From a virus (taxonomy: Duplodnaviria; Caudoviricetes): a stretch of DNA of 64,000 nucleotides. Each line of letters starts with the position of its first letter. Within the stretch, counting starts at the first letter, position 1. Shown here one piece after another: positions 1 through 64,000 of the stretch. The stretch is taken from the IMG/VR virus record IMGVR_UViG_2622736592_000004, positions 1 through 64,000 of that record, one strand, 5' to 3'. The notes under the pieces are model-generated. The model saw only the letters and a program-made list of their open reading frames with translations, made no database searches and was not told where the DNA came from. Position numbers and translations under genes: made by a program.

Positions 1-276
1 TCAGCTCTCGTCGTGGTCGAGGTTGGGCGGGAAGAGCGGACCGCCTCGGGCCAGCCGCCGCGTGATGTCGATTTCCTTGGCGTACAGCTCGGGGCTGACG
101 CCGGTGATGTTCTCGACGACCAGCAGCAGCAAGGTCACGAGGTGGTCGGTGCTGTTGATGCCGTCGCCGGCCTTGACGTCGAGCTGGAAGCCGGCCGGGT
201 CGTCGGGGTCGGGCCGCTGCTCGATGTGGATGAACGGGTGGCCGGCGACGGCCTCGGCGGCGGCGGGCTGGGTCAC
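1..276 (-). CDS. Hypothetical phage protein
   Basis: GTG at 276 preceded by AAGGAG RBS; stop at 1-3. Confidence 0.6.
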   Translation of the reverse strand: MTQPAAAEAVAGHPFIHIEQRPDPDDPAGFQLDVKAGDGINSTDHLVTLLLLVVENITGVSPELYAKEIDITRRLARGGPLFPPNLDHDES

Positions 277-341
277 GATGCTCTCCTTCGGTCGGTCAGT
301 TGCTCGGGTTGGGTGCGGCCCCCGCGACCGCACCGAGGTCG

Positions 342-563
342 TCAGTAGAGGCGGCGGTACTCGCGCCAGCGGTTCGTGTAGCGATCCCACTCGCCGTGGA
401 TCGCGTCGTCGGGTCCTTGCACGGTCACGTAGCGGACTCCGGCGAGGCAGGCGTCATACAGCGCCATCCGGCGGGCGGCCTCCCAGGTGCTAGCCGTCCG
501 GCGTGTTTCCGGCGGCAGCTCGTTGTCGAGCGCCTGCCAAGAGGTGTAGACCGCCCAGTTCAC
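342..563 (-). CDS. Hypothetical protein flanked by 18-bp direct repeats
   Basis: GGAGG RBS before GTG; CCCGCGACCGCACCGAGG at 321-338 and 573-590. Confidence 0.6.
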   Translation of the reverse strand: MNWAVYTSWQALDNELPPETRRTASTWEAARRMALYDACLAGVRYVTVQGPDDAIHGEWDRYTNRWREYRRLY

Positions 564-755
564 CGGGCACCTCCCGCGACCGCACCGAGGACGGTCACCG
601 TGCCCCGATGCCGTGGTCGCAGCGGCAGGTGACGACGTAGCAGAACGCGTGTGCGTACGGGCCGGGGCAGGTGCACGGTTCGGGCTTGCGGTGGGCGCGC
701 AGGCGCTGCGGTATCACCCACCGTCGGTTGATGAGCTTAAGGTGGCGGGCGTCGA

Positions 756-1085
756 TCACCGGTTCACCTCCGGGGCGTCGAGACGACCAGCGACCTTGTC
801 GACGCACTTCCCGACCACCTTCTCCGGATCGAACCCGAGGCTGGCGATCGCGACGAGGGCGGTGAGGACCACGTCGGCCAGTTCGCCGGCCACATCCTCC
901 CGGGTGTGGGTGACACCCTTGCGGGGGTTCTGGCCGACGGTGCCGATCCACGCCGACGCGGCTTCCCCGGCCTCTTCGGTGACTTTGAGGATGCGCAGCC
1001 CGGTTTCCTCGCGGCTGGTGCCGTTGATCGTGTTGAGATGGTCGGCGACACGGCGGGCGGTCGCGTAGATGTCGGCGGTGGTCAT
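756..1085 (-). CDS. MazG-like nucleotide pyrophosphohydrolase
   Basis: LKVTEEAGEAA...GQNPRKG...ELADVV motif typical of actinobacterial MazG-like proteins; start/stop overlaps with neighbours. Confidence 0.85.
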   Translation of the reverse strand: MTTADIYATARRVADHLNTINGTSREETGLRILKVTEEAGEAASAWIGTVGQNPRKGVTHTREDVAGELADVVLTALVAIASLGFDPEKVVGKCVDKVAGRLDAPEVNR

Positions 1086-1330
1086 GCGTCTACCTCGGCG
1101 ATTTGGACGACCATCTGCGTGTCGCGCCCCTCTCCGACGCACCACTCGCACACGATCGCCGTCGGGTTCGACTGGAAACCAGCGGCGTGGAGGGTGCAGA
1201 TGGCGCGAGTGCGGGTGTGCCCGTTCTCGCAGTGGCCGGTTGAGGTGTGGGTGGCGTCCCGGCCGCATGGGCCGAGGTTGATGCCGAGGAATTCGGTGAC
1301 GATGGTGCAGGTCGTGTCGTCGGTTGTCAT
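1082..1330 (-). CDS. Cys/His-rich small hypothetical protein
   Basis: CENGH, CTLH and CEWC motifs; overlapping junctions. Confidence 0.55.
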   Translation of the reverse strand: MTTDDTTCTIVTEFLGINLGPCGRDATHTSTGHCENGHTRTRAICTLHAAGFQSNPTAIVCEWCVGEGRDTQMVVQIAEVDA

Positions 1331-2461
1331 GGCTGATCCTTCCGGGTGAGGCGTGCGCGCATGCGGGCGGCGATCTGCTGTCGGGTGGGTTCGGTCCAGC
1401 CGTGCCAGCCGTGGCCGGGAATCCACGTTTGGGGGTGCTCGCGTTGGGGTGTCCCGCACCAGCGGCAGCCTTCGGGCGTGGGCGTGGTGGGGTGGCGCAC
1501 CAGCAGCACCCTCACGACACCTCCCCCTGGTCGGCGAGCAGCTTCTTGGCTCGCTCGTGGGGGCAGGGCGGGTCGGTTTCGAACCACGCGTGAGCCTGGC
1601 AGTAGCCGTGGTGGTCGAACGAGCACGGGTCCGGGTCGACGAGGTCGGCGATCAGCCCACGGACGTCGGGCGGCAGGGGTGCGGTCACCTGCGCCGCCTC
1701 GGGCGGGTGCCGGCGATGTGGATGAGGGAGAGGCCGGCGAGCACGCCGAACACGATCAGCAAGCCGATGACGGGGTCGGGCAGGTCGGGCATGTGGGTCT
1801 CCTGTCGGTGAGGGCTGATCGGCTACCGCTCGCGCCGGGAGCACACGGTCCGGTGCGGCGGTACGCCGGTCAACTCGGCGGCCAGTTGGGGCGGGTGCTG
1901 CGTTCCCGGAAACTCTCGGCGCGGTCGAGGAAGTACCTGCCGAGTGCTTCCATGTGGTCGGGGTCTTTCACGTCGACGCCGCCGATGCTGATCACGCCGA
2001 CGAAGTCGAGGACGGTGAGGCCGCGCTTGTTGGTTCCGACGAGCAGGGCGTGCCCGTAGCGGCGACCGATGTAGACGCCGGGGCCGTGGCGGTTTTCCTC
2101 GTTGGTGTGGGCAACCACGTCGATGGCGTCGATGATGTGGTCGGCGAGACTGCCGTCGGCGGCGATCAGTTCCTGCTGATGGTCCACGATCAGCCCTCCG
2201 TCCCGAACAGGTCGACCACTTCGACGCTGGCGGTCTTCGCTGGTGGCTTGGTTCGGTGTTCCGGGCACAGCCACGTGTCGTCGTCTTTGTCGGCTGGGGC
2301 CTGCCAGCCGTTCTCGCGGGCGAGCTTGAACACGTGGTACTGGCCGGCGATGACCGCGCCCATGCCGGCCGGATCGCAGGACGGTGAGGGCAGCAGGAAT
2401 GCCCGGCAGCCTTGGTGGATGCAGGTGGCGTAGAAGTAGACGCCACGGTGAAGGCCCATGA

Positions 2462-2689
2462 TCAGTCCTCCGTATGGGTGTTGAGGCGGGCGAACCGCTC
2501 GCGTGCGTCGTCGCTCATCGGGGCGCGCCACACCCCGTCGCGTTGCACGAACCCGAGCGTCGCCGGGTCGAGGCAGGTGCCGTCGCGGCGGTGCGAGTCA
2601 AAGCCGGTGACCCCGCCAAACGTGTGGTGGCAGACGGAGCAGTGAGCCTGGGCGGGGGTGGGCTGGGTGCAGGTGGTGGGGCAAGGCAT
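2462..2689 (-). CDS. FDXHR-type zinc-binding phage protein
   Basis: HCSVCHHTFGGVTGFDSHR motif. Confidence 0.75.
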   Translation of the reverse strand: MPCPTTCTQPTPAQAHCSVCHHTFGGVTGFDSHRRDGTCLDPATLGFVQRDGVWRAPMSDDARERFARLNTHTED

Positions 2690-3175
2690 GACTACTTCTC
2701 CATCGGGTTGATGTGTCGGGCGAGCCACCACGGTGCCCACCGGCGCAGCCGGCGGCCGAGTATGGTGCCGCCGTACTCGTGCCCGGGGCAGGGGCGCGCA
2801 CCCCACCGCCCGCAGGCGAAGCAGGCCGGACCTTGGGCGTACAGGGCTCGGTTCAGCAGGCGACGCACGGTCAGTCCTCCATCGGGTCGCAGGGTGAGGT
2901 CTGCTGGCGGGCGATCGCCTCGTCTCGCGTGGTGATGGTGAGGCTGCCCTGCTTGCGGCTGATGCCGACGCCGTACAGGCCGGCGCGCACCCGGAAGGTG
3001 GGCCGTTCGGCGATGTGCGCGGCGAACGATCGGGCTCCCCGGCAGGTGCGGTCGGTGAAGATGATCTGCCCGGTGCGGGTTTCCAGCACGAACCAGCGGT
3101 GCCCGGCAGCATCGGCGGCGGCAATCAGGGCCGCAGCATTTGGGGCGGCCTGGTGGGCGAAAGGCTGGCGGGGCA

Positions 3176-3775
3176 TCACGCCGCCTCCGCCCGGTGTACG
3201 CGAGCCGCAGCCTGCGCCTCCGCGCGGGTGCTGCCGAAACACTCCCACTCGCACGTGCATCGGGCCATCGAGTCCTCGCTCCGCACGTACCGGCCGCACG
3301 AGCCGTTCGACTTCGTCTTGTACCGCTCGGTCCGGCCAGCGCACAGGACCGTCGTGGTGATGTGCGTGAACGTCGGCGGGATCGTCTCGCCCTGCTCGGC
3401 ACTCTCGTACGGCAACCAGATCGCGCCGTGATCGTCGGGGCGCTCCGGGAGTAGCTGTCCGGCAACCCACGACCCGTCCTTGGCCATGAGCAGGGTTTCG
3501 CCGAACTCGCCGAGCTTGGTGATGACCCGGCAGCGCAAGGGGAGGGTGCAGCATCCCGGCATGACGCGGATGTCCTTGTCGACGTTGAGGCCGCGCATCC
3601 GCAGGGTTCGGAGTGCCGACTCGGCTTCCCGCTTGGTCGTCCAGTGGGCGACGTGGCGGGTGCGGTGGAGCAGGGCGATCGCGGTGATGCCGTCACGCGG
3701 GTCGGCGGGGGTGAGCTTGGCGCGGAGAGCCGTGATCGTGGCTGCAGTTGCGGCGTCGAAGGTGCTGCTGGCCAT
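3176..3775 (-). CDS. Hypothetical protein, first gene of a leftward operon
   Basis: GAGGAG RBS; sigma70-like promoter upstream; C-terminal CTC..H motif. Confidence 0.65.
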   Translation of the reverse strand: MASSTFDAATAATITALRAKLTPADPRDGITAIALLHRTRHVAHWTTKREAESALRTLRMRGLNVDKDIRVMPGCCTLPLRCRVITKLGEFGETLLMAKDGSWVAGQLLPERPDDHGAIWLPYESAEQGETIPPTFTHITTTVLCAGRTERYKTKSNGSCGRYVRSEDSMARCTCEWECFGSTRAEAQAAARVHRAEAA

Positions 3776-3802
3776 CTGGACTCTCCTCGTTTGCGTGTCA
3801 CT

Positions 3803-3848
3803 TGGGAACAAGTATCTCGCTCAGAGGTTTGCGGGTCAAGTGGGAACA
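3803..3848 (-). promoter_or_regulatory. Leftward promoter with TGGGAACA direct repeats (putative operator)
   Basis: Minus strand TTGACC (3839-3834), 17 bp, GATACT (3816-3811); TGGGAACA at 3803-3810 and 3841-3848. Confidence 0.55.
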
Positions 3849-3893
3849 TGTTTACGATCGACACTGTAACGAAGATGACGGGAGATGAGACAC

Positions 3894-4148
3894 ATGGACA
3901 CACAAACCCGCTACCCTCGGCGCGTGCCAAGACCCCGCTGGACCCCACCCGACGATGAAGTAGCCGCCCGCATCAACGAGGTGGTCGAGCGGTACAAGCG
4001 CTGGCATCAGGCAGAAGCCGAGTACAAGGCCCTGCTGGCAGAGGTGGCCGACCCGGACAAGGACAACGCACCGATCGCGCACCTCGCCGATCGACTCGGC
4101 GTGGAACGGAAGACCGTGTACCGGCATCTCGGCAAGCCGATGAAGTAG
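3894..4148 (+). CDS. Small HTH DNA-binding protein (paralog of 19449..19661)
   Basis: PIAHLADRLGVERKTVYRHLG. Confidence 0.8.
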   Translation: MDTQTRYPRRVPRPRWTPPDDEVAARINEVVERYKRWHQAEAEYKALLAEVADPDKDNAPIAHLADRLGVERKTVYRHLGKPMK

Positions 4149-4154
4149 GCGGGT

Positions 4155-4424
4155 GTGTCTTACAGACCGCCAGCCCTCGTGGCTACCGTCGAAGACATGA
4201 CCGACCTGCACACGCTGTGGAACACCCTGCCCGCCGCCGACCGCACCCTGTTCGTTGAGCACGCCGACAGCCCCGACCTGCCGGCGCACGTCGCCCAGAG
4301 GGCTCAGGCCGTACGGATGCCCATCGTCATCGGCGTGACCCAGGACAAGTCGGGGGCGTCGGTGACGTGGCCGGGAGTGGTGCGGGAGTTCCTACAGCGG
4401 CAGGCTGCCGAGCGGGAAGCCTGA
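4155..4424 (+). CDS. Hypothetical protein downstream of HTH gene
   Basis: Follows the HTH gene; followed by a hairpin. Confidence 0.6.
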   Translation: MSYRPPALVATVEDMTDLHTLWNTLPAADRTLFVEHADSPDLPAHVAQRAQAVRMPIVIGVTQDKSGASVTWPGVVREFLQRQAAEREA

Positions 4425-4434
4425 CCTGGACGTG

Positions 4435-4474
4435 AGGAAGCCCCGGCGCTCAACGCGAGCGGCCGGGGCTTCCT
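4435..4474. terminator. Hairpin terminator between convergent genes
   Basis: AGGAAGCCCCGG...CCGGGGCTTCCT inverted repeat. Confidence 0.7.
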
Positions 4475-4477
4475 CGT

Positions 4478-4825
4478 TCAACGGCGGGTGGCCTCGCCCA
4501 GGTCGACGCGCGACGGCGGGTCAGGGATCGTGTCGACGCTCGCAGGCGCATCCCGCCCGACCAGCCGCGCCCAACCCGCCAGAACCGGATGTGCCGCCTC
4601 AGCCCACACCCGCCACTGCCGCCGATACTCGCCCTGCAAACCTTCGCGCCAGCAGCACAGCAGCACCTCATGCCGGGTCATGTCGTATTCGCCGCAGACG
4701 GTTTCGACTGTCTCCCCGGCCCACACCATGCCCGCCACAGCATCGGTGGGGATGCCGCGCAGGTGCGGATAGCCGAACCGGACCGCCGGGTCAATGACGA
4801 TCGTCGGGCGAGGCTCGGCTGTCAC
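4478..4825 (-). CDS. DUF433-like protein
   Basis: IDPAVRFGYPHLRGIPTDAV...GETVETVCGEYDMT. Confidence 0.8.
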   Translation of the reverse strand: MTAEPRPTIVIDPAVRFGYPHLRGIPTDAVAGMVWAGETVETVCGEYDMTRHEVLLCCWREGLQGEYRRQWRVWAEAAHPVLAGWARLVGRDAPASVDTIPDPPSRVDLGEATRR

Positions 4826-5496
4826 TTCTGCGGTCTTCCCGCGAGCGTCCGCAGAGCGGCCAGCAGGCCCGCCTTGTCGGTCGACCCGTTGAGCACAGCC
4901 TGCCGGTACTGCTCGACCAGCACCGCATGCCCGGCCGCGTCGGCGGCAGCCAGCACGACGGCATGCCGGGCGATCTCGGCTTCCGCCTCCCGCCGGTGGC
5001 GCGCATCCCGTACCTGCTCGAACAGGTCGCGTACCTGCTGTGCTTGGCTGCCTTCCACCGTGTGCCCGCACGGTACGAGGTCGGCCTTGTCGAAACGCGG
5101 ATCGGCGGTCGTTTCACCACCGACCGCCTCGGAGGCGTCGATCTCGTCGAGGGTGCCCACCAGCGTGCCCGGGTTGCCGAACGGCGAAGTCCACGGCACC
5201 CGCACCTGATAGCCGGGCCGGTACGTCAGCCCGACCACGGGGGCACCGCAGTGCGGGTGCGGGCAGGCCACCTCCGGGGTTTCACCCGTCCAGACGGGGC
5301 ACCAAAGCTCGTGGGGTTGCATCTCGTAGCGCCCGTCGGCGTCGGGCTCAACACTGCGCGTTCGGGGGGTGATGATGCCGTGCCGGCTGCTGCCTTCGAT
5401 GCTGGTGCGGTTGCAGGTGCGGCAGCGGCCGACACGCATGCGGGTGTTCGCGCCGTCGGGCAGCGGTTCGCGGGTGTGGGCGATCGTGGCGGGCAT
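4822..5496 (-). CDS. Cys-rich hypothetical protein
   Basis: TAATCT about 7 nt before ATG (leaderless); CRTC, CPHPHC and PCGH motifs. Confidence 0.6.
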   Translation of the reverse strand: MPATIAHTREPLPDGANTRMRVGRCRTCNRTSIEGSSRHGIITPRTRSVEPDADGRYEMQPHELWCPVWTGETPEVACPHPHCGAPVVGLTYRPGYQVRVPWTSPFGNPGTLVGTLDEIDASEAVGGETTADPRFDKADLVPCGHTVEGSQAQQVRDLFEQVRDARHRREAEAEIARHAVVLAAADAAGHAVLVEQYRQAVLNGSTDKAGLLAALRTLAGRPQK

Positions 5497-5710
5497 GCCA
5501 CCGAGATTACTGGTCACCGCTACACGCGGATGGCCACCACTTGGACGCCGCACTGCACACACCGCAGCTCGTACACGTCGGTGGGCTCGGTGTAACCGGT
5601 GAGCTGGACGGGATGCCCGTCGTGGCCCTCGCCTGCTGCCGTCGAGGTGGCCCGCCGCCAAAACGCGCGGGTGGCGAAGTCGGCGGCGGGCACCTCCACC
5701 TGGGCGGCCA

Positions 5711-6103
5711 TCAGCGGCCGAGGATCGACCCGTAGAACTGGGAGCCGTCGAGTAGCTCAACGCGCACCCCACCCGGCTTCGTAGAGCCGCCCCACTCGGC
5801 GTACGTCTGCACCTGCTTGACGCCGGGATGCTGGCCGGCGCGGATCACATCGGCGACGGCGGCAGCCCACGACGGTGGGTCGGTGGGGGTTGCGGGCACG
5901 GCTGGTGCCGGGTCGGGCTGCTCCCACGTTCCAGTCCACACCTGCCCCGACTCGGCCTTCACGAACTGCATCTGCACCTTGCCGCCGATGGTGACGCCGA
6001 CCGGTTTCGGGCCGCCGTCCGTTGACCAGCGGGCCACAGTGCCGGCCCACGGCTGGGCGGTCAGGGACTCGGCGAGCCAGCCCTCGAAATCGCGTACCCG
6101 CAT
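5711..6103 (-). CDS. Hypothetical protein coupled to hicB
   Basis: TGATG stop/start overlap with hicB; weak internal repeat (GGPKPVGVTI / GGSTKPGGVRV). Confidence 0.65.
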   Translation of the reverse strand: MRVRDFEGWLAESLTAQPWAGTVARWSTDGGPKPVGVTIGGKVQMQFVKAESGQVWTGTWEQPDPAPAVPATPTDPPSWAAAVADVIRAGQHPGVKQVQTYAEWGGSTKPGGVRVELLDGSQFYGSILGR

Positions 6104-6657
6104 CAGCGTCGCCTGCCGCTCTCCCGAGGAACCTCAAGGTTCGCAGACGACTTCGGATTCTTGGCCACCTTCACGGCCGACGTGGGGGTCTTAGCCGCCG
6201 AGATGCTGCCCGACGGGATATCCCTCGCCCTCCGCAACCTCACCCCAGCCAGGGTGCTCTTGCGGGGGGCGACCTGCGAGATTCGCTGCGGTGCGACACC
6301 GATGAGGGCGGCAGCGTCACGCACCGACAGCGCGTGGCGAGACACCATCTCCTTGGCGAGTTCCGCTGTCTGCTGTGCGATTCGCTGTTCGTCGAGGCGC
6401 ACCCGGTCGCGGAGTGCCCGCAGTTGGGCGGCTGCCTCATCGAGGGCGGGGTTGCCGGTGTGGTACTCGTAGCTGATTCGCAGGCCAGATTCGGCCCCGT
6501 CGGGGAGGTCTTCGACCATGGCGATGACTTCGCGGACGGACTGGTCGAGTGCGGGGAGGCTGCGAGCGTAGGTGTGGGTGCCGTCGAGTTCGGGGACGTC
6601 GGCGAGCCAGGCGTTTTCTTCTCGGGTGACGATGACCTTGTAGGTTTTGGTGCTCAT
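6103..6657 (-). CDS. hicB: HicB-family antitoxin with C-terminal HTH
   Basis: YKVIVTREENAWLADVPELDGTHTYAR N-terminus; LSVRDAAALIGVAPQRISQV HTH. Confidence 0.85.
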   Translation of the reverse strand: MSTKTYKVIVTREENAWLADVPELDGTHTYARSLPALDQSVREVIAMVEDLPDGAESGLRISYEYHTGNPALDEAAAQLRALRDRVRLDEQRIAQQTAELAKEMVSRHALSVRDAAALIGVAPQRISQVAPRKSTLAGVRLRRARDIPSGSISAAKTPTSAVKVAKNPKSSANLEVPRESGRRR

Positions 6658-6875
6658 CGCAGCCATCCTTTGCCGAAGACGGGCTCCATGTCGCGCTCGA
6701 TCTTGCGGAGGGTGCCGGTTGGTATGTCGCCGGGGTGTTGGGCGACGGTGGTGCGGGCGGTGAGGGTTTCCCCGTTGCGGGTCGTGGTTGCCTCGAACTG
6801 GCGGTGTGATCCGCGTTGGCGGGTTTGTGTGCCGCCGAGGTGTTCGATCCGCTGGTTGACTTCCCTCGCCCTCAT
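6654..6875 (-). CDS. hicA: HicA-family mRNA interferase toxin
   Basis: RQRGSHRQF...TTVAQH..DIPTGTLRKIERD. Confidence 0.9.
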   Translation of the reverse strand: MRAREVNQRIEHLGGTQTRQRGSHRQFEATTTRNGETLTARTTVAQHPGDIPTGTLRKIERDMEPVFGKGWLR

Positions 6876-6889
6876 GAGACTACATCTTA

Positions 6890-6923
6890 GTCTAGCCGCT
6901 AGACAACTGTCTAGTTGCTAGAC
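6890..6923. promoter_or_regulatory. Tandem palindromic operators upstream of hicAB
   Basis: GTCTAG-N3-CTAGAC at 6890-6904 and 6909-6923. Confidence 0.7.
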
Positions 6924-7159
6924 GGCCGTGTTGGGGGATGGGATCACCCGGCAGGGCGACGCAGGTCAGGAGGGGTCACCTACATTCCCGCCCAGCTTCG
7001 AGCCAACGATGCGAGCACGAAGCTGGTCAATGTCGTCAGGAGGCAGATTCTCTCGGGGCGCGGCAGCGGCACGACGTAGGAACTCCGCCAGTTCGGGCCA
7101 CTCGTCCGGCCCTGGCAGATCGCTCACGGTCTGACACCGCCGGGGCCCGCCTGTGTCGG

Positions 7160-10100
7160 TCACGAGTCCCCCTGTTCCGTCGCCGGCCGGTGCAGGTCGG
7201 GTCGGTCGCAGCACACATCCCAACCCGAGCATTCAGGGCAGCACTCGACGCTGCGGGAGGTTGGGCAGTAGTAGGGGATGTGTTCGGCGGCGAGATGGTC
7301 GACGCGGGCCACGATCCGCCGTGCCACCTCGTCGGGGGCTCCGTCGGCGAGTGCGCGGGCTTCGGGGGTGCCGAGGGATGACCGGTCGAGCAGGATCCGT
7401 ATCTGGTCGCCGCCAGCAGCGGGGGTGATGGCGACTTCGGCGGTTCGACCGGTGAGACTGCCGGCGATGTGTGCTTCCCGCCCGAGCTGGTCGAGGTGGG
7501 TTTGCAGGCCGTCGAGCCACGTCTCGTGTTCGTCGGTGGCGGTGGGTGGTGGGGTGTTCATGGGTGCTCCTTGCTGCGCGGCGGGCGGCCCGCTCAGATC
7601 GCCTGAGACGGTTTGGCCGGTGCTGGTGGTGCGGGGCGGGCTGTTGGGGGCTGTGCGTCGATTCTGGCGGGCGCGCGGGGGCGTCTACTCTTCGTCTGCC
7701 TTCCGCTCCGGGTCGTCCGGGTGCCGTTCGGCTCGCAGCATGTACTTGGTGATGGACTGCTGGTGTTCGATCAACACCCGCAGCATCTCAACGTCGGTGA
7801 GGTCGTGTTCCTCTTGCAGCGTGTTGAGGGCGTCGCGGATTGCGCGGGATGCGCGCTGCACGGGCAGGGTGCGGGCGTGGAGTCTCACCCGCCGACCTCC
7901 GGCGTGTGCCACCACCGTTGCAGCACCAACTCCACCACATTGTGAAGCTGACTCTCCAACAGCTCGGCGTCGGCCGCGTCGAGTGACGTCAGGTCGGCGG
8001 TGACGGCGACGGTGACACCGGCTGGGGTGATGTGGGTGGTGTACATCGCGCCGGGGGTTTGGCAGGGGGTGCTGACAGCCATGTCGTCTCCTTTCGTGTC
8101 AGCCGCGTTCGGCGGATCGGGGAACCCAGATGTGCCAGCCGCCGCACCCCGGGCACTGCTGCTGGTCGTGGGTTTCCATCATCTGGTCCGCCCAGTCGCT
8201 GTGGTCGATGTAGCCGGTCGGGTGGGGCATGTGCTGGCCCGCGTTGGGGCACTCGGGGTTGGGGGTGGGGAGGGGGCTGATGTCGGCGCAGGCGAGGCCG
8301 CGAAGGCCGGTTGAGGTTTTGAAGCGGATGCAGGTCACGGGGTTCTCCTGACGGTCAGCCGCGCTCGGCGGCAACAGGGGTGGCGGCGGCGATCTTTACG
8401 CAGGCGCGGCAGCCGACCGGGGCGCGCTCGCCGGACATCACCACCACCGGCGCGGGCCCGACACAGCCGAGGACAACGCCGCACAGGGCGGCCACGGGCA
8501 GGGTGACGGTGCGGCAGGCCCGGCCGAGGACCGTCGCATCCTGCACGAGGGCGGCGGGTACGTCGGCGTAGTGGGTGACGCTGGCACCGTGGCGGCGAAG
8601 CTTGAGGCGGGTCGTGGTCTGGTCGGTCATGGTGGTCTCCGTTCGGGTCAGCCGCGCTGGGTGGCCAGCGGGTTCCAGCAGTCTTCGTCGCAGCCTTCCG
8701 GCCCGTGGTCGGGGTCGCCGCACGTCCACGCACAGGCGGTGGCAGTGCAGCCGGGGCCACCAATCCACGGGTCACCGCACTCGGGGCACACCCCGGACGA
8801 GCCGGTCATGGGTTCCTCCGATCGGCGGTCTCGGCGCGGTAGGCGAGGGCGAGTAGTTCCAGGGCGACCGACGCCACATACCGGCCTTCACCGGGTGGCG
8901 CGTTGTCGGGGTTGAGGAAGTCGACCAGGGCGCGCATCCGGTCGGGGTTGGGGGTGGGGTTGCTGGAGATCGCGGCGCGGACAGCGGCGGTCGGGTCTTC
9001 GGCGGCGGCAAGCCCCATGCGGGCGCGTGCTCGGGCCGTCACCGGCACCCCCTTGCAAGAGTGAATGACGGGGAACACCCACTTGCCGCAGCGGTCGCAT
9101 TCGGTGCGCCCGTCACCGGGGTCGGTGTGCGGGTGGTCGGCGGAGGCGGTCACTGCTGGTCCTCCGCTCGCCCGACCCGGCGGGCGGCTATCCGCCGTTC
9201 CGCCTCGGCCACAACAGCGTCGTGGTCTTCCCCATGCACAAACCATCCTGCCGTGCCGTCGAGCGCCCGAATGGGGCCAGGGGACTGCCACGGATACTTC
9301 TCGTCGTCGTACAGCGACAGTTCCCCCCTCTGGTCAGGGCCGGCGGTATACACCCGCACCTTCACGGGCAGGATCCCGGCTGGCACCAACACCAGTTCGA
9401 GGATGTCGTTCCCATGTCCGGCATCAACGGCCCGCTGGGCGTCGTCACGGTTGTCGTAGGCGAACAGGTCGTCAACCTTGCCGTACTCGGCCATGACTAC
9501 GACGTGCAGCCTTCGGTGCGCGGGTACAGGTTCGGGGGCGGTCATGGTGTCCTCCATGGGGTCAGCCACTTACGGCGGCAGGGGATGTATCAACGTGCAG
9601 CCAGGCGGCGGTGACACGCCCATGACCGTCGACCCAGGATCGGCATTGGGCGGCGCAGCCGGTGGTGTCGTCGGTGATGCCGCACTCGACCAGTTCGTAG
9701 TGCTCGTACGACGGCCCCCAGGCGATGACGCCCTGGCCGAGGTGCTGGCAGCCGGCGTGCGGGCACGGGCCGAGCACCGGTAGAGGATGCTCGCTTTTGA
9801 ACCAGCGGATTTCGCCGGGGTTGTCCAAGTGCGGTTCGGCCATGAGTCAATCCCCGGGCTGCTCAACGCAGCGGATGTCGTGCCGGTGTCCGCCGATTCC
9901 GTCTCCGGGGCAGTCCGGGGAGCGGTGGCCCTCGTACTGGCGTCCGGAGCCGGTGCGCAGGCGAACCCAGTCGCGTACGGCGTTGGACTGCCCGTCTGCG
10001 ACTTGGGCGAATCGGCTGGTGACTGCGATGACGCTGGACGTGTCGGTCATGGTGGTCCCCGTTCGTTGGTTAGCCGCGCTCGGCGGCGGGGACGGTAGCG

Positions 10101-10878
10101 GCCCAGTCGGGGCGGAACACGAGCCGGTCCCGGTCCACACCCAGCCGGTCACACAGCAGCTCGAACGCCAGGTTCCCGCCGGTCATGTGGGAGCCGTTCC
10201 GCAGCGCGTTGTCCACAGCCGCCAGCATCGGCAGCAAATCCGCCCGGCCGGCGGCCGGATCCCGCTGCACAACCTCGATGAGCTGGGCGGCGACGTCCCG
10301 GTAGATGTCGCGGCAGGCCTCTGATGCGTTCTCCCACGCCTGCGCGGTGTCCACGCCACGTGGGGACATCAGCGTGAACAGCCATCGGGTGAGACGTTCC
10401 CGAACCGAATGCTCGTCTGCCGTCGGGCTGATGTCGCTGATGCCGACGTGGGGGAGGGCTTCCTTCGCGCCGGCGATGTTGTCGTCGGGGATCTCGGCGG
10501 CGGTCACTGCTGGCCTGCCGGGTTGTCGGCCACCCACCGGTCGTTGGAGGCCTGCACGTCATCTTCGAGGGCGGCACGGCGGGACCAGAACCGGGCGGCC
10601 TGCTCGCTGTAGGTGATGCCGAGCAGTTGCACGCAGACGATGGCGAACAGCTTGTCGGTGACCTCCGGGTCGTCCCAGCCGTGCTCGGCGGCGATGCCGG
10701 TCAGGTCGGGTTCGTCGGCGAGGGCCCGGTCGATGAGCCGGGGGTCGAGGGTGATGCCGGCGTATCCGCGTAGGGCATCCTGGGCTGCGTCGCAGGCGGC
10801 GTCCCTCAGGTACTGGCGGTAGTCGTCTTCGGTTTCATCGCGGCCGTCGAACAGTTGGGCCTCATCGTGGTCGTTCAT
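7160..10878 (-). other. Run of about 12 small overlapping hypothetical genes, many Cys-rich (e.g. 7160-7561, 7685-7888, 7885-8082, 8099-8338, 8355-8630, 8648-8809, 8806-9153, 9150-9557, 9562-9843, 10070-10507, 10504-10878)
   Basis: Codirectional ORFs with RBSs and 4-bp GTGA/ATGA overlaps; repeated junction sequences. Confidence 0.6.
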
Positions 10879-10991
10879 CGGTTACCTCCGGTGTGGGGTC
10901 GGGTTGGGAGTCGCTTTCGTGTCGGCTAGCGGACAGCGTGTCCATCCGGGTGGGGGTCGACCTGGCGGCTGTCGGATCGGACACTGCCACG

Positions 10992-11393
10992 ATGCGCTTT
11001 CCCAAGACTGCTACTGCCGCCGCCCTGCTCGCCGCTGTCGTGCTCGCCGGGTGCGGCAGTGACCAGCCGGCCACCTACGACAAGCCCGAAGACGTTGTCG
11101 CAGCCCTCGCCAAGGAGGGTGTCCGCTGCGCCCAGTACACGCCCATCCCGGAGCCGCAGAACGCTGTGGGGCGTGGCTCCTGCAACCTCGACGGGAAGCA
11201 GGTGATCGTCAGCGTGTACGCCACGGAGGCGGACGCTGAGGGGGAGCCGCAGCGGAAGCGGCAACTGTTGGGTGGCATGGATGTGCGAATGGTGGTGGGC
11301 GGGAATTGGACAATCACGTGTGTAGACGACGGGCAGTGCGGGCGGGTGGTGGAGGCGATCGGCGGGAAGACGGTGACTCTGCCGAAGCCGTGA
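10992..11393 (+). CDS. Lipoprotein (moron-like, opposite to surrounding operon)
   Basis: Signal peptide MRFPKTATAAALLAAVVLAG-C with lipobox LAGC; four further Cys. Confidence 0.8.
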   Translation: MRFPKTATAAALLAAVVLAGCGSDQPATYDKPEDVVAALAKEGVRCAQYTPIPEPQNAVGRGSCNLDGKQVIVSVYATEADAEGEPQRKRQLLGGMDVRMVVGGNWTITCVDDGQCGRVVEAIGGKTVTLPKP

Positions 11394-11404
11394 GGTGAGC
11401 GTGG

Positions 11405-11881
11405 TCATCGGGTCTGCCAGCTCTCGGCCCACGTCAGCAGCGGCTCCATGACAAGGCTGAGGTCGCCGCGCTTCCGGGCTACCGGCCCGTACTCGTCGAT
11501 CTGCTGCCAGCCCACCATGACGGTGCCGGCGGTGAACCGGTCGAGCCGGGGCGTGTAGCTGTTGAGGCGGATGCAGTGGTCGTTGACGGCCGTGACCTGG
11601 CCGATGACGGCACGGCGGTGGGTGAGCCCCAACGCGAGGACGTCGCCGGGGCGTACGGGCATATCCTCGTCACGCCAGCGGGGCGGACGGCTGCGGGGTG
11701 CGGTGGTGCGCTTCGCGGGCGTCCGGTCCTCGGCGAACAGCTCGCTCGGTGCCGGGTCGGGGCTGCGGGTGGCGGCGCGGCGCGGCTTCGAGGCGGGCGT
11801 GTTGGCGAACAGGCCGGTGGCGGGCATGTCGCCGGTGGGGGCGGGGGTGAGCATGTCGCGGTCGTCGCTGCGCTTGGTCAT
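11405..11881 (-). CDS. Hypothetical protein with possible SH3-like C-terminal domain
   Basis: GGAGG RBS; VRPGDVLAL...VIGQVTAVND beta-rich segment. Confidence 0.55.
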   Translation of the reverse strand: MTKRSDDRDMLTPAPTGDMPATGLFANTPASKPRRAATRSPDPAPSELFAEDRTPAKRTTAPRSRPPRWRDEDMPVRPGDVLALGLTHRRAVIGQVTAVNDHCIRLNSYTPRLDRFTAGTVMVGWQQIDEYGPVARKRGDLSLVMEPLLTWAESWQTR

Positions 11882-11909
11882 GGGCTACCTCCGTGGGTTG
11901 GGCGGGTGG

Positions 11910-12518
11910 TCAGCCTTGTTCGCCGTGCTCGAATCGGGCCGAACGGGCGGCACGGTAGGCGGCGTCCACTGCATGGTCCAGCTTCAGGTATGAGCCGTCC
12001 GCAGATTTGATCAGCTTGGCGGCTACCCGCTTGAGGCTGTCGTCGTTTAGGTGCAGAAAGCTGGGCATGCGGAGAACTCGGCTGGGTCCGATCGGCACCA
12101 CCCCCTCTGTGGGGGAGATGAACACGTACTGGATGTGAAGATGTCCGTCCAGGGAGGCGATGCGGCTGTGCCAGATGGGGTGTCCCGGTTCGGGGACGTC
12201 GCCGAGGAACAGGATGCCGTGGTGAATCTGCTCGGAGTTTTCGGTGGGCAGCTCACACGCGGCTACGGCGGTGCGGCATAGGTCGCGGGTGGTGAGTTTG
12301 CCTTTCACCTCTACCCACTGGTCGAAGTCGGGCAGGTAGAAGTCGGGCAGGTAGCGGTCGCCGGTGGACAGCTCGTAGCCCTCGGTTTCGTACTGCCAGG
12401 TGATGCCGAGGTTGTCGAAGAAGACTGCCCAGCGTGCCTCCAGCCGGGAGCGGAAGCGGCAGCCGGCGTACCTGGTTTCGATGGGCTTGGGTGCGGTCAT
12501 GTGGCCTCCGGTGGTCAT
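11910..12518 (-). CDS. PD-(D/E)XK family nuclease
   Basis: FRSRLEARWAVFFD..WQYE..YLPDFYL..WVEVKG. Confidence 0.85.
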   Translation of the reverse strand: MTTGGHMTAPKPIETRYAGCRFRSRLEARWAVFFDNLGITWQYETEGYELSTGDRYLPDFYLPDFDQWVEVKGKLTTRDLCRTAVAACELPTENSEQIHHGILFLGDVPEPGHPIWHSRIASLDGHLHIQYVFISPTEGVVPIGPSRVLRMPSFLHLNDDSLKRVAAKLIKSADGSYLKLDHAVDAAYRAARSARFEHGEQG

Positions 12519-13807
12519 ACGCGGGCGTTCCAGTCGATGTTGGGGTCGTGGGAGTTGGTGAGAATGCGGGTGCCGTCGGGGCGCTGGGTGTAGCCGGGTC
12601 GTAGGGGTTCTTTGGTTCGCTGGCTGGTGCGGGGTTGCTCGTTGCCGCGTGCGAGACGGTCGCTCCGGCAACCCCCGCAGCGGCGTGAGGGGAGTCCGGG
12701 GTGGGTGCGGCATTTGCCGCGTCCGTCGTTGGTGCAGTCGGGGCAGTCGGTGGTCTTCTCGGCGTCGCTCTCGTGCACAAGCCGGATGGTGACTTTGCCG
12801 GTGTCGCGGCAGGTAGCGCAGTGCAGGGCGGTGTCGTCGTCCGGTGCGGGCTCGTCGGCGTCCAGGGCGTCAAGGGCGTCTTGGATGTGCACGGTGAGGT
12901 CACCGGTGCTCTGGACTTTCCGCCACCAGCCGGGGCCCTTGTCGGGGAACTTGGCTTGCAGCCACGCGGACACGTCGGGTGCGCGGTCGACGGGGCATCC
13001 GGCTTCGACGACGAGCCGTTGATGCCAGGTGAGGTTTGGGTCTTCTGACTTAGTCGACTCGTCTCTCTCTCGATCGTCGGCGGGGTCGCACGGAGGTGGA
13101 ACGGACGTACGAGCAGAGAGAGAAGAGGGTTGGTTTTCTTCTTTACCGGGTTGGTGCTGGGTAGGTATAGCGGAACTGGTTGCCCCGTGACTCACCCCTC
13201 CATTGCCCCGTGACTCCTCAGTCGCGGGAACTGGTTGCCCCGTGTCTCCCGTGGCATCACCCAGACTCACGGGGGTGTTGGTGCCCCGTGACTCACGGGG
13301 GCGGCGTTGCCCTGTGCTCTTGTTGCGGTTCTTCTCCTTGACGGCCTCGATCTCGGCGTCGATCTCTTCCTTGCTGCGAACCTTGGCGATCTTGTCGAGA
13401 TCGTGGGGGACAGTAAGCCGGTACTCGCCACCGTTGCCCTCCCGCTCCGGGGTGGTCACGCCGCCGCCGCGCTGCACGAGGGTGAGCAGCTTGTAGGCGC
13501 ACAGGGTGCGAAGGATGCCCTTGGCCGTCTTGTAGTCGACCTCGCAGGACACGGCGATGCGTGCCGGCCCCAGGTAGACCTGACTGCCGTCAGCGTTGCC
13601 CCAGTAGGAGGCGCGGAATGCCACCCCCTTGAGGCTCTTGCCAGCGGGTCGCTTGATCGGCTTGCCAGCCGAGTCGACGAGTTCGGGGCTCTCGTCGAAG
13701 TCGATGCTGGTGACGATGCGCACCCACTCGTAGCTGCCGACTGCACGCCGGTCCGACTCCCTGCTCACGCGCGCCGCCGGGGGCTGCGTGGGGAAGTCAC
13801 GGGGCAC
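12515..13807 (-). CDS. Phage replication initiator (N-terminal wHTH, internal iterons, C-terminal Zn motifs)
   Basis: wHTH-like YLGPARIAVSCEVDYKTAKGILRTL; low-complexity linker encoded by direct repeats; CATC, CPDC and CGGC motifs. Confidence 0.7.
   Translation of the reverse strand: MPRDFPTQPPAARVSRESDRRAVGSYEWVRIVTSIDFDESPELVDSAGKPIKRPAGKSLKGVAFRASYWGNADGSQVYLGPARIAVSCEVDYKTAKGILRTLCAYKLLTLVQRGGGVTTPEREGNGGEYRLTVPHDLDKIAKVRSKEEIDAEIEAVKEKNRNKSTGQRRPRESRGTNTPVSLGDATGDTGQPVPATEESRGNGGVSHGATSSAIPTQHQPGKEENQPSSLSARTSVPPPCDPADDRERDESTKSEDPNLTWHQRLVVEAGCPVDRAPDVSAWLQAKFPDKGPGWWRKVQSTGDLTVHIQDALDALDADEPAPDDDTALHCATCRDTGKVTIRLVHESDAEKTTDCPDCTNDGRGKCRTHPGLPSRRCGGCRSDRLARGNEQPRTSQRTKEPLRPGYTQRPDGTRILTNSHDPNIDWNARV
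13172..13320. repeat. Iteron array / putative replication origin
   Basis: (T/G)TGCCCCGTGACTC-like units at 13180, 13203, 13235, 13281 and 13307. Confidence 0.75.
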
Positions 13808-13887
13808 TCAGTACCCTGTGTCATCAGCGGAGGTACCTCTCCGTTAGGGGCTGGGGCCTAGGCGTTGGCGCGCCTCCCGGCCCCGAC

Positions 13888-14148
13888 CTATTCCTGCGGT
13901 TGGCCGGTTGAGAAGCTCTGGCGCTTGCGGCGCTGGCGTTCGGCTGCGGCGCGGCGCATCTCTGCCCGCTGCTCCTCAGTCATCGCGTCCTGGCGGATCA
14001 TCTCTCGCGTCCGGTCCAGGGCCTTCGAGATGGCCGTCTGGGTTACGCCGTCGGCGAGGGCGGCCCGGAGGGTTTCGCGGTAGCGCTCCTCGGCGCGGCT
14101 GATCTCCTGGTACGCCTCGATCACGTCTTGCAAGCTGGTCACCTCCAT
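13888..14148 (-). CDS. Small HTH regulator at the main divergence point
   Basis: LRAALADGVTQTAISKALDRTREMIRQ. Confidence 0.7.
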   Translation of the reverse strand: MEVTSLQDVIEAYQEISRAEERYRETLRAALADGVTQTAISKALDRTREMIRQDAMTEEQRAEMRRAAAERQRRKRQSFSTGQPQE

Positions 14149-14157
14149 ATGGTCTGG

Positions 14158-14236
14158 GTTGCCCAATGTCATTGGCAACTCTGCCGAGAATTCTAGGCCA
14201 AGAACTCTTGACGATCAACCCGGGGTCGCCTAATGT
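14158..14236 (+). promoter_or_regulatory. Rightward sigma70-type promoter and imperfect palindrome
   Basis: TTGACG (14208-14213), 17 bp, TAATGT (14231-14236); GTTGCCCAATGTCATTGGCAAC at 14158-14179. Confidence 0.65.
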
Positions 14237-14308
14237 TCTAGTCATCGCCAAGCGGCAACGGAGGCAGCGCCAACTGCCACCGGAGCCCCGATCGGGAGGT
14301 ACCCCGAG

Positions 14309-14977
14309 ATGTCGAACGCTGTCATCAGCGTGCCCGGCCAGCAGGTCGTCACGACCGCCGGCCGGTACACCATCACCGCGCAGATCACGGTCGACGGCGG
14401 CCACAGCATCCACGTGATGCTCGGCCCCAACCCCGTCCCCGAGCTGTGCTTCTCCACCCCGGACCGCGCCACCGCCAGCCTCGCCTTCCGCACCATCGCC
14501 GAGGGCGGCGAGCAGGGCGTCAGCCCGGAGGGCATCCACCAGGCCCTCACCGACGCCCTCGTCCGCGACCTCAACGAGGTGCAGCGCCGCCGGGACAACG
14601 AGTCGGCCAGCCGCATCGAGCACATCAACCGGCTGCTCGACCGGCTGGAGTCGCCGGCCGACACCGCCGCCGTCGCCGAGCTGGTCAACCACGTCCGCCG
14701 CAACCTCGCGGACACGGTGCCCGCCGGCCGGCAGCCGCAGGTCACCCGCTCCCGCAGCGGCGTCGAGCACAAGCCGCTGTCCGCCCCCATGCGGCGGGCG
14801 CTCGACTCCCACCTCAACGGCGTCGTCTACCCGAGCGGCCGGATCATCCTCCGGGCCACGCTGCGGGCGCTTGCCGGACGGGGTCTCGGCATCCTGCACT
14901 ACGAGGGCACCCGCAAGCGGATCGTGTCGCTGGAGCTGAACAAGGCCGGGCGCGCCGCTGTGAAGGCGGTGGCCTGA
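14309..14977 (+). CDS. Hypothetical protein with possible C-terminal wHTH
   Basis: GGGAGG RBS; LSAPMRRAL...RATLRALAGRGL...LNKAG. Confidence 0.7.
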   Translation: MSNAVISVPGQQVVTTAGRYTITAQITVDGGHSIHVMLGPNPVPELCFSTPDRATASLAFRTIAEGGEQGVSPEGIHQALTDALVRDLNEVQRRRDNESASRIEHINRLLDRLESPADTAAVAELVNHVRRNLADTVPAGRQPQVTRSRSGVEHKPLSAPMRRALDSHLNGVVYPSGRIILRATLRALAGRGLGILHYEGTRKRIVSLELNKAGRAAVKAVA

Positions 14978-17900
14978 TGTTCACGATCGCCGAGATCACC
15001 GCCGCCGACCTGCTCACCACCGACTCCACCACCGTCGCCATCCACCCCGGCATGCCGTTCACCTGGGTTGGCTCCAAGACCGCCGCCCACCGGTACGCCG
15101 ACCACATCGACTGGACGGCCGTCACCAACCCCGAGGACGACGACACCCACGTGATCGTGGAGATCGGTGACGACGAGCGGGTGGCCCTGCCGAAGACGAT
15201 GACGCTGGTCGTGAAGGTGGTGGCGTGATGCTCGCCGACGTCCTCTACGACGAGATGTCCGACGACTACTACTTCGTGTGCCCGTGCGGGGCGACCGGCC
15301 CCGGTTGGATGCGATGGCAGGACGCCAACGGTGACGCCGGCCGGCACGAGCAGCAGCACGAGGACGGTGCCCGATGACCGCCCCCACCCTGACCCGGACC
15401 ACCTTCTTCATGCCCGACGAGCCTGCCTGGTGCGTCGGCTGCCGCACCCCTGACCCCGGTGTCATCGACCACTACTCCCGCACCTGGGAGGGCACAGACC
15501 TGTGTGAGGGCGCGTCGTGGCGCATCCAGGTCACCCAGCGGGTCCAGCAGGATTCGGCCGGTGCCGTCATCGAGGGGTTGGCGGTCATCGACGTGACCGG
15601 CGCGGAAGGAACGTACGGGTCTACGGTCGAGTTCGCCCGCGCCCTGCTCGCGGCGGAGGCGCTCAAGAACACGATCAACGCCGACCGTAGGCGGGATGTG
15701 TGATGGCGAAAGTTCTGCCCAGCGTCGGTGACGTGGTCGCCGTCGAGCGTCACGGCCGGCCCGGTGGTGGCACCGTCACCGCCGTCGACAGCATCGACGG
15801 TGACACGGTCGTCGAGGTGGATGTGGTCGGCGGTGACCGGTACTGCTGCGGTCCCGACGAGGTGACTGTGGTTCCGGCCCCGGCCGCCGGGCAGCGGTGG
15901 CGTTGCCTGACCGACCCGAGCCTTGTGCTGGTGGTCGAGTCGGCGGACGGTCCGCTGGCCGACTGCCTCACCTCCGCCGGTCGTCCGGTCGGGTCCGTGA
16001 TTCTGCCCGGCTGGTACGAGCTGCTCGGCGGTGACCTGTGACCGCCCCGGCGCAGGCGACCGCCCTTGCCCTGATCGCTGCCGGCGGGGTCGCCGCCGAC
16101 CAGCACGGCTCGATCTTCCTCCCGGACGGCGTGGACACGACGACGGTGGGGGAGGTGCGGCTGCTGGTGGTGATGGCGATCGCTCGGAGCCTCGCCTACC
16201 GCAACGCCGCCGCTGGCACGCCGGGTGTGTTTCCGGTGCTGCTGACCACGCTGGGGGAGGCGGTGCTGCGGCGCGGTAACCCCGCCGACTACGCCTCGAA
16301 GCACGCGTTCGGGGTTCGTGACGGCAAGGTGGAGGCGTCGGAGGTTCGGTCGTGAACGGGCCGTCCAGGTTCGCCCGCACGGAGGTGGTGGCGCAGGCTG
16401 CCGCACTCCAGCCGGCCGCGCTGGTGCTCGACCGGGCCCCGACCTTGGGCGCACCGCGCAACGAGCGGTACACGGCGCAGCGGCCCACCACCAAGGCCGG
16501 CACCCGGTGACCGCGAAGGTGGTTCGTCTCGACGACCAGCGGCGGCGCACCGACCGGGGCCGCGACGAGCAGGTGCTGATCGAGGCCGACCGGATCCGCG
16601 ACGGGCTCACGTCCCGCGACCAGAAGCAGGCCAACAACCGCAAGTAGACGTGGTGGCCCCGTCGAGGGGGCGGGGCCACCACACCCTCCCGCACCCTTTT
16701 CATCCCGCTTTGAGGAGAAATCATGTTCGCCAACGCGACCGCTCGCCGTCTTGCCCGCGCCTCCCGCACCACCGTCGCCGTCGACCTGGACTTCGAGGAC
16801 GGCACGGTCACCACCTTCCGCCCGGCGAAGCGTCCGGCCCGCCGCAACATCCGGCAGGCCGCGATCCGCGCCTCCCAGCTCGGTCTGACTGTCTGACCTG
16901 CCGGCGAGCCTGTCGGGCTGGGCCGCACCACCATCCCAGCCCGGCGGGGTCACCGCAGTGACCAGCAACCAACCCCACGGAGGAACCCCATGCGCCGATT
17001 CCGCTACTTCATCTCCTACGCCTTCACCACCCGCTCCGGGCACAGCGGCCACGGAAGCACCGAGCTTCAGCGGGACATGCCGATCCAGGGCTACGCGGAC
17101 GTGCAGAAGATCGCCGCCGAACTGGCGGAGATGGACAGGCTGGAGAAGGTCATCATCCTCAACTTCCAGTTGTTCCCGCAGCCTGTCGGCACCGAGCACC
17201 CGACCGCCAACCGATGACCGCCGAGCAGTCTGCCGTGTGCGGCCGATGCCACATCATGCCCGCCGCCGCGCTGCTGTGCACGGTCGCCGCCTGGCTGCCC
17301 CGCCTCGACGGCGGCCACGGGTTCGCCGTCTACGCCGGTGCCACGGCCGAGGATCTGCCCCGGCTGGTGGCCGCCGACCAAACCAACACGGTCGACCGGC
17401 TGACCTGGACGGCCCGTCGGGTGTACCGCAAGTACCAGCTCATCCGGGCCGCCGGCCTGCTGACCGGGTTCGCGGTCGTCTCCGCCGCCACCGTCGGCGG
17501 TATCGCGCTCGCCGTCCACCTGGCCGGCTAACCCACACCCAACCGAAAGGAGCCGTCATGGCGAAGAACAGCAGCGACAGCAGCAGGGCCGCCCAGGTGG
17601 GGCAGGTGATCCGGGCGACCGGTGACCTGTCCCCGAGCAAGCGCACCGTGGCCGTCGACCAGGCGCTCAACGGCAACACCCGCAGCAAGTAGCAAACGGC
17701 GGGACGCGGGAGCCCTCTGACAAGCCGCCCGCGCCCCGCCCAACCACACACCAAGCCGGGAGTAACCAGCTCCCGTGGCGGACCAACCCCCCGAAAGGAG
17801 CCGATCATGGCCAAGCGTACCTCCCAGGACGGCCGCGCCACCGACGCCGACCGGCGTCTCATGGCTGCGGTGGCGAGCGAGTCCCGCCCCTACACCGACC

Positions 17901-19108
17901 CGCGCGCCGACTACCCCATCGCCCGTACCGCCCGGAAGGCCCTCGCCGACGGTGCCGCCCGCGCCAAGGACGCCGCGTGAACGCCGGCCAGGACGCCGAC
18001 GAGCAGAACACCGCCGGCCTGCTGCACGCAGGGTTCGGCCTACTCGCCCGCCTCACCGGCGTGGTTGCTGCCGTCGCCGCCGTGGGGCTGCTCGCCGGCC
18101 TTACCGTCGCCCCGGACTGGAAGGTCCGATCCATCGCCGCCCTCGTCGTCTTCGGCGGTCTGTCGGTGCTGCTGAACGCGGTCAGCGTCGCCTACCGGCC
18201 GGAGGTGGAGCGGTGAACCAGAACGAGTGGTACCGGCAGCAGCGGATCGCCAGCAACCGGGAGAAGCGGCTGGCCACGATGGCGGAGGCACAGCGGCAGG
18301 CCGACGCTCGCAACGCCCAGCGCGACACGCAGGCCGCCCAGTGACGGCAGGACAGCAGGTTGCGGGGGTGGCCACCGACGGTCGCCCCCGCGCCACCCGC
18401 CGCCGGCCCGTCGAGTACACGCCCCGTCCTCGCCTCTGCCTGTGCGGCACCGACACCGACATCAGCCCGTGCCCCGCCAACTGCCCGACGAGGGAGACCC
18501 GATGACCCCGCCGCTGCTCAACGCCCCGCCCGCCCGCATCCACCGCCGCAGCATCCCGTCGACCGCAGGCAGCGCCCAGGCCGCCCAGGCCGAACGGCAC
18601 CGGGAAGCACTGGCCCGCAACGAGCCCGTCGTCGTCCGAGTGGACGGCTACGGGCGCGGCTGGTATGTGGAGGCCGTCGGCGACGGCCTCCACCTGTGGC
18701 GTGACGGGCAGACCCTCATCGCCGCCTGGACCGACGTGCCCCTCGGCCAGTAGGACTTTTGCCATGCCGTTCCTGCCCGCCCCGCAGCCCTGCTGGCTAA
18801 TTGAACAGGAAGGCGACTGGCTGGGGTGCGGGCGGGATTGGAATTTGGCCGTGTGGCTTTCCGTCCGCGTGTGGGGCGACGAGCTAGCGGCAGGGGCGCA
18901 AACCGTCGGCCCGCCGGTGATACGGCGGGCCGACGGTTTGTGTGTGCAGTTGTTGTGCGAAGCGTGCGGACGATGGTTGGCGGATCCGGAGACGCTGGCC
19001 CCGCTGCATGGGATGAGCAGAGACGACGTTCTGGGGCTGGCGTCTGAGTACGGGTGGATGGGGGAGAGGTGCCCCGGATGTCAGGATGCGCCGTATCCGC
19101 TGTGCTAA
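14977..19108 (+). other. Run of small rightward hypothetical genes (including membrane peptides 17214-17531 and 17977-18216)
   Basis: Codirectional short ORFs with RBSs and overlaps. Confidence 0.55.
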
Positions 19109-19452
19109 GCGAGCAAGGGTTCCTGGCTCGACCTGCACTCTTCACAGACGTGAGGGCATCCCCGCTGTTCCTTGATTCGAGCCGCGAAAGCGGGCGTTTG
19201 CCCAATGTTGTACATCGGGCGCTCACTCTCGATGGCAGCCTTCTCGGCGCTGAGCGCCTTGAATCGGGTTGGGTGCCAATCGACAGATTTGGTCGCCACC
19301 TGGGGCCACCATGGCTTGCGCCGTCGGTGGTCTGCCCATCGACTCTTCAGGTTGCAGGTGACGCCAACATAGAGGAGTGCGCCGTTGCGGTCGTACAGCC
19401 GGTAGGTAGCGGTCGGCCGATCGTAGACGTCGTGGATGCGGGGACTATTCAA
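19105..19452 (-). CDS. GIY-YIG nuclease family protein
   Basis: TYRLYDRNGALLYVGVT...R..H...E..AI..ERPMYN; TTG start overlaps the stop of the HTH gene. Confidence 0.85.
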   Translation of the reverse strand: MNSPRIHDVYDRPTATYRLYDRNGALLYVGVTCNLKSRWADHRRRKPWWPQVATKSVDWHPTRFKALSAEKAAIESERPMYNIGQTPAFAARIKEQRGCPHVCEECRSSQEPLLA

Positions 19453-19661
19453 GCCATCTTCCTTCCGAGGTGACGGTAGACCGTCTTGCGCTGTACCTGC
19501 GCTGTGTCGGCGATCCAACTGATGGGGATGCCCTGCTCGTCCGCCTTCACCATCAGTTCGTCGGCTTCCTTGTCGAGCTTCTTCCTGCGTCGGGCAAGGC
19601 GAGCCAGCGCGTCGAGGGTGGCCCGCTGGGTGTCGTCTGGCGTGAACGTTGGCCGTGGCAT
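19449..19661 (-). CDS. Small HTH DNA-binding protein (paralog of 3894..4148)
   Basis: PISWIADTAQVQRKTVYRHLG; TACTCT 6 nt before ATG (leaderless). Confidence 0.8.
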   Translation of the reverse strand: MPRPTFTPDDTQRATLDALARLARRRKKLDKEADELMVKADEQGIPISWIADTAQVQRKTVYRHLGRKMA

Positions 19662-19675
19662 GGGTAGAGAGTAAC

Positions 19676-19712
19676 TGTTCCCCTTGACACACTCAATCCT
19701 GGCAGTTAGTGT
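19676..19712 (+). promoter_or_regulatory. Rightward promoter
   Basis: TTGACA (19684-19689), 17 bp, TAGTGT (19707-19712), preceded by TGTTCCCC. Confidence 0.65.
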
Positions 19713-19742
19713 TTACATGTAGCCATAAAGAAGGGGGGTGCC

Positions 19743-22700
19743 ATGAAGGTCACCGCCACCCGCACCACCGACACCCACGGCCACCCCCTCCACCAAGGCG
19801 ACTGGGTGCACTACCGGGGCTCCTACACGCCCGCCTACGGGCAGCTCGCCCAGGTGGTCGGCATCAACTACGACCTCACCATGAACCTCACCGTCGCCGG
19901 TGGGGCCGCGAAGCTGCGCAACGTGCGCCGCGCCTCGGTCGCCCACGCCGCCAACAACGGCCGCTGAACCGCCAGTCAATGCCAAGGGGGTAGTCATGCA
20001 GGAGATCCGCCACACCGCCGGCCAGGTCCGCTACCTGTACGGCACCCCCACCCGCATCCTCGAATTCCGGGCCCTCCCCACCGCAACGACCACCATCGAA
20101 ACGCTGATCGTCCACGTGCCCGCCTGCAACGGCGACCAGTGCGCCGCCCACGGCTGGGACTGCGACGCCGAAACGCCCGGCGACACCATCACCCTCGCGT
20201 GGTGGGCCGGCGACGACGCGGGCATTTGGGCCGGGCTCGCCGCCTACGCGGTCGCCCAGGACATCAACAGCATCCCGCAGCCGCCGGTCGAGCCGTCCCA
20301 CGAGCAGCGGGCGCTGATCGGTCGACTCCGCGCCATCGCCGACCGCATGACCAACAACTCCGGCGACTTCGCCTGACAGGAGCCCTGCCATGCCTCGCAA
20401 GACCTGCACCCTCTGCCCCGGATGCAACGCTGACCTGAACGCCCGCAGCGTTACCCCCAGCGCCAAGCGGCCCGGCTGGTGCACCGACTGCGCACCCGAC
20501 AAGACCACCCACCTCATCCTCGCCGGGGACTTCGCCACGTTCTGCGGCAAGCTGACGCACGAGATCAACGCCGACCCGGACGTGACCGTGAACGCGTATG
20601 AGCCGCTGTTTCCCGGCGGCAGCGACACCAACTGCGCCGACTGCACTCGGGTGCTTCGCCGCAAGCAGCGCGGCCACTGAGCCGCCAGAGGTAAACGCCG
20701 GTCGGCCGTCGAAGGCCGCGAGCCCGGGAGTCGTATCCCGGACCGGCGACCACAACCCCGCCCACCCGTCACGGAAGGAAACCCCGATGACCGCCCCCAC
20801 CACCTGCACCCCCGACACCGTCGAGGTCACCACCCCCGGCGGCACCCACCACTACGACCGGCTCACCCTCGCCCTCGCCTGCCGCCTGTGGCGGTCCGGC
20901 CCCTACACGGCCACCTGGGCGGACCGCACCACCTGCACGGCCGCCGCCCTCCACGGCGACCTGCCGTGCCTGACCCGGGTGGAGTGCCTCCGGTACGCCG
21001 CCGCCGCCGAACACATCAACCGCAGCCACTAGCCCCGCAGACAGGAGCCCCGCCGTGAACGTCACCTTTACTGCCGACGACGACACCCGGGTCACCGTCA
21101 CCACCGACCGCCGCACGTTCCGGGGCCTCGACCGGGAGCGCCTGGAACTGGCGTGGCTGCTGTGGCTGGAGATCAGCAACCCGGTCGCGCTCGCCGCCGA
21201 CGCCCTCCACCGCGCCAACATCACCCTCTGACCCGCAGGCAGGAGCCCTGACATGTCCGCTAAGCGCAAGAAGTGGAAGGTCACCTACGTCGGCAGCGAC
21301 GCCGTTGACCAGTTCACCTCCGAGAAGGCCACCCACGAGTGGCTGCGATCCCTCGCCAACGCTCCCGACAGTAAGAGTCAGCGCGTGCAGGTGTGGGTGG
21401 ATCAGGGCGACGGTCGGTGGCAGCTCCACGACGAGGAAGACCTGTCCGAGTGGGCTGCGAAGCCTTGACCCGCCCAGCCTTCGCATCCATGCCGTGAGGG
21501 TGCCGGATCGAATCCGGCCGGAGGCACCACACCCGACCGCCGCCTCAACGCGAAGGAGCACCAGGAATGGCCAACCTCGAAACCGCCCGAGCCGCAGCCC
21601 ACGCCGCTGCATATCAGCCGCTCGCCGACACGAACATTGACAACAAACTCGCACACAAGGCCGCCACCGCAGTCGTGGACGCCCTGCTGGACGCCCGGAC
21701 CGGCCGAGGGCTCGCCTACCTGCGCGGCATGCGATCCACCGTCTACCAGATGCGCGTGCTCAACGCCATGAACACCACCACCAGCTCCGACTTCACCCTG
21801 TTCTTCGGCCGTATGCCGATGTACCGGGCGATCGAGGCTGCCGCCGCCGAGCTGGTGGCCGCGTTCGGCCGTCGCTGAGAAAGGAGCCTGCCATGGCAAC
21901 CGCCTACCTGACCGCCACCCCCGCCGGGCTGCACCTGCGCCTGTCAAACCGAGGATTCACCTTCGACAGCTTCCACATCACCGCCGTCGCCGACGAAGAC
22001 GCCACCACCACCGCAGACCGTCTGCTCGCCGACCACGGCTGGAAGGCCACCGACGGATGGGAGCAGCAGCGAACCGGCGGCGTAGCGCTTTGGGCGGCGC
22101 TGATCGACGCGAAGGAGCAGTGACCATGCCAAAGCCGCACCCGACCAACGCCGAGTACGTCGACCTAGCCCACTACTCCCGCGCCCTCGACGAGATCCAC
22201 CGCCTACGCGCAGCCCTCGCCTACGAAGCCGGTGTCACCGCCGCCCACCTCGGCCTCGCCACGTTCCCCAAGTCCCGGCGCGAGTTCGCTGAGGAGCAGG
22301 TCGAGCGGATGCGGGCCGCCGCCCGAGGGGAAGCCGAAACCGCCTACACGATTGGCGGCTGGCGGATGCAAGCTGCGCTTCGTGACGCTGGCGCATCCGA
22401 GACGTTGACCCGCTGGCAGTGGGAGCACGCACCCACCAGCCACGCCTGCACCAACTGTGAGGGCGTCGGCCCCGACTCGTGCCCGTTCAACCCGAAGGGA
22501 GATGACCGTGGCTGACCTGTCGAAGATCGACCACCCGCTCATCGCCACCCAGCAGCAAACCTGCTGGGTCTGCCCCGACCAGTGGGAAGGCACCCTCACC
22601 AACGGCAGCCTCTTCTACTACCGGTACCGCAGCGGCTGGGCGTCCCTCGGCATCGCAGCACCTGGAGGTGAACCGGCTGCCGACCCGGGCGAGGTGGGTG

Positions 22701-22819
22701 TCGCATGGGGCGATCCGCTGCAAGGCGCGTTCGACAGCGACAACGACCGGACACGAGTGTTCACGCTGCTGCTGCGCCGCCGGCTCAACGCGGAAGTTGC
22801 TCGACCGCCGCAGCGTTGA
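19743..22819 (+). other. Run of small rightward hypothetical genes
   Basis: ORFs such as 19743-19967, 20390-20680, 21253-21468, 21567-21878 and 21893-22123; several have an AGGAGCC-type RBS. Confidence 0.55.
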
Positions 22820-22858
22820 CACCCCGCACCAGCCAACCCGCCCGAGGAGACACCACCC

Positions 22859-23512
22859 GTGAAGACGTGGACCATCCAAGCCCCCTACAGCCGCATCAAC
22901 CAGTCCATCCGCGACGCCCTCGGGCTCGACGTGTCCGAGGAATACGGAGATTGGGTCATCGCCGCCCCCTCCATCACGACCGCCGTGCACCTGCTGCGCG
23001 CCCGAACCTTTCCCGACTGGCCCCGCAACGGTGCCGGCCTCATCAAAGCCACGGGAACGGACGTTCAGGCTCTAGCCGCTGCGGGCCGGATCGACCGAGA
23101 GGCTGTGATGGTACGCCCGAGGTGGGCGTGGGACGGCGACCCGGTGGCGGTCGTCGACAAGGGCGGCGACGCCCACCGCATCGGCATCATCAACAACGGC
23201 AGGTTCACCCCCGACGGCGACCACCTGACCGGCCCCGAACGGGCCGCCATGGACGCCTGGACGCGGGGGAGCGCCGACACCACCGGCATGCTGTACGCCG
23301 TCCGCGCCGCACTCGCTGCCGCTGGTCGTGTCGTCACCCCCGAAGCCCGCGACCGACTCGCCCGGCACCTGTACCTCACCGAATGGGTGCCGGCGCTCGC
23401 GCCGCAGGTGGATGCAGAGGCCCGCTGGGACGGGGGTAAGGTGGCGACCCGCGACGACTACCTGCAACGAGCAGACGCCATCCTCGCCGTCATCACCGGA
23501 AAGGACACCTGA
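22859..23512 (+). CDS. Hypothetical protein; N-terminal domain paralogous to 24706..25101
   Basis: GAGGAG RBS; shared IN..(I/V)RDALGL and AL.AAG.I motifs. Confidence 0.7.
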   Translation: MKTWTIQAPYSRINQSIRDALGLDVSEEYGDWVIAAPSITTAVHLLRARTFPDWPRNGAGLIKATGTDVQALAAAGRIDREAVMVRPRWAWDGDPVAVVDKGGDAHRIGIINNGRFTPDGDHLTGPERAAMDAWTRGSADTTGMLYAVRAALAAAGRVVTPEARDRLARHLYLTEWVPALAPQVDAEARWDGGKVATRDDYLQRADAILAVITGKDT

Positions 23513-23592
23513 CGTGTCGACCGAGGACGTGGCTTTGCGGGAGGAGCGGCCCGTCGAGCTGATGGCGGCAATCGCGGACGAGGACGGCAGTC

Positions 23593-23937
23593 GTGGCTGA
23601 CCTCGCAACCCGCACCACCTGCCACGGCAAACTCGTCCGCGACCTCATCCCCGACATCATCACCGCTCGCGGCGGACGACCGGCCACCGTCACCCTCACC
23701 GGCAGCGCCTACCTGGCGGCGCTCGTCGCCAAGCTGCACGAGGAAACCGACGAACTGGCGTCTGCCAGCCCTGCCGAGCGGCTCGGTGAACTGGCCGATC
23801 TGCATGAGGTAGTTGCCGCGCTCACCGTCGAGTTGGGGTACACCGCAGAGCAGGTGCGCGAGGCTGCCGCTGTCAAGCGGGCTGAGCGGGGTGGGTTCGA
23901 CCGGCGGGTGTGGCTGGGGTGGGTTGACCATGACTGA
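23593..23937 (+). CDS. MazG-superfamily NTP pyrophosphohydrolase (KLVRD type)
   Basis: KLVRDLIPDII...KLHEETDEL...ELADLHEV...KRAERGGF. Confidence 0.85.
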   Translation: MADLATRTTCHGKLVRDLIPDIITARGGRPATVTLTGSAYLAALVAKLHEETDELASASPAERLGELADLHEVVAALTVELGYTAEQVREAAAVKRAERGGFDRRVWLGWVDHD

Positions 23938-24705
23938 CGATGGCCTCGTGATCTGAGGGTGTGTGGTTGTGGTGGGGCCGGTTGCTTTCGGGTGGCCGGC
24001 TCTGCTGTTTGTGCAGGCCAAAGAACGGGTTGTCATCATGGCGATTACGTGTCATCATTGATGTGACAGTGAAGGAGGGGGCCAAGATGGCAACCAGAAT
24101 CCCCACCAAGTCGCAGGCATACCTCATCGCCCACTTCGCCGACCGCCCCTTCCCCGAGAAGGCCCGCGCCAACCAAACCACCTACAAGAAGTGCCGCGAC
24201 AACGGCTGGCTCGAAGCCACCGACACCTGGCCCTACCACCAGACCACCGACGACGGCATCGCCGCCCTCAACGCCTACGAACAAGCCAACCAGCCCGCCC
24301 GCGCCGCCCAACACCTCATGGAACTGATCGAGGCGTACGGCAAGGCGTGCTACCTGCACGGCCCCAACACCAGCGACGCCCACCGGCTGCACGAGCAGAT
24401 CCGGCAGGCCATCACCAGGACGGAGGCGTGACCATGACCGACCAGCCGACCACCGTTGAGGCGTACGCCGCCCGCAACCTCGCCCGGCAGATCCGCGACA
24501 CCGCCGCCCGCATCGACGACCTCGCCGACACCATCCGCCGCTACGCCGACGACGTGGACCGAGTCGACAGCAGCCCCGGCCGCCCCGACTACGCCACCGT
24601 CGTCGGCCGCGTCGTCAACGAGGTCGGCACCACCCTGATGAACCTGTCCCTCGGATCGCTGTCCACCACGGCGGTCACCGCCGACACCGCACGCGTCAAG
24701 GGGGA

Positions 24706-25101
24706 GTGACCGCAGTGGCCAAACTCAAGACGTACACACTCGGCAACCAGGGCTTCATCAACAACCACGTGCGGGACGCCCTCGGCCTTCCCTCGCACAT
24801 CCGGCAAGCCCGCGTCATCGCAGTCGCCGCCACCAAAGCCGCCGCCGTGCAGGTACTCGCCGACCACGGCTTCCCCAACCACAGCATCCGTGACTCCGAA
24901 TTCCGTCAAGGCATGGGCAACGACATCGACGCCCTGGAGGCTGCCGGGCAGATCGCAGCGCCCGGAGTCCTGGTGACCTCGATGAGCTTCGGCGGCAGTC
25001 TGCCTGTGGTTCGGATGCAATCCGGTGGGGTGCCGGTCCGGATCGGTCGTCTCGTTGCCCTTGACGGCTTCCGGTATCGGTTTGAGGTGGAGGCACGGTG
25101 A
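24706..25101 (+). CDS. Hypothetical protein, paralog of the 22859 N-terminal domain
   Basis: KTYTL..FINNHVRDALGL...DALEAAGQI. Confidence 0.65.
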   Translation: MTAVAKLKTYTLGNQGFINNHVRDALGLPSHIRQARVIAVAATKAAAVQVLADHGFPNHSIRDSEFRQGMGNDIDALEAAGQIAAPGVLVTSMSFGGSLPVVRMQSGGVPVRIGRLVALDGFRYRFEVEAR

Positions 25102-25793
25102 CCGACAAGCCCACCAAGGTCGACCTGCTCGCCCATCTCGCCGCCATCCCCGCCGAACGGCAGCAAGCCGCAGAAGCGTTCGACGCGAGGGAGGTGGAGT
25201 TGGTGGCTGCCCTACGCCGCGCCGGTGCCACCTGGACCGAGATCGGCGAAGCCCTCGGCAACCCCCACCGGCAGAACGTGCACCGCAAGTTCAAGCCGAA
25301 GATCCAGGAAACCCGCACCGTCCGCGTACGGCCGAAGGAGGACACCGCGACCGAGCCGACCGCGACGCCCCCCACCACCCCGACGGCCCTGCCCACCATC
25401 ACCCCCGGATGCACCATCCACATTCCCGCCGGCATCCACGGGGCACGCCCCATCCGCCTCCGAGTCACCTCCCAACACAACAACCCCGACGGCAGCATCC
25501 ACGCCGTCGGCCGGGCCGTCCGCGCCGACGGCACCCTCGGCCGGCAGACCGGCGTCACCCTCCACCCCGTCCACACGCCGCACATCACCATCGACAGCCC
25601 CCACGACGACATGGCCGCCGGCATCACCACCGCAGGGCGCAGCTACGCCATCGCCCGCACGGGCAGCACCGTGTACGTGTGGGGCGACAGCGACACCCCC
25701 AAAGAGATTCACTGCGGCAGCGACATCGAGGCCGCCACCCGGTTTCGGGAGATCACCGACCGGGCCCGACCCAACCCTGAGGAGACGCCGTGA
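25098..25793 (+). CDS. HTH-containing protein
   Basis: VAALRRAGATWTEIGEALGNPHRQNVHRKF. Confidence 0.75.
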   Translation: MTDKPTKVDLLAHLAAIPAERQQAAEAFDAREVELVAALRRAGATWTEIGEALGNPHRQNVHRKFKPKIQETRTVRVRPKEDTATEPTATPPTTPTALPTITPGCTIHIPAGIHGARPIRLRVTSQHNNPDGSIHAVGRAVRADGTLGRQTGVTLHPVHTPHITIDSPHDDMAAGITTAGRSYAIARTGSTVYVWGDSDTPKEIHCGSDIEAATRFREITDRARPNPEETP

Positions 25794-26155
25794 CCGACCC
25801 CACCATCACTCGACTCGACGCCGGACCCGGCTACCAGTACACCTACTACCTGAACGTCGAGTCGTGGTACTGGCCCGCGATCAAGAACATCGACCACCGC
25901 CCGCAACTGATGGTTGGCAAGTCCGCCGACGGCGGCGGTACCGCATGGGAGTTCGCCATCACCGAGGAGAAGCTCGACAACCGGCGGCCGATCACCGTCA
26001 GACTGTTCGACGAGGCATTCCCCGCCTTCAACGAGATGCACTCGTTCTTCGGTCTGCTGGCCCTCCGGCAGCCGACCACCATCGATCAGGTTCGGGGGAT
26101 CCTCGACGAGCTGGGCGTGGTCGACGCCACCGAGCGGACCGACCCGAACGCCTGA
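25790..26155 (+). CDS. Hypothetical protein
   Basis: GAGGAG RBS; GTGA overlap; hairpin downstream. Confidence 0.65.
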   Translation: MTDPTITRLDAGPGYQYTYYLNVESWYWPAIKNIDHRPQLMVGKSADGGGTAWEFAITEEKLDNRRPITVRLFDEAFPAFNEMHSFFGLLALRQPTTIDQVRGILDELGVVDATERTDPNA

Positions 26156-26214
26156 CCCGACGCCCTCGGGGCCGCCCACCTGTCGCGGGTGGGCGGCCCC
26201 TTCCATCTACCTGA

Positions 26215-26952
26215 TCAGCCCCGTTGGATCCCCGACAGCAGCAGGTCGGCTCGCCCCTGCTTGAGCAAATATGCCCTCAACCGCGCCTTCGCCTCAGGGG
26301 TGTCGTTGTGGACACGATTGAAGATCGGCTTCAACGACTGGATGGCCTTCACCTCGGCCTTCTCGGCACCCGCCCGTGACAGAAACCGCTGCACCTTCGA
26401 GTGGTCCGCAAACTCGGCCCAAGACGACCTGACTGCGTGCGCGGCCTGGCGCACTGACACGTCATTGGTGATGCCGACATAGATGAGCACCCCGCCGGCG
26501 TCGTACCAGAAGTACAAGGCGGTAGGGCTCGCCTCGATCTGGCCGAGGTAGTCCAAGAGGGTCCGGTACTCGACGAAGTCCGGGAAGCGCCGCTCGCTGC
26601 TGATCATTCTCCCGCACACCGCGAGGAATTCCGAGATGTCGCTCTGGTCGTCAACCGCCTTGAAGGTGGACTCGAAGGTGTCGATGTCGACCTCTTGCCC
26701 ACTGTCAGCCAAGCGCAGCAGGGTAACGCAGATGGTGCGGTGCACCCCGAAGAAGTCAATCGGCTTGATGTGTGATCGAGCCCGCTTGATGAGCGGAGCG
26801 CCTCCGCGCATCATGGACGCCAACGCGATCCGCTGGTGAACTTGGTGCATCTTCGGGCTCATGTCGTCCAGAGTCCAAGTGGAGTTCTCGTTCTCCAGCG
26901 GCACCGGCGACATGCACGGTTCGTTGGTCTGGTGCTCGTCTACGCTATCCAT
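26215..26952 (-). CDS. DnaB N-terminal-like domain fused to a GIY-YIG nuclease
   Basis: IKPIDFFGVHRTICVTLLRLADSGQEVD (DnaB_N-like) plus ALYFWYD..LIYVGIT..R..H...E..AI..KPIFN. Confidence 0.7.
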   Translation of the reverse strand: MDSVDEHQTNEPCMSPVPLENENSTWTLDDMSPKMHQVHQRIALASMMRGGAPLIKRARSHIKPIDFFGVHRTICVTLLRLADSGQEVDIDTFESTFKAVDDQSDISEFLAVCGRMISSERRFPDFVEYRTLLDYLGQIEASPTALYFWYDAGGVLIYVGITNDVSVRQAAHAVRSSWAEFADHSKVQRFLSRAGAEKAEVKAIQSLKPIFNRVHNDTPEAKARLRAYLLKQGRADLLLSGIQRG

Positions 26953-27110
26953 CGGGTCGCCTCCCAGGGGCGATCAAGGGCCCGGCCGGTGTTACCAGCA
27001 CCGCGATTCCGGGCCCGTCTTCTTTTGCCCCCCATCCTACCGGGTGTCCGGATCATGCCGGTCGCCGCCAACACGTCAGGCTGCCTCGCAGAACGCTGGC
27101 ACGACCAGCC

Positions 27111-27570
27111 CTACCGCATGTCCTGGTGCACCGCGTCCCGCAGATCCGCCACCGCCCGACGCACTGCCACTACCTCCGGTGATCCTGGCAACATCAGATC
27201 CTCGTCGTGAGTCGGATACTCTTCCCGATCCATCAGCAGCCGCAACTCAGCTTGGGCGTCCCGCAACACCGCCCACGCGTCCTTCGTGCGCGGCAACCCC
27301 AGCAGTTCGATACGTGCCTCCAACGGCAGCGCCGGCTGATACGCCTTCCCGAGCTGCTTCAACTCCCGGTACGAGTCGCACAAGGCGTCAAGCCACACAT
27401 CCCGCCGCTGGCAGTCGGCGATCAGATCCACGTGCAGGGAGATCCGCGCCTCGTGCAGCAGGTTGGCCCGCTGATGGGTGGCCTGCCACCTCGACGCCAG
27501 GTAGGAGCCGACGAGGGCGAACAGGCCACCGGCGACCGCGCCGACGAGGGCTGACAGGAATTCGTTCACC
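27111..27570 (-). CDS. Membrane-anchored hypothetical protein (moron-like)
   Basis: N-terminal TM FLSALVGAVAGGLFALVGSYL followed by a helical domain. Confidence 0.6.
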
Positions 27571-27762
27571 CGGCCAGGGTTGCAGCCGGTGACCACCCGA
27601 CGCGAGATGCTCCCAACTTAGGAGCAACACGTGTTGGAGCGCGGCCGCGCACCTCCAACACGAGGGGCGTCGGCGTTGGAAGTGCAAGAAGCCCCGGCCG
27701 GTGATCCGGTCCGGGGCTCAACGCAACTTTGGCGGGCTGCACGATCAGCCTACCGCGTGTCC

Positions 27763-28536
27763 TCACAGGTCGATGCGGTACTCCAACTGCACCCCATCAC
27801 CCGGATACACGATCTCCCGAGCCACCTCCACCACCCGCTCGCCGGCAAGCATCTTCCGGGTGATCGCCAATACCGGCCCCGCCGACATGCGCAGCGTCTC
27901 CGCCTCCCTGGCGTCCGGCATCCGCGACACCACCGTCTCCACCACTCGCGTCACCCGCACCCCCAGCGATGCCAGATGCCCGATCGCCCCACCCGGTGCC
28001 GGCTCCGACTCCGGTCCCGCCACCCACGTCCCGGCCACCATGTCCGCCAGGTAGTACGACGTCGACATGTGCGTTGGCCAGCCATCCACCCGGAACACCA
28101 GATCGCGGCGCACCAGAGGCGTGCCCTCGGCCACCTCGAATAGTTCGGCGACCTCCGCCGTAGCGGGCTCTTCGGTGATCACCGCGTCGGGGTTGTGCTG
28201 CCCCCATGCGAGGCCGTAGTCATGCGTGACCGACGTCTGCGGGCGTTCCTGGGTGGAGTCCACGTCGGCGCGGTAGCGGGATGAGGCGAGACGCCGGGCG
28301 GGAATGCGGGGGCGCACAAACGAGCCCCGGCCCTTGATGGTGTGGATGCGGCCTTGCGCGCGGAGCACGTCGAGGGCTTGGCGTGCAGTGTTCCGCGCGA
28401 CCTGGAATTCGTTCTGGATGTCCTTGTCGGAGGGGAACGGCATGCCGTTGCCGAGGATGCCCGCGTCTATGCGACGCCCCAGTTCGTCTGCGATCTGGGC
28501 GTAGCGGGGGCGGGGGTCGGCTTCCATGCAGGTCAC
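27763..28536 (-). CDS. GntR/HutC-type repressor with UTRA domain (KorSA-like)
   Basis: PRYAQIADEL...FPSDKDIQNEFQVARNTARQAL..GRGSFV; UTRA-like C-terminus; divergent from the tra operon. Confidence 0.9.
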   Translation of the reverse strand: MTCMEADPRPRYAQIADELGRRIDAGILGNGMPFPSDKDIQNEFQVARNTARQALDVLRAQGRIHTIKGRGSFVRPRIPARRLASSRYRADVDSTQERPQTSVTHDYGLAWGQHNPDAVITEEPATAEVAELFEVAEGTPLVRRDLVFRVDGWPTHMSTSYYLADMVAGTWVAGPESEPAPGGAIGHLASLGVRVTRVVETVVSRMPDAREAETLRMSAGPVLAITRKMLAGERVVEVAREIVYPGDGVQLEYRIDL

Positions 28537-28593
28537 CCTAACGGCCGATCTTGCATCTTTCGCATCGCCTGTAAGGACACCACGCGAATATAC

Positions 28594-28609
28594 CCCGTGT
28601 CTAGACAGG
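28594..28609. promoter_or_regulatory. Putative GntR operator
   Basis: Palindrome TGTCTAGACA fits the GT-N-TA-N-AC consensus of HutC-subfamily GntR regulators. Confidence 0.65.
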
Positions 28610-28627
28610 GTCGGCTAGTCAGGTGTA

Positions 28628-30289
28628 TTGTCCTGTCTCGTGACCAACCACGCGAGCGTCCTCCGCATCCCCGACCCGGGAGAGCCCACCCAGTGGCATG
28701 TGCCGCCGGCCCCCGAACCAGGCATGCTCGACCACGCCACCGGCTGGATCACCGACTGGTTCACCAACCCCGACAACACCATGACCACCGTCGCCGTCGC
28801 CCTCGGACTGCTCCTCACCGCCAAGGTGCTCCGCCGACGCCGCAAGCCCACCACCAACCAACCCACCGACGACCTCACCGCCACCGACCGGGCCATCACC
28901 CGCATCAGCGCCGGCATCGCCACCGTCGTAGTCGCCCTCGGCATGTGGCAGTTCTTCACCGACGTCATCGACGTTCACTGGTCGGTGCGGCTCGTCCTGT
29001 TCTTCTTCATCGAACTCGGCATCTTCGACGCTGCCCGCCGCGCCACCCGCCACCTGTACCGCCACGGCAACCTCGGCAACGCCCACCGGGCCGTGTTCTT
29101 CCTCGCCGGAATCTCAGCCGGGCTGTCCGCCATCCACGCCGACAGCCTCGACCTGCGGCTGTTCCGGATCGCCGCCGCCGTCGTCGCCTCCTACATGTGG
29201 TTCGAGAGCCTCCGCGAGCAGCGCGACATCCTCCACCACCGCAACCCCGGCAAGTACCCGCCCATCACCAGCCGGGGCATCCCGTGGAAGCGCATCGGCG
29301 CGACCCTCGGCCTGGTCGAAGCAACCACCCTCGGAGTCACCGAAGTCGCCACCCAGCGGCGCATCGACCGCCTGTCCCGTCTCCTCAACCACTTCCACGC
29401 CGTCACCGCCGGCACCGACCCCGGCCGCGTCAAGCAGTGGTACATCAGCTTCCTCACCCGCCGGGTGGTGCGGAAGACGCAGGCCGCCTGCAAGTACATC
29501 AACCTCGCCGAGGACCCCGAGGTGCGGAAGATGCTGCTGCGTCGCCTCAACGTCGTCCGGGGCATCGTGGAAGCGACGAAGCCTGACGCCACCCGCCACG
29601 GTGACGTGTGGGCCGACGTCACCCAGATCGCCACCGGCGACGCCGACCGTCACCGTCACGTCATCGACGTTGACGTCACCACCGACGCACCGACGCCCAC
29701 CGTCACCCGTGACGCCGACGGTGACACCCCGAGGGTGACGCCCCCGCAGACGCCTACCGTCACCCGTCAGCCTCCGACGCCCGTCACCCCGCATACCGTC
29801 ACCATCGACGGTGACGCCACCCCGGCAACCGTCACCAGTGACGCCACCGCCGACGCGCCAACCATCACCGTCACCACCGCTGACGCCACGCCCGCCACCG
29901 TCACCCGCCGGCCCGTCACCGTCAGACGCGCCAGCACTGACGTCGCCGTCGTCCGACCCCTCAGCCGCGACCTCCTCGACGAGCGGGTCCGCGACTGGAC
30001 CGTCGACGAAGTCCGCGACTACGCCGCCGGCAAGGCCCGGCAGATCGTCGCCGGGGGAGGCACCAAGAAGGAAGGCATGCGCGTGTTCCTGCTGCTCTGC
30101 ATGGCCCTCGGCGTTGACCCGGCTGGCACGTGGATGGCCGAGCCGGTGGAAGGCGCTGAGTCTGCGGCCCGCACCAACAAGGCGAAGTGGTTCGCCGAGT
30201 GGGCCGTCTACGACGCCGAGCAGATCCTGCTCGCCGAGCACAACAAGATCGTCGCCGAACTCGCCGACGGGGGTGACGTCCGTGCCTGA
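28628..30289 (+). CDS. Spd-like polytopic membrane protein with VT-rich linker and possible C-terminal DNA-binding domain
   Basis: About 5 hydrophobic segments; GTCAC-encoded linker; first gene of the tra operon; start uncertain. Confidence 0.65.
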   Translation: MSCLVTNHASVLRIPDPGEPTQWHVPPAPEPGMLDHATGWITDWFTNPDNTMTTVAVALGLLLTAKVLRRRRKPTTNQPTDDLTATDRAITRISAGIATVVVALGMWQFFTDVIDVHWSVRLVLFFFIELGIFDAARRATRHLYRHGNLGNAHRAVFFLAGISAGLSAIHADSLDLRLFRIAAAVVASYMWFESLREQRDILHHRNPGKYPPITSRGIPWKRIGATLGLVEATTLGVTEVATQRRIDRLSRLLNHFHAVTAGTDPGRVKQWYISFLTRRVVRKTQAACKYINLAEDPEVRKMLLRRLNVVRGIVEATKPDATRHGDVWADVTQIATGDADRHRHVIDVDVTTDAPTPTVTRDADGDTPRVTPPQTPTVTRQPPTPVTPHTVTIDGDATPATVTSDATADAPTITVTTADATPATVTRRPVTVRRASTDVAVVRPLSRDLLDERVRDWTVDEVRDYAAGKARQIVAGGGTKKEGMRVFLLLCMALGVDPAGTWMAEPVEGAESAARTNKAKWFAEWAVYDAEQILLAEHNKIVAELADGGDVRA

Positions 30290-30701
30290 CACCACCGACG
30301 CCAGCGACGTCACCGTCATCCCCGACCGGTGGGACCGTCACCCCACCGTCACCCACCACGACCTGACCGCCGACGGCGTCACCACTGACGCCGTCATCAC
30401 CGGCGGACTGACGCTCCACCGCGCACGCCGTCACATCCGCGCCGCCGTCACCCGTGACGCTGACGCCGCCCTACGCGGCATCCGTCACCTACTCGCCCGA
30501 GACCGTCACACCGTCACCGAGGAGGACTGACGCCATGACCACTGACACCCTGCCCGCCGCCGTCACCGACGCCGCCGCACCCGTCACCCTCGACGGTGCA
30601 CGTGTGCACCGCGACTGGCGTCAGCTCGGCGCGGAAGCCGCCGGCATCACCACCGCCGTCACTGCCGCCGGTGCCCTTTACACCGCCACCTTCCAGGTCA
30701 C
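29601..30701. repeat. GTCAC/GTGAC (core CCGTCACC) repeat field, candidate clt/centromere-like site
   Basis: About 33 copies counted by eye in two blocks (29601-29920, 30273-30701) spanning three genes. Confidence 0.75.
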
Positions 30702-31756
30702 GCCCGTCCTCATGTGGGCCCTCGCCGTCGGCTGTGCCGTCGCTGTCGTTGCCCTCATCGTGCTGCTCACCCTCATGCGGCGGGAGGGTCGACGGTGGAC
30801 CCTCGCAGTCGACGTCGACCCGTCCTGACCAGCGCAAACGCCACGGAGAGAGGAACCAGGAAATGCCGAAGCTGTACGAGTTGCGGGTGTTCAAGGGTCA
30901 GCAGCCCGTCCGCGTCGCCAACCGGCTGCTCGTCACCCTCGACCTCGCCGACCCGGCCAGCGTGAATGACCTGCTCAGGCGGCATCTCCTGGCCATCGCC
31001 GAGCGGGACGGCGCGACCCGCCGCGACGCGCACCTCTACCACGTCAACGTCCACGAGGTCCGCAACGAACGCGCCGAACGCGACGCGTCCTTCCAGTTCA
31101 GCACCCCCGTGGAGGTGTGACATGTCGGTCAAGTCGCTGCGAACCAAGGCCAGCAACCGGGCCGCCACCGCCCAGGCGCGAATCAACTCCACCGCCTCCC
31201 CGTACGAGAAGCTGCGGCACGCCCTGGAGTGGGTGATGTCCGAAGCGAGAGCCGCCGGCAGGGACACCGCACAGGACACCGTCGCGACGATCACGAAGGT
31301 TGCCCGCGAACTCAACGAAAGGAGCCGGCCGTGACCGAGAGTGTTGTGGCACTGCCACATGGCACCGCAGTTGGCGGGTCCGACAGCCCGCGCGCGTCTG
31401 CGCGCGCGAGAGTCAACCGAAGTGTAACCCGCCGTGACCGTGTTCGTCGCGTCGGGGCGGCCCGCCCGGTCGCCGCAGCCCGCCGCATCGGCCGTGTCAT
31501 GTACCGCGACGCCGCCGACTCGTGGATCGTCCGCGACTCCACCCCATCGATTCAGCAGGTGTGGGCCACCGATTACGCGGCCCTCACCACCATTGACTAC
31601 CCGCCGTTCCGCATCTGGTGCCGCTTCTGGCGGTACCCGGCGGTCCTCGCCGCCGCCGGCCTCGACTCGGCGAAGTGGATGCTCATCCACCCCGTACGCG
31701 GCCCCCTGTTCCTCACCGCCACCGGCGTCGGCGTCGCCGCCGCCACCACCCTCTAA
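30282..31756 (+). other. Five small tra-operon genes (30282-30530, 30535-30828 TM, 30863-31120, 31122-31334, 31331-31756 TM)
   Basis: Tightly coupled ORFs with RBSs. Confidence 0.65.
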
Positions 31757-31777
31757 ACCCCCACGGAGGTACCCGCC

Positions 31778-32179
31778 ATGTTCGAGTTCGGAGCCCGCAC
31801 CGGAGCCCTGTTCATCGCCGCCGCACTCCTGTTCGCGGCCCTGCGCTTCCACAAGTCGTCCAGCCCGAAGGGCAAGAAGGCCGGCACGGTCCTCGCCGGT
31901 GTCGCCGGCATCGCGTTCCTGATGACGTTCGTCGGCGAGTGGATGGGCGACGTTGCCCAGCTCGGCGGTGCCCTCGGCGTCGCCCTGCTGATCGTCGCCG
32001 TCTCCACCATCCTTGTGGACTGGGGCCTCGACAAGAGGCCGGACAAGCCGGCGTTCTGGGCCATGTTCGCCCTGCCCGCACTGCTGGTGTTCGGGGTCAC
32101 CCAGATCCCGGCCGTCGGCGACCAGCTGGGTGACGGCGGGCAGCAGGTCGCCGAGCAGATGAGCAAGGTCGGGAAGTAG
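31778..32179 (+). CDS. Four-TM membrane protein (Spd-like)
   Basis: GGAGG RBS; four hydrophobic helices. Confidence 0.75.
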   Translation: MFEFGARTGALFIAAALLFAALRFHKSSSPKGKKAGTVLAGVAGIAFLMTFVGEWMGDVAQLGGALGVALLIVAVSTILVDWGLDKRPDKPAFWAMFALPALLVFGVTQIPAVGDQLGDGGQQVAEQMSKVGK

Positions 32180-32183
32180 CCCG

Positions 32184-33584
32184 ATGATCGAAATGATTCT
32201 CGGTGCGATGGTCGTCGCCCTGTGGGTGAAGGCCGTTCCCGCCGCCGTCGCCGACGCGATCGCCACCCTCCGCGCGTCGAAGGCCGGCGAGTGGGGGCTG
32301 ATCGACAAGGAGCGCGACCGGAAGGCCGCCCGTTCTAAGGCCCGCCGCGACGCCATCGCCTCCATCCGCTCGAAGCGTCACAAGCAGGCCGGCGGCGACG
32401 GCAAGGAGTACCGTCCCGGCGCGCTGGCGTACCTCTCCGACGTGTACCACGGCCTGTGGGAAGACGAGTTGGAGAAGCGCCGTGCAAAGCGGGCCGCGCG
32501 TCCGCCCGTCGGCCCGGACGGGAAGCGTCCGCCGGTGAGCCGCGTCGACCAGGCGGTGGAGGCGAAGGTCCGCCAGCAGCGCGCGAAGACCGGCTACCTG
32601 GGACGGGCCGCCCGCGCTCTCATCGACCCGGTAGGGGAGAGCCCGCAGCACGCTGACGTGCCCACCACCCAAATCTGCCCCGTATGCCTGCATGTAATGA
32701 CCGTCGGCGAGGAATGCGAGACGTGCGCGTTCAACCGCCAGCTCGACCAGACGACGCGGCAGACCCTCGCCGAGCACGACCAGCGGAGGGCGGCCACCAC
32801 CGCAGAGGACGGCCCCCGCATCGCCTGCCCCACCTGCGGCGACAACCTCATCCAGGGCCGCGACGGCTGGTACCACCGCTCCGACTCGCTCTGCAAGGAC
32901 GTACGGCCGGGCGGCGGGCCGGACTACCCGAGCCGGGAGGTCACCGCCCCCCTCGACGGGGGACGGCAGCCGGGCAGCACCCGCGAGGCGTCGCGGGACC
33001 ACGACCTTGACGACGATGACGACATCAGCCTCACCGGCGACAAGGTGATCGCCGGCCTCGCCGGGCCCGGCGGCCTCTTCGAAGGTGTCGCCGAGTGCGG
33101 CGGGTGCGGCTTCCAATTCGAGCAGGTCGGCGACGAGCTGCGCTGCGCATGCAGCACCCAGCCCACCATCAAGACCCCAGCCCACATCCACAACACCGGC
33201 ACGACCGACAACGGAGGAACCGACATGAACACTGCCACCGGCGACGTCCACGACGTGGAGTCCTGCAAGACCGAACTCACGGCCCTCGGCGACGACCTCA
33301 CCCGCGTCGACACTGCCCTCGACGTCATCGACGAGGCCATCCGGTCGGCGAAGGCCGCCAGCGAGGCCATCGAGGCGTGGCTGCGGGACAAGAACGCCGA
33401 CGCCTGCGTGCCCGGCATGAGCGCCGCCCTGGACGCCCTGTCCACCGACCGCATCAAGGAACTCATGGACGCCGTCGCCGCCGCCCGTCGGGGAGTCGCC
33501 GACACCATCGACAACCTCGCCCCGCTGGAGGAGGCGGCCGAGCTGATCGGTGGCACCGACGGTTCCGCGCTCAACGGCCGCTGA
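32184..33584 (+). CDS. TraA-like protein (N-terminal TM, Zn ribbons, C-terminal helical bundle)
   Basis: Directly upstream of the FtsK-like ATPase; CPVC, CETC, CPTC and CGGC motifs; internal GGAGG RBS before ATG 33225. Confidence 0.6.
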   Translation: MIEMILGAMVVALWVKAVPAAVADAIATLRASKAGEWGLIDKERDRKAARSKARRDAIASIRSKRHKQAGGDGKEYRPGALAYLSDVYHGLWEDELEKRRAKRAARPPVGPDGKRPPVSRVDQAVEAKVRQQRAKTGYLGRAARALIDPVGESPQHADVPTTQICPVCLHVMTVGEECETCAFNRQLDQTTRQTLAEHDQRRAATTAEDGPRIACPTCGDNLIQGRDGWYHRSDSLCKDVRPGGGPDYPSREVTAPLDGGRQPGSTREASRDHDLDDDDDISLTGDKVIAGLAGPGGLFEGVAECGGCGFQFEQVGDELRCACSTQPTIKTPAHIHNTGTTDNGGTDMNTATGDVHDVESCKTELTALGDDLTRVDTALDVIDEAIRSAKAASEAIEAWLRDKNADACVPGMSAALDALSTDRIKELMDAVAAARRGVADTIDNLAPLEEAAELIGGTDGSALNGR

Positions 33585-33687
33585 CGTCGGATCGTTGCCG
33601 TCATCCCCAGGCCCCACACAGGTGGGCCGCCTGGGGGTGGCGGGATCAACCCGACACCCACCCCCCATACCAGCTTGGAGCCGCCCC

Positions 33688-36099
33688 ATGCACACCACCG
33701 AGCATCGCCCGGCGAGCCTGCCGAACCGGGCGGACCCGTCCGGTGACGCTCGGCCCACCCCCGGAGACGACCCTGCCGCCACACGCCGGCAACTCCCACC
33801 CGGTGCGTCCCACTGGTCCCGCACCTACTACGACGACCAAGGCATGCAACAGGTCGCCAAGGTGTCGGTGCCTGTCACCGGACAAGGCCGCATCGCCGCC
33901 AACGAGTGGGAGTGCCCCACCTGCGGCCCTCAGTCCCGCAGGTGGATGAGCGCAACCCTGGCGACCGCCCCGTTCTGCGACCTCCACGACATGGAGATGC
34001 GCAAGCTCAAGCCCGGACGGAACCCGTCAGTAGGGGTGACACCCCCGTGGAAGGACATCGTCCGGGCCGTCGACCACCGCATCCGCGTTGGCGCGGCCAT
34101 CGCCGCCGCAGGCACCGCCGGACTCACTGTGGACGTGGTTGACATGCCGTGGTGGGGGCACGCCGCCCAGATCGCCGCGATCCCCGCCGCGATCAGCGGT
34201 TCGTGGTGGCTGACCCGAGTCTGGCTGATCCGCGAGGCGGTACGCCTCAACAACCTTGACCCCGACGACGAGGTTGCCGGCCGACGGGAACGGCGGAACA
34301 TCGCCAAGAGGGCACGGATCGCCGCCTACTGTGCCGCCGCCGGCATGAGCTGGATTGAGATCGCCGACCTGCTCAACATCGCCTCACACCCGGCCCGTGG
34401 CGTGTCCCTGATCGCTGGTCTCATCGCCGCCGGTGTGATCGCCTCACGCCCCTACCTCAACTGGGTGGACAGGCGTCGCCGGGCCAAGCCGACCCCCGCC
34501 GTCGCTGCGGCGACAGCGATGCCTGACGAGCCGCCGGCTGAGACTCCCACCGACGACGAGCAGCTCGCCGCCTACGTCACCGGACGGTGGAACGAACGCA
34601 TCTCCGCAGAGCGAGGCCCCCTGCCCGGCACCTACCTGGAGGCCATCCGCCGCACCTACGGCGGCTGGTCCGCTGTGGTCGTCGCCACCGACGAGTCCGA
34701 CCTGGACCCGGAACGCTTCGAAACAGACAAGACCATCGGCAAGATTGCCCGCGCCTACGGGGTGGGCGTGACCATGGTGACGGTCACCGCCGACCCGCTC
34801 GACGCGAACCGGGCAATGATCCTCGTGCAACGCACCTCACCCCTGTCCGAGGCCCGAGCGTGGGACGGCACCGGCATCGACCTGACCACCGGAAAGGCGT
34901 ACACCGCCTCCGTGGACGACGGCGACCGGGCGCAACACCCGTTCTGGCGTCCCGGCTGGGGTGCCGTCATGGAACTACTCGCCGGAGCAACCGGATCCGG
35001 CAAATCCGAGTACCTGAACCTGCTGCTCGCGTTGGAGCGGCAGTCAGGGGTGTGCGTGTCGTGGGTGTGCGACCCGCAGATGGGCCAGTCGCTGGGTGAC
35101 ATCCGCGACGGCGTCGACTGGTTCGCGCCCACCGTCGAAGAGTTCCTCATCATGCTGCGGGTGGCAGTGCAGGTGATGCTCGCCCGCAACGTGCTGATCA
35201 CCCGCATGAGGGTGAAGGAGACCCGCCCCAGCGGTGAAGTGGTGGAACGCCGCGTCAAGTACGTGGAGGTTTCCGCCGACTTCCCGCTGCTCGACATCAC
35301 CTGCGATGAGGCGCACATCCCCATGAACGACCCCGACCACGGCAAGGAGATCGTCGCCCTGCTGGCGTTGCTGGCCAAGTCGGGCCGCAAGTGCAACATC
35401 AAGGTGCGTCTGATCACCCAGTCGCCACTGCTGACCGAGCTGAAAAACTCGGTGCTGCGTTCCCAACTGTCGTCCGGTTTCGTGGCCGTGTTCCGAACCG
35501 CCGACAAGCTGACCGGTGCCGCCTGCTGGCCCGGAAAGATGCCCGGCGACCCTGCCCTACTCCCCGCCGAATGGCCGAACGGCAACACCGCCGCCGGAGT
35601 GTGCTACATGTCCGGGCAGAAGCCGCTGAGGCACCGCTCCGACTATGTGGGCGACGTGTACGACCTGATGCACTCCGGGGAGACGAAAGGCTTGGAGCCG
35701 GCTGTCCTCGGCGCGGCCGGTGTGCTGTACGCCGACCGGCACAAGCGGCTCGCCGCGTTCGACGCCATGGACCCCGCCGAGCTACTCGGCACGCAGATCC
35801 CCACCCTCGACCGGCCGGCAGGACAGGGTGACCCGGCGGGAGGGAAAGGCGGCGGCCGGGAGGCGGTGCTGGAGTTCTTCGCCGACCGGTGGAACAGCGG
35901 CGACGTCGACCCAATCAAGTTCGGGGTCATCGACGAGAACGTGAAGGCCGTCAAGACCCGGGCGTTGACGAACGTTCTCAACAAGCTGGTGCAGGAGCAG
36001 GTATTGGCGAACGAGACGGGACCGGACGGCAAGAGCGGCTGGTACCGGCTCACGGAGTCGGGTGCCGAGCACCTGGGCGTCGATGAGGTTGGCCTGTGA
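33688..36099 (+). CDS. traB: TraB-like FtsK/SpoIIIE DNA translocase
   Basis: N-terminal TMs; Walker A AGATGSGKS; Walker B LDITCDEAH; GRK..TQ motif; C-terminal wHTH. Confidence 0.85.
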   Translation: MHTTEHRPASLPNRADPSGDARPTPGDDPAATRRQLPPGASHWSRTYYDDQGMQQVAKVSVPVTGQGRIAANEWECPTCGPQSRRWMSATLATAPFCDLHDMEMRKLKPGRNPSVGVTPPWKDIVRAVDHRIRVGAAIAAAGTAGLTVDVVDMPWWGHAAQIAAIPAAISGSWWLTRVWLIREAVRLNNLDPDDEVAGRRERRNIAKRARIAAYCAAAGMSWIEIADLLNIASHPARGVSLIAGLIAAGVIASRPYLNWVDRRRRAKPTPAVAAATAMPDEPPAETPTDDEQLAAYVTGRWNERISAERGPLPGTYLEAIRRTYGGWSAVVVATDESDLDPERFETDKTIGKIARAYGVGVTMVTVTADPLDANRAMILVQRTSPLSEARAWDGTGIDLTTGKAYTASVDDGDRAQHPFWRPGWGAVMELLAGATGSGKSEYLNLLLALERQSGVCVSWVCDPQMGQSLGDIRDGVDWFAPTVEEFLIMLRVAVQVMLARNVLITRMRVKETRPSGEVVERRVKYVEVSADFPLLDITCDEAHIPMNDPDHGKEIVALLALLAKSGRKCNIKVRLITQSPLLTELKNSVLRSQLSSGFVAVFRTADKLTGAACWPGKMPGDPALLPAEWPNGNTAAGVCYMSGQKPLRHRSDYVGDVYDLMHSGETKGLEPAVLGAAGVLYADRHKRLAAFDAMDPAELLGTQIPTLDRPAGQGDPAGGKGGGREAVLEFFADRWNSGDVDPIKFGVIDENVKAVKTRALTNVLNKLVQEQVLANETGPDGKSGWYRLTESGAEHLGVDEVGL

Positions 36100-36830
36100 C
36101 CGTACGCCCGACCACGTCCGCACCCCGGCGGCAGGCACGACCAGACGTGCGCCGCCGGGGCGCGGTGTACGGCATCCCCACCCTCGCCGTGGACGCCCTC
36201 GGCAAACCCATCCCCGGCACCGTCGTCGTCGGCTACATCGGCCAAACCCGGCAGACCGTCAAACAACGCGAAGGCCAACACCGCGTGTCACAGCCGTTCG
36301 GTGACCTCATCGTCGGCGGCTCGTGGGTCATCGAGGAAGGGTTCTGGACGGACGCCGAACTGGACGCGAAAGAGCAGCACTACATCCGTGGCGGGGCGGT
36401 GCTGGTGCCCGGCCAAGCACCGCAGCGGCCCGTCTACAACATCGACCACAATCGGGAAAACCCGAATCGGATCCCGCCGTGGGATGCGCTGGCGCACCGG
36501 CAGGCACGAGAGCCGGGCTGGCAGCCGCCGCCGAAGGGCGCACGGATCCCCACCCAGCGGGGTGCGGCGTCCACGGTCCGGCCGCGCCCGGTGTCGCCGC
36601 TGTCCCGCTGGTGGGGTCGCCGCCGCTGGCAGGTGGTGTTGTGGGCAGCCGTGTGGGCGCTGCTGTTCGCGGGCTCGTGGTGGGTTGGTGCTGACACGTG
36701 GTCCGGGTGGGCGGAGCCCCGCAACGCGGCAGTCGCCGCCACCGTGGCCACCGCCGGCATCGGGTGGCGAGGTTGGAAGACGTCCGGGCCGAAGCGCCGC
36801 CGGTCGAAGCGTCGGGGGCGACGCCGGTGA
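36096..36830 (+). CDS. GIY-YIG-like domain with C-terminal membrane anchor
   Basis: AVYGI...GYIGQTR..QRE.QH...E..YI...PVYN; two TM segments and a basic tail. Confidence 0.7.
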   Translation: MTVRPTTSAPRRQARPDVRRRGAVYGIPTLAVDALGKPIPGTVVVGYIGQTRQTVKQREGQHRVSQPFGDLIVGGSWVIEEGFWTDAELDAKEQHYIRGGAVLVPGQAPQRPVYNIDHNRENPNRIPPWDALAHRQAREPGWQPPPKGARIPTQRGAASTVRPRPVSPLSRWWGRRRWQVVLWAAVWALLFAGSWWVGADTWSGWAEPRNAAVAATVATAGIGWRGWKTSGPKRRRSKRRGRRR

Positions 36831-37072
36831 AATGGTGCTGGGAGGCATACGACCGGGCCGGGGTCCGCCGCATCGCAGACACCCTCACCGACCCGTGGGC
36901 CGACACACCGGAAGGGGCCGCCGAACTAGGCATGGCACACCTGATGGTGAAGGTCCGGCCCAAGTTTCGGCGGCTACGCGGGTGGCGTGTGCGGGCATGG
37001 GATGACCTGGTGGGGGAGGCGTGGGTGGACGCCGACGAGTGGCTGCACGCCCGCGCCGCAGCAGACCGGTAG
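36827..37072 (+). CDS. Hypothetical protein, last gene of the tra operon
   Basis: GTGA overlap; followed by a terminator. Confidence 0.6.
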   Translation: MKWCWEAYDRAGVRRIADTLTDPWADTPEGAAELGMAHLMVKVRPKFRRLRGWRVRAWDDLVGEAWVDADEWLHARAAADR

Positions 37073-37080
37073 ACGCAACG

Positions 37081-37120
37081 AAGCGGCCCCGCCCTCCACG
37101 ATGGGGGAGCGGGGCCGCTT
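37081..37120. terminator. Hairpin terminator
   Basis: AAGCGGCCCCGC...GCGGGGCCGCTT between convergent genes. Confidence 0.8.
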
Positions 37121-37131
37121 CGCGTTCAGGG

Positions 37132-37812
37132 TTACCGCTGCGCGTCGGCTGCCCGACGCTCCTCACGCTCCGCCCGGTTGCGGGCGCGCGTCGAGTGGAA
37201 ACCGATCCACATTTCCCACTGCTCGTTGGCCGTCAACTGCGGGGACGTCCGGTCGGACACCCATCCGCTGATGCGGGCCGCCGCCTCATCGAGGGCCGCC
37301 GCACGGCTGTTGGCCACGTTGGGCCGCTTCATCCGGATGGTCTTCAACCATCGGTGTGCGGTGTCTTCGAGGGTGGGGATCATCGACACGGTGAGCGCCG
37401 CTTTGGCTTGCAGGTCGTAGAGGCGCAGGATCGCCTTCTCTCGCGCGGGCTCGTCGGGGATGGCTCGGGCGATGTCGTCGATGGCTGCGAGGTACTGGCC
37501 GTAGGCGTAGGCGGGGGTGTCGCGCACTAGGCGGTCTTCTCGCGCGCCGGGCGCTCCAACCTTGCCTAGCAGCTCGTCGACGGCCTGCCGGCTGACACCG
37601 ACGGCTTCGGCGGCGGCCTGGGTGGTGCCGTGTTGGTCGCGGAGTTGGCGGAGGCTGACGGCGGCGACGTCGCGGAGCCGGCCGTCTTGGAGTGCCTGGA
37701 TGGTGCGGTAGCGGCGGACGGGGTCTGGGTCGCAGAGGAGCGTGCCGATGACGTGGTCGGTTCGTTCTTCGGTGGTGGCGTCGGGGCGGTAGGGGTCGAG
37801 GTTGTCGTCCAT
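37132..37812 (-). CDS. HTH-containing protein
   Basis: TTQAAAEAVGVSRQAVDELL; AAGGAG RBS. Confidence 0.7.
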   Translation of the reverse strand: MDDNLDPYRPDATTEERTDHVIGTLLCDPDPVRRYRTIQALQDGRLRDVAAVSLRQLRDQHGTTQAAAEAVGVSRQAVDELLGKVGAPGAREDRLVRDTPAYAYGQYLAAIDDIARAIPDEPAREKAILRLYDLQAKAALTVSMIPTLEDTAHRWLKTIRMKRPNVANSRAAALDEAAARISGWVSDRTSPQLTANEQWEMWIGFHSTRARNRAEREERRAADAQR

Positions 37813-37873
37813 GGCGCTCCTTGGTTTGGCGGGTGGTGCTTGTCGTTTACAGCATGCACGCATCACCGCACTT

Positions 37874-37925
37874 TGACAAGCAGCGCTTGACATTGGGTGG
37901 AGGTAATGACAAGCTCTACTTGTCA
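37874..37925. promoter_or_regulatory. Two 19-bp palindromic operators in a divergent promoter
   Basis: TGACAAG-N5-CTTG(A/T)CA at 37874-37892 and 37907-37925. Confidence 0.7.
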
Positions 37926-37945
37926 CCGAGAGAGGGGAAGCCGAG

Positions 37946-38377
37946 ATGACCACCATGACCACCGCCCAGGCGGCCACCAAACTCGGCATCTCCATCCGCA
38001 CCGCCCAGCGCCGCTGCGCCACGGGCAAACTCTCCGCCCACAAAGACGCCCGGGGCCGCTGGACCATCACCATGGAGGACGCCATGACCCTGCCCCAGCT
38101 CACCGGCCCCGCCGACTACCTGATCAGGGCGGCCGAGCGCGACCGCGCCGCCGCGCTCGACCGGATCACCGCAGAGGTCACCGAGGCCGCAGGCGATGCC
38201 CCCGCCAATCTCGTCACCGAGGTGGCCGCCCTCTACCGCGAGGTGGCGCTGCGCCACACCGACGCCGGTTGGTGGAGCTCCACCGAGGGCCGGCACCTCG
38301 GCCGGCTCTTGCAGTGGGAGTTCACCGCCGACGACAAGGCCCGCCTCATCGCCCTCGCCGCCCGCCGCGCAGCCTAG
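37946..38377 (+). CDS. Excisionase/MerR-like HTH protein
   Basis: MTTAQAATKLGISIRTAQRRCATGKLSAHK..GRWTI. Confidence 0.75.
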   Translation: MTTMTTAQAATKLGISIRTAQRRCATGKLSAHKDARGRWTITMEDAMTLPQLTGPADYLIRAAERDRAAALDRITAEVTEAAGDAPANLVTEVAALYREVALRHTDAGWWSSTEGRHLGRLLQWEFTADDKARLIALAARRAA

Positions 38378-38391
38378 ACCCGAACGCACAA

Positions 38392-38424
38392 AGCGGCCCC
38401 AACCTCACCAAGGTTGGGGCCGCT
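38392..38424. terminator. Hairpin terminator
   Basis: AGCGGCCCCAACCT...AGGTTGGGGCCGCT. Confidence 0.8.
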
Positions 38425-38434
38425 CCTGTGCTGT

Positions 38435-39634
38435 TCAGCCTGCCCGCGCCGCCAACTCCCGCACCATGCCGCGCCCGCGCTCCACGGCCGGCACCGCCTC
38501 CACCACCCGGGCCGTCGTAAACCGCACCAGCTCGTTGTGGTGGGCCACCGGCAAGGCATCGAGCACGTCACCGGCGTACCGGATGCCCCCCGACACATCC
38601 CCACCCCGCACCATCCCGGCAGCCCGATGCAGCTGCACCTGCGCCCGCAGTCGTGGCTGATGCGCCGGATACAAGGCGAGCGCCCGATCCTGCGCCACAC
38701 CCGCCTCCCGCAGCCGCCCCGCGTGCGTGAACACCCACGAACGGGTGTGTTGGGTGCGGGTCTCCGACCACCCCCACAGCGACCCGCCGTCCGCAGTGTC
38801 CGAAGGCAGCCGCCCGGCCATGTCCGTCAACGTGTTGACCACGGCCACCGCCTCCCCATGCCGTCCCGCCAGCGACAGAGCTTGCGCGCGCCCGGCCAGC
38901 AGTTGGCATCCGGCCGCCGACGGGCGCTCCACCGGCGGCAGCGCATCCACAGACGCGGGCAACGCGGCGACCGTCCGACCGTCGTAGCAGCCGTTCACCG
39001 CATCCCAGGCGTCCACCCACAGCTTCGCCGCCGCATCCCCCGACAGGTCGGCCATGCGCCGCGCCGACGCCCACCAGCGGCGTGCCGCCACCTGCTCACC
39101 CGCCGACACCATCTCCAACGCCACCAACGTCGACAGCAACCCGGCCACACCAAGCAGCCGCTGCCGGTGCTGCCCGTCCGTGGCCGCGATCTGATGCCCG
39201 AGGACGTCCAGGTCCGCGCGCAACGCGGCCATCAGCCTGTCGGCTGGCAGCCTGTAGTAGTCCACGCCGTAGCCGGCGACGATCGCCGACCACTCGTCGA
39301 AGTCCGTGGCCGCGCCCAAGCCGTGGCGCAGCGCCTCCCACCCTGTCAACCGGTCCACCGCCGGTGCGGCTGCCAGCGCACCCATCGCCTGCAAAACTCT
39401 GCGTCTGCGCATGTCTGTGTCGCCTGCCCGTCTGCTCGCGTACGCGTCGGTTAGCGCCCCGCCCGCCTCAAGCGCATTGTCGTATGCGGCAACCATCTCC
39501 GTCGATAGACGGCGGGTGCCCCGCTCGACCTGGCTCAGGTAGCCGTAGTCGTAGCCGGTCCGCTCACCCAACTTCCGCAGCGACAACCCCGCAGCCTTTC
39601 GCCGCCGCCTCAGTATGTGTCCGAAATCGTCCAT
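38435..39634 (-). CDS. XRE-family HTH regulator with helical-repeat C-terminus
   Basis: FGHILRRRRKAAGLSLRKLGERTGYDYGYLSQVERG. Confidence 0.85.
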   Translation of the reverse strand: MDDFGHILRRRRKAAGLSLRKLGERTGYDYGYLSQVERGTRRLSTEMVAAYDNALEAGGALTDAYASRRAGDTDMRRRRVLQAMGALAAAPAVDRLTGWEALRHGLGAATDFDEWSAIVAGYGVDYYRLPADRLMAALRADLDVLGHQIAATDGQHRQRLLGVAGLLSTLVALEMVSAGEQVAARRWWASARRMADLSGDAAAKLWVDAWDAVNGCYDGRTVAALPASVDALPPVERPSAAGCQLLAGRAQALSLAGRHGEAVAVVNTLTDMAGRLPSDTADGGSLWGWSETRTQHTRSWVFTHAGRLREAGVAQDRALALYPAHQPRLRAQVQLHRAAGMVRGGDVSGGIRYAGDVLDALPVAHHNELVRFTTARVVEAVPAVERGRGMVRELAARAG

Positions 39635-40251
39635 GCTGTCCCCCCAGCTTGTGGGCAGTTTTGTGTGCACACTGCTCACCCCTGCCACACACCGATCCTA
39701 TCGATCAGGCTGGACGTGTCGGGACAAGCCCCGGCGCGTAGAGGCGAGGCGAACCGCAGGCCAGAGGCCGTTGTTTGCCGCTGCCGACGCATGGTGTGGT
39801 GGCCGACGGGACCCCCAGCCCCCCGGCCACCACACCCAAAACTGTCGGGGGTGACCGGTGGGATACGGACAGTCAAGCAACAGTCCCCGCGACCGTTTCG
39901 AGGACCCGCCGATGCCCGAGCCAGTCGACCCCGCCGAGGGTGAGCACCTGGACGACGCCCACCCGTTCGCCGCCGGCTCATCCGGACGCCAGCCCCGCAA
40001 CCGCAGCAACCGGTGGCGGCAGCGGTGAGCGCCAGTCAGCCCGACCCGGCAGTCATCGCCGGATGGTGGGAGACGTACCGAGCGCACACCCTGGCCGACG
40101 GGCGCTGCCCCGTATGCGACGTGCCCCACCGATGCTGGAGGTGGGCCGGGGCCCGCGCCGACCTGATCACCCACGGGCTGCTCGCGCAGGATGGTGGTCC
40201 CGCCGAGACGGGCGATGGGGGAGACTCCCGCACCTGACCTCGGGCACACGA

Positions 40252-40289
40252 AAGCGCCCCCGCCATGGCCTCGGCCTGCGGGGGCGCTT
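40252..40289. terminator. Hairpin terminator
   Basis: AAGCGCCCCCGC...GCGGGGGCGCTT. Confidence 0.75.
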
Positions 40290-40317
40290 CTCTGTGGCGG
40301 GTCAGGAATGCGCGTTC

Positions 40318-40599
40318 CTACTCGGCGGCCGGTGGGCGTCCGGGGCCGCGCGGCGGGCCGACGCGCTTGCGGTGGGCGGTGATCCGCCGTCGCACCTCGG
40401 ACACGCTCACCCCTGCCTGCTCGGCGGTCTGCTCTTCGCTGAAGGTGTCCCGGGCGGCTGCGATGGCGGCGTCCTGTTCGGCGGCGATGGCTGCCTTGAT
40501 CTCCGGCGCGAGGTCGCGTAGCGCCTGGTAGCGGGCGAGTGGGTCGGCGAGTTGGGCGGTGGTGGTGAGGCGCTCGCCGAGGTTGGGGAGGGTGTCCAT
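40318..40599 (-). CDS. Small HTH protein
   Basis: SEEQTAEQAGVSVSEVRRRI; TAGAAT 6 nt before ATG (leaderless). Confidence 0.75.
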   Translation of the reverse strand: MDTLPNLGERLTTTAQLADPLARYQALRDLAPEIKAAIAAEQDAAIAAARDTFSEEQTAEQAGVSVSEVRRRITAHRKRVGPPRGPGRPPAAE

Positions 40600-40604
40600 G
40601 GCGT

Positions 40605-40653
40605 AATTCTAGCCCACCCTGTTGCATTAAATTCTAGTGTGGGCTAGAATTTA
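40605..40653. promoter_or_regulatory. Nested inverted-repeat operator
   Basis: AATTCTAGCCCAC (40605-40617) / GTGGGCTAGAATT (40639-40651); TAAATTCTAG-N6-CTAGAATTTA (40628-40653). Confidence 0.75.
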
Positions 40654-40994
40654 GATGTAGGCAGGACCGAGCAGGGGAGACGGGCATGAAGACCACCATC
40701 CAGGCCACCAGCACCGACGCTGACGCCCAGGACATCCGCGACGCCCGCACCCTCGCCACCCAGCTCAAGGGCATGGAGCCGAACGGGATGGGCTACCGGC
40801 TCATCGTCCGCCGCTACGAGCGGGTGGTCGCCCGGCTCGGCTACGACCCGATCAGCTGACCGCCCCGGGGCCGGCCACCCGGCCGGCCCCACCCCTACCC
40901 TTAGGACAGCCCTCATCACCCCGCAGGGAACGCGTCACCGGCGAGCCTCGCCGGCCTCGGGCTGGAGATCGACCTCTCATCACCCCCGTGGGGG

Positions 40995-41621
40995 ATGCGC
41001 CACCATCTATCACTCCCGATGAAGGGGCACCCGATGTCACGCATGTACACCCTGTTCAGCGCGCTTGTCGGCGACGAGGCACCTCTCGGCGGCGTGGAAC
41101 TCGCCGAGGCCGGCGACAGCGGCCTGATCAGCCCGCCCGACCTGGCCCGACTGATGGACCTGCCGCAGGTACGAGAGTTCTTCACCGAGAACAACTACGG
41201 CCCCGACGCCCCGGAGGAGGTCATGTACCTCGTGGCCGGTGAGCTGGAGTCGGGACGGTTCCCGACCCTCACCATCACCCTGCCGGAGGCACCCGTGGCC
41301 ACCCTGCTCAACCTCACCCCACACCCCATCACCGTCTGCGGCACCGTTATCCCGCCGACGGGCATCATCCCGCGCCTACCCGAGCGGACTTCCCAGGTCG
41401 ACACCGTCACCTTCGAAGGCGTCGACATCCCCATCGTCGAAACCACGTTCGGGGAGAGCGCCGAGCTGCCCGACCCCACGCCCGGCACCTACCTGGTGGT
41501 GCCCGCCCGCATCGCCCTCGCCTACCCGCACCGGACCGACCTGCTCATGCCCGGTGCCGCCGAGCGCGACGGCGACGGCCGGATCGTCGGCGTCAACGCC
41601 CTCGCCCGCGTCCCCCGCTGA
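40995..41621 (+). CDS. Phage protein with an NLTPH.I domain
   Basis: LLNLTPHPITV...LPDP..GTYLVV...RTDLL.P...RD..GRIVG. Confidence 0.65.
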   Translation: MRHHLSLPMKGHPMSRMYTLFSALVGDEAPLGGVELAEAGDSGLISPPDLARLMDLPQVREFFTENNYGPDAPEEVMYLVAGELESGRFPTLTITLPEAPVATLLNLTPHPITVCGTVIPPTGIIPRLPERTSQVDTVTFEGVDIPIVETTFGESAELPDPTPGTYLVVPARIALAYPHRTDLLMPGAAERDGDGRIVGVNALARVPR

Positions 41622-41644
41622 CCGGCCATTCGCGAGGAGACGAC

Positions 41645-42163
41645 ATGAGCAGGCATCTTGAGCTACTCGCCGCATGCCTTCACGACATGCGCGCCCAGGT
41701 GGGTCCGGAAGAACCCGCCACCGACCTGCTAACCCGCAAGGAGACGCGGGCCGCCGAGTACGCCGCCAAGACATTGCAGGAGCTGGGCGTCCAGGCGCGG
41801 GTCGCCAAAGCGAACTGGCTCTCCATGCGCGCCGCCCGCTGGATCGACACCGCCCTGCTGGAGGAGATGCGAAGCGTCCACAAGGAGACGTCCGAGAAGT
41901 GGAAGGAGGCGCACGAGGCGTACCGCCTGGTGGAAGAGTTGAAGGATCTGTTCTGGACCTACCGCAACCAGCGGTACCGGGGCTGGGAAACCCGCAGGTC
42001 GGAGCTGGCCGACAAGCTGCGCGACGCGCTGGCCGCCAACTCTGACCTGCGGGATGAGCACTACCTGGCGGTGCCCAGGGTGCCACAGCTGCAAGGCCCG
42101 TCAGGTGGGGTGGTCAGGGGCGACTGCCAGTACTGCGGGCCCACCCGCATCTGCGACTGCTGA
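41645..42163 (+). CDS. Hypothetical helical protein
   Basis: GAGGAG RBS; C-terminal CQYC..CDC. Confidence 0.65.
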   Translation: MSRHLELLAACLHDMRAQVGPEEPATDLLTRKETRAAEYAAKTLQELGVQARVAKANWLSMRAARWIDTALLEEMRSVHKETSEKWKEAHEAYRLVEELKDLFWTYRNQRYRGWETRRSELADKLRDALAANSDLRDEHYLAVPRVPQLQGPSGGVVRGDCQYCGPTRICDC

Positions 42164-42182
42164 CGCCCCACCCCTGGCGCAG

Positions 42183-42217
42183 AGCGGCCCCGCCCCCACG
42201 AGGGGAGCGGGGCCGCT
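42183..42217. terminator. Hairpin terminator nearly identical to 37081-37120
   Basis: AGCGGCCCCGC...GCGGGGCCGCT. Confidence 0.75.
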
Positions 42218-42244
42218 TGCTGTGCGGGGATCGATCACCAAGCC

Positions 42245-42285
42245 GTGTAGACACATCTACACATCACGTGTAGACTCATCTACAT
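42245..42285 (+). promoter_or_regulatory. Tandem 18-bp palindromic operators overlapping a leaderless start
   Basis: GTGTAGAC(A/T)CATCTACA at 42245-42262 and 42268-42285; TAGACT -10 box. Confidence 0.75.
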
Positions 42286-42628
42286 GAGCGAGCGGCAGAT
42301 CACCCGGGACATCGCCCGATACAGCGACACCGACGAGCCGATGCACCGGTGGGCGCTCACCATCGACGGCGACACCGTCTCCGAGCTGTGGGTCGACACC
42401 ACCACCGGCGAGATCATGCAGGTCGAAACCCCCACCGAGCACCAGGGCAACGGCTACGCCACCGCCCTCTACCGGAAGGCCGCCGCCGAAATCACCATCT
42501 ACCACGCCCCCGAATCCCACCGCACCCCCGAGGGTGACCGCTTCGCCCGCTCCGTCGGCGGCGAGGCGCTGCCCTGCCAGCACGGCTGCTGCGACAACGA
42601 CAACGACTTCGACGACGAGGAGTTCTGA
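42284..42628 (+). CDS. GNAT-like acetyltransferase
   Basis: IMQVETPTEHQGNGYATALY (acetyl-CoA motif A). Confidence 0.65.
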   Translation: MSERQITRDIARYSDTDEPMHRWALTIDGDTVSELWVDTTTGEIMQVETPTEHQGNGYATALYRKAAAEITIYHAPESHRTPEGDRFARSVGGEALPCQHGCCDNDNDFDDEEF

Positions 42629-42987
42629 TGGCCACCGACGACCTGATGGCGTGGGCCGGCCCGGCCTGGGCCGAACTGACCGACGAGCAGCGCGACCAGC
42701 TCGCAGACGCCGCCGCCGACATCACCCAGCGGTACCCCGACCCCGACGACCAGGACGACCGCGACGCCGCCCTGTCGGCCACCGTGCAGTACCTGCTTGG
42801 CGAGACCACCGCCGACGACACCGCCCGCGCCCTGCTCGCCGCCCGACAGGCCGCCCGTGCCGCCTACGTGGCCGCCGTCCAGCACGCCGTCATGCTCCAC
42901 CGGGTCGGCGGCAGCCAGAAGAAGACCGCTGCCCTGGCCTGCGGCATCGACCGGATGACCCTCCTCAAAGCCCTAGGCGAGCGGTGA
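42628..42987 (+). CDS. HTH protein coupled to the GNAT gene
   Basis: SQKKTAALACGIDRMTLLKALG; TGATG overlap. Confidence 0.7.
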   Translation: MATDDLMAWAGPAWAELTDEQRDQLADAAADITQRYPDPDDQDDRDAALSATVQYLLGETTADDTARALLAARQAARAAYVAAVQHAVMLHRVGGSQKKTAALACGIDRMTLLKALGER

Positions 42988-43760
42988 GCCAGAACGAGTG
43001 GCTGCGCCGCCTACGCCGCGCCGGAACGGCAGTCACCGCAGCCAGCGCGGCCAGCGACGAAGCGTTCGCGCACCTCGATGCCACGGTCCGCGCCGCACGC
43101 CAGGCAGGGCGCACCGTGGCGCACCTAGTGACCGTGACGGGCCTAAGCAAAGCCCGAATCGACGAGGCCATCGCGGCCAGCGACCCCGAGGACGACCTGC
43201 CAAGCAGCGACACCGCCCTGCGGATCGCCGCATACACCGCCGCCGCCGCAGACGCCAACTACCTTGCCTGCCGTGGCCGCCGAGACGCGCTCATGCTCCA
43301 AGCCGGCATGGAAGGGCTGACGTACTCGGCGATCGCCGCTGCGGCGGGCACCTCCCGCCGGTACGAGTGGCAGCTACGCACCGGACGCCTCGACATTGAC
43401 AGGCGGTCGCCACGGCAAGACGTGTTCGAAGGGGCCGGCATGGAGGCATACCGGGCCACCGAGAACGCGCGGCTGCGATCCCGCCGGCAAGCGGTAGAAG
43501 CCGGGCTGCCGGTGCAGATCACGCACGGACTGTACGGCTACCGCCACGGATGCCGGTGCGACGTGTGCGCGGAGGCGCGGCGCGGCGTCCAGACGGGCGA
43601 CGTGGCCGTCAGCCACGGGCTCGACGGCTACCGCCACGGCTGCCGATGTGAGGTGTGCACGGCCAAGAACGCCAGCTACCACCGTGACTGGCGTCGCCGC
43701 CGGTCAAGCACAGTGCGGGTACTCCCTCCGCAGAGAGGGGAACCGCGATGGGAGGGGTAG
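42984..43760 (+). CDS. Double-HTH protein with two HG..GYRHGCRC..C repeats
   Basis: GRTVAHLVTVTGLSKARI and GLTYSAIAAAAGTSR; HGLYGYRHGCRCDVC and HGLDGYRHGCRCEVC. Confidence 0.65.
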   Translation: MSQNEWLRRLRRAGTAVTAASAASDEAFAHLDATVRAARQAGRTVAHLVTVTGLSKARIDEAIAASDPEDDLPSSDTALRIAAYTAAAADANYLACRGRRDALMLQAGMEGLTYSAIAAAAGTSRRYEWQLRTGRLDIDRRSPRQDVFEGAGMEAYRATENARLRSRRQAVEAGLPVQITHGLYGYRHGCRCDVCAEARRGVQTGDVAVSHGLDGYRHGCRCEVCTAKNASYHRDWRRRRSSTVRVLPPQRGEPRWEG

Positions 43761-44197
43761 CCACCCTGGAACATGGGCAGCAGGAGTACGCGTGGCTGCT
43801 CGACGCGATCCGGGCGGACCCGTGGCTGGTGGGGCGCATGTGGGTGGACGCCGAATCCACCCCTGACGAGCTGGACCAGCCCGGCACGGTGTGGTGCGTG
43901 GCGCTGGTCGACGACGTCCCGGCGGCGTGGTGCGCGGCCACCCCCGACGCGGGCGTGCTCCGGGCGCACTCCAACTACGAGCACCCCCGCCACCGGGGGC
44001 GCGGCCTGTACGCGGCGGCGTACGCGCAGCGGCACCGCGACGTGATCCGGGCGTCGGCGCTGCCGGCGGCGACACACCTGTTCGCCCAGCCCATCGCCCT
44101 GCACGAGGCCGACGGCTGGCACTGCACTGGTGCGGAGGGGGCGGGCGAGGTGGACGGCAACTGGTGGTGGGAGCTGCGCCGCGACCCCACGGATTGA
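43748..44197 (+). CDS. GNAT-family acetyltransferase
   Basis: YEHPRHRGRGLY...LHEADGW. Confidence 0.7.
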   Translation: MGGVATLEHGQQEYAWLLDAIRADPWLVGRMWVDAESTPDELDQPGTVWCVALVDDVPAAWCAATPDAGVLRAHSNYEHPRHRGRGLYAAAYAQRHRDVIRASALPAATHLFAQPIALHEADGWHCTGAEGAGEVDGNWWWELRRDPTD

Positions 44198-45198
44198 CGG
44201 TTGGGAACACGCTTTCCCGCGCCCGCCGACAAGAGCACCGCCCGGGGCCGCTGTCGTCTCCCGGACAGCCCCACACCGCGCCGGCCGCTACCGTGCCGGC
44301 GGTGCAAACCCTCACCCTCAAAGCCGGCAGCCTCGGCAACACCTGGCACGCCGCCCACATACTCCTGTCGGCCATCACCTGCGGATGGTGGCTGCCCATC
44401 TACGGCATCCACGCACTCATCTCCGTCGCCACCCGCCCCACCGTCCAGGTCAACGTGCCCGACGGGCATCGGGTCGAATACCGCAACGGCTGGCCCAACG
44501 TCCTCGGCCCCGATGAGTACCTGGAACCCCGCACCGGCCGGGAGAAGCTGCTCCGCGTCGCCGGCTACGCCTCGCCCGCGCTCATCCTGGCGGCGATCCT
44601 CGTGGGCATGAACATTCGGGGTTGACCCGACGCCACCTGCGGGTACCCCGTCGGTGTGGATCGTGAGCATTGGCGGGCGCTCGCGGCACGGCACAGCCGA
44701 TGCGACGTCGAGCCCCGCCGCTGCCGCGACTGCCACGCCCTGTACCCGTGCTTCTACCGCCTGCGCGCAGACAGGGAACTCACGCCGCCCGACGGCTAGC
44801 CTGCTCCCGCTGTACCGGGACACGGCCGTCACCGGACCGCTCCCACACGTCGGCCAGCATTAGCAGCGCCCGACGCCGCTCATCCCGGGCCGCCTCAACC
44901 TCGGCGTGGGTGCGCCTGCGGCACGCCTCCACCGCCGCCCGCAACCAATCCCACATGCCAATCCCCCGATCTTTGTCCCACAACAAGCATCCACCGTCGA
45001 TGCCACGGGCACCGCATTCCACCTGGGCGAATCCCGGCGACGATCGACGCCCGCCACCATCCGATCAACGCAAGAAAGGGGGCCGCCCCACCCCGTCTGT
45101 GGCCCGCGTGGCGGCAGGGCGTGACAGACAGTGGGGTGGGGCGGCCCTGGGCGGCACCGGCGCTGGGGAGCTAGACCGGGGCCCGTCTCGGCGCAGGA

Positions 45199-45582
45199 TC
45201 AGGCGACCCGCTCGGTTGCGGTGCCGTCGATCACCCGATCGCGCACCACACCACCGGAGATCGCCGCCTGCTGCGCCCGCGTGTCCTTCAGCAGGCCGAC
45301 GTAGAAGACGACCGCGAGGCCGAAGTTCACCAGCACCGCGTACGCCGCATCCGCGAAGTTGAAGCCGACGCTCGCCTCGACGGCGACCAGCCACGCCTCC
45401 AGGAACGTCTTCACAGCGGCGACCGCGAGCAGCACCAGCCCCTTACGGAACGCCGACCACGACGTGCGCATGAACAGGGCCGCCACCAGGGGCAGCAGGA
45501 ACGTGAGCGCCAGCGACAGCACGCCCGCCAGGGTGGGGGCGAACAGGTAGGTGGGCAGCTCGGGAAGGATGACAGAATCCAT
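45199..45582 (-). CDS. Holin-like membrane protein
   Basis: Three TM segments; last gene of the lysis cluster. Confidence 0.7.
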   Translation of the reverse strand: MDSVILPELPTYLFAPTLAGVLSLALTFLLPLVAALFMRTSWSAFRKGLVLLAVAAVKTFLEAWLVAVEASVGFNFADAAYAVLVNFGLAVVFYVGLLKDTRAQQAAISGGVVRDRVIDGTATERVA

Positions 45583-45675
45583 GGCCCCTCCTTGGGGTGA
45601 GTCAGTTGGAGAAGTCGGCTCGCCCGTTTACGTCGAGCCGTAATTGTTGAAGTCGGGGCCGGATACGGTGGCGTC

Positions 45676-45933
45676 ATGCCAGGTCAGCCGCAGGTACGCG
45701 AGTCCGCGTGGCTGCATGCGCCCGGCGACCCGTACGTACCACTCGCCCACGTCCGACTTGAGGAACGCATGGACGGCAGCGGCGCGTGGGACATCTACGT
45801 GTCCGACCCGGCGTCAGCACCAAGCCAGCACGCCCGCTGGCCCGACGAGGACGGGGCGCGGAGCGAACTGGAACGGCTCTACGCGGCCGGCTCGGTGGAC
45901 GGCAACTGGCGGATCACACGGTCCGACCGTTGA
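45676..45933 (+). CDS. Hypothetical protein antisense within the lysis cluster
   Basis: TACGGT 6 nt before ATG (leaderless). Confidence 0.55.
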   Translation: MPGQPQVRESAWLHAPGDPYVPLAHVRLEERMDGSGAWDIYVSDPASAPSQHARWPDEDGARSELERLYAAGSVDGNWRITRSDR

Positions 45934-46366
45934 CCGCAGGCGGCGACGGACGCCCCACCAGCCGCCGTAACGCCGGAATATCCGGCTCCGGCCGCCACAC
46001 CTCCGCCTGCACCGACGTCAACGTGTCCGTGAACCGGCCGACCACCTTAGTCATCCGCTCCAGGCGGCCTTCCAGTTCGGTGATCTGCGCCCGCAGCCGG
46101 GCCACATCTGCGTCAGCCTCATCGCGAATCCGCTCGGCCCGATCCTCCGACTCTCGCGCTTCCTTTCGGGCGGCCTGCTCGCTGGCCTGCAACTGGTTCG
46201 CCCACTGCAACATGGCGTCGCGTCGGGACGCCCTGCCGGCGACCCGGTTGGTGATGGCGCTGACGACGATCGCCGCAGCAGCCGAGATCAAACCGACGAT
46301 GACCGTGGTCGCATCCAACCCCGACGAAGCAGCCGAAACGATCATTCCGAGGGTGGTGGGGTCCAT
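45914..46366 (-). CDS. Membrane protein with coiled coil (lysis cluster)
   Basis: TM TVIVGLISAAAAIVVSAI followed by a heptad-rich helix. Confidence 0.7.
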   Translation of the reverse strand: MDPTTLGMIVSAASSGLDATTVIVGLISAAAAIVVSAITNRVAGRASRRDAMLQWANQLQASEQAARKEARESEDRAERIRDEADADVARLRAQITELEGRLERMTKVVGRFTDTLTSVQAEVWRPEPDIPALRRLVGRPSPPAVNGRTV

Positions 46367-46776
46367 GCTGGTTGTCCTTTGCTGGTGACCGGCTCTGGCC
46401 AGCCCGCGATCAACCACACACACATCGCGAACGAACCCCACACCACCGCCGACACCCAGCCATCCGGCACATCGCCGAGGACCCAGCCCGACAGGTACAG
46501 GGAAAACCAGAGAACCTTGATGCCGATGGCGGCGGTGAACGCCACCCTGTCGCAGTTCCGCACCGACCCCAGGGCGCAGACGACAGCGATGGCGATCCAT
46601 AACACAGCCCACGGCCACAACGGGAGGATCCCGTGCAGCCAGGCGTAGAACGGCTGGGCGTCAGGGCTGGCAGAGGCGAGGCGCAGCCCGTACGCGACGT
46701 CGAGGGCGGCGAACACCAACAGGGCGGTGCCTCGCCGGCCGACCTTGTGGTGAAGCCGTGCGACCGCCCTACCCAT
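46342..46776 (-). CDS. Four-TM membrane protein (lysis cluster)
   Basis: Hydrophobic helices; coupled to the endolysin gene. Confidence 0.7.
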   Translation of the reverse strand: MGRAVARLHHKVGRRGTALLVFAALDVAYGLRLASASPDAQPFYAWLHGILPLWPWAVLWIAIAVVCALGSVRNCDRVAFTAAIGIKVLWFSLYLSGWVLGDVPDGWVSAVVWGSFAMCVWLIAGWPEPVTSKGQPAWTPPPSE

Positions 46777-47720
46777 CAGGACGGGGTGTTGTCGTCGACC
46801 CGGCCGGTGAAGGTGAACGTGGCCGGCAGCACGAGCTGCCCGGACGGACCCTGCGGGCCAGGGTCACCCTTCGGCCCCTGCGGACCCGCCGGCCCCTGAG
46901 GCCCCTGCGGGCCGGCAGGACCCGGCTGACCGGCACCGCCGTACCGCTTCGCCATACACATCTGCAACTGCACGTGACCCCACGGGTCGTACTTGTCGCC
47001 GGACGTCGCGGAACTGCCGACGCTCTTACGCATCCGCAGCACCGCAGCCGACGTGCCCTTCCCGTACTTGCCGTCCTCAGCCCCGGCCTCGAAGCCGAGG
47101 TAGTTGAGGGCGACCTGGAGGGCCTTCACGTGCTGGCCCTCATCGCCGATCTCGCAGAGCATCAGCATCCCTCCTGCTGTCGAAGTTGTGAGCCCGATGT
47201 ACGCCAGGTAGCGGCGAAACACGGGGGTCAGATCAGTGCCAGCCTTCGTGACATCCCGGAATACGCTGGCGTGCGTGTGGGACAGGTGCGACGTGTCGCC
47301 GCTCGACCGCCGCTTGAGCCGATCCCACCGCTTGACCGTCGAGCCGTCGGGGCTGTAGATGACCTCGCGGATCCACAAGGTGTCCGGTGCGCCCGCCTCA
47401 CACTCACCGACCAGCCACACGCTGAACGTGCGCAGGTTGTGCGTCTTGCCGTTGATGGTGACGCTGAACCAGCCGACATCCAGGGCCGACGCGTAGTCGC
47501 TCAGGCCCGTCTTGTCCCGCGACGACTCGACCACCGAGTAGTCGTTGGTCACCACCCGGTCAGAGCCGCAGTGGTATCCGCCCCGGTGTGCGTCGTCGGC
47601 GACGATGCCGACCTCGTTGGGTTCGAGGTCCGCCGACCGGGCTGTGCCTGGGTCCATGTCCAGATGCGTGAGGAGCAGGGAGCGGACCTGCATCAGGTTG
47701 GCTGGTGCGCGGGTCACCAC
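46776..47720 (-). CDS. Endolysin: putative Zn-peptidase, peptidoglycan-binding domain and collagen-like tail
   Basis: GYH...SALD...HTH; GDEGQHVKALQVALNYLG..DGKYGKGT (PG_binding_1-like); about 10 Gly-X-Y triplets. Confidence 0.75.
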   Translation of the reverse strand: MVTRAPANLMQVRSLLLTHLDMDPGTARSADLEPNEVGIVADDAHRGGYHCGSDRVVTNDYSVVESSRDKTGLSDYASALDVGWFSVTINGKTHNLRTFSVWLVGECEAGAPDTLWIREVIYSPDGSTVKRWDRLKRRSSGDTSHLSHTHASVFRDVTKAGTDLTPVFRRYLAYIGLTTSTAGGMLMLCEIGDEGQHVKALQVALNYLGFEAGAEDGKYGKGTSAAVLRMRKSVGSSATSGDKYDPWGHVQLQMCMAKRYGGAGQPGPAGPQGPQGPAGPQGPKGDPGPQGPSGQLVLPATFTFTGRVDDNTPS

Positions 47721-47742
47721 ATCACCTCCGAGATGTTGCCGG

Positions 47743-49215
47743 TCACGCGGTCATGTCCCACGTGATGGAGTCCAGCCACACCGACTGGCCCGACGTAAGG
47801 CTGTTGCCGAGGGTGATCTCACCGTTCGTGGCGATCTGGAGTTGCGTGCCGCCGCCCGTGTACCGGGCGATCGTCGTCACCGCCGCGAGCGGCCGATGCG
47901 CGGTCGTCGGGATGACCGCGACCACCGCCCCCGACGACACCGCCCCAGTCGCGGTCAAGGTGCCCCGCAACCTTCCGTTGTCGCCTCCTCGATCCAGCCG
48001 GGACGCCGCCGCCTTCGTGCCCAGCGCCATGTTGGTGCCCGCCGTCAGGTTCACGAACGACGTGGGGGCAGCGGACCCTCCCGCCGAACCGGTCGTCCAC
48101 GTGCCCGGGGTTCCGCCAGCCGTGCACAGGTAGACGGCACCCGCAGAGTCGAGCACCACGTCACCGGTCGTCCACGTGCCCGACGTCGGTGCCCCCGTCG
48201 TGGCGCGCTGCCCCCGCCAGTTGATCGCGGTCAAGCTGTTGTAGGAGCCGCCCGCGCGGACACCGAGCAGGCCGGCGAGGACACGGGTGGCCACAATCCA
48301 GCCGGGCTGGGTGGAGTGGGCGGTGCCGTACGCCCCCAGTAACGGTTCGCGGTTCGCGGTGACGCTCGGGTTGGTGCTGAGCTCGAAGAACCGGCCGGTC
48401 GACGGCCCGCCCTGGTTCTCGTAGAACTCGAAGAACCTGCCGCCGATCCGGTTGTTGGTCGACGGGGCCCCGCGCACCTCGCCGTTGCCGTTCGCCCAGA
48501 ACGTCTTGACCGCAGCCCCACCCGAGGTGGTCGAGAAGAATTGCAGGGTGTCCGGGTTGTTGTCGCCCGACGAATACGCCATCTGCATCCGCAGCCACGG
48601 GTTACCGGACTGGCCCTGCGTCGGATCCGGTGCCGTCGCCGCCTGCCCCACATATGCGCCACCCACCTTTGGTGGGTTGAGCAGCAGCGCGCCGGCCACC
48701 TGCGACGGCGACAGCAGCGTGAACTGGCCGCCCGACCATCCGATCACCGTGCCATCCACGCGGGCACCCAGAGCACCAGCAGACACATCGGAAAGGTTGG
48801 CCAGGCCAGTGGAGTGCGGGTTGAGGGACGCCGCATGCGCCGCCAGAGCAGCCGCGTTGTCGGCGGCCTGCTGCCCGACCTGCTGCAACCGGGAACCCAG
48901 GACGCCGACCAGCCGCACCCGAGGGCCACCACCTGCGGACGCCCACAGGTCAGTCACCTCATCGGGTGCCTGAAACGGCGGGATCTGACCCAGACCGCGC
49001 GTGCCAGTTCCGTCAGCAGACGTGACCATGGTGACCGGGTTACCGGCCTCATCCAGCAGGTCGGTGTACGCGACACCGCCCGTCTCCGCAGACCACACCG
49101 TGACCTGCTGCCCGCCCACCACCACCGACTGCGCGCCGGTGACCGTACCGACCGTCACCTCGTCGCCCACGGTGATCGTGTAGTCGGCGGCCCCACCGCC
49201 AAACCAGTACCGCAC
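47743..49215 (-). CDS. Tail fibre / receptor-binding protein
   Basis: G/S/T-rich; last tail gene before the lysis genes; GAPTSGTW..GD motif. Confidence 0.7.
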   Translation of the reverse strand: MRYWFGGGAADYTITVGDEVTVGTVTGAQSVVVGGQQVTVWSAETGGVAYTDLLDEAGNPVTMVTSADGTGTRGLGQIPPFQAPDEVTDLWASAGGGPRVRLVGVLGSRLQQVGQQAADNAAALAAHAASLNPHSTGLANLSDVSAGALGARVDGTVIGWSGGQFTLLSPSQVAGALLLNPPKVGGAYVGQAATAPDPTQGQSGNPWLRMQMAYSSGDNNPDTLQFFSTTSGGAAVKTFWANGNGEVRGAPSTNNRIGGRFFEFYENQGGPSTGRFFELSTNPSVTANREPLLGAYGTAHSTQPGWIVATRVLAGLLGVRAGGSYNSLTAINWRGQRATTGAPTSGTWTTGDVVLDSAGAVYLCTAGGTPGTWTTGSAGGSAAPTSFVNLTAGTNMALGTKAAASRLDRGGDNGRLRGTLTATGAVSSGAVVAVIPTTAHRPLAAVTTIARYTGGGTQLQIATNGEITLGNSLTSGQSVWLDSITWDMTA

Positions 49216-49239
49216 TATGACTCCTCAGGGGTGGGGTGA

Positions 49240-50172
49240 CTACAGGGGCCAGGACTTGCTGCCGCGTGCGATGACACCGGCGGCCATCGGCTCGTCCGCG
49301 CGGAGTTGCATGGTTCCGGAAGGCGCGAAGTGCGCGACCGCCGTCGCGCCGCCGAGCAAGTCGCACGACTCGCTCATACCGACCGTCGTTCGGTACTCGG
49401 CGGGAATCAGGAACGCTGTGGACAGCGCACCGGCGGCAACCGTGCTGCCGACCCGGTGGGTGTCCCACCTGCACCACACGGTGCCGTTCTTGGCGCGGAG
49501 CTTGATGCTCGTGGACGCGCCCGTCCATCCGGCCTCGGCGGTCAGGTCGATCCAGCCGGTGTCGCCGAGCAGCAACACCCACACGGTGCCGTTCGACTCG
49601 TAGCTGCGGCCGGTGTCCAGTTCCCGGATCCGCCGGCCCGGCTCGTGCGGGGGCCGGGTCGTGGACGTGCACAGCAGTTGCCCGTCCGACCCGACATACC
49701 AGGCCAGCGGGATGCACTGGCCGGCGTCGGTGACCGTGTCGTTGTAGGGGACCGTCACCTCAGCCAGCGGCAGTTCCCAAACGCCCGTCGAGGTGTCTTC
49801 CCCGTAGGTGGGGGATGGGGTGGTGGGGGTGGCGAGCGCCGACCCCTTCACCACGGCCAAGCCGATCGTCCACGGGTTTCGGGACAGCCGCAGCACGATC
49901 AGGTCCTTGCGGGTGGTGCCCGCCGTGCTGTTCGCATCGACGGTCAGGCTGACCTCGGTGTCGCCGGAGTCCCACCGCAGACCCCGCAGCAGCGCCGCCC
50001 GGGACGCCCGCACCTTCACCCCGAGCAGCGTCGAATCCGCATACACCAGCGGCGTCAGAGCAGGTGATCCGATGAGCCCATCCGGGGCCATCGGGTGCAT
50101 CAGGTCTTCGTACTCGCGGGGCGTTACCGCACGCGAGTTGTGGGCGGTGGTGGGGTACGCGTAGCCAGCCAT
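49240..50172 (-). CDS. Minor tail protein
   Basis: RKDLIVLRL...WELPLAEVTV; position in the tail operon. Confidence 0.8.
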   Translation of the reverse strand: MAGYAYPTTAHNSRAVTPREYEDLMHPMAPDGLIGSPALTPLVYADSTLLGVKVRASRAALLRGLRWDSGDTEVSLTVDANSTAGTTRKDLIVLRLSRNPWTIGLAVVKGSALATPTTPSPTYGEDTSTGVWELPLAEVTVPYNDTVTDAGQCIPLAWYVGSDGQLLCTSTTRPPHEPGRRIRELDTGRSYESNGTVWVLLLGDTGWIDLTAEAGWTGASTSIKLRAKNGTVWCRWDTHRVGSTVAAGALSTAFLIPAEYRTTVGMSESCDLLGGATAVAHFAPSGTMQLRADEPMAAGVIARGSKSWPL

Positions 50173-50190
50173 CCGCGCCTCCCCTCAGGG

Positions 50191-51387
50191 CTAGAGCGGA
50201 ACTTCGACGGTCGCGCCACGCCTGGCGAGTTGTCGGAGGATGTCGCGCTGCACGGCGGCAGCGGGGTTGAGCATCTGGGCGGAGCCGACGCCGATGACCG
50301 GACGGATCGTTTCGCCGTCGTCGGGGCTGGCCTCGATCTCCACAGCCGAGATCACGTCGGGCACGTCCGGCAGGCCCGGGTATGCCTCCACCGCGACCAG
50401 GTCCCCGAGCCGGTAGTTGACGCCGTACCGCTGGCCGTCGATGTCGGCGGCGACCACGGCGAGGCGCTGCACCTCAGCCGACCCGGCCAGATCGTCATCG
50501 ACGGCAGCCTCAAGCTCCGTCAGGTTGTCGGAACCGGCAGCGTCGATGAACGTCTCCAAGCGCCACCAGTCGCCCGGATCGCCCCGCTCGACGATGACCC
50601 GGTTCACCCCGGAGTCCTTGCCGCCGCCGATGCCGACCGTCGCCGACGGCGCTTCCGGCTCGTGTTTGATTGACAGCAGGTTGCCCATCGACCGGGAGAA
50701 CCAGATCCCGCCGGTCTTGTCTTCGGGGCCGTACACCTGGAACTCGATGGTGTCGTTGACCTGCTGGGTGCGGAACCCGACCCTGCCGCCGGCCAAGTTG
50801 ACGATGCCGCGCAGGTCGTCGGTCACCGGGGCGAACCGCGTCGACCACGACACCGGGTCACCGCCGAGCCCAGCCGGATCCCCGAGAACCAGTTGCGGTA
50901 TCCGCCTCGCAGGAAGGGCACCCGGCCCCGCGTTGGAGTTGACCAGGGAACGCATCAGGTTCTCCGGCGCGTCCGTGAACGTCCACTTGGCCACGTCCTG
51001 TGCGGTCGCCGCGAGCGCGGGGTTGGGGTAGCTGAGCCTGCCTGCGATCAGCGCCAAGTCGTCGGCGAAGCGGACCGTGAGGTCGCCGTAGCCGTCATCG
51101 CCGTGGGTGGCCGCCGACCAGTCCAGCGCCCCCGCGTACTCGATCGGTCCGGCCAGCAGGATGACCCCGTTGCGTTCGACCACGGCCCGAGCCTTGGGGG
51201 TGCGGACGGCGGTGACTACGTCCGGGTACGCCGGCACGGTGAACTCACCGGACGACACCTCGTTGAACCGGAGCGTCACCGACAGGGACGTCCAGTCGTC
51301 GACCTGCTGAGAGATGACATTGAGGTCACCGTCGGTGATCCAGATGACGTATTCGGCGGGGGTAGGTGCGGGGCCGTGAACACCCAC
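50191..51387 (-). CDS. Siphovirus Gp37-like minor tail (hub) protein
   Basis: Follows the distal tail gene; LRFNEV, RLETFID and YGVNYRLGDLV motifs. Confidence 0.8.
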   Translation of the reverse strand: MGVHGPAPTPAEYVIWITDGDLNVISQQVDDWTSLSVTLRFNEVSSGEFTVPAYPDVVTAVRTPKARAVVERNGVILLAGPIEYAGALDWSAATHGDDGYGDLTVRFADDLALIAGRLSYPNPALAATAQDVAKWTFTDAPENLMRSLVNSNAGPGALPARRIPQLVLGDPAGLGGDPVSWSTRFAPVTDDLRGIVNLAGGRVGFRTQQVNDTIEFQVYGPEDKTGGIWFSRSMGNLLSIKHEPEAPSATVGIGGGKDSGVNRVIVERGDPGDWWRLETFIDAAGSDNLTELEAAVDDDLAGSAEVQRLAVVAADIDGQRYGVNYRLGDLVAVEAYPGLPDVPDVISAVEIEASPDDGETIRPVIGVGSAQMLNPAAAVQRDILRQLARRGATVEVPL

Positions 51388-51397
51388 AAGCCACCCC

Positions 51398-52345
51398 CTA
51401 CGCCGTGTTGTAGTGGGGGTAGAACGTCACGGTGATCGTGGTTCCCGGCCCAGAGCCGGCCACCGTGAACTCCAAGTCGTTGACGCCCGGCCTCAACCGC
51501 CACAGGGTTGAGCCGGGCCGTTGCAGTGCGCCGCCGAGCATTTCCCCAGACGGGCCGAGGACCCGCCCCGGGTCGGTGGTGATGGTGATCGTCTGCCCCG
51601 CCGACAGCGCATAGTTGATGGTGAACTGCTGGCCGAGGGTGTTGTTGGTGGCGACCAGTTGCGTCGCCGGCCCCGTCAACGTCCAGGTGGGCCACGCCTC
51701 CACCGTGCCGGGATTGGTCATCTCGGTTGCGCCGAGCACGTCGCCGGAGCTGATGTTGGGGAACGGGTCGAGGTAGTCGACGGTCTCCCCGTAGGCGCGG
51801 GACAGGGTGATGGGCTGCGAGTCCCGCCACAACCCGTCAGGGCAGAACAGCGACAGCGTGGGCGTGTCCTCCGTCTGCCCCTGGCCGGGTTCGCCTTCCC
51901 ACCCGGACTGGTAGTAGGCGAGCACCTCACGCGCGGTGCCGTCGGGGCGGACCAGCCGAAACAGACCCGGGCCGTCCCACATGGTTAACGCGAACGACTC
52001 CGCTAAATCCCGCCACCGCTGCAGGAATTCGAGGTGCGTCTTACCTCGGATCCGCACCGGCCACGTCAAGTTGCGGGCCTGCCGACGCACCCCCGTCACC
52101 TGGACCCCGCCACGTGCGGCAGGACGCGACTGGATGGCGATGGGGGTGAGCCCGTAGCCGGTGACGGCATTCAGGGAGAACAGGTCCCGGCCGGGCGGGT
52201 TGAGATACCACTCCACCCCGGCCGGATCAATCCACAGCGGCACATACTCGCCCGGATCGAACCGGGGCAGCGGCACCGGTAGCGGCCTCGGTGGGGGTGG
52301 CTCAACCGGCGGTGTGGTGGGGGCAGCCCCAATGATCAGCGGCAC
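51398..52345 (-). CDS. Distal tail protein (Dit)
   Basis: Directly after the tape measure; NPGTVEAWPTW..GP...L.PGVN motif. Confidence 0.8.
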   Translation of the reverse strand: MPLIIGAAPTTPPVEPPPPRPLPVPLPRFDPGEYVPLWIDPAGVEWYLNPPGRDLFSLNAVTGYGLTPIAIQSRPAARGGVQVTGVRRQARNLTWPVRIRGKTHLEFLQRWRDLAESFALTMWDGPGLFRLVRPDGTAREVLAYYQSGWEGEPGQGQTEDTPTLSLFCPDGLWRDSQPITLSRAYGETVDYLDPFPNISSGDVLGATEMTNPGTVEAWPTWTLTGPATQLVATNNTLGQQFTINYALSAGQTITITTDPGRVLGPSGEMLGGALQRPGSTLWRLRPGVNDLEFTVAGSGPGTTITVTFYPHYNTA

Positions 52346-52366
52346 CAGCCACCCCCACCCATCTGA

Positions 52367-55300
52367 TTAGCCCTTGCGTCCGACGCGGGCGCGAGCATCC
52401 ATCTGCCGCAGGGTCGCCGACATCTCCGACAGCGACGGCGGCCCGCCCTGCGAGTTGACGGTCATGTTGTTGGTGACCTGCGTCGACACACCCGAACCTT
52501 GGTCGCCGCGCACGAACCTGCCGCCGTACCAGCCTGCGCCGATGGACAGCAGATCCTCACCCCGCCGCCGGCTACCCAGTCGGGGGAGGAACAGTTCCCC
52601 GCCGGTGCCCTTCTCGGCGAAGCCGTACAGGGTCTTCGCCGAGTCGAACAGGCCACCCTCGGACAGGCTGAGCAGCCCCGACGGGGAGCCCATGTACACG
52701 CCGCCGATCGCGTTCGGGGTGAGCACGATCTTCCCGTACTGCTTGAGCAAGCTGTCGATCTGCGACTTCGGCATGCCCGACCCGCCGAGGATCTTCCGTA
52801 GCTGATCCACGTACGAGTCGTAGACGCCGGTCGCCTTCGACTTGCTGCCCGTCTGCTCCAACACGGCCTGCGCCGCGTCCTGCGCGTCCTTGAGGAACCG
52901 GAACAGGGCGGTCAGGTTATCCCGACCAACCTCATCCTTCACATCGAAGATCGGCTTGTTCAGCGAGAACAGATCCGTGATGCTGGCCAACGAACCCTCA
53001 GCGGAGATCGCCGCCTGCGCGGCAGCGATGTTCTTCTCCGACCCCACCGGACCCGGCGTGTCATAGGTGGGCCGGGTGGCCAGCTTCTTCATCAACGAGT
53101 CGATGGTCGAAGCCGACACCTTCTGCTGCTTGAGGGTGGATCTCAACTTCGCGATGTGGGCGTCGTACTCCTTGTTCGCAGCCTTCACGCTGCCCGTCTC
53201 GCGGAACTTCGCCTGCGCGGCCTCCTCGGCAGCCTTCACTGACGAGATGACGGCGGAGTAGTTTTCGCGTCCCTTTTTCGTCGACAGACTGAACGAGCGC
53301 CCGTTCTCCTTGAGGCTTTCATTCAGTCTCTGGATGGCGTCCCGGGCCTGGATGTATGCCTCCACCGACTCCAGCGGGGTACCCCGATCCGAGGACGTGG
53401 AAGACGCCGACGCACCGTAGGCGACCAACCCCGACGCCGCCGCGACCATGCTGCCACCGGCGATCACACCACCGGCAGCCATCGGCACCACCCTGGCGTT
53501 GTTCCACGACGCGGCCTCGGCCAGGATCGACAGGCTTCGGTTCCGGTCACCCCGGCGGGGGATGTACGCTTCCCCGCCGGTTTCCGGCTCCGCGAATTTC
53601 ACCAGGGGTGGGTTGCTGGCCGGGTAGATGCCGGCCTCCAACGTGCCACCGGCAGCCATCGGAATCGGCCGGTCGATGCCACCCCACCGCTTGAGCTGCG
53701 TACCACCCGGCACTTTCAGGTTGCCGCTGCTCGTCCACCGCACCTGCCCGGTGATCGTGAAATGCCGATCGCGAAACGAGTTCAGCACCGACTTCGCGGC
53801 ACGCATGTCCGCCATCGCCTGCGCCGTTTTCGCCCCGATCAGCACGACCTTGCCGTTCGGCAGTTGGCGGATCTGGTAGAGCACACCGCCGACCTGGCTG
53901 GCGGCGTTCGTCGCACCCGGGGCGGTAACCGGCGTGGTGACCGCCGGCGGCATCATCCCGTACCGTTCGATCAGTGCATCGATCTGCTCGTCGGTCAGCT
54001 TCGCCCCGTGCAAGGTCTTCCGCAGCGCCTCAATGTACTTGTCGTACACCCCGGCGGCCTGCTCCACAGAACCGGTTTCCTCGAACCGCTTCTGTGCCGC
54101 TTCGGCCGCAGCCTGGATCATATCCAGGGTGAGCTGCTTGTTCTCCCGCCCCTTTTCGTTGGCGATATTGAAATCGGTCCCCTGCTTGTTAAGGGCGCGC
54201 CCGTTCTCTTTCAGCGCAGCCGATAGCCGGTCAACGCTTTCTTCCGCCTTGATCTCAGCCTCAGCAGACGAGATCGCGGCCCCGTTCAGCTCGTTGAATA
54301 CGTCGATCAAGTCCCGGCCTGAGGTGACCGCACCCCGCAAGCCGCCGGTGAGGGTCCGCGCACGAGTCTCCAGCGCGGCCAGCGACCCGGCACCATTGTT
54401 CGCGGCACCGTTGAGGCGTTCCATCTGCCCGACGGTCTGCGGCATGATCTTCGCAAGCTCACCCGCGTCCAGCCCCGAAGCCGACAAGATCCGATTCCAG
54501 GCGGCGTTGACACCCGCCGTGTTATTGGTTGTCTTCGCGTACTGGGCGACCGCCGAATCCAGGGCTTGGATGCGCTCCTTACCGCCGGTGAAACTGTCCC
54601 CGTAGATCAGCTCGTTCAGGGACTTCGCTGGTGGCAACAGCGACTCGATCGACCGACCAAGATTCGGGAACCACTTGTCGCCTGCCGTCTCAGCCGACAG
54701 GTTGAGCCCCTCCAGGTTGTCGCCGAACACCCGGGTCAACTCACCTGTCGCCCGGCCAGTCTCGGCGAACTCCTCAACCGACTTGGTGAGCCGGTCCACG
54801 TCGGCGATCGGGTCCACGAACTGGTCGAGCACCGCCCCGGCGAGCTGCAACGCGATGAGCGCAGTCACAGCCTTGTTGGCTGCTGACGCAAACCCGGTAA
54901 TCCCCTTAGCCGCCAACGCTCCGGCGGGACCCATCGCAGCAACCTTCACCGCAGCACCTTGAGCCGCAAGACCCAGGGTGGCCACTGCGCCGCTGGTCTT
55001 CTTCGCTACCGCACCCAGCGCGAGCGCAGCAATGACGAACGACTGGAACTCGTCACCGAGCGCGTTGAACAGGTCGAACACCACGCGCAGCGCGGCGGAG
55101 CCGGTGGCGAGGATGTCGAACATGGTGGCGAGACCCTCGCGGGTGCCCGGATCCGCGAGCGCGTCGCGGGCGATACCGGCGAGGGGCCCCAGCACTTCCG
55201 CCATGCCCTCATACGCGGTGGTCAGGGTATCGACGATGCCGGCGATGTCCTCCGCGCCCCGCCCCGACGCCATGTACTCGTCGAGGGCCCGCGCCGTCCC

Positions 55301-56596
55301 TACAATCGCGCTGTTCTGGTTGTTGACGGCGCTGATGACACTGCCGATGATCGACGCCAGATCACCGGTGATCGACATCAGCGCGCTCGCCGACTCGGCA
55401 CCCGCCGCAAAGAACTCCGCCAGGTCGCCAGTCGAGCGGGCACGGGCGATACCAGCAGTCATCGAGTCGATGGCCCCCGCCAGCCGGTCACCGATCACCC
55501 GCACCAGCGGATCGGCGGCGACAGCAACCGACGAAAGGGCACGAGCCACCGGCTGGATGCGCACAACCAGTTGATCGAAGATTCGGTCGGCGGTGGCGGT
55601 GACCTGCTGGAATCCGCCAAGGATCATCGGGTCGGTGGCGGCGTCGGTTATCGCGGTCATGGCGAGCGACCAGTCGTGGGCGAGGATCGTCGCCTGCCGG
55701 CCGACGGTGGGCAGGGTGTCGGTGGCAAGCCGTTCCAAGTTGCCAGCGGCGCTGGCGTAGGCGGCGTCTTGGAGGGACTGCTGTAACCCCAGCAGTTGCG
55801 GCTTGAGCCGCCCCACCTCCTGCACCAGTGCCTTCGCCGAAGGGCTGAGCTGCGTGAACGGGTCGTCGACCTCAAACAGGTCGCCGAGAGCGTCGCTGAG
55901 GCCGATAGAGGCGACCTTGACGGTGCCCATCGCGGCAGCAGCCCCACCGAGAATCCCCGGCAAGGTGCCGACCGCAGCACCAGCAGCGACTGCGGCAGGG
56001 GCGATGTACTGGAGTGCGCCGCCCGCAGCGGCTGCCGCCGACGCGGTGACCGCCAGCAGCGTGCCCGCGCGCTGGCCCAGCTCACTTAGGGCATTGCCGG
56101 CTTCGTCCGCGTCCCGGGCGATCGACTTGACCCCACCGCCAACCGACACGGTGCCCAGCCGGCCGGCAGCCGCCTCGTGGGTGCGTGCCGCAGCGGCGAA
56201 CTTGTCCGACGACGAAGCCCACCGCTCGGTGGCAACCTCATACCGCTTGGATGCCCGGTCGTGGCGGCCCGCCGACTGCTGCGCCGTCTTCGACGCGGCA
56301 GCCAACTTGTCGGCAGCCTCACCGGCCCGACCCGCATGCTCCTCCCACAAGGCCGACGACGACGCGAAGCGGTTCGCCGACCCCTCGTACATGGCGGCAG
56401 CGGCGTCGAACTTCTTCGCAGCGGCGGTGACCTTGCGGCCTGCCGCGTCGAGATTCTTGCCTACCCCGGACGCCTCCCGCTCCAGGCGGGCAAGCTGGTC
56501 GGCGAGCCGGTTGGTGGCCCTGGCCGCCTGCGCCGCGCCTGAGGTGTAGTCGTGCACCTGCATGCGGAGACGCACAGACACGGTCCGGTCGGCCAT
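52367..56596 (-). CDS. Tape measure protein
   Basis: About 1400 aa, Ala-rich and helical; MADRTVSVRL start; FAEPETGGEAYIP motif. Confidence 0.92.
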   Translation of the reverse strand: MADRTVSVRLRMQVHDYTSGAAQAARATNRLADQLARLEREASGVGKNLDAAGRKVTAAAKKFDAAAAMYEGSANRFASSSALWEEHAGRAGEAADKLAAASKTAQQSAGRHDRASKRYEVATERWASSSDKFAAAARTHEAAAGRLGTVSVGGGVKSIARDADEAGNALSELGQRAGTLLAVTASAAAAAGGALQYIAPAAVAAGAAVGTLPGILGGAAAAMGTVKVASIGLSDALGDLFEVDDPFTQLSPSAKALVQEVGRLKPQLLGLQQSLQDAAYASAAGNLERLATDTLPTVGRQATILAHDWSLAMTAITDAATDPMILGGFQQVTATADRIFDQLVVRIQPVARALSSVAVAADPLVRVIGDRLAGAIDSMTAGIARARSTGDLAEFFAAGAESASALMSITGDLASIIGSVISAVNNQNSAIVGTARALDEYMASGRGAEDIAGIVDTLTTAYEGMAEVLGPLAGIARDALADPGTREGLATMFDILATGSAALRVVFDLFNALGDEFQSFVIAALALGAVAKKTSGAVATLGLAAQGAAVKVAAMGPAGALAAKGITGFASAANKAVTALIALQLAGAVLDQFVDPIADVDRLTKSVEEFAETGRATGELTRVFGDNLEGLNLSAETAGDKWFPNLGRSIESLLPPAKSLNELIYGDSFTGGKERIQALDSAVAQYAKTTNNTAGVNAAWNRILSASGLDAGELAKIMPQTVGQMERLNGAANNGAGSLAALETRARTLTGGLRGAVTSGRDLIDVFNELNGAAISSAEAEIKAEESVDRLSAALKENGRALNKQGTDFNIANEKGRENKQLTLDMIQAAAEAAQKRFEETGSVEQAAGVYDKYIEALRKTLHGAKLTDEQIDALIERYGMMPPAVTTPVTAPGATNAASQVGGVLYQIRQLPNGKVVLIGAKTAQAMADMRAAKSVLNSFRDRHFTITGQVRWTSSGNLKVPGGTQLKRWGGIDRPIPMAAGGTLEAGIYPASNPPLVKFAEPETGGEAYIPRRGDRNRSLSILAEAASWNNARVVPMAAGGVIAGGSMVAAASGLVAYGASASSTSSDRGTPLESVEAYIQARDAIQRLNESLKENGRSFSLSTKKGRENYSAVISSVKAAEEAAQAKFRETGSVKAANKEYDAHIAKLRSTLKQQKVSASTIDSLMKKLATRPTYDTPGPVGSEKNIAAAQAAISAEGSLASITDLFSLNKPIFDVKDEVGRDNLTALFRFLKDAQDAAQAVLEQTGSKSKATGVYDSYVDQLRKILGGSGMPKSQIDSLLKQYGKIVLTPNAIGGVYMGSPSGLLSLSEGGLFDSAKTLYGFAEKGTGGELFLPRLGSRRRGEDLLSIGAGWYGGRFVRGDQGSGVSTQVTNNMTVNSQGGPPSLSEMSATLRQMDARARVGRKG

Positions 56597-57578
56597 TACC
56601 GCCCCTTCCGTCTGCGTCGGGGCGGCTTGGCGACACGCACAACCGTGTGGATCATGTACGGGGCCTGGTCTGGGTCGTTCTTCGACCACTTCTCTTCCGA
56701 CCGCACCAGCGCCTTGCAGCTAAAGCACTCGGTGGGGTCTTCGGCCACGTACTGGCTGGTGGCGTCAGGGTTGTCTGGGTCGTTGTCCGGGTCCGTGCAC
56801 TCCGCCAACGGCTGCCCGCACTTGCGGCACAGGGTGGCCTCGTGCAGGTCCAAGGCGAGCATCCACGCCCGCTCCCGGCCATCCCACTCCACCTCGCGGG
56901 ACGTCACCCATCGGGTGGGGCGACCCTGCTCATCCCACGCGGTCACCTCAGTGGCTTCGCGGGGCTCCCACCCGTCGAACCGCTTGAGGCTGACCCCTAG
57001 GCCGCGAGCGGCAGTCAGCTTCCGGCGGAGTTCCGGGGACTCTGCGAGCTGACCGGCGAGAAAGGGACATCGTGGTCCACCTGGTTGAGGTCCCACGCCT
57101 CGTTGGCCAGCTTGTTGAACTGGGCGTCGGACAGCTTCACGTACAGGCGATCCCATCGGTCCCCGCTCAGTTCGGGGAACACGATCGACTGTCGGACGAA
57201 GGCGGGGAAGAACGTGTCGTAGTTGACGCCGAGCCCGTCCTTCGGTTCGCGCTTGCCGGTTGCCTTGTCGACGCGCGGCGGGTGCTTGGCGAACAGCGCA
57301 TTCCACTCCGGCTTCGGCAAGGCGCGCAGCGTGAACTCCACCGTGTGCCGGCGCATCTCGTCCGCGAGGCGGTCCAGCTCCGGCTGGTCCGGGTCAGGTG
57401 CGGGGGCCTTCGTCGCGAGCCGGTCGTCACCGGGCAGCCCGCCAGACTCGGCCTGCACGGCGCGTTCGTCGATCGCAGCCTTGAGACGCTCGTACTCGGC
57501 GCGCAGCCTGCCGTTGAGGCAGAGGGCCACGGTCGTTTCGGCGAGGGTCGCCTGATCGAGGATGCTGTCGAAATCCAT
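56596..57578 (-). CDS. Tail assembly chaperone pair (57015-57578 plus -1 frameshift extension to 56596)
   Basis: Slippery C CCT TTC at 57066-57060 links the two overlapping frames between tail tube and tape measure. Confidence 0.85.
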
Positions 57579-57667
57579 GGTTGGTCGCTCCCCAGCGAAG
57601 TCGGGTATGGGAGCGGGCCGCATCCCACTGTCGGATGCGGCCCGCGAAGAAGAAGGGGCGAGCGGGG

Positions 57668-58174
57668 TTACGGGCCGGCGACGACCGCCACGTCACGCTG
57701 CACCGAGCCGATGACGAACGGCTTCTGCGTGATCTTGTGCACGGAGTTCCGGGCCGGGGTGTTTTTGCGAGGGAGCCCCATCTCCACGGGGTACACGTCC
57801 ACCAGGTCCCCGACGGCGATCGCATCCTCGAAGTCGACGGCCCACCTGAGCACGATGTTGCCTTGGGTGCCCGGCGCGAGGGCGATGCGCGCCTCGTCGT
57901 CGTCGGGAGACGCCGGGTTGAAGACGTAGGTCAACTCCAGCGTGTCGGTGAAGTCGCCGCGCGCCTCGAAAATCTGCTTCGAGCACAGACGCGGGTCGTC
58001 GATCGTGTTCTCGCTGATCTCCGTGGTCAGGCCGTCGCCGGTCAGGTAGCAGGACAGGTCGAGGACCGTGCCCGCAGTCAGCTCCGTGAGCTTCGGCGCG
58101 GCAGTGTTGGCGATGGCCGGCACCCACAGCGCCGTCATCGTTCCATTGGTATTTACTGCAATGGGCTGACTCAC
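57668..58174 (-). CDS. Major tail (tube) protein
   Basis: WVPAIA..APKLTEL..G..DLSCYL...DPRLC. Confidence 0.85.
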   Translation of the reverse strand: MSQPIAVNTNGTMTALWVPAIANTAAPKLTELTAGTVLDLSCYLTGDGLTTEISENTIDDPRLCSKQIFEARGDFTDTLELTYVFNPASPDDDEARIALAPGTQGNIVLRWAVDFEDAIAVGDLVDVYPVEMGLPRKNTPARNSVHKITQKPFVIGSVQRDVAVVAGP

Positions 58175-58524
58175 GAGCGCTTACCGCCCTTCGTGCTGGT
58201 GGTGGAGGTGGTCGGGGCGGCGTTGGCGTCCTCGGCGGCGCTCGCGGTGTCGTCGGTGGTGGGCGTGTCGCCTCGGCCCTCACCGGCGGTGCCGTCACCC
58301 TTCGGAGCGGCATCGCCGCCAAGGTCGGTGCGGTACTTCGCCGGGCGGGCACGGCGACCCCAGTTGAGGGGGTAGTCCGGCACGGGGGTCATGCCGTCAC
58401 GGATCGCGGTCTGCGGCACGTCGTAGCGGTGACCGGTGTCGGCGTCCTCCACCCACACGAACGGCACCCGGCCGGTCGTATCGCGTGGCGCAGACCGCCG
58501 GCCGCCGAGGCGGTCGTCAGCCAT
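58171..58524 (-). CDS. Small virion-module protein
   Basis: WVEDADTGHRYDV motif; position before the tail tube gene. Confidence 0.6.
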   Translation of the reverse strand: MADDRLGGRRSAPRDTTGRVPFVWVEDADTGHRYDVPQTAIRDGMTPVPDYPLNWGRRARPAKYRTDLGGDAAPKGDGTAGEGRGDTPTTDDTASAAEDANAAPTTSTTSTKGGKRS

Positions 58525-58535
58525 TACTGGTCCTC

Positions 58536-58985
58536 TCAGGTCGTACGGATCGGGGAGCTGTGCAGGGTGAAGAACAAGGGCGTGAAGTAGATGCGCCTGC
58601 CATCCGGGGACTTGACGTTCGGATCGACGGCGGGCGGGCCGGGGATGCCGGGCTCCTGCTCGATGTCGCCGCAGCGCCGGCCGACGATGGTTGGTCGTTT
58701 GCGGTGCAGCACCCGCCGGGCGCGATCAGCCGCCCCCAGCACATCGAGCGGGGTCAGGCCGACACACGTGATTTGGGTGCGGGTCCACACCTCACCGCCG
58801 TCCCCGGCGAGACGCTCCACCACCGGACTGCCGGGGGCACCCCACACCACGTAGTGCGGAAAGGTGAGCTGGTCGTCGGGCACGTTGACGTCGCCCTCAT
58901 GCACCTCAAAGGCAGTGCCGGTACGCAGCAGGGCGGCGACGGCCTGGGCGTGATCGACGGACGGCTCAACCGACGGAGCGGTCAC
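58536..58985 (-). CDS. Tail terminator-like protein
   Basis: PHYVVW...QITCVG; synteny. Confidence 0.7.
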   Translation of the reverse strand: MTAPSVEPSVDHAQAVAALLRTGTAFEVHEGDVNVPDDQLTFPHYVVWGAPGSPVVERLAGDGGEVWTRTQITCVGLTPLDVLGAADRARRVLHRKRPTIVGRRCGDIEQEPGIPGPPAVDPNVKSPDGRRIYFTPLFFTLHSSPIRTT

Positions 58986-58999
58986 GCGGCCACCCCCGA

Positions 59000-59377
59000 T
59001 CAGTCGAACGGGTCGCCGATCGCCTCACACGCGGCGATGAAGCCTGGAGCCACGGCGTCGAGGGACGGGCCGACGAACGGCCGCGGGGCCATACGGGAAG
59101 TGCCGTGCTCGACGAACTTTGCGTAATGGGCTTCCGGCCCGTACTCGCCTTCCATCGCCCCGGACCTGCCGTCGCCAGTGAACGAGGTCGTCACCGATGA
59201 CCGCATGAAACCCGTGTCGACAGCCGCCAGCCGGCGGGCGACGCTTGCGCCTTCCTCGGTGGAGCGCCGGACCACCGCTGCGCCCTTCGCGCCGATCCGT
59301 TTCCCGGCGGTGCGTAACTGCGCCTCGATCGGTGCGAACTCCAGAACACCGTCCACCCAGATGGCAGCCACGGTCAC
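59000..59377 (-). CDS. HK97 gp10-like tail completion protein
   Basis: AVDTGFMRSS...YAKFVEHGTSRMAPRPF. Confidence 0.85.
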   Translation of the reverse strand: MTVAAIWVDGVLEFAPIEAQLRTAGKRIGAKGAAVVRRSTEEGASVARRLAAVDTGFMRSSVTTSFTGDGRSGAMEGEYGPEAHYAKFVEHGTSRMAPRPFVGPSLDAVAPGFIAACEAIGDPFD

Positions 59378-59805
59378 CCCCGACGGTTGATGGGTTCCTC
59401 GATGTCGCAGCCGACGTTGCGCTGCCACGACAGGCCAGAGCGGGGCACATCCACCACCCGCAGCCGCACACCCGGCAGAGACGGGTCGCCGTCGCAGCCG
59501 TCGACCACCCACACATCCCGGACGTGCGGGACGGGGGTCTCGGCGGGCAGCACGAGCAGGTATCCGCCGACCGCCACGATCCGGTCGGCCTGCATGCCCT
59601 GCGCGCCGCTGTTCGCGCGGATCCGCGCCTGACCCGAGTAGATGAGCGCCGGATCTGGAAACGTGGTCGTGCCGGTAGCCGGATCACGCACGCCCGTCTC
59701 GGAGGGGCGCAGCAGTCGACCGGTCACGGTCATCGCAGCCTCAGACACCGGACGGTGGTGCGCCTCGAAACGAGAATGAATCAGGCGGTGGTTGGGCAGC
59801 GGCAT
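59374..59805 (-). CDS. Head closure (DUF6093-like) protein
   Basis: DPATG...IYSGQARI; synteny. Confidence 0.7.
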   Translation of the reverse strand: MPLPNHRLIHSRFEAHHRPVSEAAMTVTGRLLRPSETGVRDPATGTTTFPDPALIYSGQARIRANSGAQGMQADRIVAVGGYLLVLPAETPVPHVRDVWVVDGCDGDPSLPGVRLRVVDVPRSGLSWQRNVGCDIEEPINRRG

Positions 59806-59816
59806 CAGGGCACCCC

Positions 59817-60473
59817 CTAGAGGTACGAGTCGCCCCAGCTCACCGCCGGAGGGAAGGCGTACAGCGGCAGCAGATTCTGCCCAGGGGCCGTGCCATCGTC
59901 TTGCTCCTCGTCGGCTGCCTGTTCTCGCAACGTCTTCGCCAACGCCCTCAGTTCGGCGGCGACAGCAGCGCCGTTCGTCGTCAGGTCTTGCATGCTAATG
60001 ACCTTGGAGATCAGCACCTCCGACCCGGCGATGATTTCCAGCGCGGCGGCGGCACCCCGCTTGACGCTGCTTCCCTCGGCGGTGATCAGTGCGGCAAGCT
60101 GGGCGTCCTCGAACAGCGGGGCTGTCTCGTCAAGGTCGGAGATCCGCAGTCGCACCATGCCGATAGGGGTGGCCGGGTCAACCGTGATGGGCGGTAGGCC
60201 TACCAGGTCGCGGGCTACAACGAACCTGCCTTGCACCGCATCCTCGGCGGTACCGGTCGCGGTGAGGCTGTACGTGTGGGTTCCGGGGGCTGCAACCTGG
60301 TAGACGGCCCGGTAGGTGCTGCCATCAGCGGTGACCGTCATGGCAGCGGTCGTGCCGTCGGGGCGGGTCACCTCACCCGCTACGGTCGCGCCCGTCACCG
60401 GGTCGCCGTTGACACCACGCAGCGTCCATTCGGCGATGAACTGCTGCCCCTGCCAGTAGACGCGTGCGCTCAC
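59817..60473 (-). CDS. Head-tail adaptor with an N-terminal Ig-like domain
   Basis: C-terminal TPIGMVRLRISD...FEDAQL..AAAALE adaptor motif; N-terminal beta-sandwich VTRPDG..YRAVY..PGTHTY. Confidence 0.7.
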   Translation of the reverse strand: MSARVYWQGQQFIAEWTLRGVNGDPVTGATVAGEVTRPDGTTAAMTVTADGSTYRAVYQVAAPGTHTYSLTATGTAEDAVQGRFVVARDLVGLPPITVDPATPIGMVRLRISDLDETAPLFEDAQLAALITAEGSSVKRGAAAALEIIAGSEVLISKVISMQDLTTNGAAVAAELRALAKTLREQAADEEQDDGTAPGQNLLPLYAFPPAVSWGDSYL

Positions 60474-61804
60474 AGCAGGGTCACCTCCGACCGTTGAGGC
60501 GTGGAGACTGTGCTGCCGGCGGGGATACGAACCTCGCCCCGGGCGGGTGGCGGGAGGGCGACGCCTGCAACCGACCATCCGGTGCTGATGGTCCCCTCCG
60601 CCGTGGCGGCTGTTGACCAGACTGCGTCTAGGGTTCCGCCTACGGGGGCGGTGACCGCCCAGCCGGTGGTGATCGCACCCGACGTGGGGGCGGCCACATC
60701 CCACACGGTGGCGGTGCTACCGGCGGCCGTTGACCGCACAGACCACGAGGTGCCCGCGCTGCCGCCGACTGTGGCCGAGGTAGCCCAGCCGGTGGAGGCG
60801 CTGCCTGCCGCCGCCGCCAACGCCGACCACGCGGTGCTGACACTGCCGCCCGTTGAGGTAGCCGTCGCCCAGCCAGTTACCGTGCTGCCCGACACCTGCG
60901 CGGCCACATCCCACGATGTGCTGACCCCACCGCCAGCCGCAGCGTCAACCGACCAACCGGTGGCGACCGCGCCCGACACGGTGGATGCCACAGACCATCC
61001 GGTCGCTGTCGACCCGGATGCCGTTGACGCCACCGACCACGCAGAGGCCACCGCACTAGACAGCGGGGAGGCCACCGACCAGGTGGTGCCCGCGCCGCCC
61101 GTGACCGGAGCCGACAGCGACCAGGCAGTGCCCACCGCACCCGACACAGGTGTGGTTGTCGCAGTTGGGGCGACCTCCACCAGCAGACCGATCATGGAGC
61201 TGCTGACATCGGAGGTGACAGTCTCCCCGCCGTAACTGCCTGTCGACCCGACCAGCACATACCCGGCCGCCGCCCGCACGTTCGCGTTCGTCGTCGCCCG
61301 AGACGTGCTGGTGTCGACGACCTCCGTGTAGGAGCCGTCGAGGTTGATGTTGGTGGGGATCGTGCCGGACCCGACGCGGCTGTGTGCGTCCACCAGCAGC
61401 GCCGCACCGGCTGTGACACCTGTCAGGGTGGGCAGGGTGACCGTGGTGCCGGTCGCGTTGGCGGCGGCGGCCTGAGCGATGCTGTCCGCCCCGCGCACCA
61501 CCAGCAGCTCCCAGCCGCCCGTCACGCTGCCCGAGTTGGTGATTGTCGGCGCGGTGTCCCCGGATTGCAGGATCCGATACCAGGCGTACATCCGGGATGC
61601 GGACCCATCCGCGTACGGCCACGTCACCCCGGGTAGCAGCGTCCACCCGGCCGGCGTGGACATGGTGAGGGATCCGCCGGACACGTGCCCGACTAGCAGG
61701 CCAATGTCGCCGTCAGCCCACCCGACAGGAAAGCTGGTGGCGAACGATGTCGCGGTCGCTGAGCCGGGGTTGCCGGAGGCGACACCCACGTAGGAGACCG
61801 CCAC
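60470..61804 (-). CDS. Virion fibre protein with 14 x 14-aa Trp repeats
   Basis: G-x-x-x-T-x-W-x-(V/A) periodicity in the C-terminal half; N-terminal beta domain (GDIGLL..TPAGWT). Confidence 0.75.
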   Translation of the reverse strand: MAVSYVGVASGNPGSATATSFATSFPVGWADGDIGLLVGHVSGGSLTMSTPAGWTLLPGVTWPYADGSASRMYAWYRILQSGDTAPTITNSGSVTGGWELLVVRGADSIAQAAAANATGTTVTLPTLTGVTAGAALLVDAHSRVGSGTIPTNINLDGSYTEVVDTSTSRATTNANVRAAAGYVLVGSTGSYGGETVTSDVSSSMIGLLVEVAPTATTTPVSGAVGTAWSLSAPVTGGAGTTWSVASPLSSAVASAWSVASTASGSTATGWSVASTVSGAVATGWSVDAAAGGGVSTSWDVAAQVSGSTVTGWATATSTGGSVSTAWSALAAAAGSASTGWATSATVGGSAGTSWSVRSTAAGSTATVWDVAAPTSGAITTGWAVTAPVGGTLDAVWSTAATAEGTISTGWSVAGVALPPPARGEVRIPAGSTVSTPQRSEVTLL

Positions 61805-61820
61805 CGCGACCTCCTGCCCG

Positions 61821-62747
61821 TCAGCGCATCAGGTCGACGAACGCGGCCCGCTCGCGGTCCCGCACGTACGTCCGCCCGTCCGGGTAGGTCAGGGTCGCGT
61901 CGAGGTGGCAGTTGCCCCGGTAGAACCACGCGACGTCCGGCACGTCCGGCTGCGCCCGCAGGTACGCCATGTTGTCCCGCATCGCCTGCGCGCAGATCGC
62001 CCCGTCAGGGTCGTAGGCGGCACCGGACTTGAGCGTCGGCTTCCGTTGGATGCCCCACTCGGGGATCACCAGCGGACGGCCAACGCGCCGCGCCTGAGCG
62101 AGCGCGAAGTCGTTCCGCTCGACCGGGGTGCGATACCGCTCGTATCCGGTGTCGTAGATGTCGAACCCGACGGCGTCCACCCCATCAAACGCCGCCGCCT
62201 GCCCGAAGTCCTGCCACCATGCGTTGTTGCGGCGCGCGGCGTACTCCGTGAAAACGGGCACCAGCCACACCTCACGCCGTCGTGGATGGTCGGCGAGCGC
62301 TTCGAGCAGCTCCAGCCACTCCTGCCGGTACTCCGCCGGGGTTGGGTCTCCGGAGTCCTGCTGCTCAGGCTCGTGGTCCAGGGTCAGCAGGTCCACCACG
62401 CCACGCCTCGCCGCCGGCCGCGCCGACAGCCAGTCCCGGATCAGCGCCGGGGATGTCGTGCGAGACCAGTCCTTGAACGAGTAGTGCAGCACCGTGTCCA
62501 CCGGCACCTGGGCGAGCATCCCCGACGACCACGGCGCGATGCCCTTTCCCGGTGCGCTGTAGAGGCGCATCAGTCGGGGCTGCGGGTAGCGGGTGGCCAT
62601 GCGCTGGATGTCCGTCACGGTGCTGTCCGGTGGGCACCAGCCGAGCAGGGTCGACCCGTCCTGCACGGTAACCGTCGTCGCCGTGACGGTGGTGTTGCCG
62701 GTGGCGTCACGTACCCGCCCGGTCAACACGACCGTGCGGGCTGCCAT
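61821..62747 (-). CDS. Clan GH-A (GH26-like) glycoside hydrolase
   Basis: DHEPE (acid/base), VDAVGFDIY and RPLVIPEWG (nucleophile). Confidence 0.75.
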   Translation of the reverse strand: MAARTVVLTGRVRDATGNTTVTATTVTVQDGSTLLGWCPPDSTVTDIQRMATRYPQPRLMRLYSAPGKGIAPWSSGMLAQVPVDTVLHYSFKDWSRTTSPALIRDWLSARPAARRGVVDLLTLDHEPEQQDSGDPTPAEYRQEWLELLEALADHPRRREVWLVPVFTEYAARRNNAWWQDFGQAAAFDGVDAVGFDIYDTGYERYRTPVERNDFALAQARRVGRPLVIPEWGIQRKPTLKSGAAYDPDGAICAQAMRDNMAYLRAQPDVPDVAWFYRGNCHLDATLTYPDGRTYVRDRERAAFVDLMR

Positions 62748-63040
62748 CAGGCGACCGAGACTGTGAACCGGCCGGGGGCCGACGGGTCCTCGACGATCGT
62801 CACGCCCGGGTCATTGGCGGTCAGCTCGTAGGTGAGCGGATCCCCGACCGTGACCGTGGTCGTGGCGGACGCGGTGGCACCGTTGGCGTCGGTGACGCTG
62901 CCGGACAGGGTGATGGTGCGGGCGTCCGGGTCGAACGCGTCGATCCACACCTGCACCGCCTGGCCGGGCTGCACCGTGTCGGGGGAGGCGACAATCGAAC
63001 GGATGATGGGGGCGGCCATGCGGCGTCCAATCTGAATCAT
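62747..63040 (-). CDS. Small Ig-like protein with a relocated beta-hairpin
   Basis: PIIRSIVASPDTVQPG..V.IDAFDPD[26-aa insert]GDPLTY. Confidence 0.7.
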   Translation of the reverse strand: MIQIGRRMAAPIIRSIVASPDTVQPGQAVQVWIDAFDPDARTITLSGSVTDANGATASATTTVTVGDPLTYELTANDPGVTIVEDPSAPGRFTVSVA

Positions 63041-63043
63041 GGG

Positions 63044-63580
63044 TCAGAGGGTGTCGCCGAGCCAGGCGAAAGTGGCTCCGTCGGCGGCGAGAGGGGCGGT
63101 GTTGGCGGCGGTGCGGCGCACCCAGAACGCCTTCACCTGACCGGGGCCAATGTCGCCGAGGCTGAGCGCAGCCCCGCTCGTGGTCGGAGTGGAGAACGTG
63201 ACCCCAGCCGGGGCGGTCGTGTCGTTGGCGATCGTGACGGCCTGAGCCGACGACGACCCGACAGCGGATACGGCGGTCGGATCCACACCGATCGCCACCG
63301 ACGCACCACCCGACACTTCGGCGGAGACGTACACCTTCGCCGCCTGGAGTGTCAGGCTGCCGTGGGTGTTGTGCACGAACACGCAGGCGTAGTCGACCTG
63401 GCTCGCCGCGTTCTCCGCGCCGGTGATGTTGGGGAACAGGCCGTTGGTGCTGCCGTCGGCGACGGTGGTCGTCGACACGTACTTGCCGAGAGATGCCCCC
63501 ACCACCCCGGCGGTGGTGTTACCCGCAGAGCCTGAGGTGGTGGACAGCTTGAACACGATGTCGGACGCGACGATCGCCAC
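63044..63580 (-). CDS. Putative virion structural protein
   Basis: MAIVASDI..KLS...FPNITG.E...DYACVFVHN...LGDI.PG...FWVRR. Confidence 0.7.
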   Translation of the reverse strand: MAIVASDIVFKLSTTSGSAGNTTAGVVGASLGKYVSTTTVADGSTNGLFPNITGAENAASQVDYACVFVHNTHGSLTLQAAKVYVSAEVSGGASVAIGVDPTAVSAVGSSSAQAVTIANDTTAPAGVTFSTPTTSGAALSLGDIGPGQVKAFWVRRTAANTAPLAADGATFAWLGDTL

Positions 63581-63640
63581 GACACACCTCCTGCTGGCGG
63601 GTTGCGATCACGAGAACCTGCGCTGCGCGCGGATGCTGGA

Positions 63641-63677
63641 CACCCCGGCCGCCCGGGGAGAGGGGCGGCCGGGGGTG
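63641..63677 (-). terminator. Hairpin terminator
   Basis: CACCCCGGCCGCCC...GGGCGGCCGGGGGTG. Confidence 0.6.
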
Positions 63678-63685
63678 CTCAGGGG

Positions 63686-64000
63686 TTACTGCTGCCGCTG
63701 CTGGGCGAGCTTGACCAGGTCGGCCTTGTCCTGCTTGGCCAGGTCGTCGTAGTCGCCGCCCTGCTTGACGTGCCACTCCACCCACACCGGCTGACCGGCG
63801 TTGGGGTGCGGCATCGACCCGTCCTTGGGCAGCTTCGCCTGCGCGGCAGCCCTCTTCGAGTCAGCCGAGTCGGCGTCGGACTGGTCCCCGGTGGGCTGCT
63901 CGCCCGACGAGTAGGTGGAGGTGAGCACGCCGTCGCTGTCGCGGCGCGGCACGTCGTCGTCGAGGTCGTCTGCCTCGATGGTGGTGAGGCCGTCGGCGTT
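63686..64000 (-). CDS. Partial head-module gene (C-terminal part)
   Basis: P..NA....WVEW..K.G......K.DL motif typical of genes following actinophage capsid genes; truncated by the window edge. Confidence 0.5.
   Translation of the reverse strand, partial: NADGLTTIEADDLDDDVPRRDSDGVLTSTYSSGEQPTGDQSDADSADSKRAAAQAKLPKDGSMPHPNAGQPVWVEWHVKQGGDYDDLAKQDKADLVKLAQQRQQ

Follow-up and report, generated by a model that had tools for sequence, protein, structure and literature searches.

A candidate TraB-type DNA transfer module next to the tail genes of a large temperate siphovirus-like prophage in Micromonospora

We have analyzed a 64-kb stretch of viral DNA, referred to here as the window, in which a repressor gene and a divergent operon lie beside phage tail genes. 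The repressor gene (27763..28536, minus strand) encodes a GntR/HutC-type protein with helix-turn-helix and UTRA domains (Pfam PF00392 GntR, 4.9e-12; PF07702 UTRA, 5.5e-15), an analogue of KorA/TraR. The divergent intergenic region that separates it from the operon is 103 bp long and contains an operator-like palindrome, TGTCTAGACA (28598..28607), present as a single copy in the 64-kb window. The palindrome overlaps the -35 element of a promoter-like site for the operon, TAGACA-18-TATTGT (28602..28631, plus strand), which is the sole such site between 26 and 39 kb. The operator core of the HutC subfamily was reportedly given by Rigali et al. in 2002 as GT-N-TA-N-AC, and the palindrome fits it. 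The earlier note on this DNA had described a GntR-UTRA repressor with a palindrome, divergent from an operon, and the Pfam matches and the position of the palindrome bear this out. The arrangement is that of TraB systems, in which a GntR-family kor/traR repressor is linked to the tra operon.

The operon (28640-37072, plus strand) consists of 11 co-oriented genes, tightly coupled by 4-bp overlaps or short gaps, and hydrophobic helices are predicted for six of the products, in agreement with the earlier count of 11 genes and several membrane proteins. The first gene (28640..30289) encodes a 549-aa polytopic membrane protein with transmembrane segments at residues 46-190 and no Pfam match. It occupies the position held by a DUF2637 protein in relatives (G214:C438 and plasmids); similarity to DUF2637 was not detected with Pfam, nor was a BLASTP comparison with the C438 protein significant. 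An 82-aa protein follows (30282..30530), the start of its gene overlapping the stop of the first, and then a 97-aa protein with one strong predicted transmembrane helix (30535..30828). Three proteins of 85, 70 and 85 aa (30863..31120, 31122..31334 and 31499..31756) are conserved in G214:C438 at 53%, 45% and 62%, respectively. The 133-aa product of the next gene (31778..32179), with four transmembrane helices, resembles a small Spd-like membrane protein and has counterparts in G281 (51%), G269 (47%) and C438 (35%). It is followed by a 466-aa protein with an N-terminal transmembrane anchor (32184..33584), at a position occupied in relatives by a gene for a product of ~320-430 aa, and by the ATPase discussed below. 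The gene for a 244-aa protein (36096..36830) shares a GTGA overlap with the traB-like gene. This protein has a C-terminal transmembrane helix, and its residues Y47, G49, R58, H62, E93, Y114 and N115 are invariant in five homologues; Pfam and PDB searches gave no family match, and it is from these conserved motif positions that we call it putatively GIY-YIG-like. A second GTGA overlap joins it to the last gene, for an 81-aa protein (36827..37072). Searches of Pfam, NCBIfam, PHROGs, PADLOC, PDB sequences and the ESM Atlas returned no match for the 549-, 466- and 244-aa and small operon proteins, and, the ATPase and the repressor aside, no protein of the operon could be placed in a described Spd family. 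The operon ends, as had been noted, at a terminator-like element between convergent genes, a strong GC-rich hairpin with a stem of ~20 bp (37071..37124) that is not called by a simple T-tract scan.

The 803-aa ATPase (33688..36099) is predicted from profile comparisons, Foldseek and an AF2 model to be a TraB-like dsDNA translocase of the FtsK family. It comprises a Cys-rich beta domain (residues 42-88), a helical segment (121-265), a motor domain of the FtsK/SpoIIIE type (289-700) with Walker A at 433-440 and the Walker B pair DE at 540-541, and a winged helix (724-796). A profile search of PDB retrieved FtsK at 2.1e-7, and the best Foldseek matches were the FtsK motor 6t8g (2.3e-13, TM 0.60) and TcpA (2.6e-13). 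Residues G433, G436, G438, K439, D540 and E541 are conserved across 26 homologues. Its 42 homologues are 55-80% identical to it and align with 94% or more of its length; the closest (75-80%) come from other Micromonospora strains. The scores against curated families are low: 18.9 bits against a cut-off of 24 for Pfam PF01580 FtsK_SpoIIIE, and 33 bits against a cut-off of 800 for NCBIfam NF041214 plasmid_TraB. The helices at 121-265 are long in the AF2 model; at a strict hydropathy threshold 239-257 is the one segment retained, three others being weakly hydrophobic. The modelled winged helix has three helices and a beta hairpin, with pLDDT mostly 70-85, and by sequence it gives a weak match to the wHTH protein YodB (E 0.79). 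In the model, then, the ATPase has the TraB layout of N-terminal helices, FtsK-fold motor and C-terminal winged helix, in a divergent form. The earlier description of an FtsK-like ATPase with transmembrane segments and a C-terminal wHTH holds for the motor fold and the winged helix, whereas the curated TraB and FtsK thresholds are not reached. Scanning the genome contigs with the ATPase alignment was swamped by generic Walker A matches and gave three irrelevant P-loop loci; the host genome carries canonical FtsK genes elsewhere.

Inside the operon lies a dense, strand-biased array of 17 exact copies of the 8-mer CCGTCACC (29400..30588, plus strand). The 64-kb window contains 36 copies against 8.9 expected, 17 of which fall within this ~1.2-kb array, and none of 100 shuffles reached the window total. 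The array holds 34 GTCAC cores (26 plus, 8 minus), covers three genes and two reading frames, and exhibits a codon-pair bias of 18/21 versus 45/94. In 14 of the 17 copies the repeat reads x-Val-Thr in a single frame, and so it may have arisen at the peptide level. In Streptomyces, a clt site is an array of direct 8-bp repeats to which the cognate TraB binds (PMC4447253). By this analogy the CCGTCACC array, which consists of short direct repeats and is carried by the element that encodes the ATPase, looks like a clt site and is a candidate for TraB recognition. Relatives likewise have motif arrays upstream of the ATPase gene, with motifs of their own that differ from CCGTCACC.

Converging on the operon is a gene for a 226-aa HTH_3 protein, possibly a phage repressor (37132..37812, minus strand), and beyond it lies one for a 143-aa excisionase/MerR-like HTH_17 protein (37946..38377, plus strand). 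An N-terminal stretch of the latter is 44% identical to the protein encoded directly after the TraB-like gene of PhiNon1. Tail and neck genes occupy 45199..64000 on the minus strand, with fibres, minor tails, Dit, the tape measure (52367-55930) and the major tail protein (57668-58138); capsid, protease, portal and TerL genes lie beyond them, at 64-72 kb of contig C12. The left flank consists mostly of small ORFs to which no function could be assigned, with a PHROG-type endonuclease at 26215-26952. The claim that phage-type genes flank the module on both sides is therefore solid on the right and weak on the left. GC and GC3 are uniform over the 64-kb stretch, and an IS605-type TnpB gene is present inside the element. 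Beside the module we found no integrase, RepSA, ParA or ParB gene and no att copy, as the earlier note had seen for integrase, Rep and att-like repeats; the integrase and att repeats are at the element ends.

The element is most likely a ~113-kb temperate siphovirus-like prophage in a Micromonospora genome, lying between tRNA-Arg(CCT) repeats. The 43-bp 3' end of this tRNA occurs solely at C5:2321-2363, at C12:110632-110674 and in the intact tRNA at C5:17204-17278; the att repeats are identical at 43/43 positions and lie about 113 kb apart. The window and C12 64-124 kb contain no tRNA. A single tyrosine integrase is found in C12 1-112 kb (at C12 109.1-110.5 kb), 73 kb from the module, which itself lies ~30 kb inside the likely left border. 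With terminase, portal, protease, capsid, tail tube, tape measure, integrase and att sites, the element has the gene content of a temperate member of the Caudoviricetes. Features of an autonomous plasmid (ParA/ParB, plasmid Rep) are lacking: ParB_N and AAA_31 have no match in C12 1-112 kb, and the only replication genes of the element are DnaB and DnaN. The left border rests on a 349-bp contig-end overlap that is also common to C13, and is placed by att logic and GC3 only. C13 lacks an att copy and has a GC3 of 0.93-0.96, which fits C11 and not the element; on these grounds a join of C12 to C13 instead of C5 was rejected as the less probable arrangement. AICEs of the pSAM2/SLP1 type are compact 9-24-kb units with int, xis, rep and tra between their own att sites. 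A separate pSAM2-type AICE lies in tandem at C5:2364-17203, ~30 kb to the left of the module, with its own Tra, RepSA, Xis, Int and att copies. The module does not have this organization, RepSA being absent from the whole element, and the possibility raised earlier that it belongs to a separate AICE is not borne out; the true AICE next door has a tra gene of its own.

By tblastn the ATPase has relatives on 109 actinomycete plasmids (~33% identity, E down to 8e-40). Two of these plasmids were inspected; both have an upstream GntR gene, divergently oriented to an operon that encodes the ATPase together with a protein of 534-579 aa, which in one plasmid is a DUF2637 protein. The same search against 50,697 deposited phage genomes gave no match, a scan of IMG/VR found no relative of the module, and megablast of 27-38 kb against phage and plasmid collections was negative. 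On comparison with related elements, as the earlier note had proposed, the module is also present, converging on tail genes, in five other actinomycete elements (G214:C438, G269, G234, G281 and PhiNon1). No conclusion drawn here depends on the unpublished genome G213. G214:C438 is collinear with the element across 106 kb, and in G269, G234 and G281 the module converges on tape-measure and minor-tail genes. Virion genes and a tra operon are combined in one element here, as in plasmid-phages, and the linkage is repeated in the five other loci.

This recurrent linkage bears directly on the possibility that two elements adjoin here, the module belonging to an integrated plasmid or AICE (roughly 1-45 kb of the window) with a prophage as its right-hand neighbour. 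The AICE next door shows that elements do accrete in tandem at this tRNA, and related modules are carried by Streptomyces and Kitasatospora plasmids without a phage portal; moreover, the left 27 kb is nearly devoid of recognisable phage genes and the left contig joint is ambiguous. However, between the module and the tail genes there is no att copy and no gene for an integrase, RepSA or Par protein, and one of the five loci is a single circular replicon of 59 kb. The AICE next door brings its own tra, rep, xis and int genes and att copies, ~30 kb away, and GC and GC3 do not change across the stretch. We consider two elements highly improbable. It is also very unlikely that mobility has been lost through decay, be it of the prophage, of the module or of both. 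The 11 operon genes and those virion genes that were inspected all have intact reading frames with a GC3 typical of coding sequence, the ATPase has 42 homologues and invariant catalytic residues, and the att repeats are identical, although the TnpB gene, the very large size of the element and the lack of a close relative among isolated phages would suit decay.

A different function for the module is unlikely, but to a lesser degree: it might be a phage part that moves replicating phage DNA from one compartment to another within a single mycelium, or that serves, as a P-loop ATPase with a GIY-YIG-like nuclease, in exclusion or defence. SpdB2-like genes on actinophages have been suggested to aid the spread of phage DNA (PMC4447253), the ATPase is divergent from curated TraB, and the nuclease-like membrane protein is translationally coupled to it. 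HerA/FtsK ATPases also occur in defence systems (weak matches), but PADLOC returned two marginal P-loop matches (E 1e-3 to 2e-3) and no system. The best structural matches are to DNA translocases and a conjugative coupling protein, and it is in the conjugation system that repressor, membrane-protein operon, winged helix and repeat array occur together as they do here (PMC4447253). Spread within the mycelium, moreover, itself belongs to the TraB/Spd mechanism.

The reading that we favour, and consider probable, is that a plasmid-type dsDNA transfer module has been built into a large temperate siphovirus-like prophage, allowing it to spread independently of capsids. The earlier interpretation is partly supported: its structural side, a module with TraB/KorA/Spd logic inside a tailed temperate element, holds. 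Since the element has what actinomycete plasmids use for mating, namely a repressor, several membrane proteins, an FtsK-like pump and putative docking repeats, it may spread between hyphae without virus particles; by analogy it may spread both by virions and by conjugation, as the earlier note had proposed. Upon release of the repressor and excision of the prophage as a circle, presumably by the tyrosine integrase and the excisionase-like HTH_17 protein, the ATPase would form a hexameric pore and dock on the CCGTCACC repeats via its winged helix. The unprocessed circular genome would then be pumped into a neighbouring hypha or across septal cross-walls, assisted by the membrane proteins, and would integrate by means of its own integrase. 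The phage would gain a capsid-independent route like that of Streptomyces plasmids, AICEs, pZL12 and pFP4. More tentatively, a lineage of integrating phages of mycelial actinomycetes (Micromonospora, other Micromonosporaceae and Nonomuraea) could possess a TraB-like pump and element-specific repeats as a core module by the tail genes; these could be "conjugative prophages" with a choice between releasing virions and transferring DNA from hypha to hypha, with the GIY-YIG-like protein perhaps processing DNA at the pore.

If the module works, the element has two routes of spread, particles and the direct hyphal transfer of naked dsDNA, the second of which would escape receptor-based resistance and extracellular decay. 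This would blur the boundary between prophage and conjugative element in antibiotic-producing actinomycetes and would make the element a natural setting in which to ask how a genome of 113 kb decides whether to be packaged or pumped. Recognition specificity could be studied with the element-specific repeat arrays, which are paired with divergent winged helices.

One close parallel is the TraB-TraR(KorA)-Spd-clt system of the Streptomyces plasmids pSVH1, pIJ101 and pSG5 and of the pSAM2-type AICEs, in which a GntR-type repressor also controls a translationally coupled operon of small membrane proteins (PMC4447253). Like Streptomyces TraB, the ATPase is an FtsK-like, putatively membrane-associated protein with a C-terminal DNA-recognition domain and candidate clt direct repeats (PMC4447253). 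It differs from Streptomyces TraB in its far lower score against the curated family and its extra Cys-rich N-terminal beta domain. In contrast to Streptomyces TraB systems, the repressor gene faces the start of the operon and not traB itself, the repeats are 3-4 kb upstream and inside other genes, no Spd family is recognisable, and the carrier is a 113-kb phage instead of a plasmid or a 9-24-kb AICE. The motor fold and Walker motifs are also those of FtsK/SpoIIIE translocases and of the pCW3 coupling protein TcpA, and a winged helix reading short polar DNA motifs would be analogous to the recognition of KOPS and SRS. Unlike FtsK/SpoIIIE, the ATPase is not a host division protein; its gene belongs to the operon of a mobile element, and its N-terminus is different.

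PhiNon1 of Nonomuraea gerenzanensis (NZ_LT559120.1) has the same order of a DUF2637-type protein, small genes, a ~400-aa protein, the ATPase and an HTH_17 gene, and its module converges on lysis and tail genes. The ATPases are 31% identical (E 3e-26), and homology could be detected only for the ATPase core and for the HTH_17 protein; PhiNon1 is smaller, a circle of 59 kb compared with ~113 kb here. Its integration site is a tRNA, and its occurrence in circular as well as integrated form has been shown by PCR in a report that does not mention a transfer module (PMC5431353). In pZL12/phiZL12 (GQ919031; Zhong et al. 2010; tra genes in PMC3583192) a GntR gene is likewise divergent from an operon with an FtsK-like gene, beside phage genes, and both pZL12 and pFP4 combine a full tailed-phage gene set with a tra operon containing membrane proteins in one replicon. 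According to PMC4170104, citing Chen et al. 2012 for pFP4, and PMC3583192, these plasmid-phages conjugate and form particles. The present element differs from pZL12, an autonomous Streptomyces plasmid with ParAB, in lacking Par genes and in its integration at a tRNA by a tyrosine integrase, and its module abuts the tail end, whereas that of pZL12 abuts the head end. As a precedent for combining transfer and virion genes, the citation of pZL12 in the earlier note was fair, although its Tra protein is only a remote relative of the ATPase (hhalign 90%, E 1.4e-6). Hybrids of phage and conjugation are thus already known from pZL12 and pFP4; the present analysis adds evidence of such a module in an integrating Micromonospora phage lineage and in PhiNon1.

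The window (C12:12-64011) is the left end of a 284-kb contig (C12) of a genome of 7.9 Mb in 51 contigs, assigned to Micromonospora by the names of the closest homologues, and its G+C content is about 69%, against about 73% for the genome. Because raw ORF lists are useless at such G+C, genes were called by third-position GC (GC3). A 257-aa protein with matches to the GntR HTH and UTRA domains is encoded on the minus strand at 27763-28536, and 103 bp from its gene begins an operon of eleven genes on the plus strand (28640-37072), joined by 4-bp overlaps or short gaps. The intervening gap holds the operator-like palindrome TGTCTAGACA at 28598-28607, its single occurrence within the 64 kb. The right half of the palindrome forms the -35 (TAGACA) of a sigma-70-like site, the only one found across 26-39 kb, and the core, GTCTAGAC, agrees with GT-N-TA-N-AC, the operator pattern of the HutC subfamily. 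Between the end of the operon and a convergent gene stands a GC-rich hairpin (37071-37124). Membrane helices are predicted in six operon products: a 549-aa protein (several, residues 46-190), a 97-aa protein (one), a 133-aa protein (four), a 466-aa protein (an N-terminal anchor), the large ATPase and a 244-aa protein (a single C-terminal helix) that has GIY-YIG-like motifs and whose gene is coupled to that of the ATPase. Most of the operon products matched no protein family. The earlier note had described a GntR-UTRA repressor with a palindrome, divergent from an eleven-gene operon that encodes several membrane proteins and ends at a terminator, and this layout is borne out by the domains, the unique palindrome, the co-oriented genes, the helix-bearing products and the hairpin.

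Directly beyond the hairpin lies a divergent pair (37132-38377) encoding HTH_3 (226 aa, minus) and HTH_17 (143 aa, plus) proteins. Standing between transfer module and tail genes, the pair has the look of a repressor/excisionase or immunity switch. Nuclease-like genes stand at two places, one near the operon end (36096-36830) and one just upstream of the repressor (26215-26952, minus). The latter encodes a 245-aa protein with homologues in the related elements G214:C438 and G269; its C-terminal half has GIY-YIG-like motifs and gave a match to endonuclease PHROGs of phages (2.4e-14).

The TraB-like ATPase gene is found at 33688-36099 on the plus strand; the length of its product, 803 aa, is taken from public gene calls. 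Sequence models barely detect this protein, which scores 18.9 bits against Pfam FtsK_SpoIIIE and 33 against NCBIfam plasmid_TraB, below the respective cut-offs of 24 and 800. In an alignment of 26 sequences the Walker A residues (G433, G436, G438, K439) and D540-E541 are invariant, and a profile of this alignment matched the FtsK motor first among PDB entries (2e-7), followed by EccC and TcpA. In the AlphaFold model (mean pLDDT 77, and >85 across most of the motor), a small Cys-rich beta domain at 42-88 is followed by long helices at 121-265, by an alpha/beta motor at 289-700 and by a winged helix of three helices and a hairpin at 724-796. Foldseek matched the motor to FtsK (2.3e-13, target TM 0.60) and also to the conjugative coupling protein TcpA. 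TraB proteins are ordered as a membrane part, an FtsK-like translocase and a C-terminal domain that recognizes the clt repeats (PMC4447253). Judged by its model, the ATPase shares this domain order and is an architectural match that lies outside the curated family. The proposal of an FtsK-like ATPase with a C-terminal winged helix and putative transmembrane segments stands as to architecture, on the model and Foldseek, but not as to the curated TraB and FtsK scores. Residues 42-100 form a small zinc-ribbon-like beta domain with conserved CPxC and PxC..H motifs; we know of no description of such an N-terminal domain for Streptomyces TraB.

The window has 36 copies of the 8-mer CCGTCACC, where 8.9 are expected, and none of the shuffles reached 36. 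Seventeen copies, all on the plus strand, fall within 29400-30588, an array that crosses three consecutive genes and includes eight additional GTCAC cores in inverted orientation. Fourteen of the copies are translated as x-Val-Thr and three as Arg-His, and coding for a repeated peptide may contribute to the array; Val-Thr is encoded by GTCACC in 18 of 21 cases in the array and in 45 of 94 in the rest of the window. Relatives have different motifs in equally dense arrays upstream of their ATPase genes: GTGGGC in G269 (51 plus and 7 minus copies in ~1.1 kb, in all three phases), CGGACA/TGTCCG in G234 (34 copies, both orientations), GCGGAGC in G214:C438 (10 and 2) and CGCGAGG in a Kitasatospora plasmid (12 and 2). 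Element-specific short repeats recognized by the cognate TraB are the defining trait of Streptomyces clt (PMC4447253, PMC3583192). The CCGTCACC array is best regarded as a candidate, and probable, docking site for the ATPase.

A tail module makes up the right part of the window, with genes for the major tail, the tape measure (1187 aa), Dit, the minor tails and the fibres. It is followed at 64-72 kb of C12 by the genes for the capsid, for a fusion of protease and scaffold, for a Mu-type portal and for the large terminase. Farther along come genes for DnaB, a helicase, DnaN and TnpB, and the only integrase of the element, a tyrosine integrase (109.1-110.5 kb), past which GC3 climbs to chromosomal values. 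The TnpB, at C12 93114-94271, is of the IS605 type (OrfB_IS605 and a Cas12f-like TNB domain); in G281 a TnpB copy, 29% identical, adjoins the module. Adjoining the integrase, at C12:110632-110674, are 43 bp that copy the tRNA-Arg(CCT) 3' end; the assembly has only two other copies, one at C5:2321-2363 and one within the intact tRNA (C5:17204-17278).

The first 349 bp of C12 dovetail exactly with the start of contig C5, 309 bp dovetail with the start of C13, and C11 is an alternative right-hand continuation at that repeat. This contig-end repeat is not resolvable by sequence, and the pairing was chosen by att copies, orientation and GC3. We infer that C5 pairs with C12 at the left joint of the element, because the att copies are on C5 and not on C13 or C11, because this join makes them direct repeats, and because the first 2.3 kb of C5 has the GC3 of the element (0.83-0.87), unlike C13 and C11 (0.93-0.97). 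So joined, the element would measure about 112.7 kb, and the module would begin some 30 kb in from the left border. The exact repeat itself (window 1-349; C5 1-349; C13 1-309 reversed; the end of C11) terminates four contigs and covers a 91-aa gene with a GC3 of 0.96. A second copy lies between a C13 integrase (C13:1134-2153) and C11, on which there are genes that share 41-49% identity with ones in G214:C438, so a second related element may be present in the genome.

The earlier note had called for a check of the flanks for integrase or par genes. Apart from the one integrase, a search of the element for an additional att copy, RepSA, ParA and ParB found none of them. The segment from the middle att copy to the intact tRNA (C5:2364-17203) is a textbook pSAM2-type AICE, with genes for GntR-UTRA, a 478-aa FtsK_SpoIIIE Tra, RepSA (1.9e-95), an HTH_17 Xis and a tyrosine Int. 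It shares its tRNA-Arg(CCT) site with the prophage, the two being in tandem, and lies ~2 kb left of the window by the inferred join. The module might have belonged to a separate AICE with its own att sites and Rep, but the AICE present is a different, self-sufficient element. Its attP region apparently carries 117 bp of tRNA and downstream sequence, with 94% identity to the copy in the chromosome.

Comparison with related phages, also suggested earlier, located the module beside tail genes in five further loci. G214:C438 (106,207 bp, 66-69% G+C throughout) is collinear with the element through a GntR gene, a DUF2637 protein, seven module genes (28-62% identity) and the next gene, and further through tail fibre, tape measure, protease and terminase. 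In its primase-helicase (77226-79910) the Toprim and AAA_25 parts are separated by a LAGLIDADG domain, suggestive of an intein. G269, G234 and G281, all Micromonosporaceae, have the 244-aa gene and an ATPase that is ~30% identical along most of its length; the four-helix membrane gene was detected only in G269 and G281, and within 8-15 kb of the module lie tape-measure and minor-tail genes that converge on it. PhiNon1 of Nonomuraea gerenzanensis, termed a plasmid-phage, is a 59,257-bp circle for which free and tRNA-Val-integrated forms were detected by PCR (PMC5431353). At NZ_LT559120.1 43341-50188 it has a block encoding a DUF2637 protein, small proteins, a 396-aa protein, a 654-aa TraB-like ATPase (31% identity to ours, E 3e-26) and an HTH_17 protein, which converges on lysis and tail genes; the PhiNon1 paper neither mentions a transfer function nor discusses this block. 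An SsgA-family gene lies just upstream of it. In all five loci the module abuts the tail end of the phage structural operon, and we take this shared placement to argue strongly for the module being a stable component of this phage lineage.

Plasmids carry relatives as well. By tblastn, the motor and winged helix are found on 109 actinomycete plasmids, 94 of them from Streptomyces, at ~33% identity (best E 8e-40). Two of these plasmids were inspected, and in each a GntR gene lies upstream of an operon and diverges from it; besides small proteins, the operon encodes one of 534-579 aa (DUF2637 in one plasmid), one of ~400-430 aa and a 688-707-aa ATPase.

The gene set, fold, regulatory layout, repeat array, borders and conservation with phage genes documented here are accompanied by a proposed mechanism. 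The GntR protein would repress the operon via the TGTCTAGACA palindrome. Int would excise the element, possibly with the HTH_17 protein (37946-38377) as directionality factor, whereupon an ATPase hexamer could dock on the candidate repeats and, with the membrane proteins as helpers, pump the circular genome across cross-walls and into adjacent hyphae; in the recipient, the integrase would establish the genome. Among the alternatives, the most plausible is that the module serves intramycelial spread only. A role in defence or exclusion is less plausible than this, and PADLOC gave no support for defence; decay of the prophage or module also ranks below intramycelial spread.

Transfer between hyphae by a phage genome has precedents. 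For the Streptomyces plasmid-phages pZL12 and pFP4, conjugation plus particle formation is established according to the passage of PMC4170104 that cites Chen 2012; the tra genes of pZL12 are treated in PMC3583192, and SpdB2-like genes on actinophages were noted earlier (PMC4447253). The precedent that the earlier note saw in pZL12 holds in its sequence (GQ919031), where a GntR gene and an operon of about ten genes diverge beside phage genes; the operon encodes a membrane protein, and its gene 71c is FtsK-like. The pZL12 Tra protein is a remote relative of the element ATPase (hhalign 90%, E 1.4e-6), and pZL12, unlike the element, has ParAB. The element stands out by its Micromonospora host, its tRNA integration without Par genes and its 113-kb size, by the divergent TraB clade and N-terminal Cys-rich domain of its ATPase, and by the coupled membrane protein with GIY-YIG-like motifs.

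What the first reader, a model, noticed from the sequence alone, without database searches (positions are those of the whole stretch)
29601..30701. Dense GTCAC repeat field written through three coding sequences
Seen: about 18 GTCAC/GTGAC copies in 29601-29920 and about 15 in 30273-30701 (by-eye count), mostly as CCGTCACC. They occur in both orientations and are read in different frames (VT, RH, GD/RD), cross gene boundaries, and are absent from the intervening C-terminal domain of the 553-aa protein. This pattern suggests selection on the DNA rather than the protein. Established: the TraB wHTH binds clustered 8-bp repeats (clt). Inference: this is a clt locus, or a centromere-like array bound by the membrane protein's own C-terminal domain to tether the genome to the membrane.
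Basis: partly seen in the sequence, partly recalled or inferred. Interest (0 to 1): 0.75.

Follow-up and report, generated by a model that had tools for sequence, protein, structure and literature searches.

The report
Binding-site array written into linker codons
A phage-like mobile element of a Micromonospora genome carries about 33 copies of the DNA word CCGTCACC written through the codons of a floppy protein linker and the next small genes; across relatives the word follows the tail domain of the membrane protein that this gene encodes, not the nearby TraB DNA pump, so it is probably that protein's own docking site.

Summary
There are 18 GTCAC/GTGAC cores in 29601-29920, none in 29921-30272 and 15 in 30273-30701. 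Sixteen are full CCGTCACC, all on the + strand. This is the densest such cluster in the 7.9-Mb genome.

The word is selected as DNA. It is read as VT, RH, SP and GD, uses the rare CGT codon, and exceeds synonymous-resampling expectation (CGTCAC 12 observed against 3.4).

All nine other loci whose protein carries the same rare C-terminal helical domain have a CGTCAC(C) cluster beside that domain. Eight repeat the window's two-part layout, and this holds although their TraB winged helices fall into unrelated types. A locus with the window's TraB winged helix but another tail domain lacks the word. Relatives with other C-terminal HTH domains carry other words, for example CCGGACA in all three frames.

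The TraB-clt reading is therefore not supported. Binding itself is not shown, and the domain has no recognisable fold match.

Earlier follow-ups of this scan reported the same kind of array on other DNA. I found no published description in the library searched.

The parts
27763..28536 (-). GntR/UTRA-family regulator, divergent from the transfer operon (TraR/KorA-like position)
   Evidence: Pfam GntR 4.9e-12 and UTRA 5.5e-15. It does not track the array: it was matched beside it in L046 and L058 and not found within about 2.4 kb upstream in L034.
28628..30289 (+). 553-aa membrane protein with SpdB/DUF2637-like architecture: 4-5 TM segments (aa 52-192), a basic cytoplasmic helical region, a low-complexity linker (aa ~322-437) and a C-terminal helical domain (aa ~438-553)
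   Evidence: ORF and GC3 0.91. Hydropathy. No Pfam, NCBIfam or PHROG hit. The ESM Atlas neighbours of homologue P0017 are DUF2637 and SpdB clusters, which is a lead only. Homologues reach 91% identity in Micromonospora.
29601..29920 (+). Array cluster 1: 18 GTCAC/GTGAC cores (9 full CCGTCACC) inside the linker codons
   Evidence: Synonymous resampling gives CGTCAC 12 observed against 3.37 +/- 1.59, with 0 of 1000 reaching 12.
29939..30289 (+). Coding region of the C-terminal helical domain: the motif-free gap between the two clusters and the candidate reader of the word
   Evidence: No CGTCAC in these codons; the only GTGACG is the junction copy at 30273. Only 7 representative clusters carry this domain among 1.84 billion proteins, always at the C-terminus of 490-590-aa proteins with VT/PSP-rich linkers. 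The AF2 model has pLDDT 83.3 and five helices. No significant fold or sequence match in the PDB.
30273..30701 (+). Array cluster 2: 15 cores (7 full CCGTCACC) running from the stop region of the 553-aa gene through orfA into orfB
   Evidence: In orfA, CGTCAC is 9 observed against 1.85 +/- 1.19, with 0 of 1000 reaching 9.
30273..30530 (+). orfA, 85 aa, carrier of most of cluster 2; the word is read in two frames within it (TVT and RH)
   Evidence: 67% identical in G391. DNA alignment.
30535..30828 (+). orfB, 97 aa, a small protein with a C-terminal TM helix; its N-terminus carries the last copies
   Evidence: In relatives the ORF downstream of the membrane gene is a single VT-rich protein with a C-terminal TM helix.
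33550..36099 (+). TraB-type FtsK/SpoIIIE-like translocase with a C-terminal winged helix; same operon, but not the protein that tracks the array
   Evidence: Pfam FtsK_SpoIIIE 0.0011, below threshold. NCBIfam plasmid_TraB 2.3e-8, 33 bits against a cut-off of 800. 33-34% identity to Streptomyces and Kitasatospora plasmid genes. C-terminal comparison.

Best explanation
The two clusters form one cis-acting array of about 33 short sites, consensus [A/C/G]CCGTCACC and mostly co-oriented with the operon. The array is maintained as DNA inside codons that tolerate it: the disordered linker of an SpdB-like membrane protein and the disordered N-termini of the small membrane proteins downstream. The most likely reader is the ~115-aa C-terminal helical domain that this same gene encodes. 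It sits on a long flexible linker behind a 4-5-TM anchor, so many copies of the protein would coat this 1.1-kb stretch and hold the element's DNA at the membrane beside the TraB pump and Spd-like proteins of the same GntR-controlled operon. The purpose would be hand-over to the translocase, spread between hyphal compartments, or retention. What is shown: the array is real, it is selected at the nucleotide level, and it co-occurs with this domain and not with TraB, the N-terminal domain or GntR. What is inferred: the domain binds the word, the domain is cytoplasmic, and the purpose is transfer, spreading or stability.
For: 1. DNA-level selection. The word is read in five contexts across nine loci: on the + strand VT 73, RH 7, SP 23; on the - strand VT 11, xD 28. 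RH copies use CGT, which is 9% of Arg codons in reference genes. Counts exceed the synonymous-resampled mean in all nine loci and exceed every one of 500 simulations in seven. A protein-driven VT repeat elsewhere in this genome sits in one frame and one orientation.
2. Conserved layout. The window and eight relatives (L034, L046, L053-L058) each have a linker cluster, then a gap of about 330 bp holding few or no copies that equals the C-domain codons, then a second cluster across the stop codon. The linkers themselves are not alignable.
3. Association with the C-domain. Only 7 representative clusters in 1.84 billion proteins carry the domain, and all have VT/PSP/GD linkers. P0004 and the L046 protein have a different N-terminal domain but the same word. 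In G011 the domain is fused to a GIY-YIG protein instead, and 8 CGTCAC follow within 660 bp against a background of about 1.
4. Dissociation from TraB. L034, L046 and L053 have winged helices unrelated to the window's but the same word. L036 shares the window's winged helix (58% identity, helix KTRA[L/C]TNA[L/V]NKLV) but has no C-domain and no CGTCACC array.
5. Generality. Relatives whose membrane protein ends in a sigma-70-r4-like HTH (G011 and L059) both carry CCGGACA arrays read in three frames, and L059 has no CGTCAC at all. L037 and L051 share another HTH and the word TCGCCA(C). Different words within one host family argue against a shared host factor.
6. Precedents. SpdA2 of pIJ101 binds sps sites inside its own gene (PMC4170104). 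SpdB2 is a TraB-interacting membrane protein that binds dsDNA (PMC4447253).
Against: No binding was tested. The domain has no significant structural or sequence match to any DNA-binding fold: Foldseek best E 0.8, VIA best Z 5.2 with only weak MarR/ArsR/DnaA-DBD rows, and no PDB sequence hit. Its net charge is about -5. The residues of the putative recognition helix vary among homologues that share the same word. The array flanks the domain-coding DNA within 300 bp, so co-inheritance by linkage would also produce the association. The loci are related, not independent. Topology is ambiguous: four clear TM segments would put the C-terminus outside, and only a weaker fifth segment (aa 178-192) puts it in the cytoplasm. 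No separate TraB recognition array was found near traB, so a role of TraB at this array through an adaptor cannot be excluded.
Confidence: 0.6

Rival explanations
1. Functional DNA array, but read by something other than the C-domain: a host factor or an unidentified element protein. The C-domain co-occurs only because its codons lie between the two clusters.
For: The association is between features less than 300 bp apart, so linkage alone predicts it. The domain is acidic, has no fold match, and has a variable putative recognition helix.
Against: Every other neighbouring gene tested is swapped or absent in some array-bearing locus: GntR, N-domain, orfA, orfC, orfE, orfF and TraB. The GIY-YIG gene also occurs with other words. 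Elements in the same bacterial family use different words, so a common host factor is unlikely. The word has been kept while the linkers diverged beyond alignment and the domain diverged to 33-40% identity. In G011 a mini-cluster follows the domain in a different gene context.
Confidence: 0.2
2. A clt locus in the classical sense: the repeats are TraB recognition sequences read by the TraB C-terminal winged helix, which loads the translocase.
For: Known clt loci are clusters of 7-9-bp direct repeats bound by the cognate Tra protein: pJV1 nine CCGCACA[C/G][C/G], pWTY27 four TGACACC, pSVH1 8-bp repeats (PMC3583192, PMC4447253). The array lies in the traB operon, is 72% co-oriented, and no other repeat cluster was found near traB.
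Against: There is a double dissociation. The same word occurs with at least three unrelated winged-helix types (L034; L046/L053; the WIN group). The same winged-helix type occurs without the word (L036). The array has about 33 sites over 1.1 kb, lies 3.3 kb upstream of traB and is inside coding DNA. The clt loci quoted in PMC3583192 have 3-9 repeats and lie beside the transfer genes.
Confidence: 0.12
3. No DNA function: the word is a by-product of a TVT/PVT-rich low-complexity linker, codon bias, or recent slippage.
For: 73 of 142 linker cores in nine loci are in the V-T frame. ACC and GTC are common codons. The region is low-complexity.
Against: About half of the copies are in other frames or on the other strand. 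The rare CGT codon is used. Counts are 2-5 times the synonymous expectation (3-5 times in the window's two clusters). The array continues into other ORFs. Spacing is irregular, so these are not tandem duplications. CCGGACA is read in all three frames within one ORF in G011 and L059. The genuine protein repeat at C3:121.4 kb looks different.
Confidence: 0.05

Closest known systems
[quoted passage not shown]
   Same: A cluster of short, mostly direct repeats on an element with a TraB-type dsDNA translocase, in the transfer region and different in each element. In pWTY27 the clt even extends 16 bp into traA (PMC3583192).
   Different: The word does not follow TraB. The array is 4-10 times larger, is written through coding DNA in several frames, lies 3.3 kb upstream of traB, and follows the tail domain of a motor-less membrane protein.
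SpdA2 / sps of pIJ101 and other Streptomyces plasmids (PMC4170104)
   Same: A Spd-region protein whose binding site lies inside its own coding sequence and shapes the peptide (SRDD/E there, VT/RH/SP/GD here). The sps palindrome is CGTCAC|GTGACG, and its half-site is the core of this word. Three composite CGTCAC-NN-GTGACG copies occur at 29701, 29830 and 30446.
   Different: No SpdA homologue in the window or genome. No full sps palindrome, even allowing 2 mismatches. There are about 33 mostly direct sites rather than 1-3 palindromes. The candidate reader is an unrelated domain on a membrane protein. The half-site match may be coincidence.
SpdB2-type spread proteins (pSVH1), also found on some actinophages (PMC4447253)
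   Same: A multi-TM oligomeric membrane protein in the spd-traB operon under a GntR regulator. SpdB2 interacts with TraB and binds dsDNA. Pfam 38.1 names a C-terminal HTH in SpdB, seen only through the ESM Atlas.
   Different: Only non-specific dsDNA binding is reported for SpdB2. pIJ101 spdB shows no word array. No HMM-level match of the 553-aa protein to any family in the local libraries.
Plasmid and phage centromere or packaging arrays that lie in the gene of their own reader (parS in spo0J; pac sites in small-terminase genes; heptad arrays bound by omega of pSM19035). These examples are cited from general knowledge.
   Different: No ParA/ParM-type partner or terminase was looked for or seen next to the array.

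Membership tests
clt / TraB recognition sequences | Cluster of short (7-9 bp) repeats on a TraB-encoding element | tested here: met
   33 cores, 16 of them full 8-mers, in the traB operon.
clt / TraB recognition sequences | Repeat sequence is specified by the cognate TraB winged helix, so it should co-vary with that helix | tested here: not met
   The same word occurs with unrelated winged helices (L034, L046, L053). The same winged helix occurs without the word (L036).
clt / TraB recognition sequences | Required in cis for conjugal transfer | not testable with these tools
   Needs mating assays.
SpdA / sps | 12-bp palindrome CGTCACGTGACG, 1-3 copies | tested here: not met
   No copy with 0 or 1 mismatch; the 5 two-mismatch hits lie outside the array and are fewer than chance expectation (11.5). 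Only half-sites and three 2-bp-split versions are present.
SpdA / sps | SpdA protein with the conserved N-terminal Cys-rich DNA-binding region | tested here: not met
   tblastn with pIJ101 SpdA2 gives a best E of 0.1 in both the window and the genome, and a regex scan found nothing convincing.
SpdB / DUF2637 membrane spread proteins | Match to the family HMM (PF10935, PF27080, PF27079) | tested here: inconclusive
   No Pfam hit at E <= 1. However, pIJ101 SpdB itself gets no hit, so the SpdB models appear to be missing from the local copy. The ESM Atlas neighbours of P0017 are DUF2637 (0.92) and SpdB (0.84-0.85) clusters, which is a lead only.
SpdB / DUF2637 membrane spread proteins | Multi-TM protein encoded with traB under a GntR (TraR/KorA-type) regulator | tested here: met
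Partition centromere (ParB/parS or type Ib/II arrays) | Adjacent partition NTPase and soluble centromere-binding protein | not tested
   None was recognised among the operon proteins scanned. The whole element was not surveyed.
Helix-turn-helix DNA-binding domains (for the C-domain) | Recognisable HTH fold or profile match | tested here: inconclusive
   The AF2 model is all-helical with an HTH-like core, GMRxFLLxCxALGVxPxGxxMAxAV. Only weak rows to wHTH proteins, Z <= 5.2. No sequence hit.

The most novel reading that the evidence does not exclude
In a whole class of actinomycete phage-plasmids and conjugative elements, DNA specificity for TraB-type transfer or spreading is not set by TraB. 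It is set by a modular 'self-addressed' membrane adaptor: an SpdB-like anchor, a disordered linker and an exchangeable DNA-reading tail, whose cognate site array is written into the adaptor's own linker codons. Tail and address then travel as one recombination cassette, and the array is the real clt of these elements.
Probability: 0.3. Interest if true: 0.8.

Novelty: new variant of a known kind. Interest (0 to 1): 0.66.

Why it matters
For most TraB-type elements outside a few Streptomyces plasmids, the cis site that marks DNA for transfer is unknown. Spd proteins are essential for spreading but mechanistically obscure, and SpdB2 is reported to bind DNA only non-specifically (PMC4447253). This locus points to a concrete, testable pairing: a defined 8-bp word, a defined 115-aa domain, and natural swap controls (CCGGACA with a sigma-r4-like HTH, TCGCCAC with another HTH). 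The pairing would assign sequence-specific DNA recognition to the SpdB-like protein. It is also a clear case of two codes overlapping, a dense protein-binding array kept in three reading frames of a disordered linker, which affects how low-complexity linkers in mobile-element proteins should be read. The domain is rare (7 clusters in 1.84 billion proteins) and has no known fold relative.

Tried and rejected
- Megablast of the module against plasmids and phages found nothing. tblastn of the C-domain against plasmids found nothing.
- The search for related loci with TraB found no close relatives in genome or viral contigs. Relatives came from the genome search, the representative search and contig look-ups instead.
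- SpdA/sps link: no SpdA homologue and no full palindrome. It is kept only as a resemblance of half-sites.
- Fold of the C-domain: the single-sequence model was poor, pLDDT 61. The alignment-based model was good, but neither Foldseek nor VIA-wide nor a PDB profile search gave a convincing match.
- A shared TraB recognition array for the WIN/L057/L058/L036 TraB group was not found in 10-kb regions.
- pIJ101 spdB has no word array, so the phenomenon is not universal among SpdB genes.
- Strand bias of CCGTCACC outside the array (14 + against 6 -) is too weak to interpret.
- The ESM Atlas could not read the window protein itself, so a stored homologue was used.
- Complex prediction was not used, because no protein-protein claim is made.
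- The GntR regulator as reader was rejected: no GntR gene was found beside the array in L034.
Full report
**Observation**

The window is G000:C12:12-64011 of a 7.9-Mb, 51-contig genome. Named homologues place it in Micromonospora. The window's GC content is about 0.69, against 0.71-0.75 for most large contigs.

GTCAC plus GTGAC total 18 in 29601-29920, 0 in 29921-30272 and 15 in 30273-30701. The 8-mer CCGTCACC occurs 36 times in the window against 8.9 +/- 3.2 expected. Sixteen + strand copies lie between 29647 and 30588.

This is the densest CGTCAC/GTGACG cluster in the whole genome. It is also by far the strongest k-mer cluster in the 64-kb window.

**Genes**

- 27763-28536 (-) encodes a GntR/UTRA regulator.
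- 28628-30289 (+) encodes a 553-aa protein. It has four clear hydrophobic segments and a weaker fifth, a basic helical region, a T/V/P/D/A-rich linker and a ~115-aa C-terminal domain. It has no Pfam, NCBIfam or PHROG match.
- Small ORFs follow at 30273-30530 (orfA), 30535-30828 (orfB, with a TM helix) and 30863-31120.
- Further membrane proteins come next, then a TraB-like FtsK/SpoIIIE ATPase at 33550-36099.
- Siphovirus tail genes (tape measure, major and minor tail proteins) and an endolysin lie at 46-58 kb. The module therefore sits in a phage-like element, a kind already known from plasmid-phages such as pZL12 (named in PMC3583192). PMC4447253 notes that SpdB2 homologues occur on some actinophages.

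**Is the word selected as DNA?**

Yes. The evidence is as follows.

- The per-copy table shows the same word read as T/P/A-V-T, as R-H and on the other strand as G/R/S-D. Relatives add S-P.
- RH copies use CGT, which is 19 of 212 Arg codons in reference genes.
- I kept the amino-acid sequence and redrew codons from the element's own usage. In the linker this gives CGTCAC 3.37 +/- 1.59 against 12 observed. In orfA it gives 1.85 +/- 1.19 against 9 observed. In both cases 0 of 1000 redraws reached the observed count. The N-terminal domain and the C-domain show no excess.
- The same test on nine homologous loci gives an excess over the resampled mean in all nine. In seven, the observed count exceeds every one of 500 simulations.
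- Spacing is irregular, with no tandem unit.
- A genuine protein-level VT repeat elsewhere in this genome (C3, about 121.4 kb, PPVVTPPVT) produces the second-densest cluster. It sits in one frame and one orientation.

**Comparative anatomy**

A family-level genome search found homologues of the 553-aa protein in 25 of 400 genomes. I fetched 15-kb regions around 18 of them and asked which 7-mer clusters most strongly in each.

The same position, the linker and what follows it, holds a different word in different elements:

- CGTCACC in the window, G391 (L034) and G116 (L046);
- CCGGACA in G011 (L035);
- CGCCACC/TCGCCAC in G384 (L037);
- GCGAACC in G205 (L047);
- CGACCAC in G023 (L050);
- a weak ACCCAGC in G312 (L036).

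In G011 the word is read in all three frames of a single ORF, as TGH/TGQ, PDT/PDM and RTS/RTP.

**Which protein does the word follow?**

tblastn of the window's proteins against these loci gave three informative contrasts:

- G391 keeps the C-domain (77% identity) and the word, but its TraB is only 30% identical.
- G116 keeps the C-domain (44%) and the word, but has a different N-terminal domain and no TraB match.
- G312 has the most similar TraB in that set (54% over the full length), but has no C-domain and does not have the word.

An exhaustive HMMER search with the C-domain found only 7 representative clusters among 1.84 billion proteins. The domain is always at the C-terminus of a 490-590-aa protein. 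All of these have VT/PSP/GD-rich linkers.

I fetched contigs for six of them. In every one, CGTCACC is the top clustered 7-mer. Each also has the same two-part layout: a linker cluster, a gap of about 330 bp holding few or no copies that equals the C-domain codons, and a second cluster across the stop codon.

Their TraB proteins range from 72% identity to undetectable. Comparing the last 140 residues of TraB sharpens this:

- The window, L057, L058 and L036 share one winged helix (58-71% identity), with helix KTRA[L/C]TNA[L/V]NKLV.
- L034 has an unrelated C-terminus, as do L046 and L053, which share a third type with each other.

So the same word occurs with three winged-helix types, and one winged-helix type occurs with and without the word.

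No neighbouring GntR gene was found in L034. The downstream ORFs share no conserved DNA-binding domain.

In G011 the C-domain is fused to a GIY-YIG-like protein instead. Eight CGTCAC follow that gene within 660 bp, against a background of about one.

**A second pairing**

G011 and L059 (P0020) both end in a sigma-70-region-4-like HTH, LTHxxIARxLxVSxKTIxRW, which scores below the Pfam threshold. Both have CCGGACA arrays read in three frames. L059 has no CGTCAC at all, although its N-terminal domain is closer to the window's than G011's is.

L037 and L051 share a third HTH and the word TCGCCA(C). The array is strong in L037 and weak in L051.

**The C-domain**

With an 8-sequence alignment, AF2 gives pLDDT 83.3 and five helices. 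The conserved core is TK..GMR.(F/Y).L.C.ALGV(D/E)P.G..MA.AV...(E/G)..(A/G)R...(K/E)W, which looks HTH-like.

However, nothing confirms a DNA-binding fold:

- Foldseek finds nothing better than E 0.8.
- VIA-wide reaches at most Z 5.2, with many weak wHTH rows such as MarR, ArsR/SmtB, CapW and DnaA-DBD. These are at noise level for helical models.
- A profile search of PDB sequences finds nothing.
- The domain has a net charge of about -5.
- The residues of the putative recognition helix vary among homologues that share the same word.

DNA binding by this domain therefore rests on the association, not on recognised homology.

**Family of the membrane protein**

The ESM Atlas places homologue P0017 next to DUF2637 clusters (score 0.92) and SpdB clusters that carry Pfam 38.1 families SpdB_N and HTH_SpdB_C (scores 0.84-0.85). 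This is a lead only. The local Pfam copy gives no hit and appears to lack the SpdB models, because pIJ101 SpdB itself scores nothing.

The architecture and operon position match SpdB2 of pSVH1. SpdB2 is an oligomeric 4-TM protein that forms pores, interacts with TraB, is needed for intramycelial spreading and binds dsDNA non-specifically (PMC4447253).

**Literature comparison**

- Known clt loci have 3-9 repeats of 5-9 bp and lie beside the transfer genes (tra, or korB in pIJ101). Those of pSVH1 and pWTY27 were shown to be bound by the cognate Tra protein (PMC3583192, PMC4447253).
- SpdA2 of pIJ101 binds the sps palindrome CGTCACGTGACG inside its own gene and affects stability (PMC4170104). 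The core of the present word is the sps half-site. Three CGTCAC-NN-GTGACG composites occur in the window.
- There is no SpdA homologue and no full palindrome, so I treat the sps link as a resemblance only.
- I found no paper in the held library that describes word arrays in SpdB-like linkers.

**Earlier notes of this scan**

After I had reached the above, a look-up showed that follow-ups on other genomes reported the same kind of array with other words. These are e1-3826237 (GAACC), e1-5355730 (CCGACAC), e1-5325647 and e1-5679754 (CGGTACCG). They are AI notes and not independent evidence, and I did not test them.

**Verdict**

- The array is a real feature selected at the DNA level (about 0.9).
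- It is not a TraB-specified clt (about 0.85 against).
- The best-supported mechanism is a docking array for the C-terminal domain of the SpdB-like membrane protein whose gene carries it (about 0.6).
- The main rival is that another, unidentified factor reads it (about 0.2).
- What the tether is for, whether hand-over to TraB, spreading or retention, remains open.

Noticed in passing
window 46776-58174 (- strand): Siphovirus-type genes: tape measure 52367-56689, major tail 57668-58174, minor tail 50191-51387 and endolysin-like 46776-47720. They share a contiguous low-GC (~0.69) region with the TraB module. The low GC continues for at least 130 kb of contig C12, and there are no tRNAs in the window.
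   Followed up: partly
window 13183-13300: Five copies of CCCCGTGA in both orientations within about 120 bp, inside ORF 12515-13807 (-). The window-wide count is at chance, but the local clustering is striking and may mark another binding-site cluster.
   Followed up: no
L038 9284-11506 (G245): About 30 copies of a 36-37-bp palindromic repeat (CCTTCACCGGCCCCTCGGGGCCGGTCACCATTGCGGC) with variable spacers of about 39 bp. This is a CRISPR-like array immediately downstream of an SpdB-like homologue.
   Followed up: partly
L035 3356-3869 and 4544-5200 (G011): One element carries two arrays: 18 CCGGACA in the membrane protein's linker, read in three frames, and a mini-cluster of 8 CGTCAC after a GIY-YIG::C-domain fusion gene (3831-4586).
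   Followed up: yes
window 30270-30290 and the same junction in L034, L046, L055, L057, L058: The stop/start overlap of the membrane gene and the next ORF is itself a conserved copy of the word (GGTGACGG/GGTGACGT). This yields conserved peptide ends, ...GGDG/GGDV and VTA(M/V)(S/T)DA..., that probably reflect the DNA rather than the proteins.
   Followed up: partly
L047, reverse complement, bases ~2811-3637 of that orientation (G205): Fifteen GCGAACC/GGTTCGC copies lie about 500 bp downstream of the SpdB-like gene rather than in its linker, in a stretch whose only ORF has an odd W/F/R-rich translation. The array therefore need not sit in linker codons.
   Followed up: no
G000 C3 ~121300-121900: A proline-rich PPVVTPPVT protein repeat gives the genome's second-densest GTGACG cluster, in a single frame and orientation. 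It served as a negative control.
   Followed up: yes
window 36096-36830: The gene overlapping the traB stop is conserved next to TraB in many relatives with different words (L034, L035, L037, L046, L050, L051, L053, L057, L058). It therefore belongs to the conserved core of the module. It has no Pfam, NCBIfam or PHROG hit here.
   Followed up: partly
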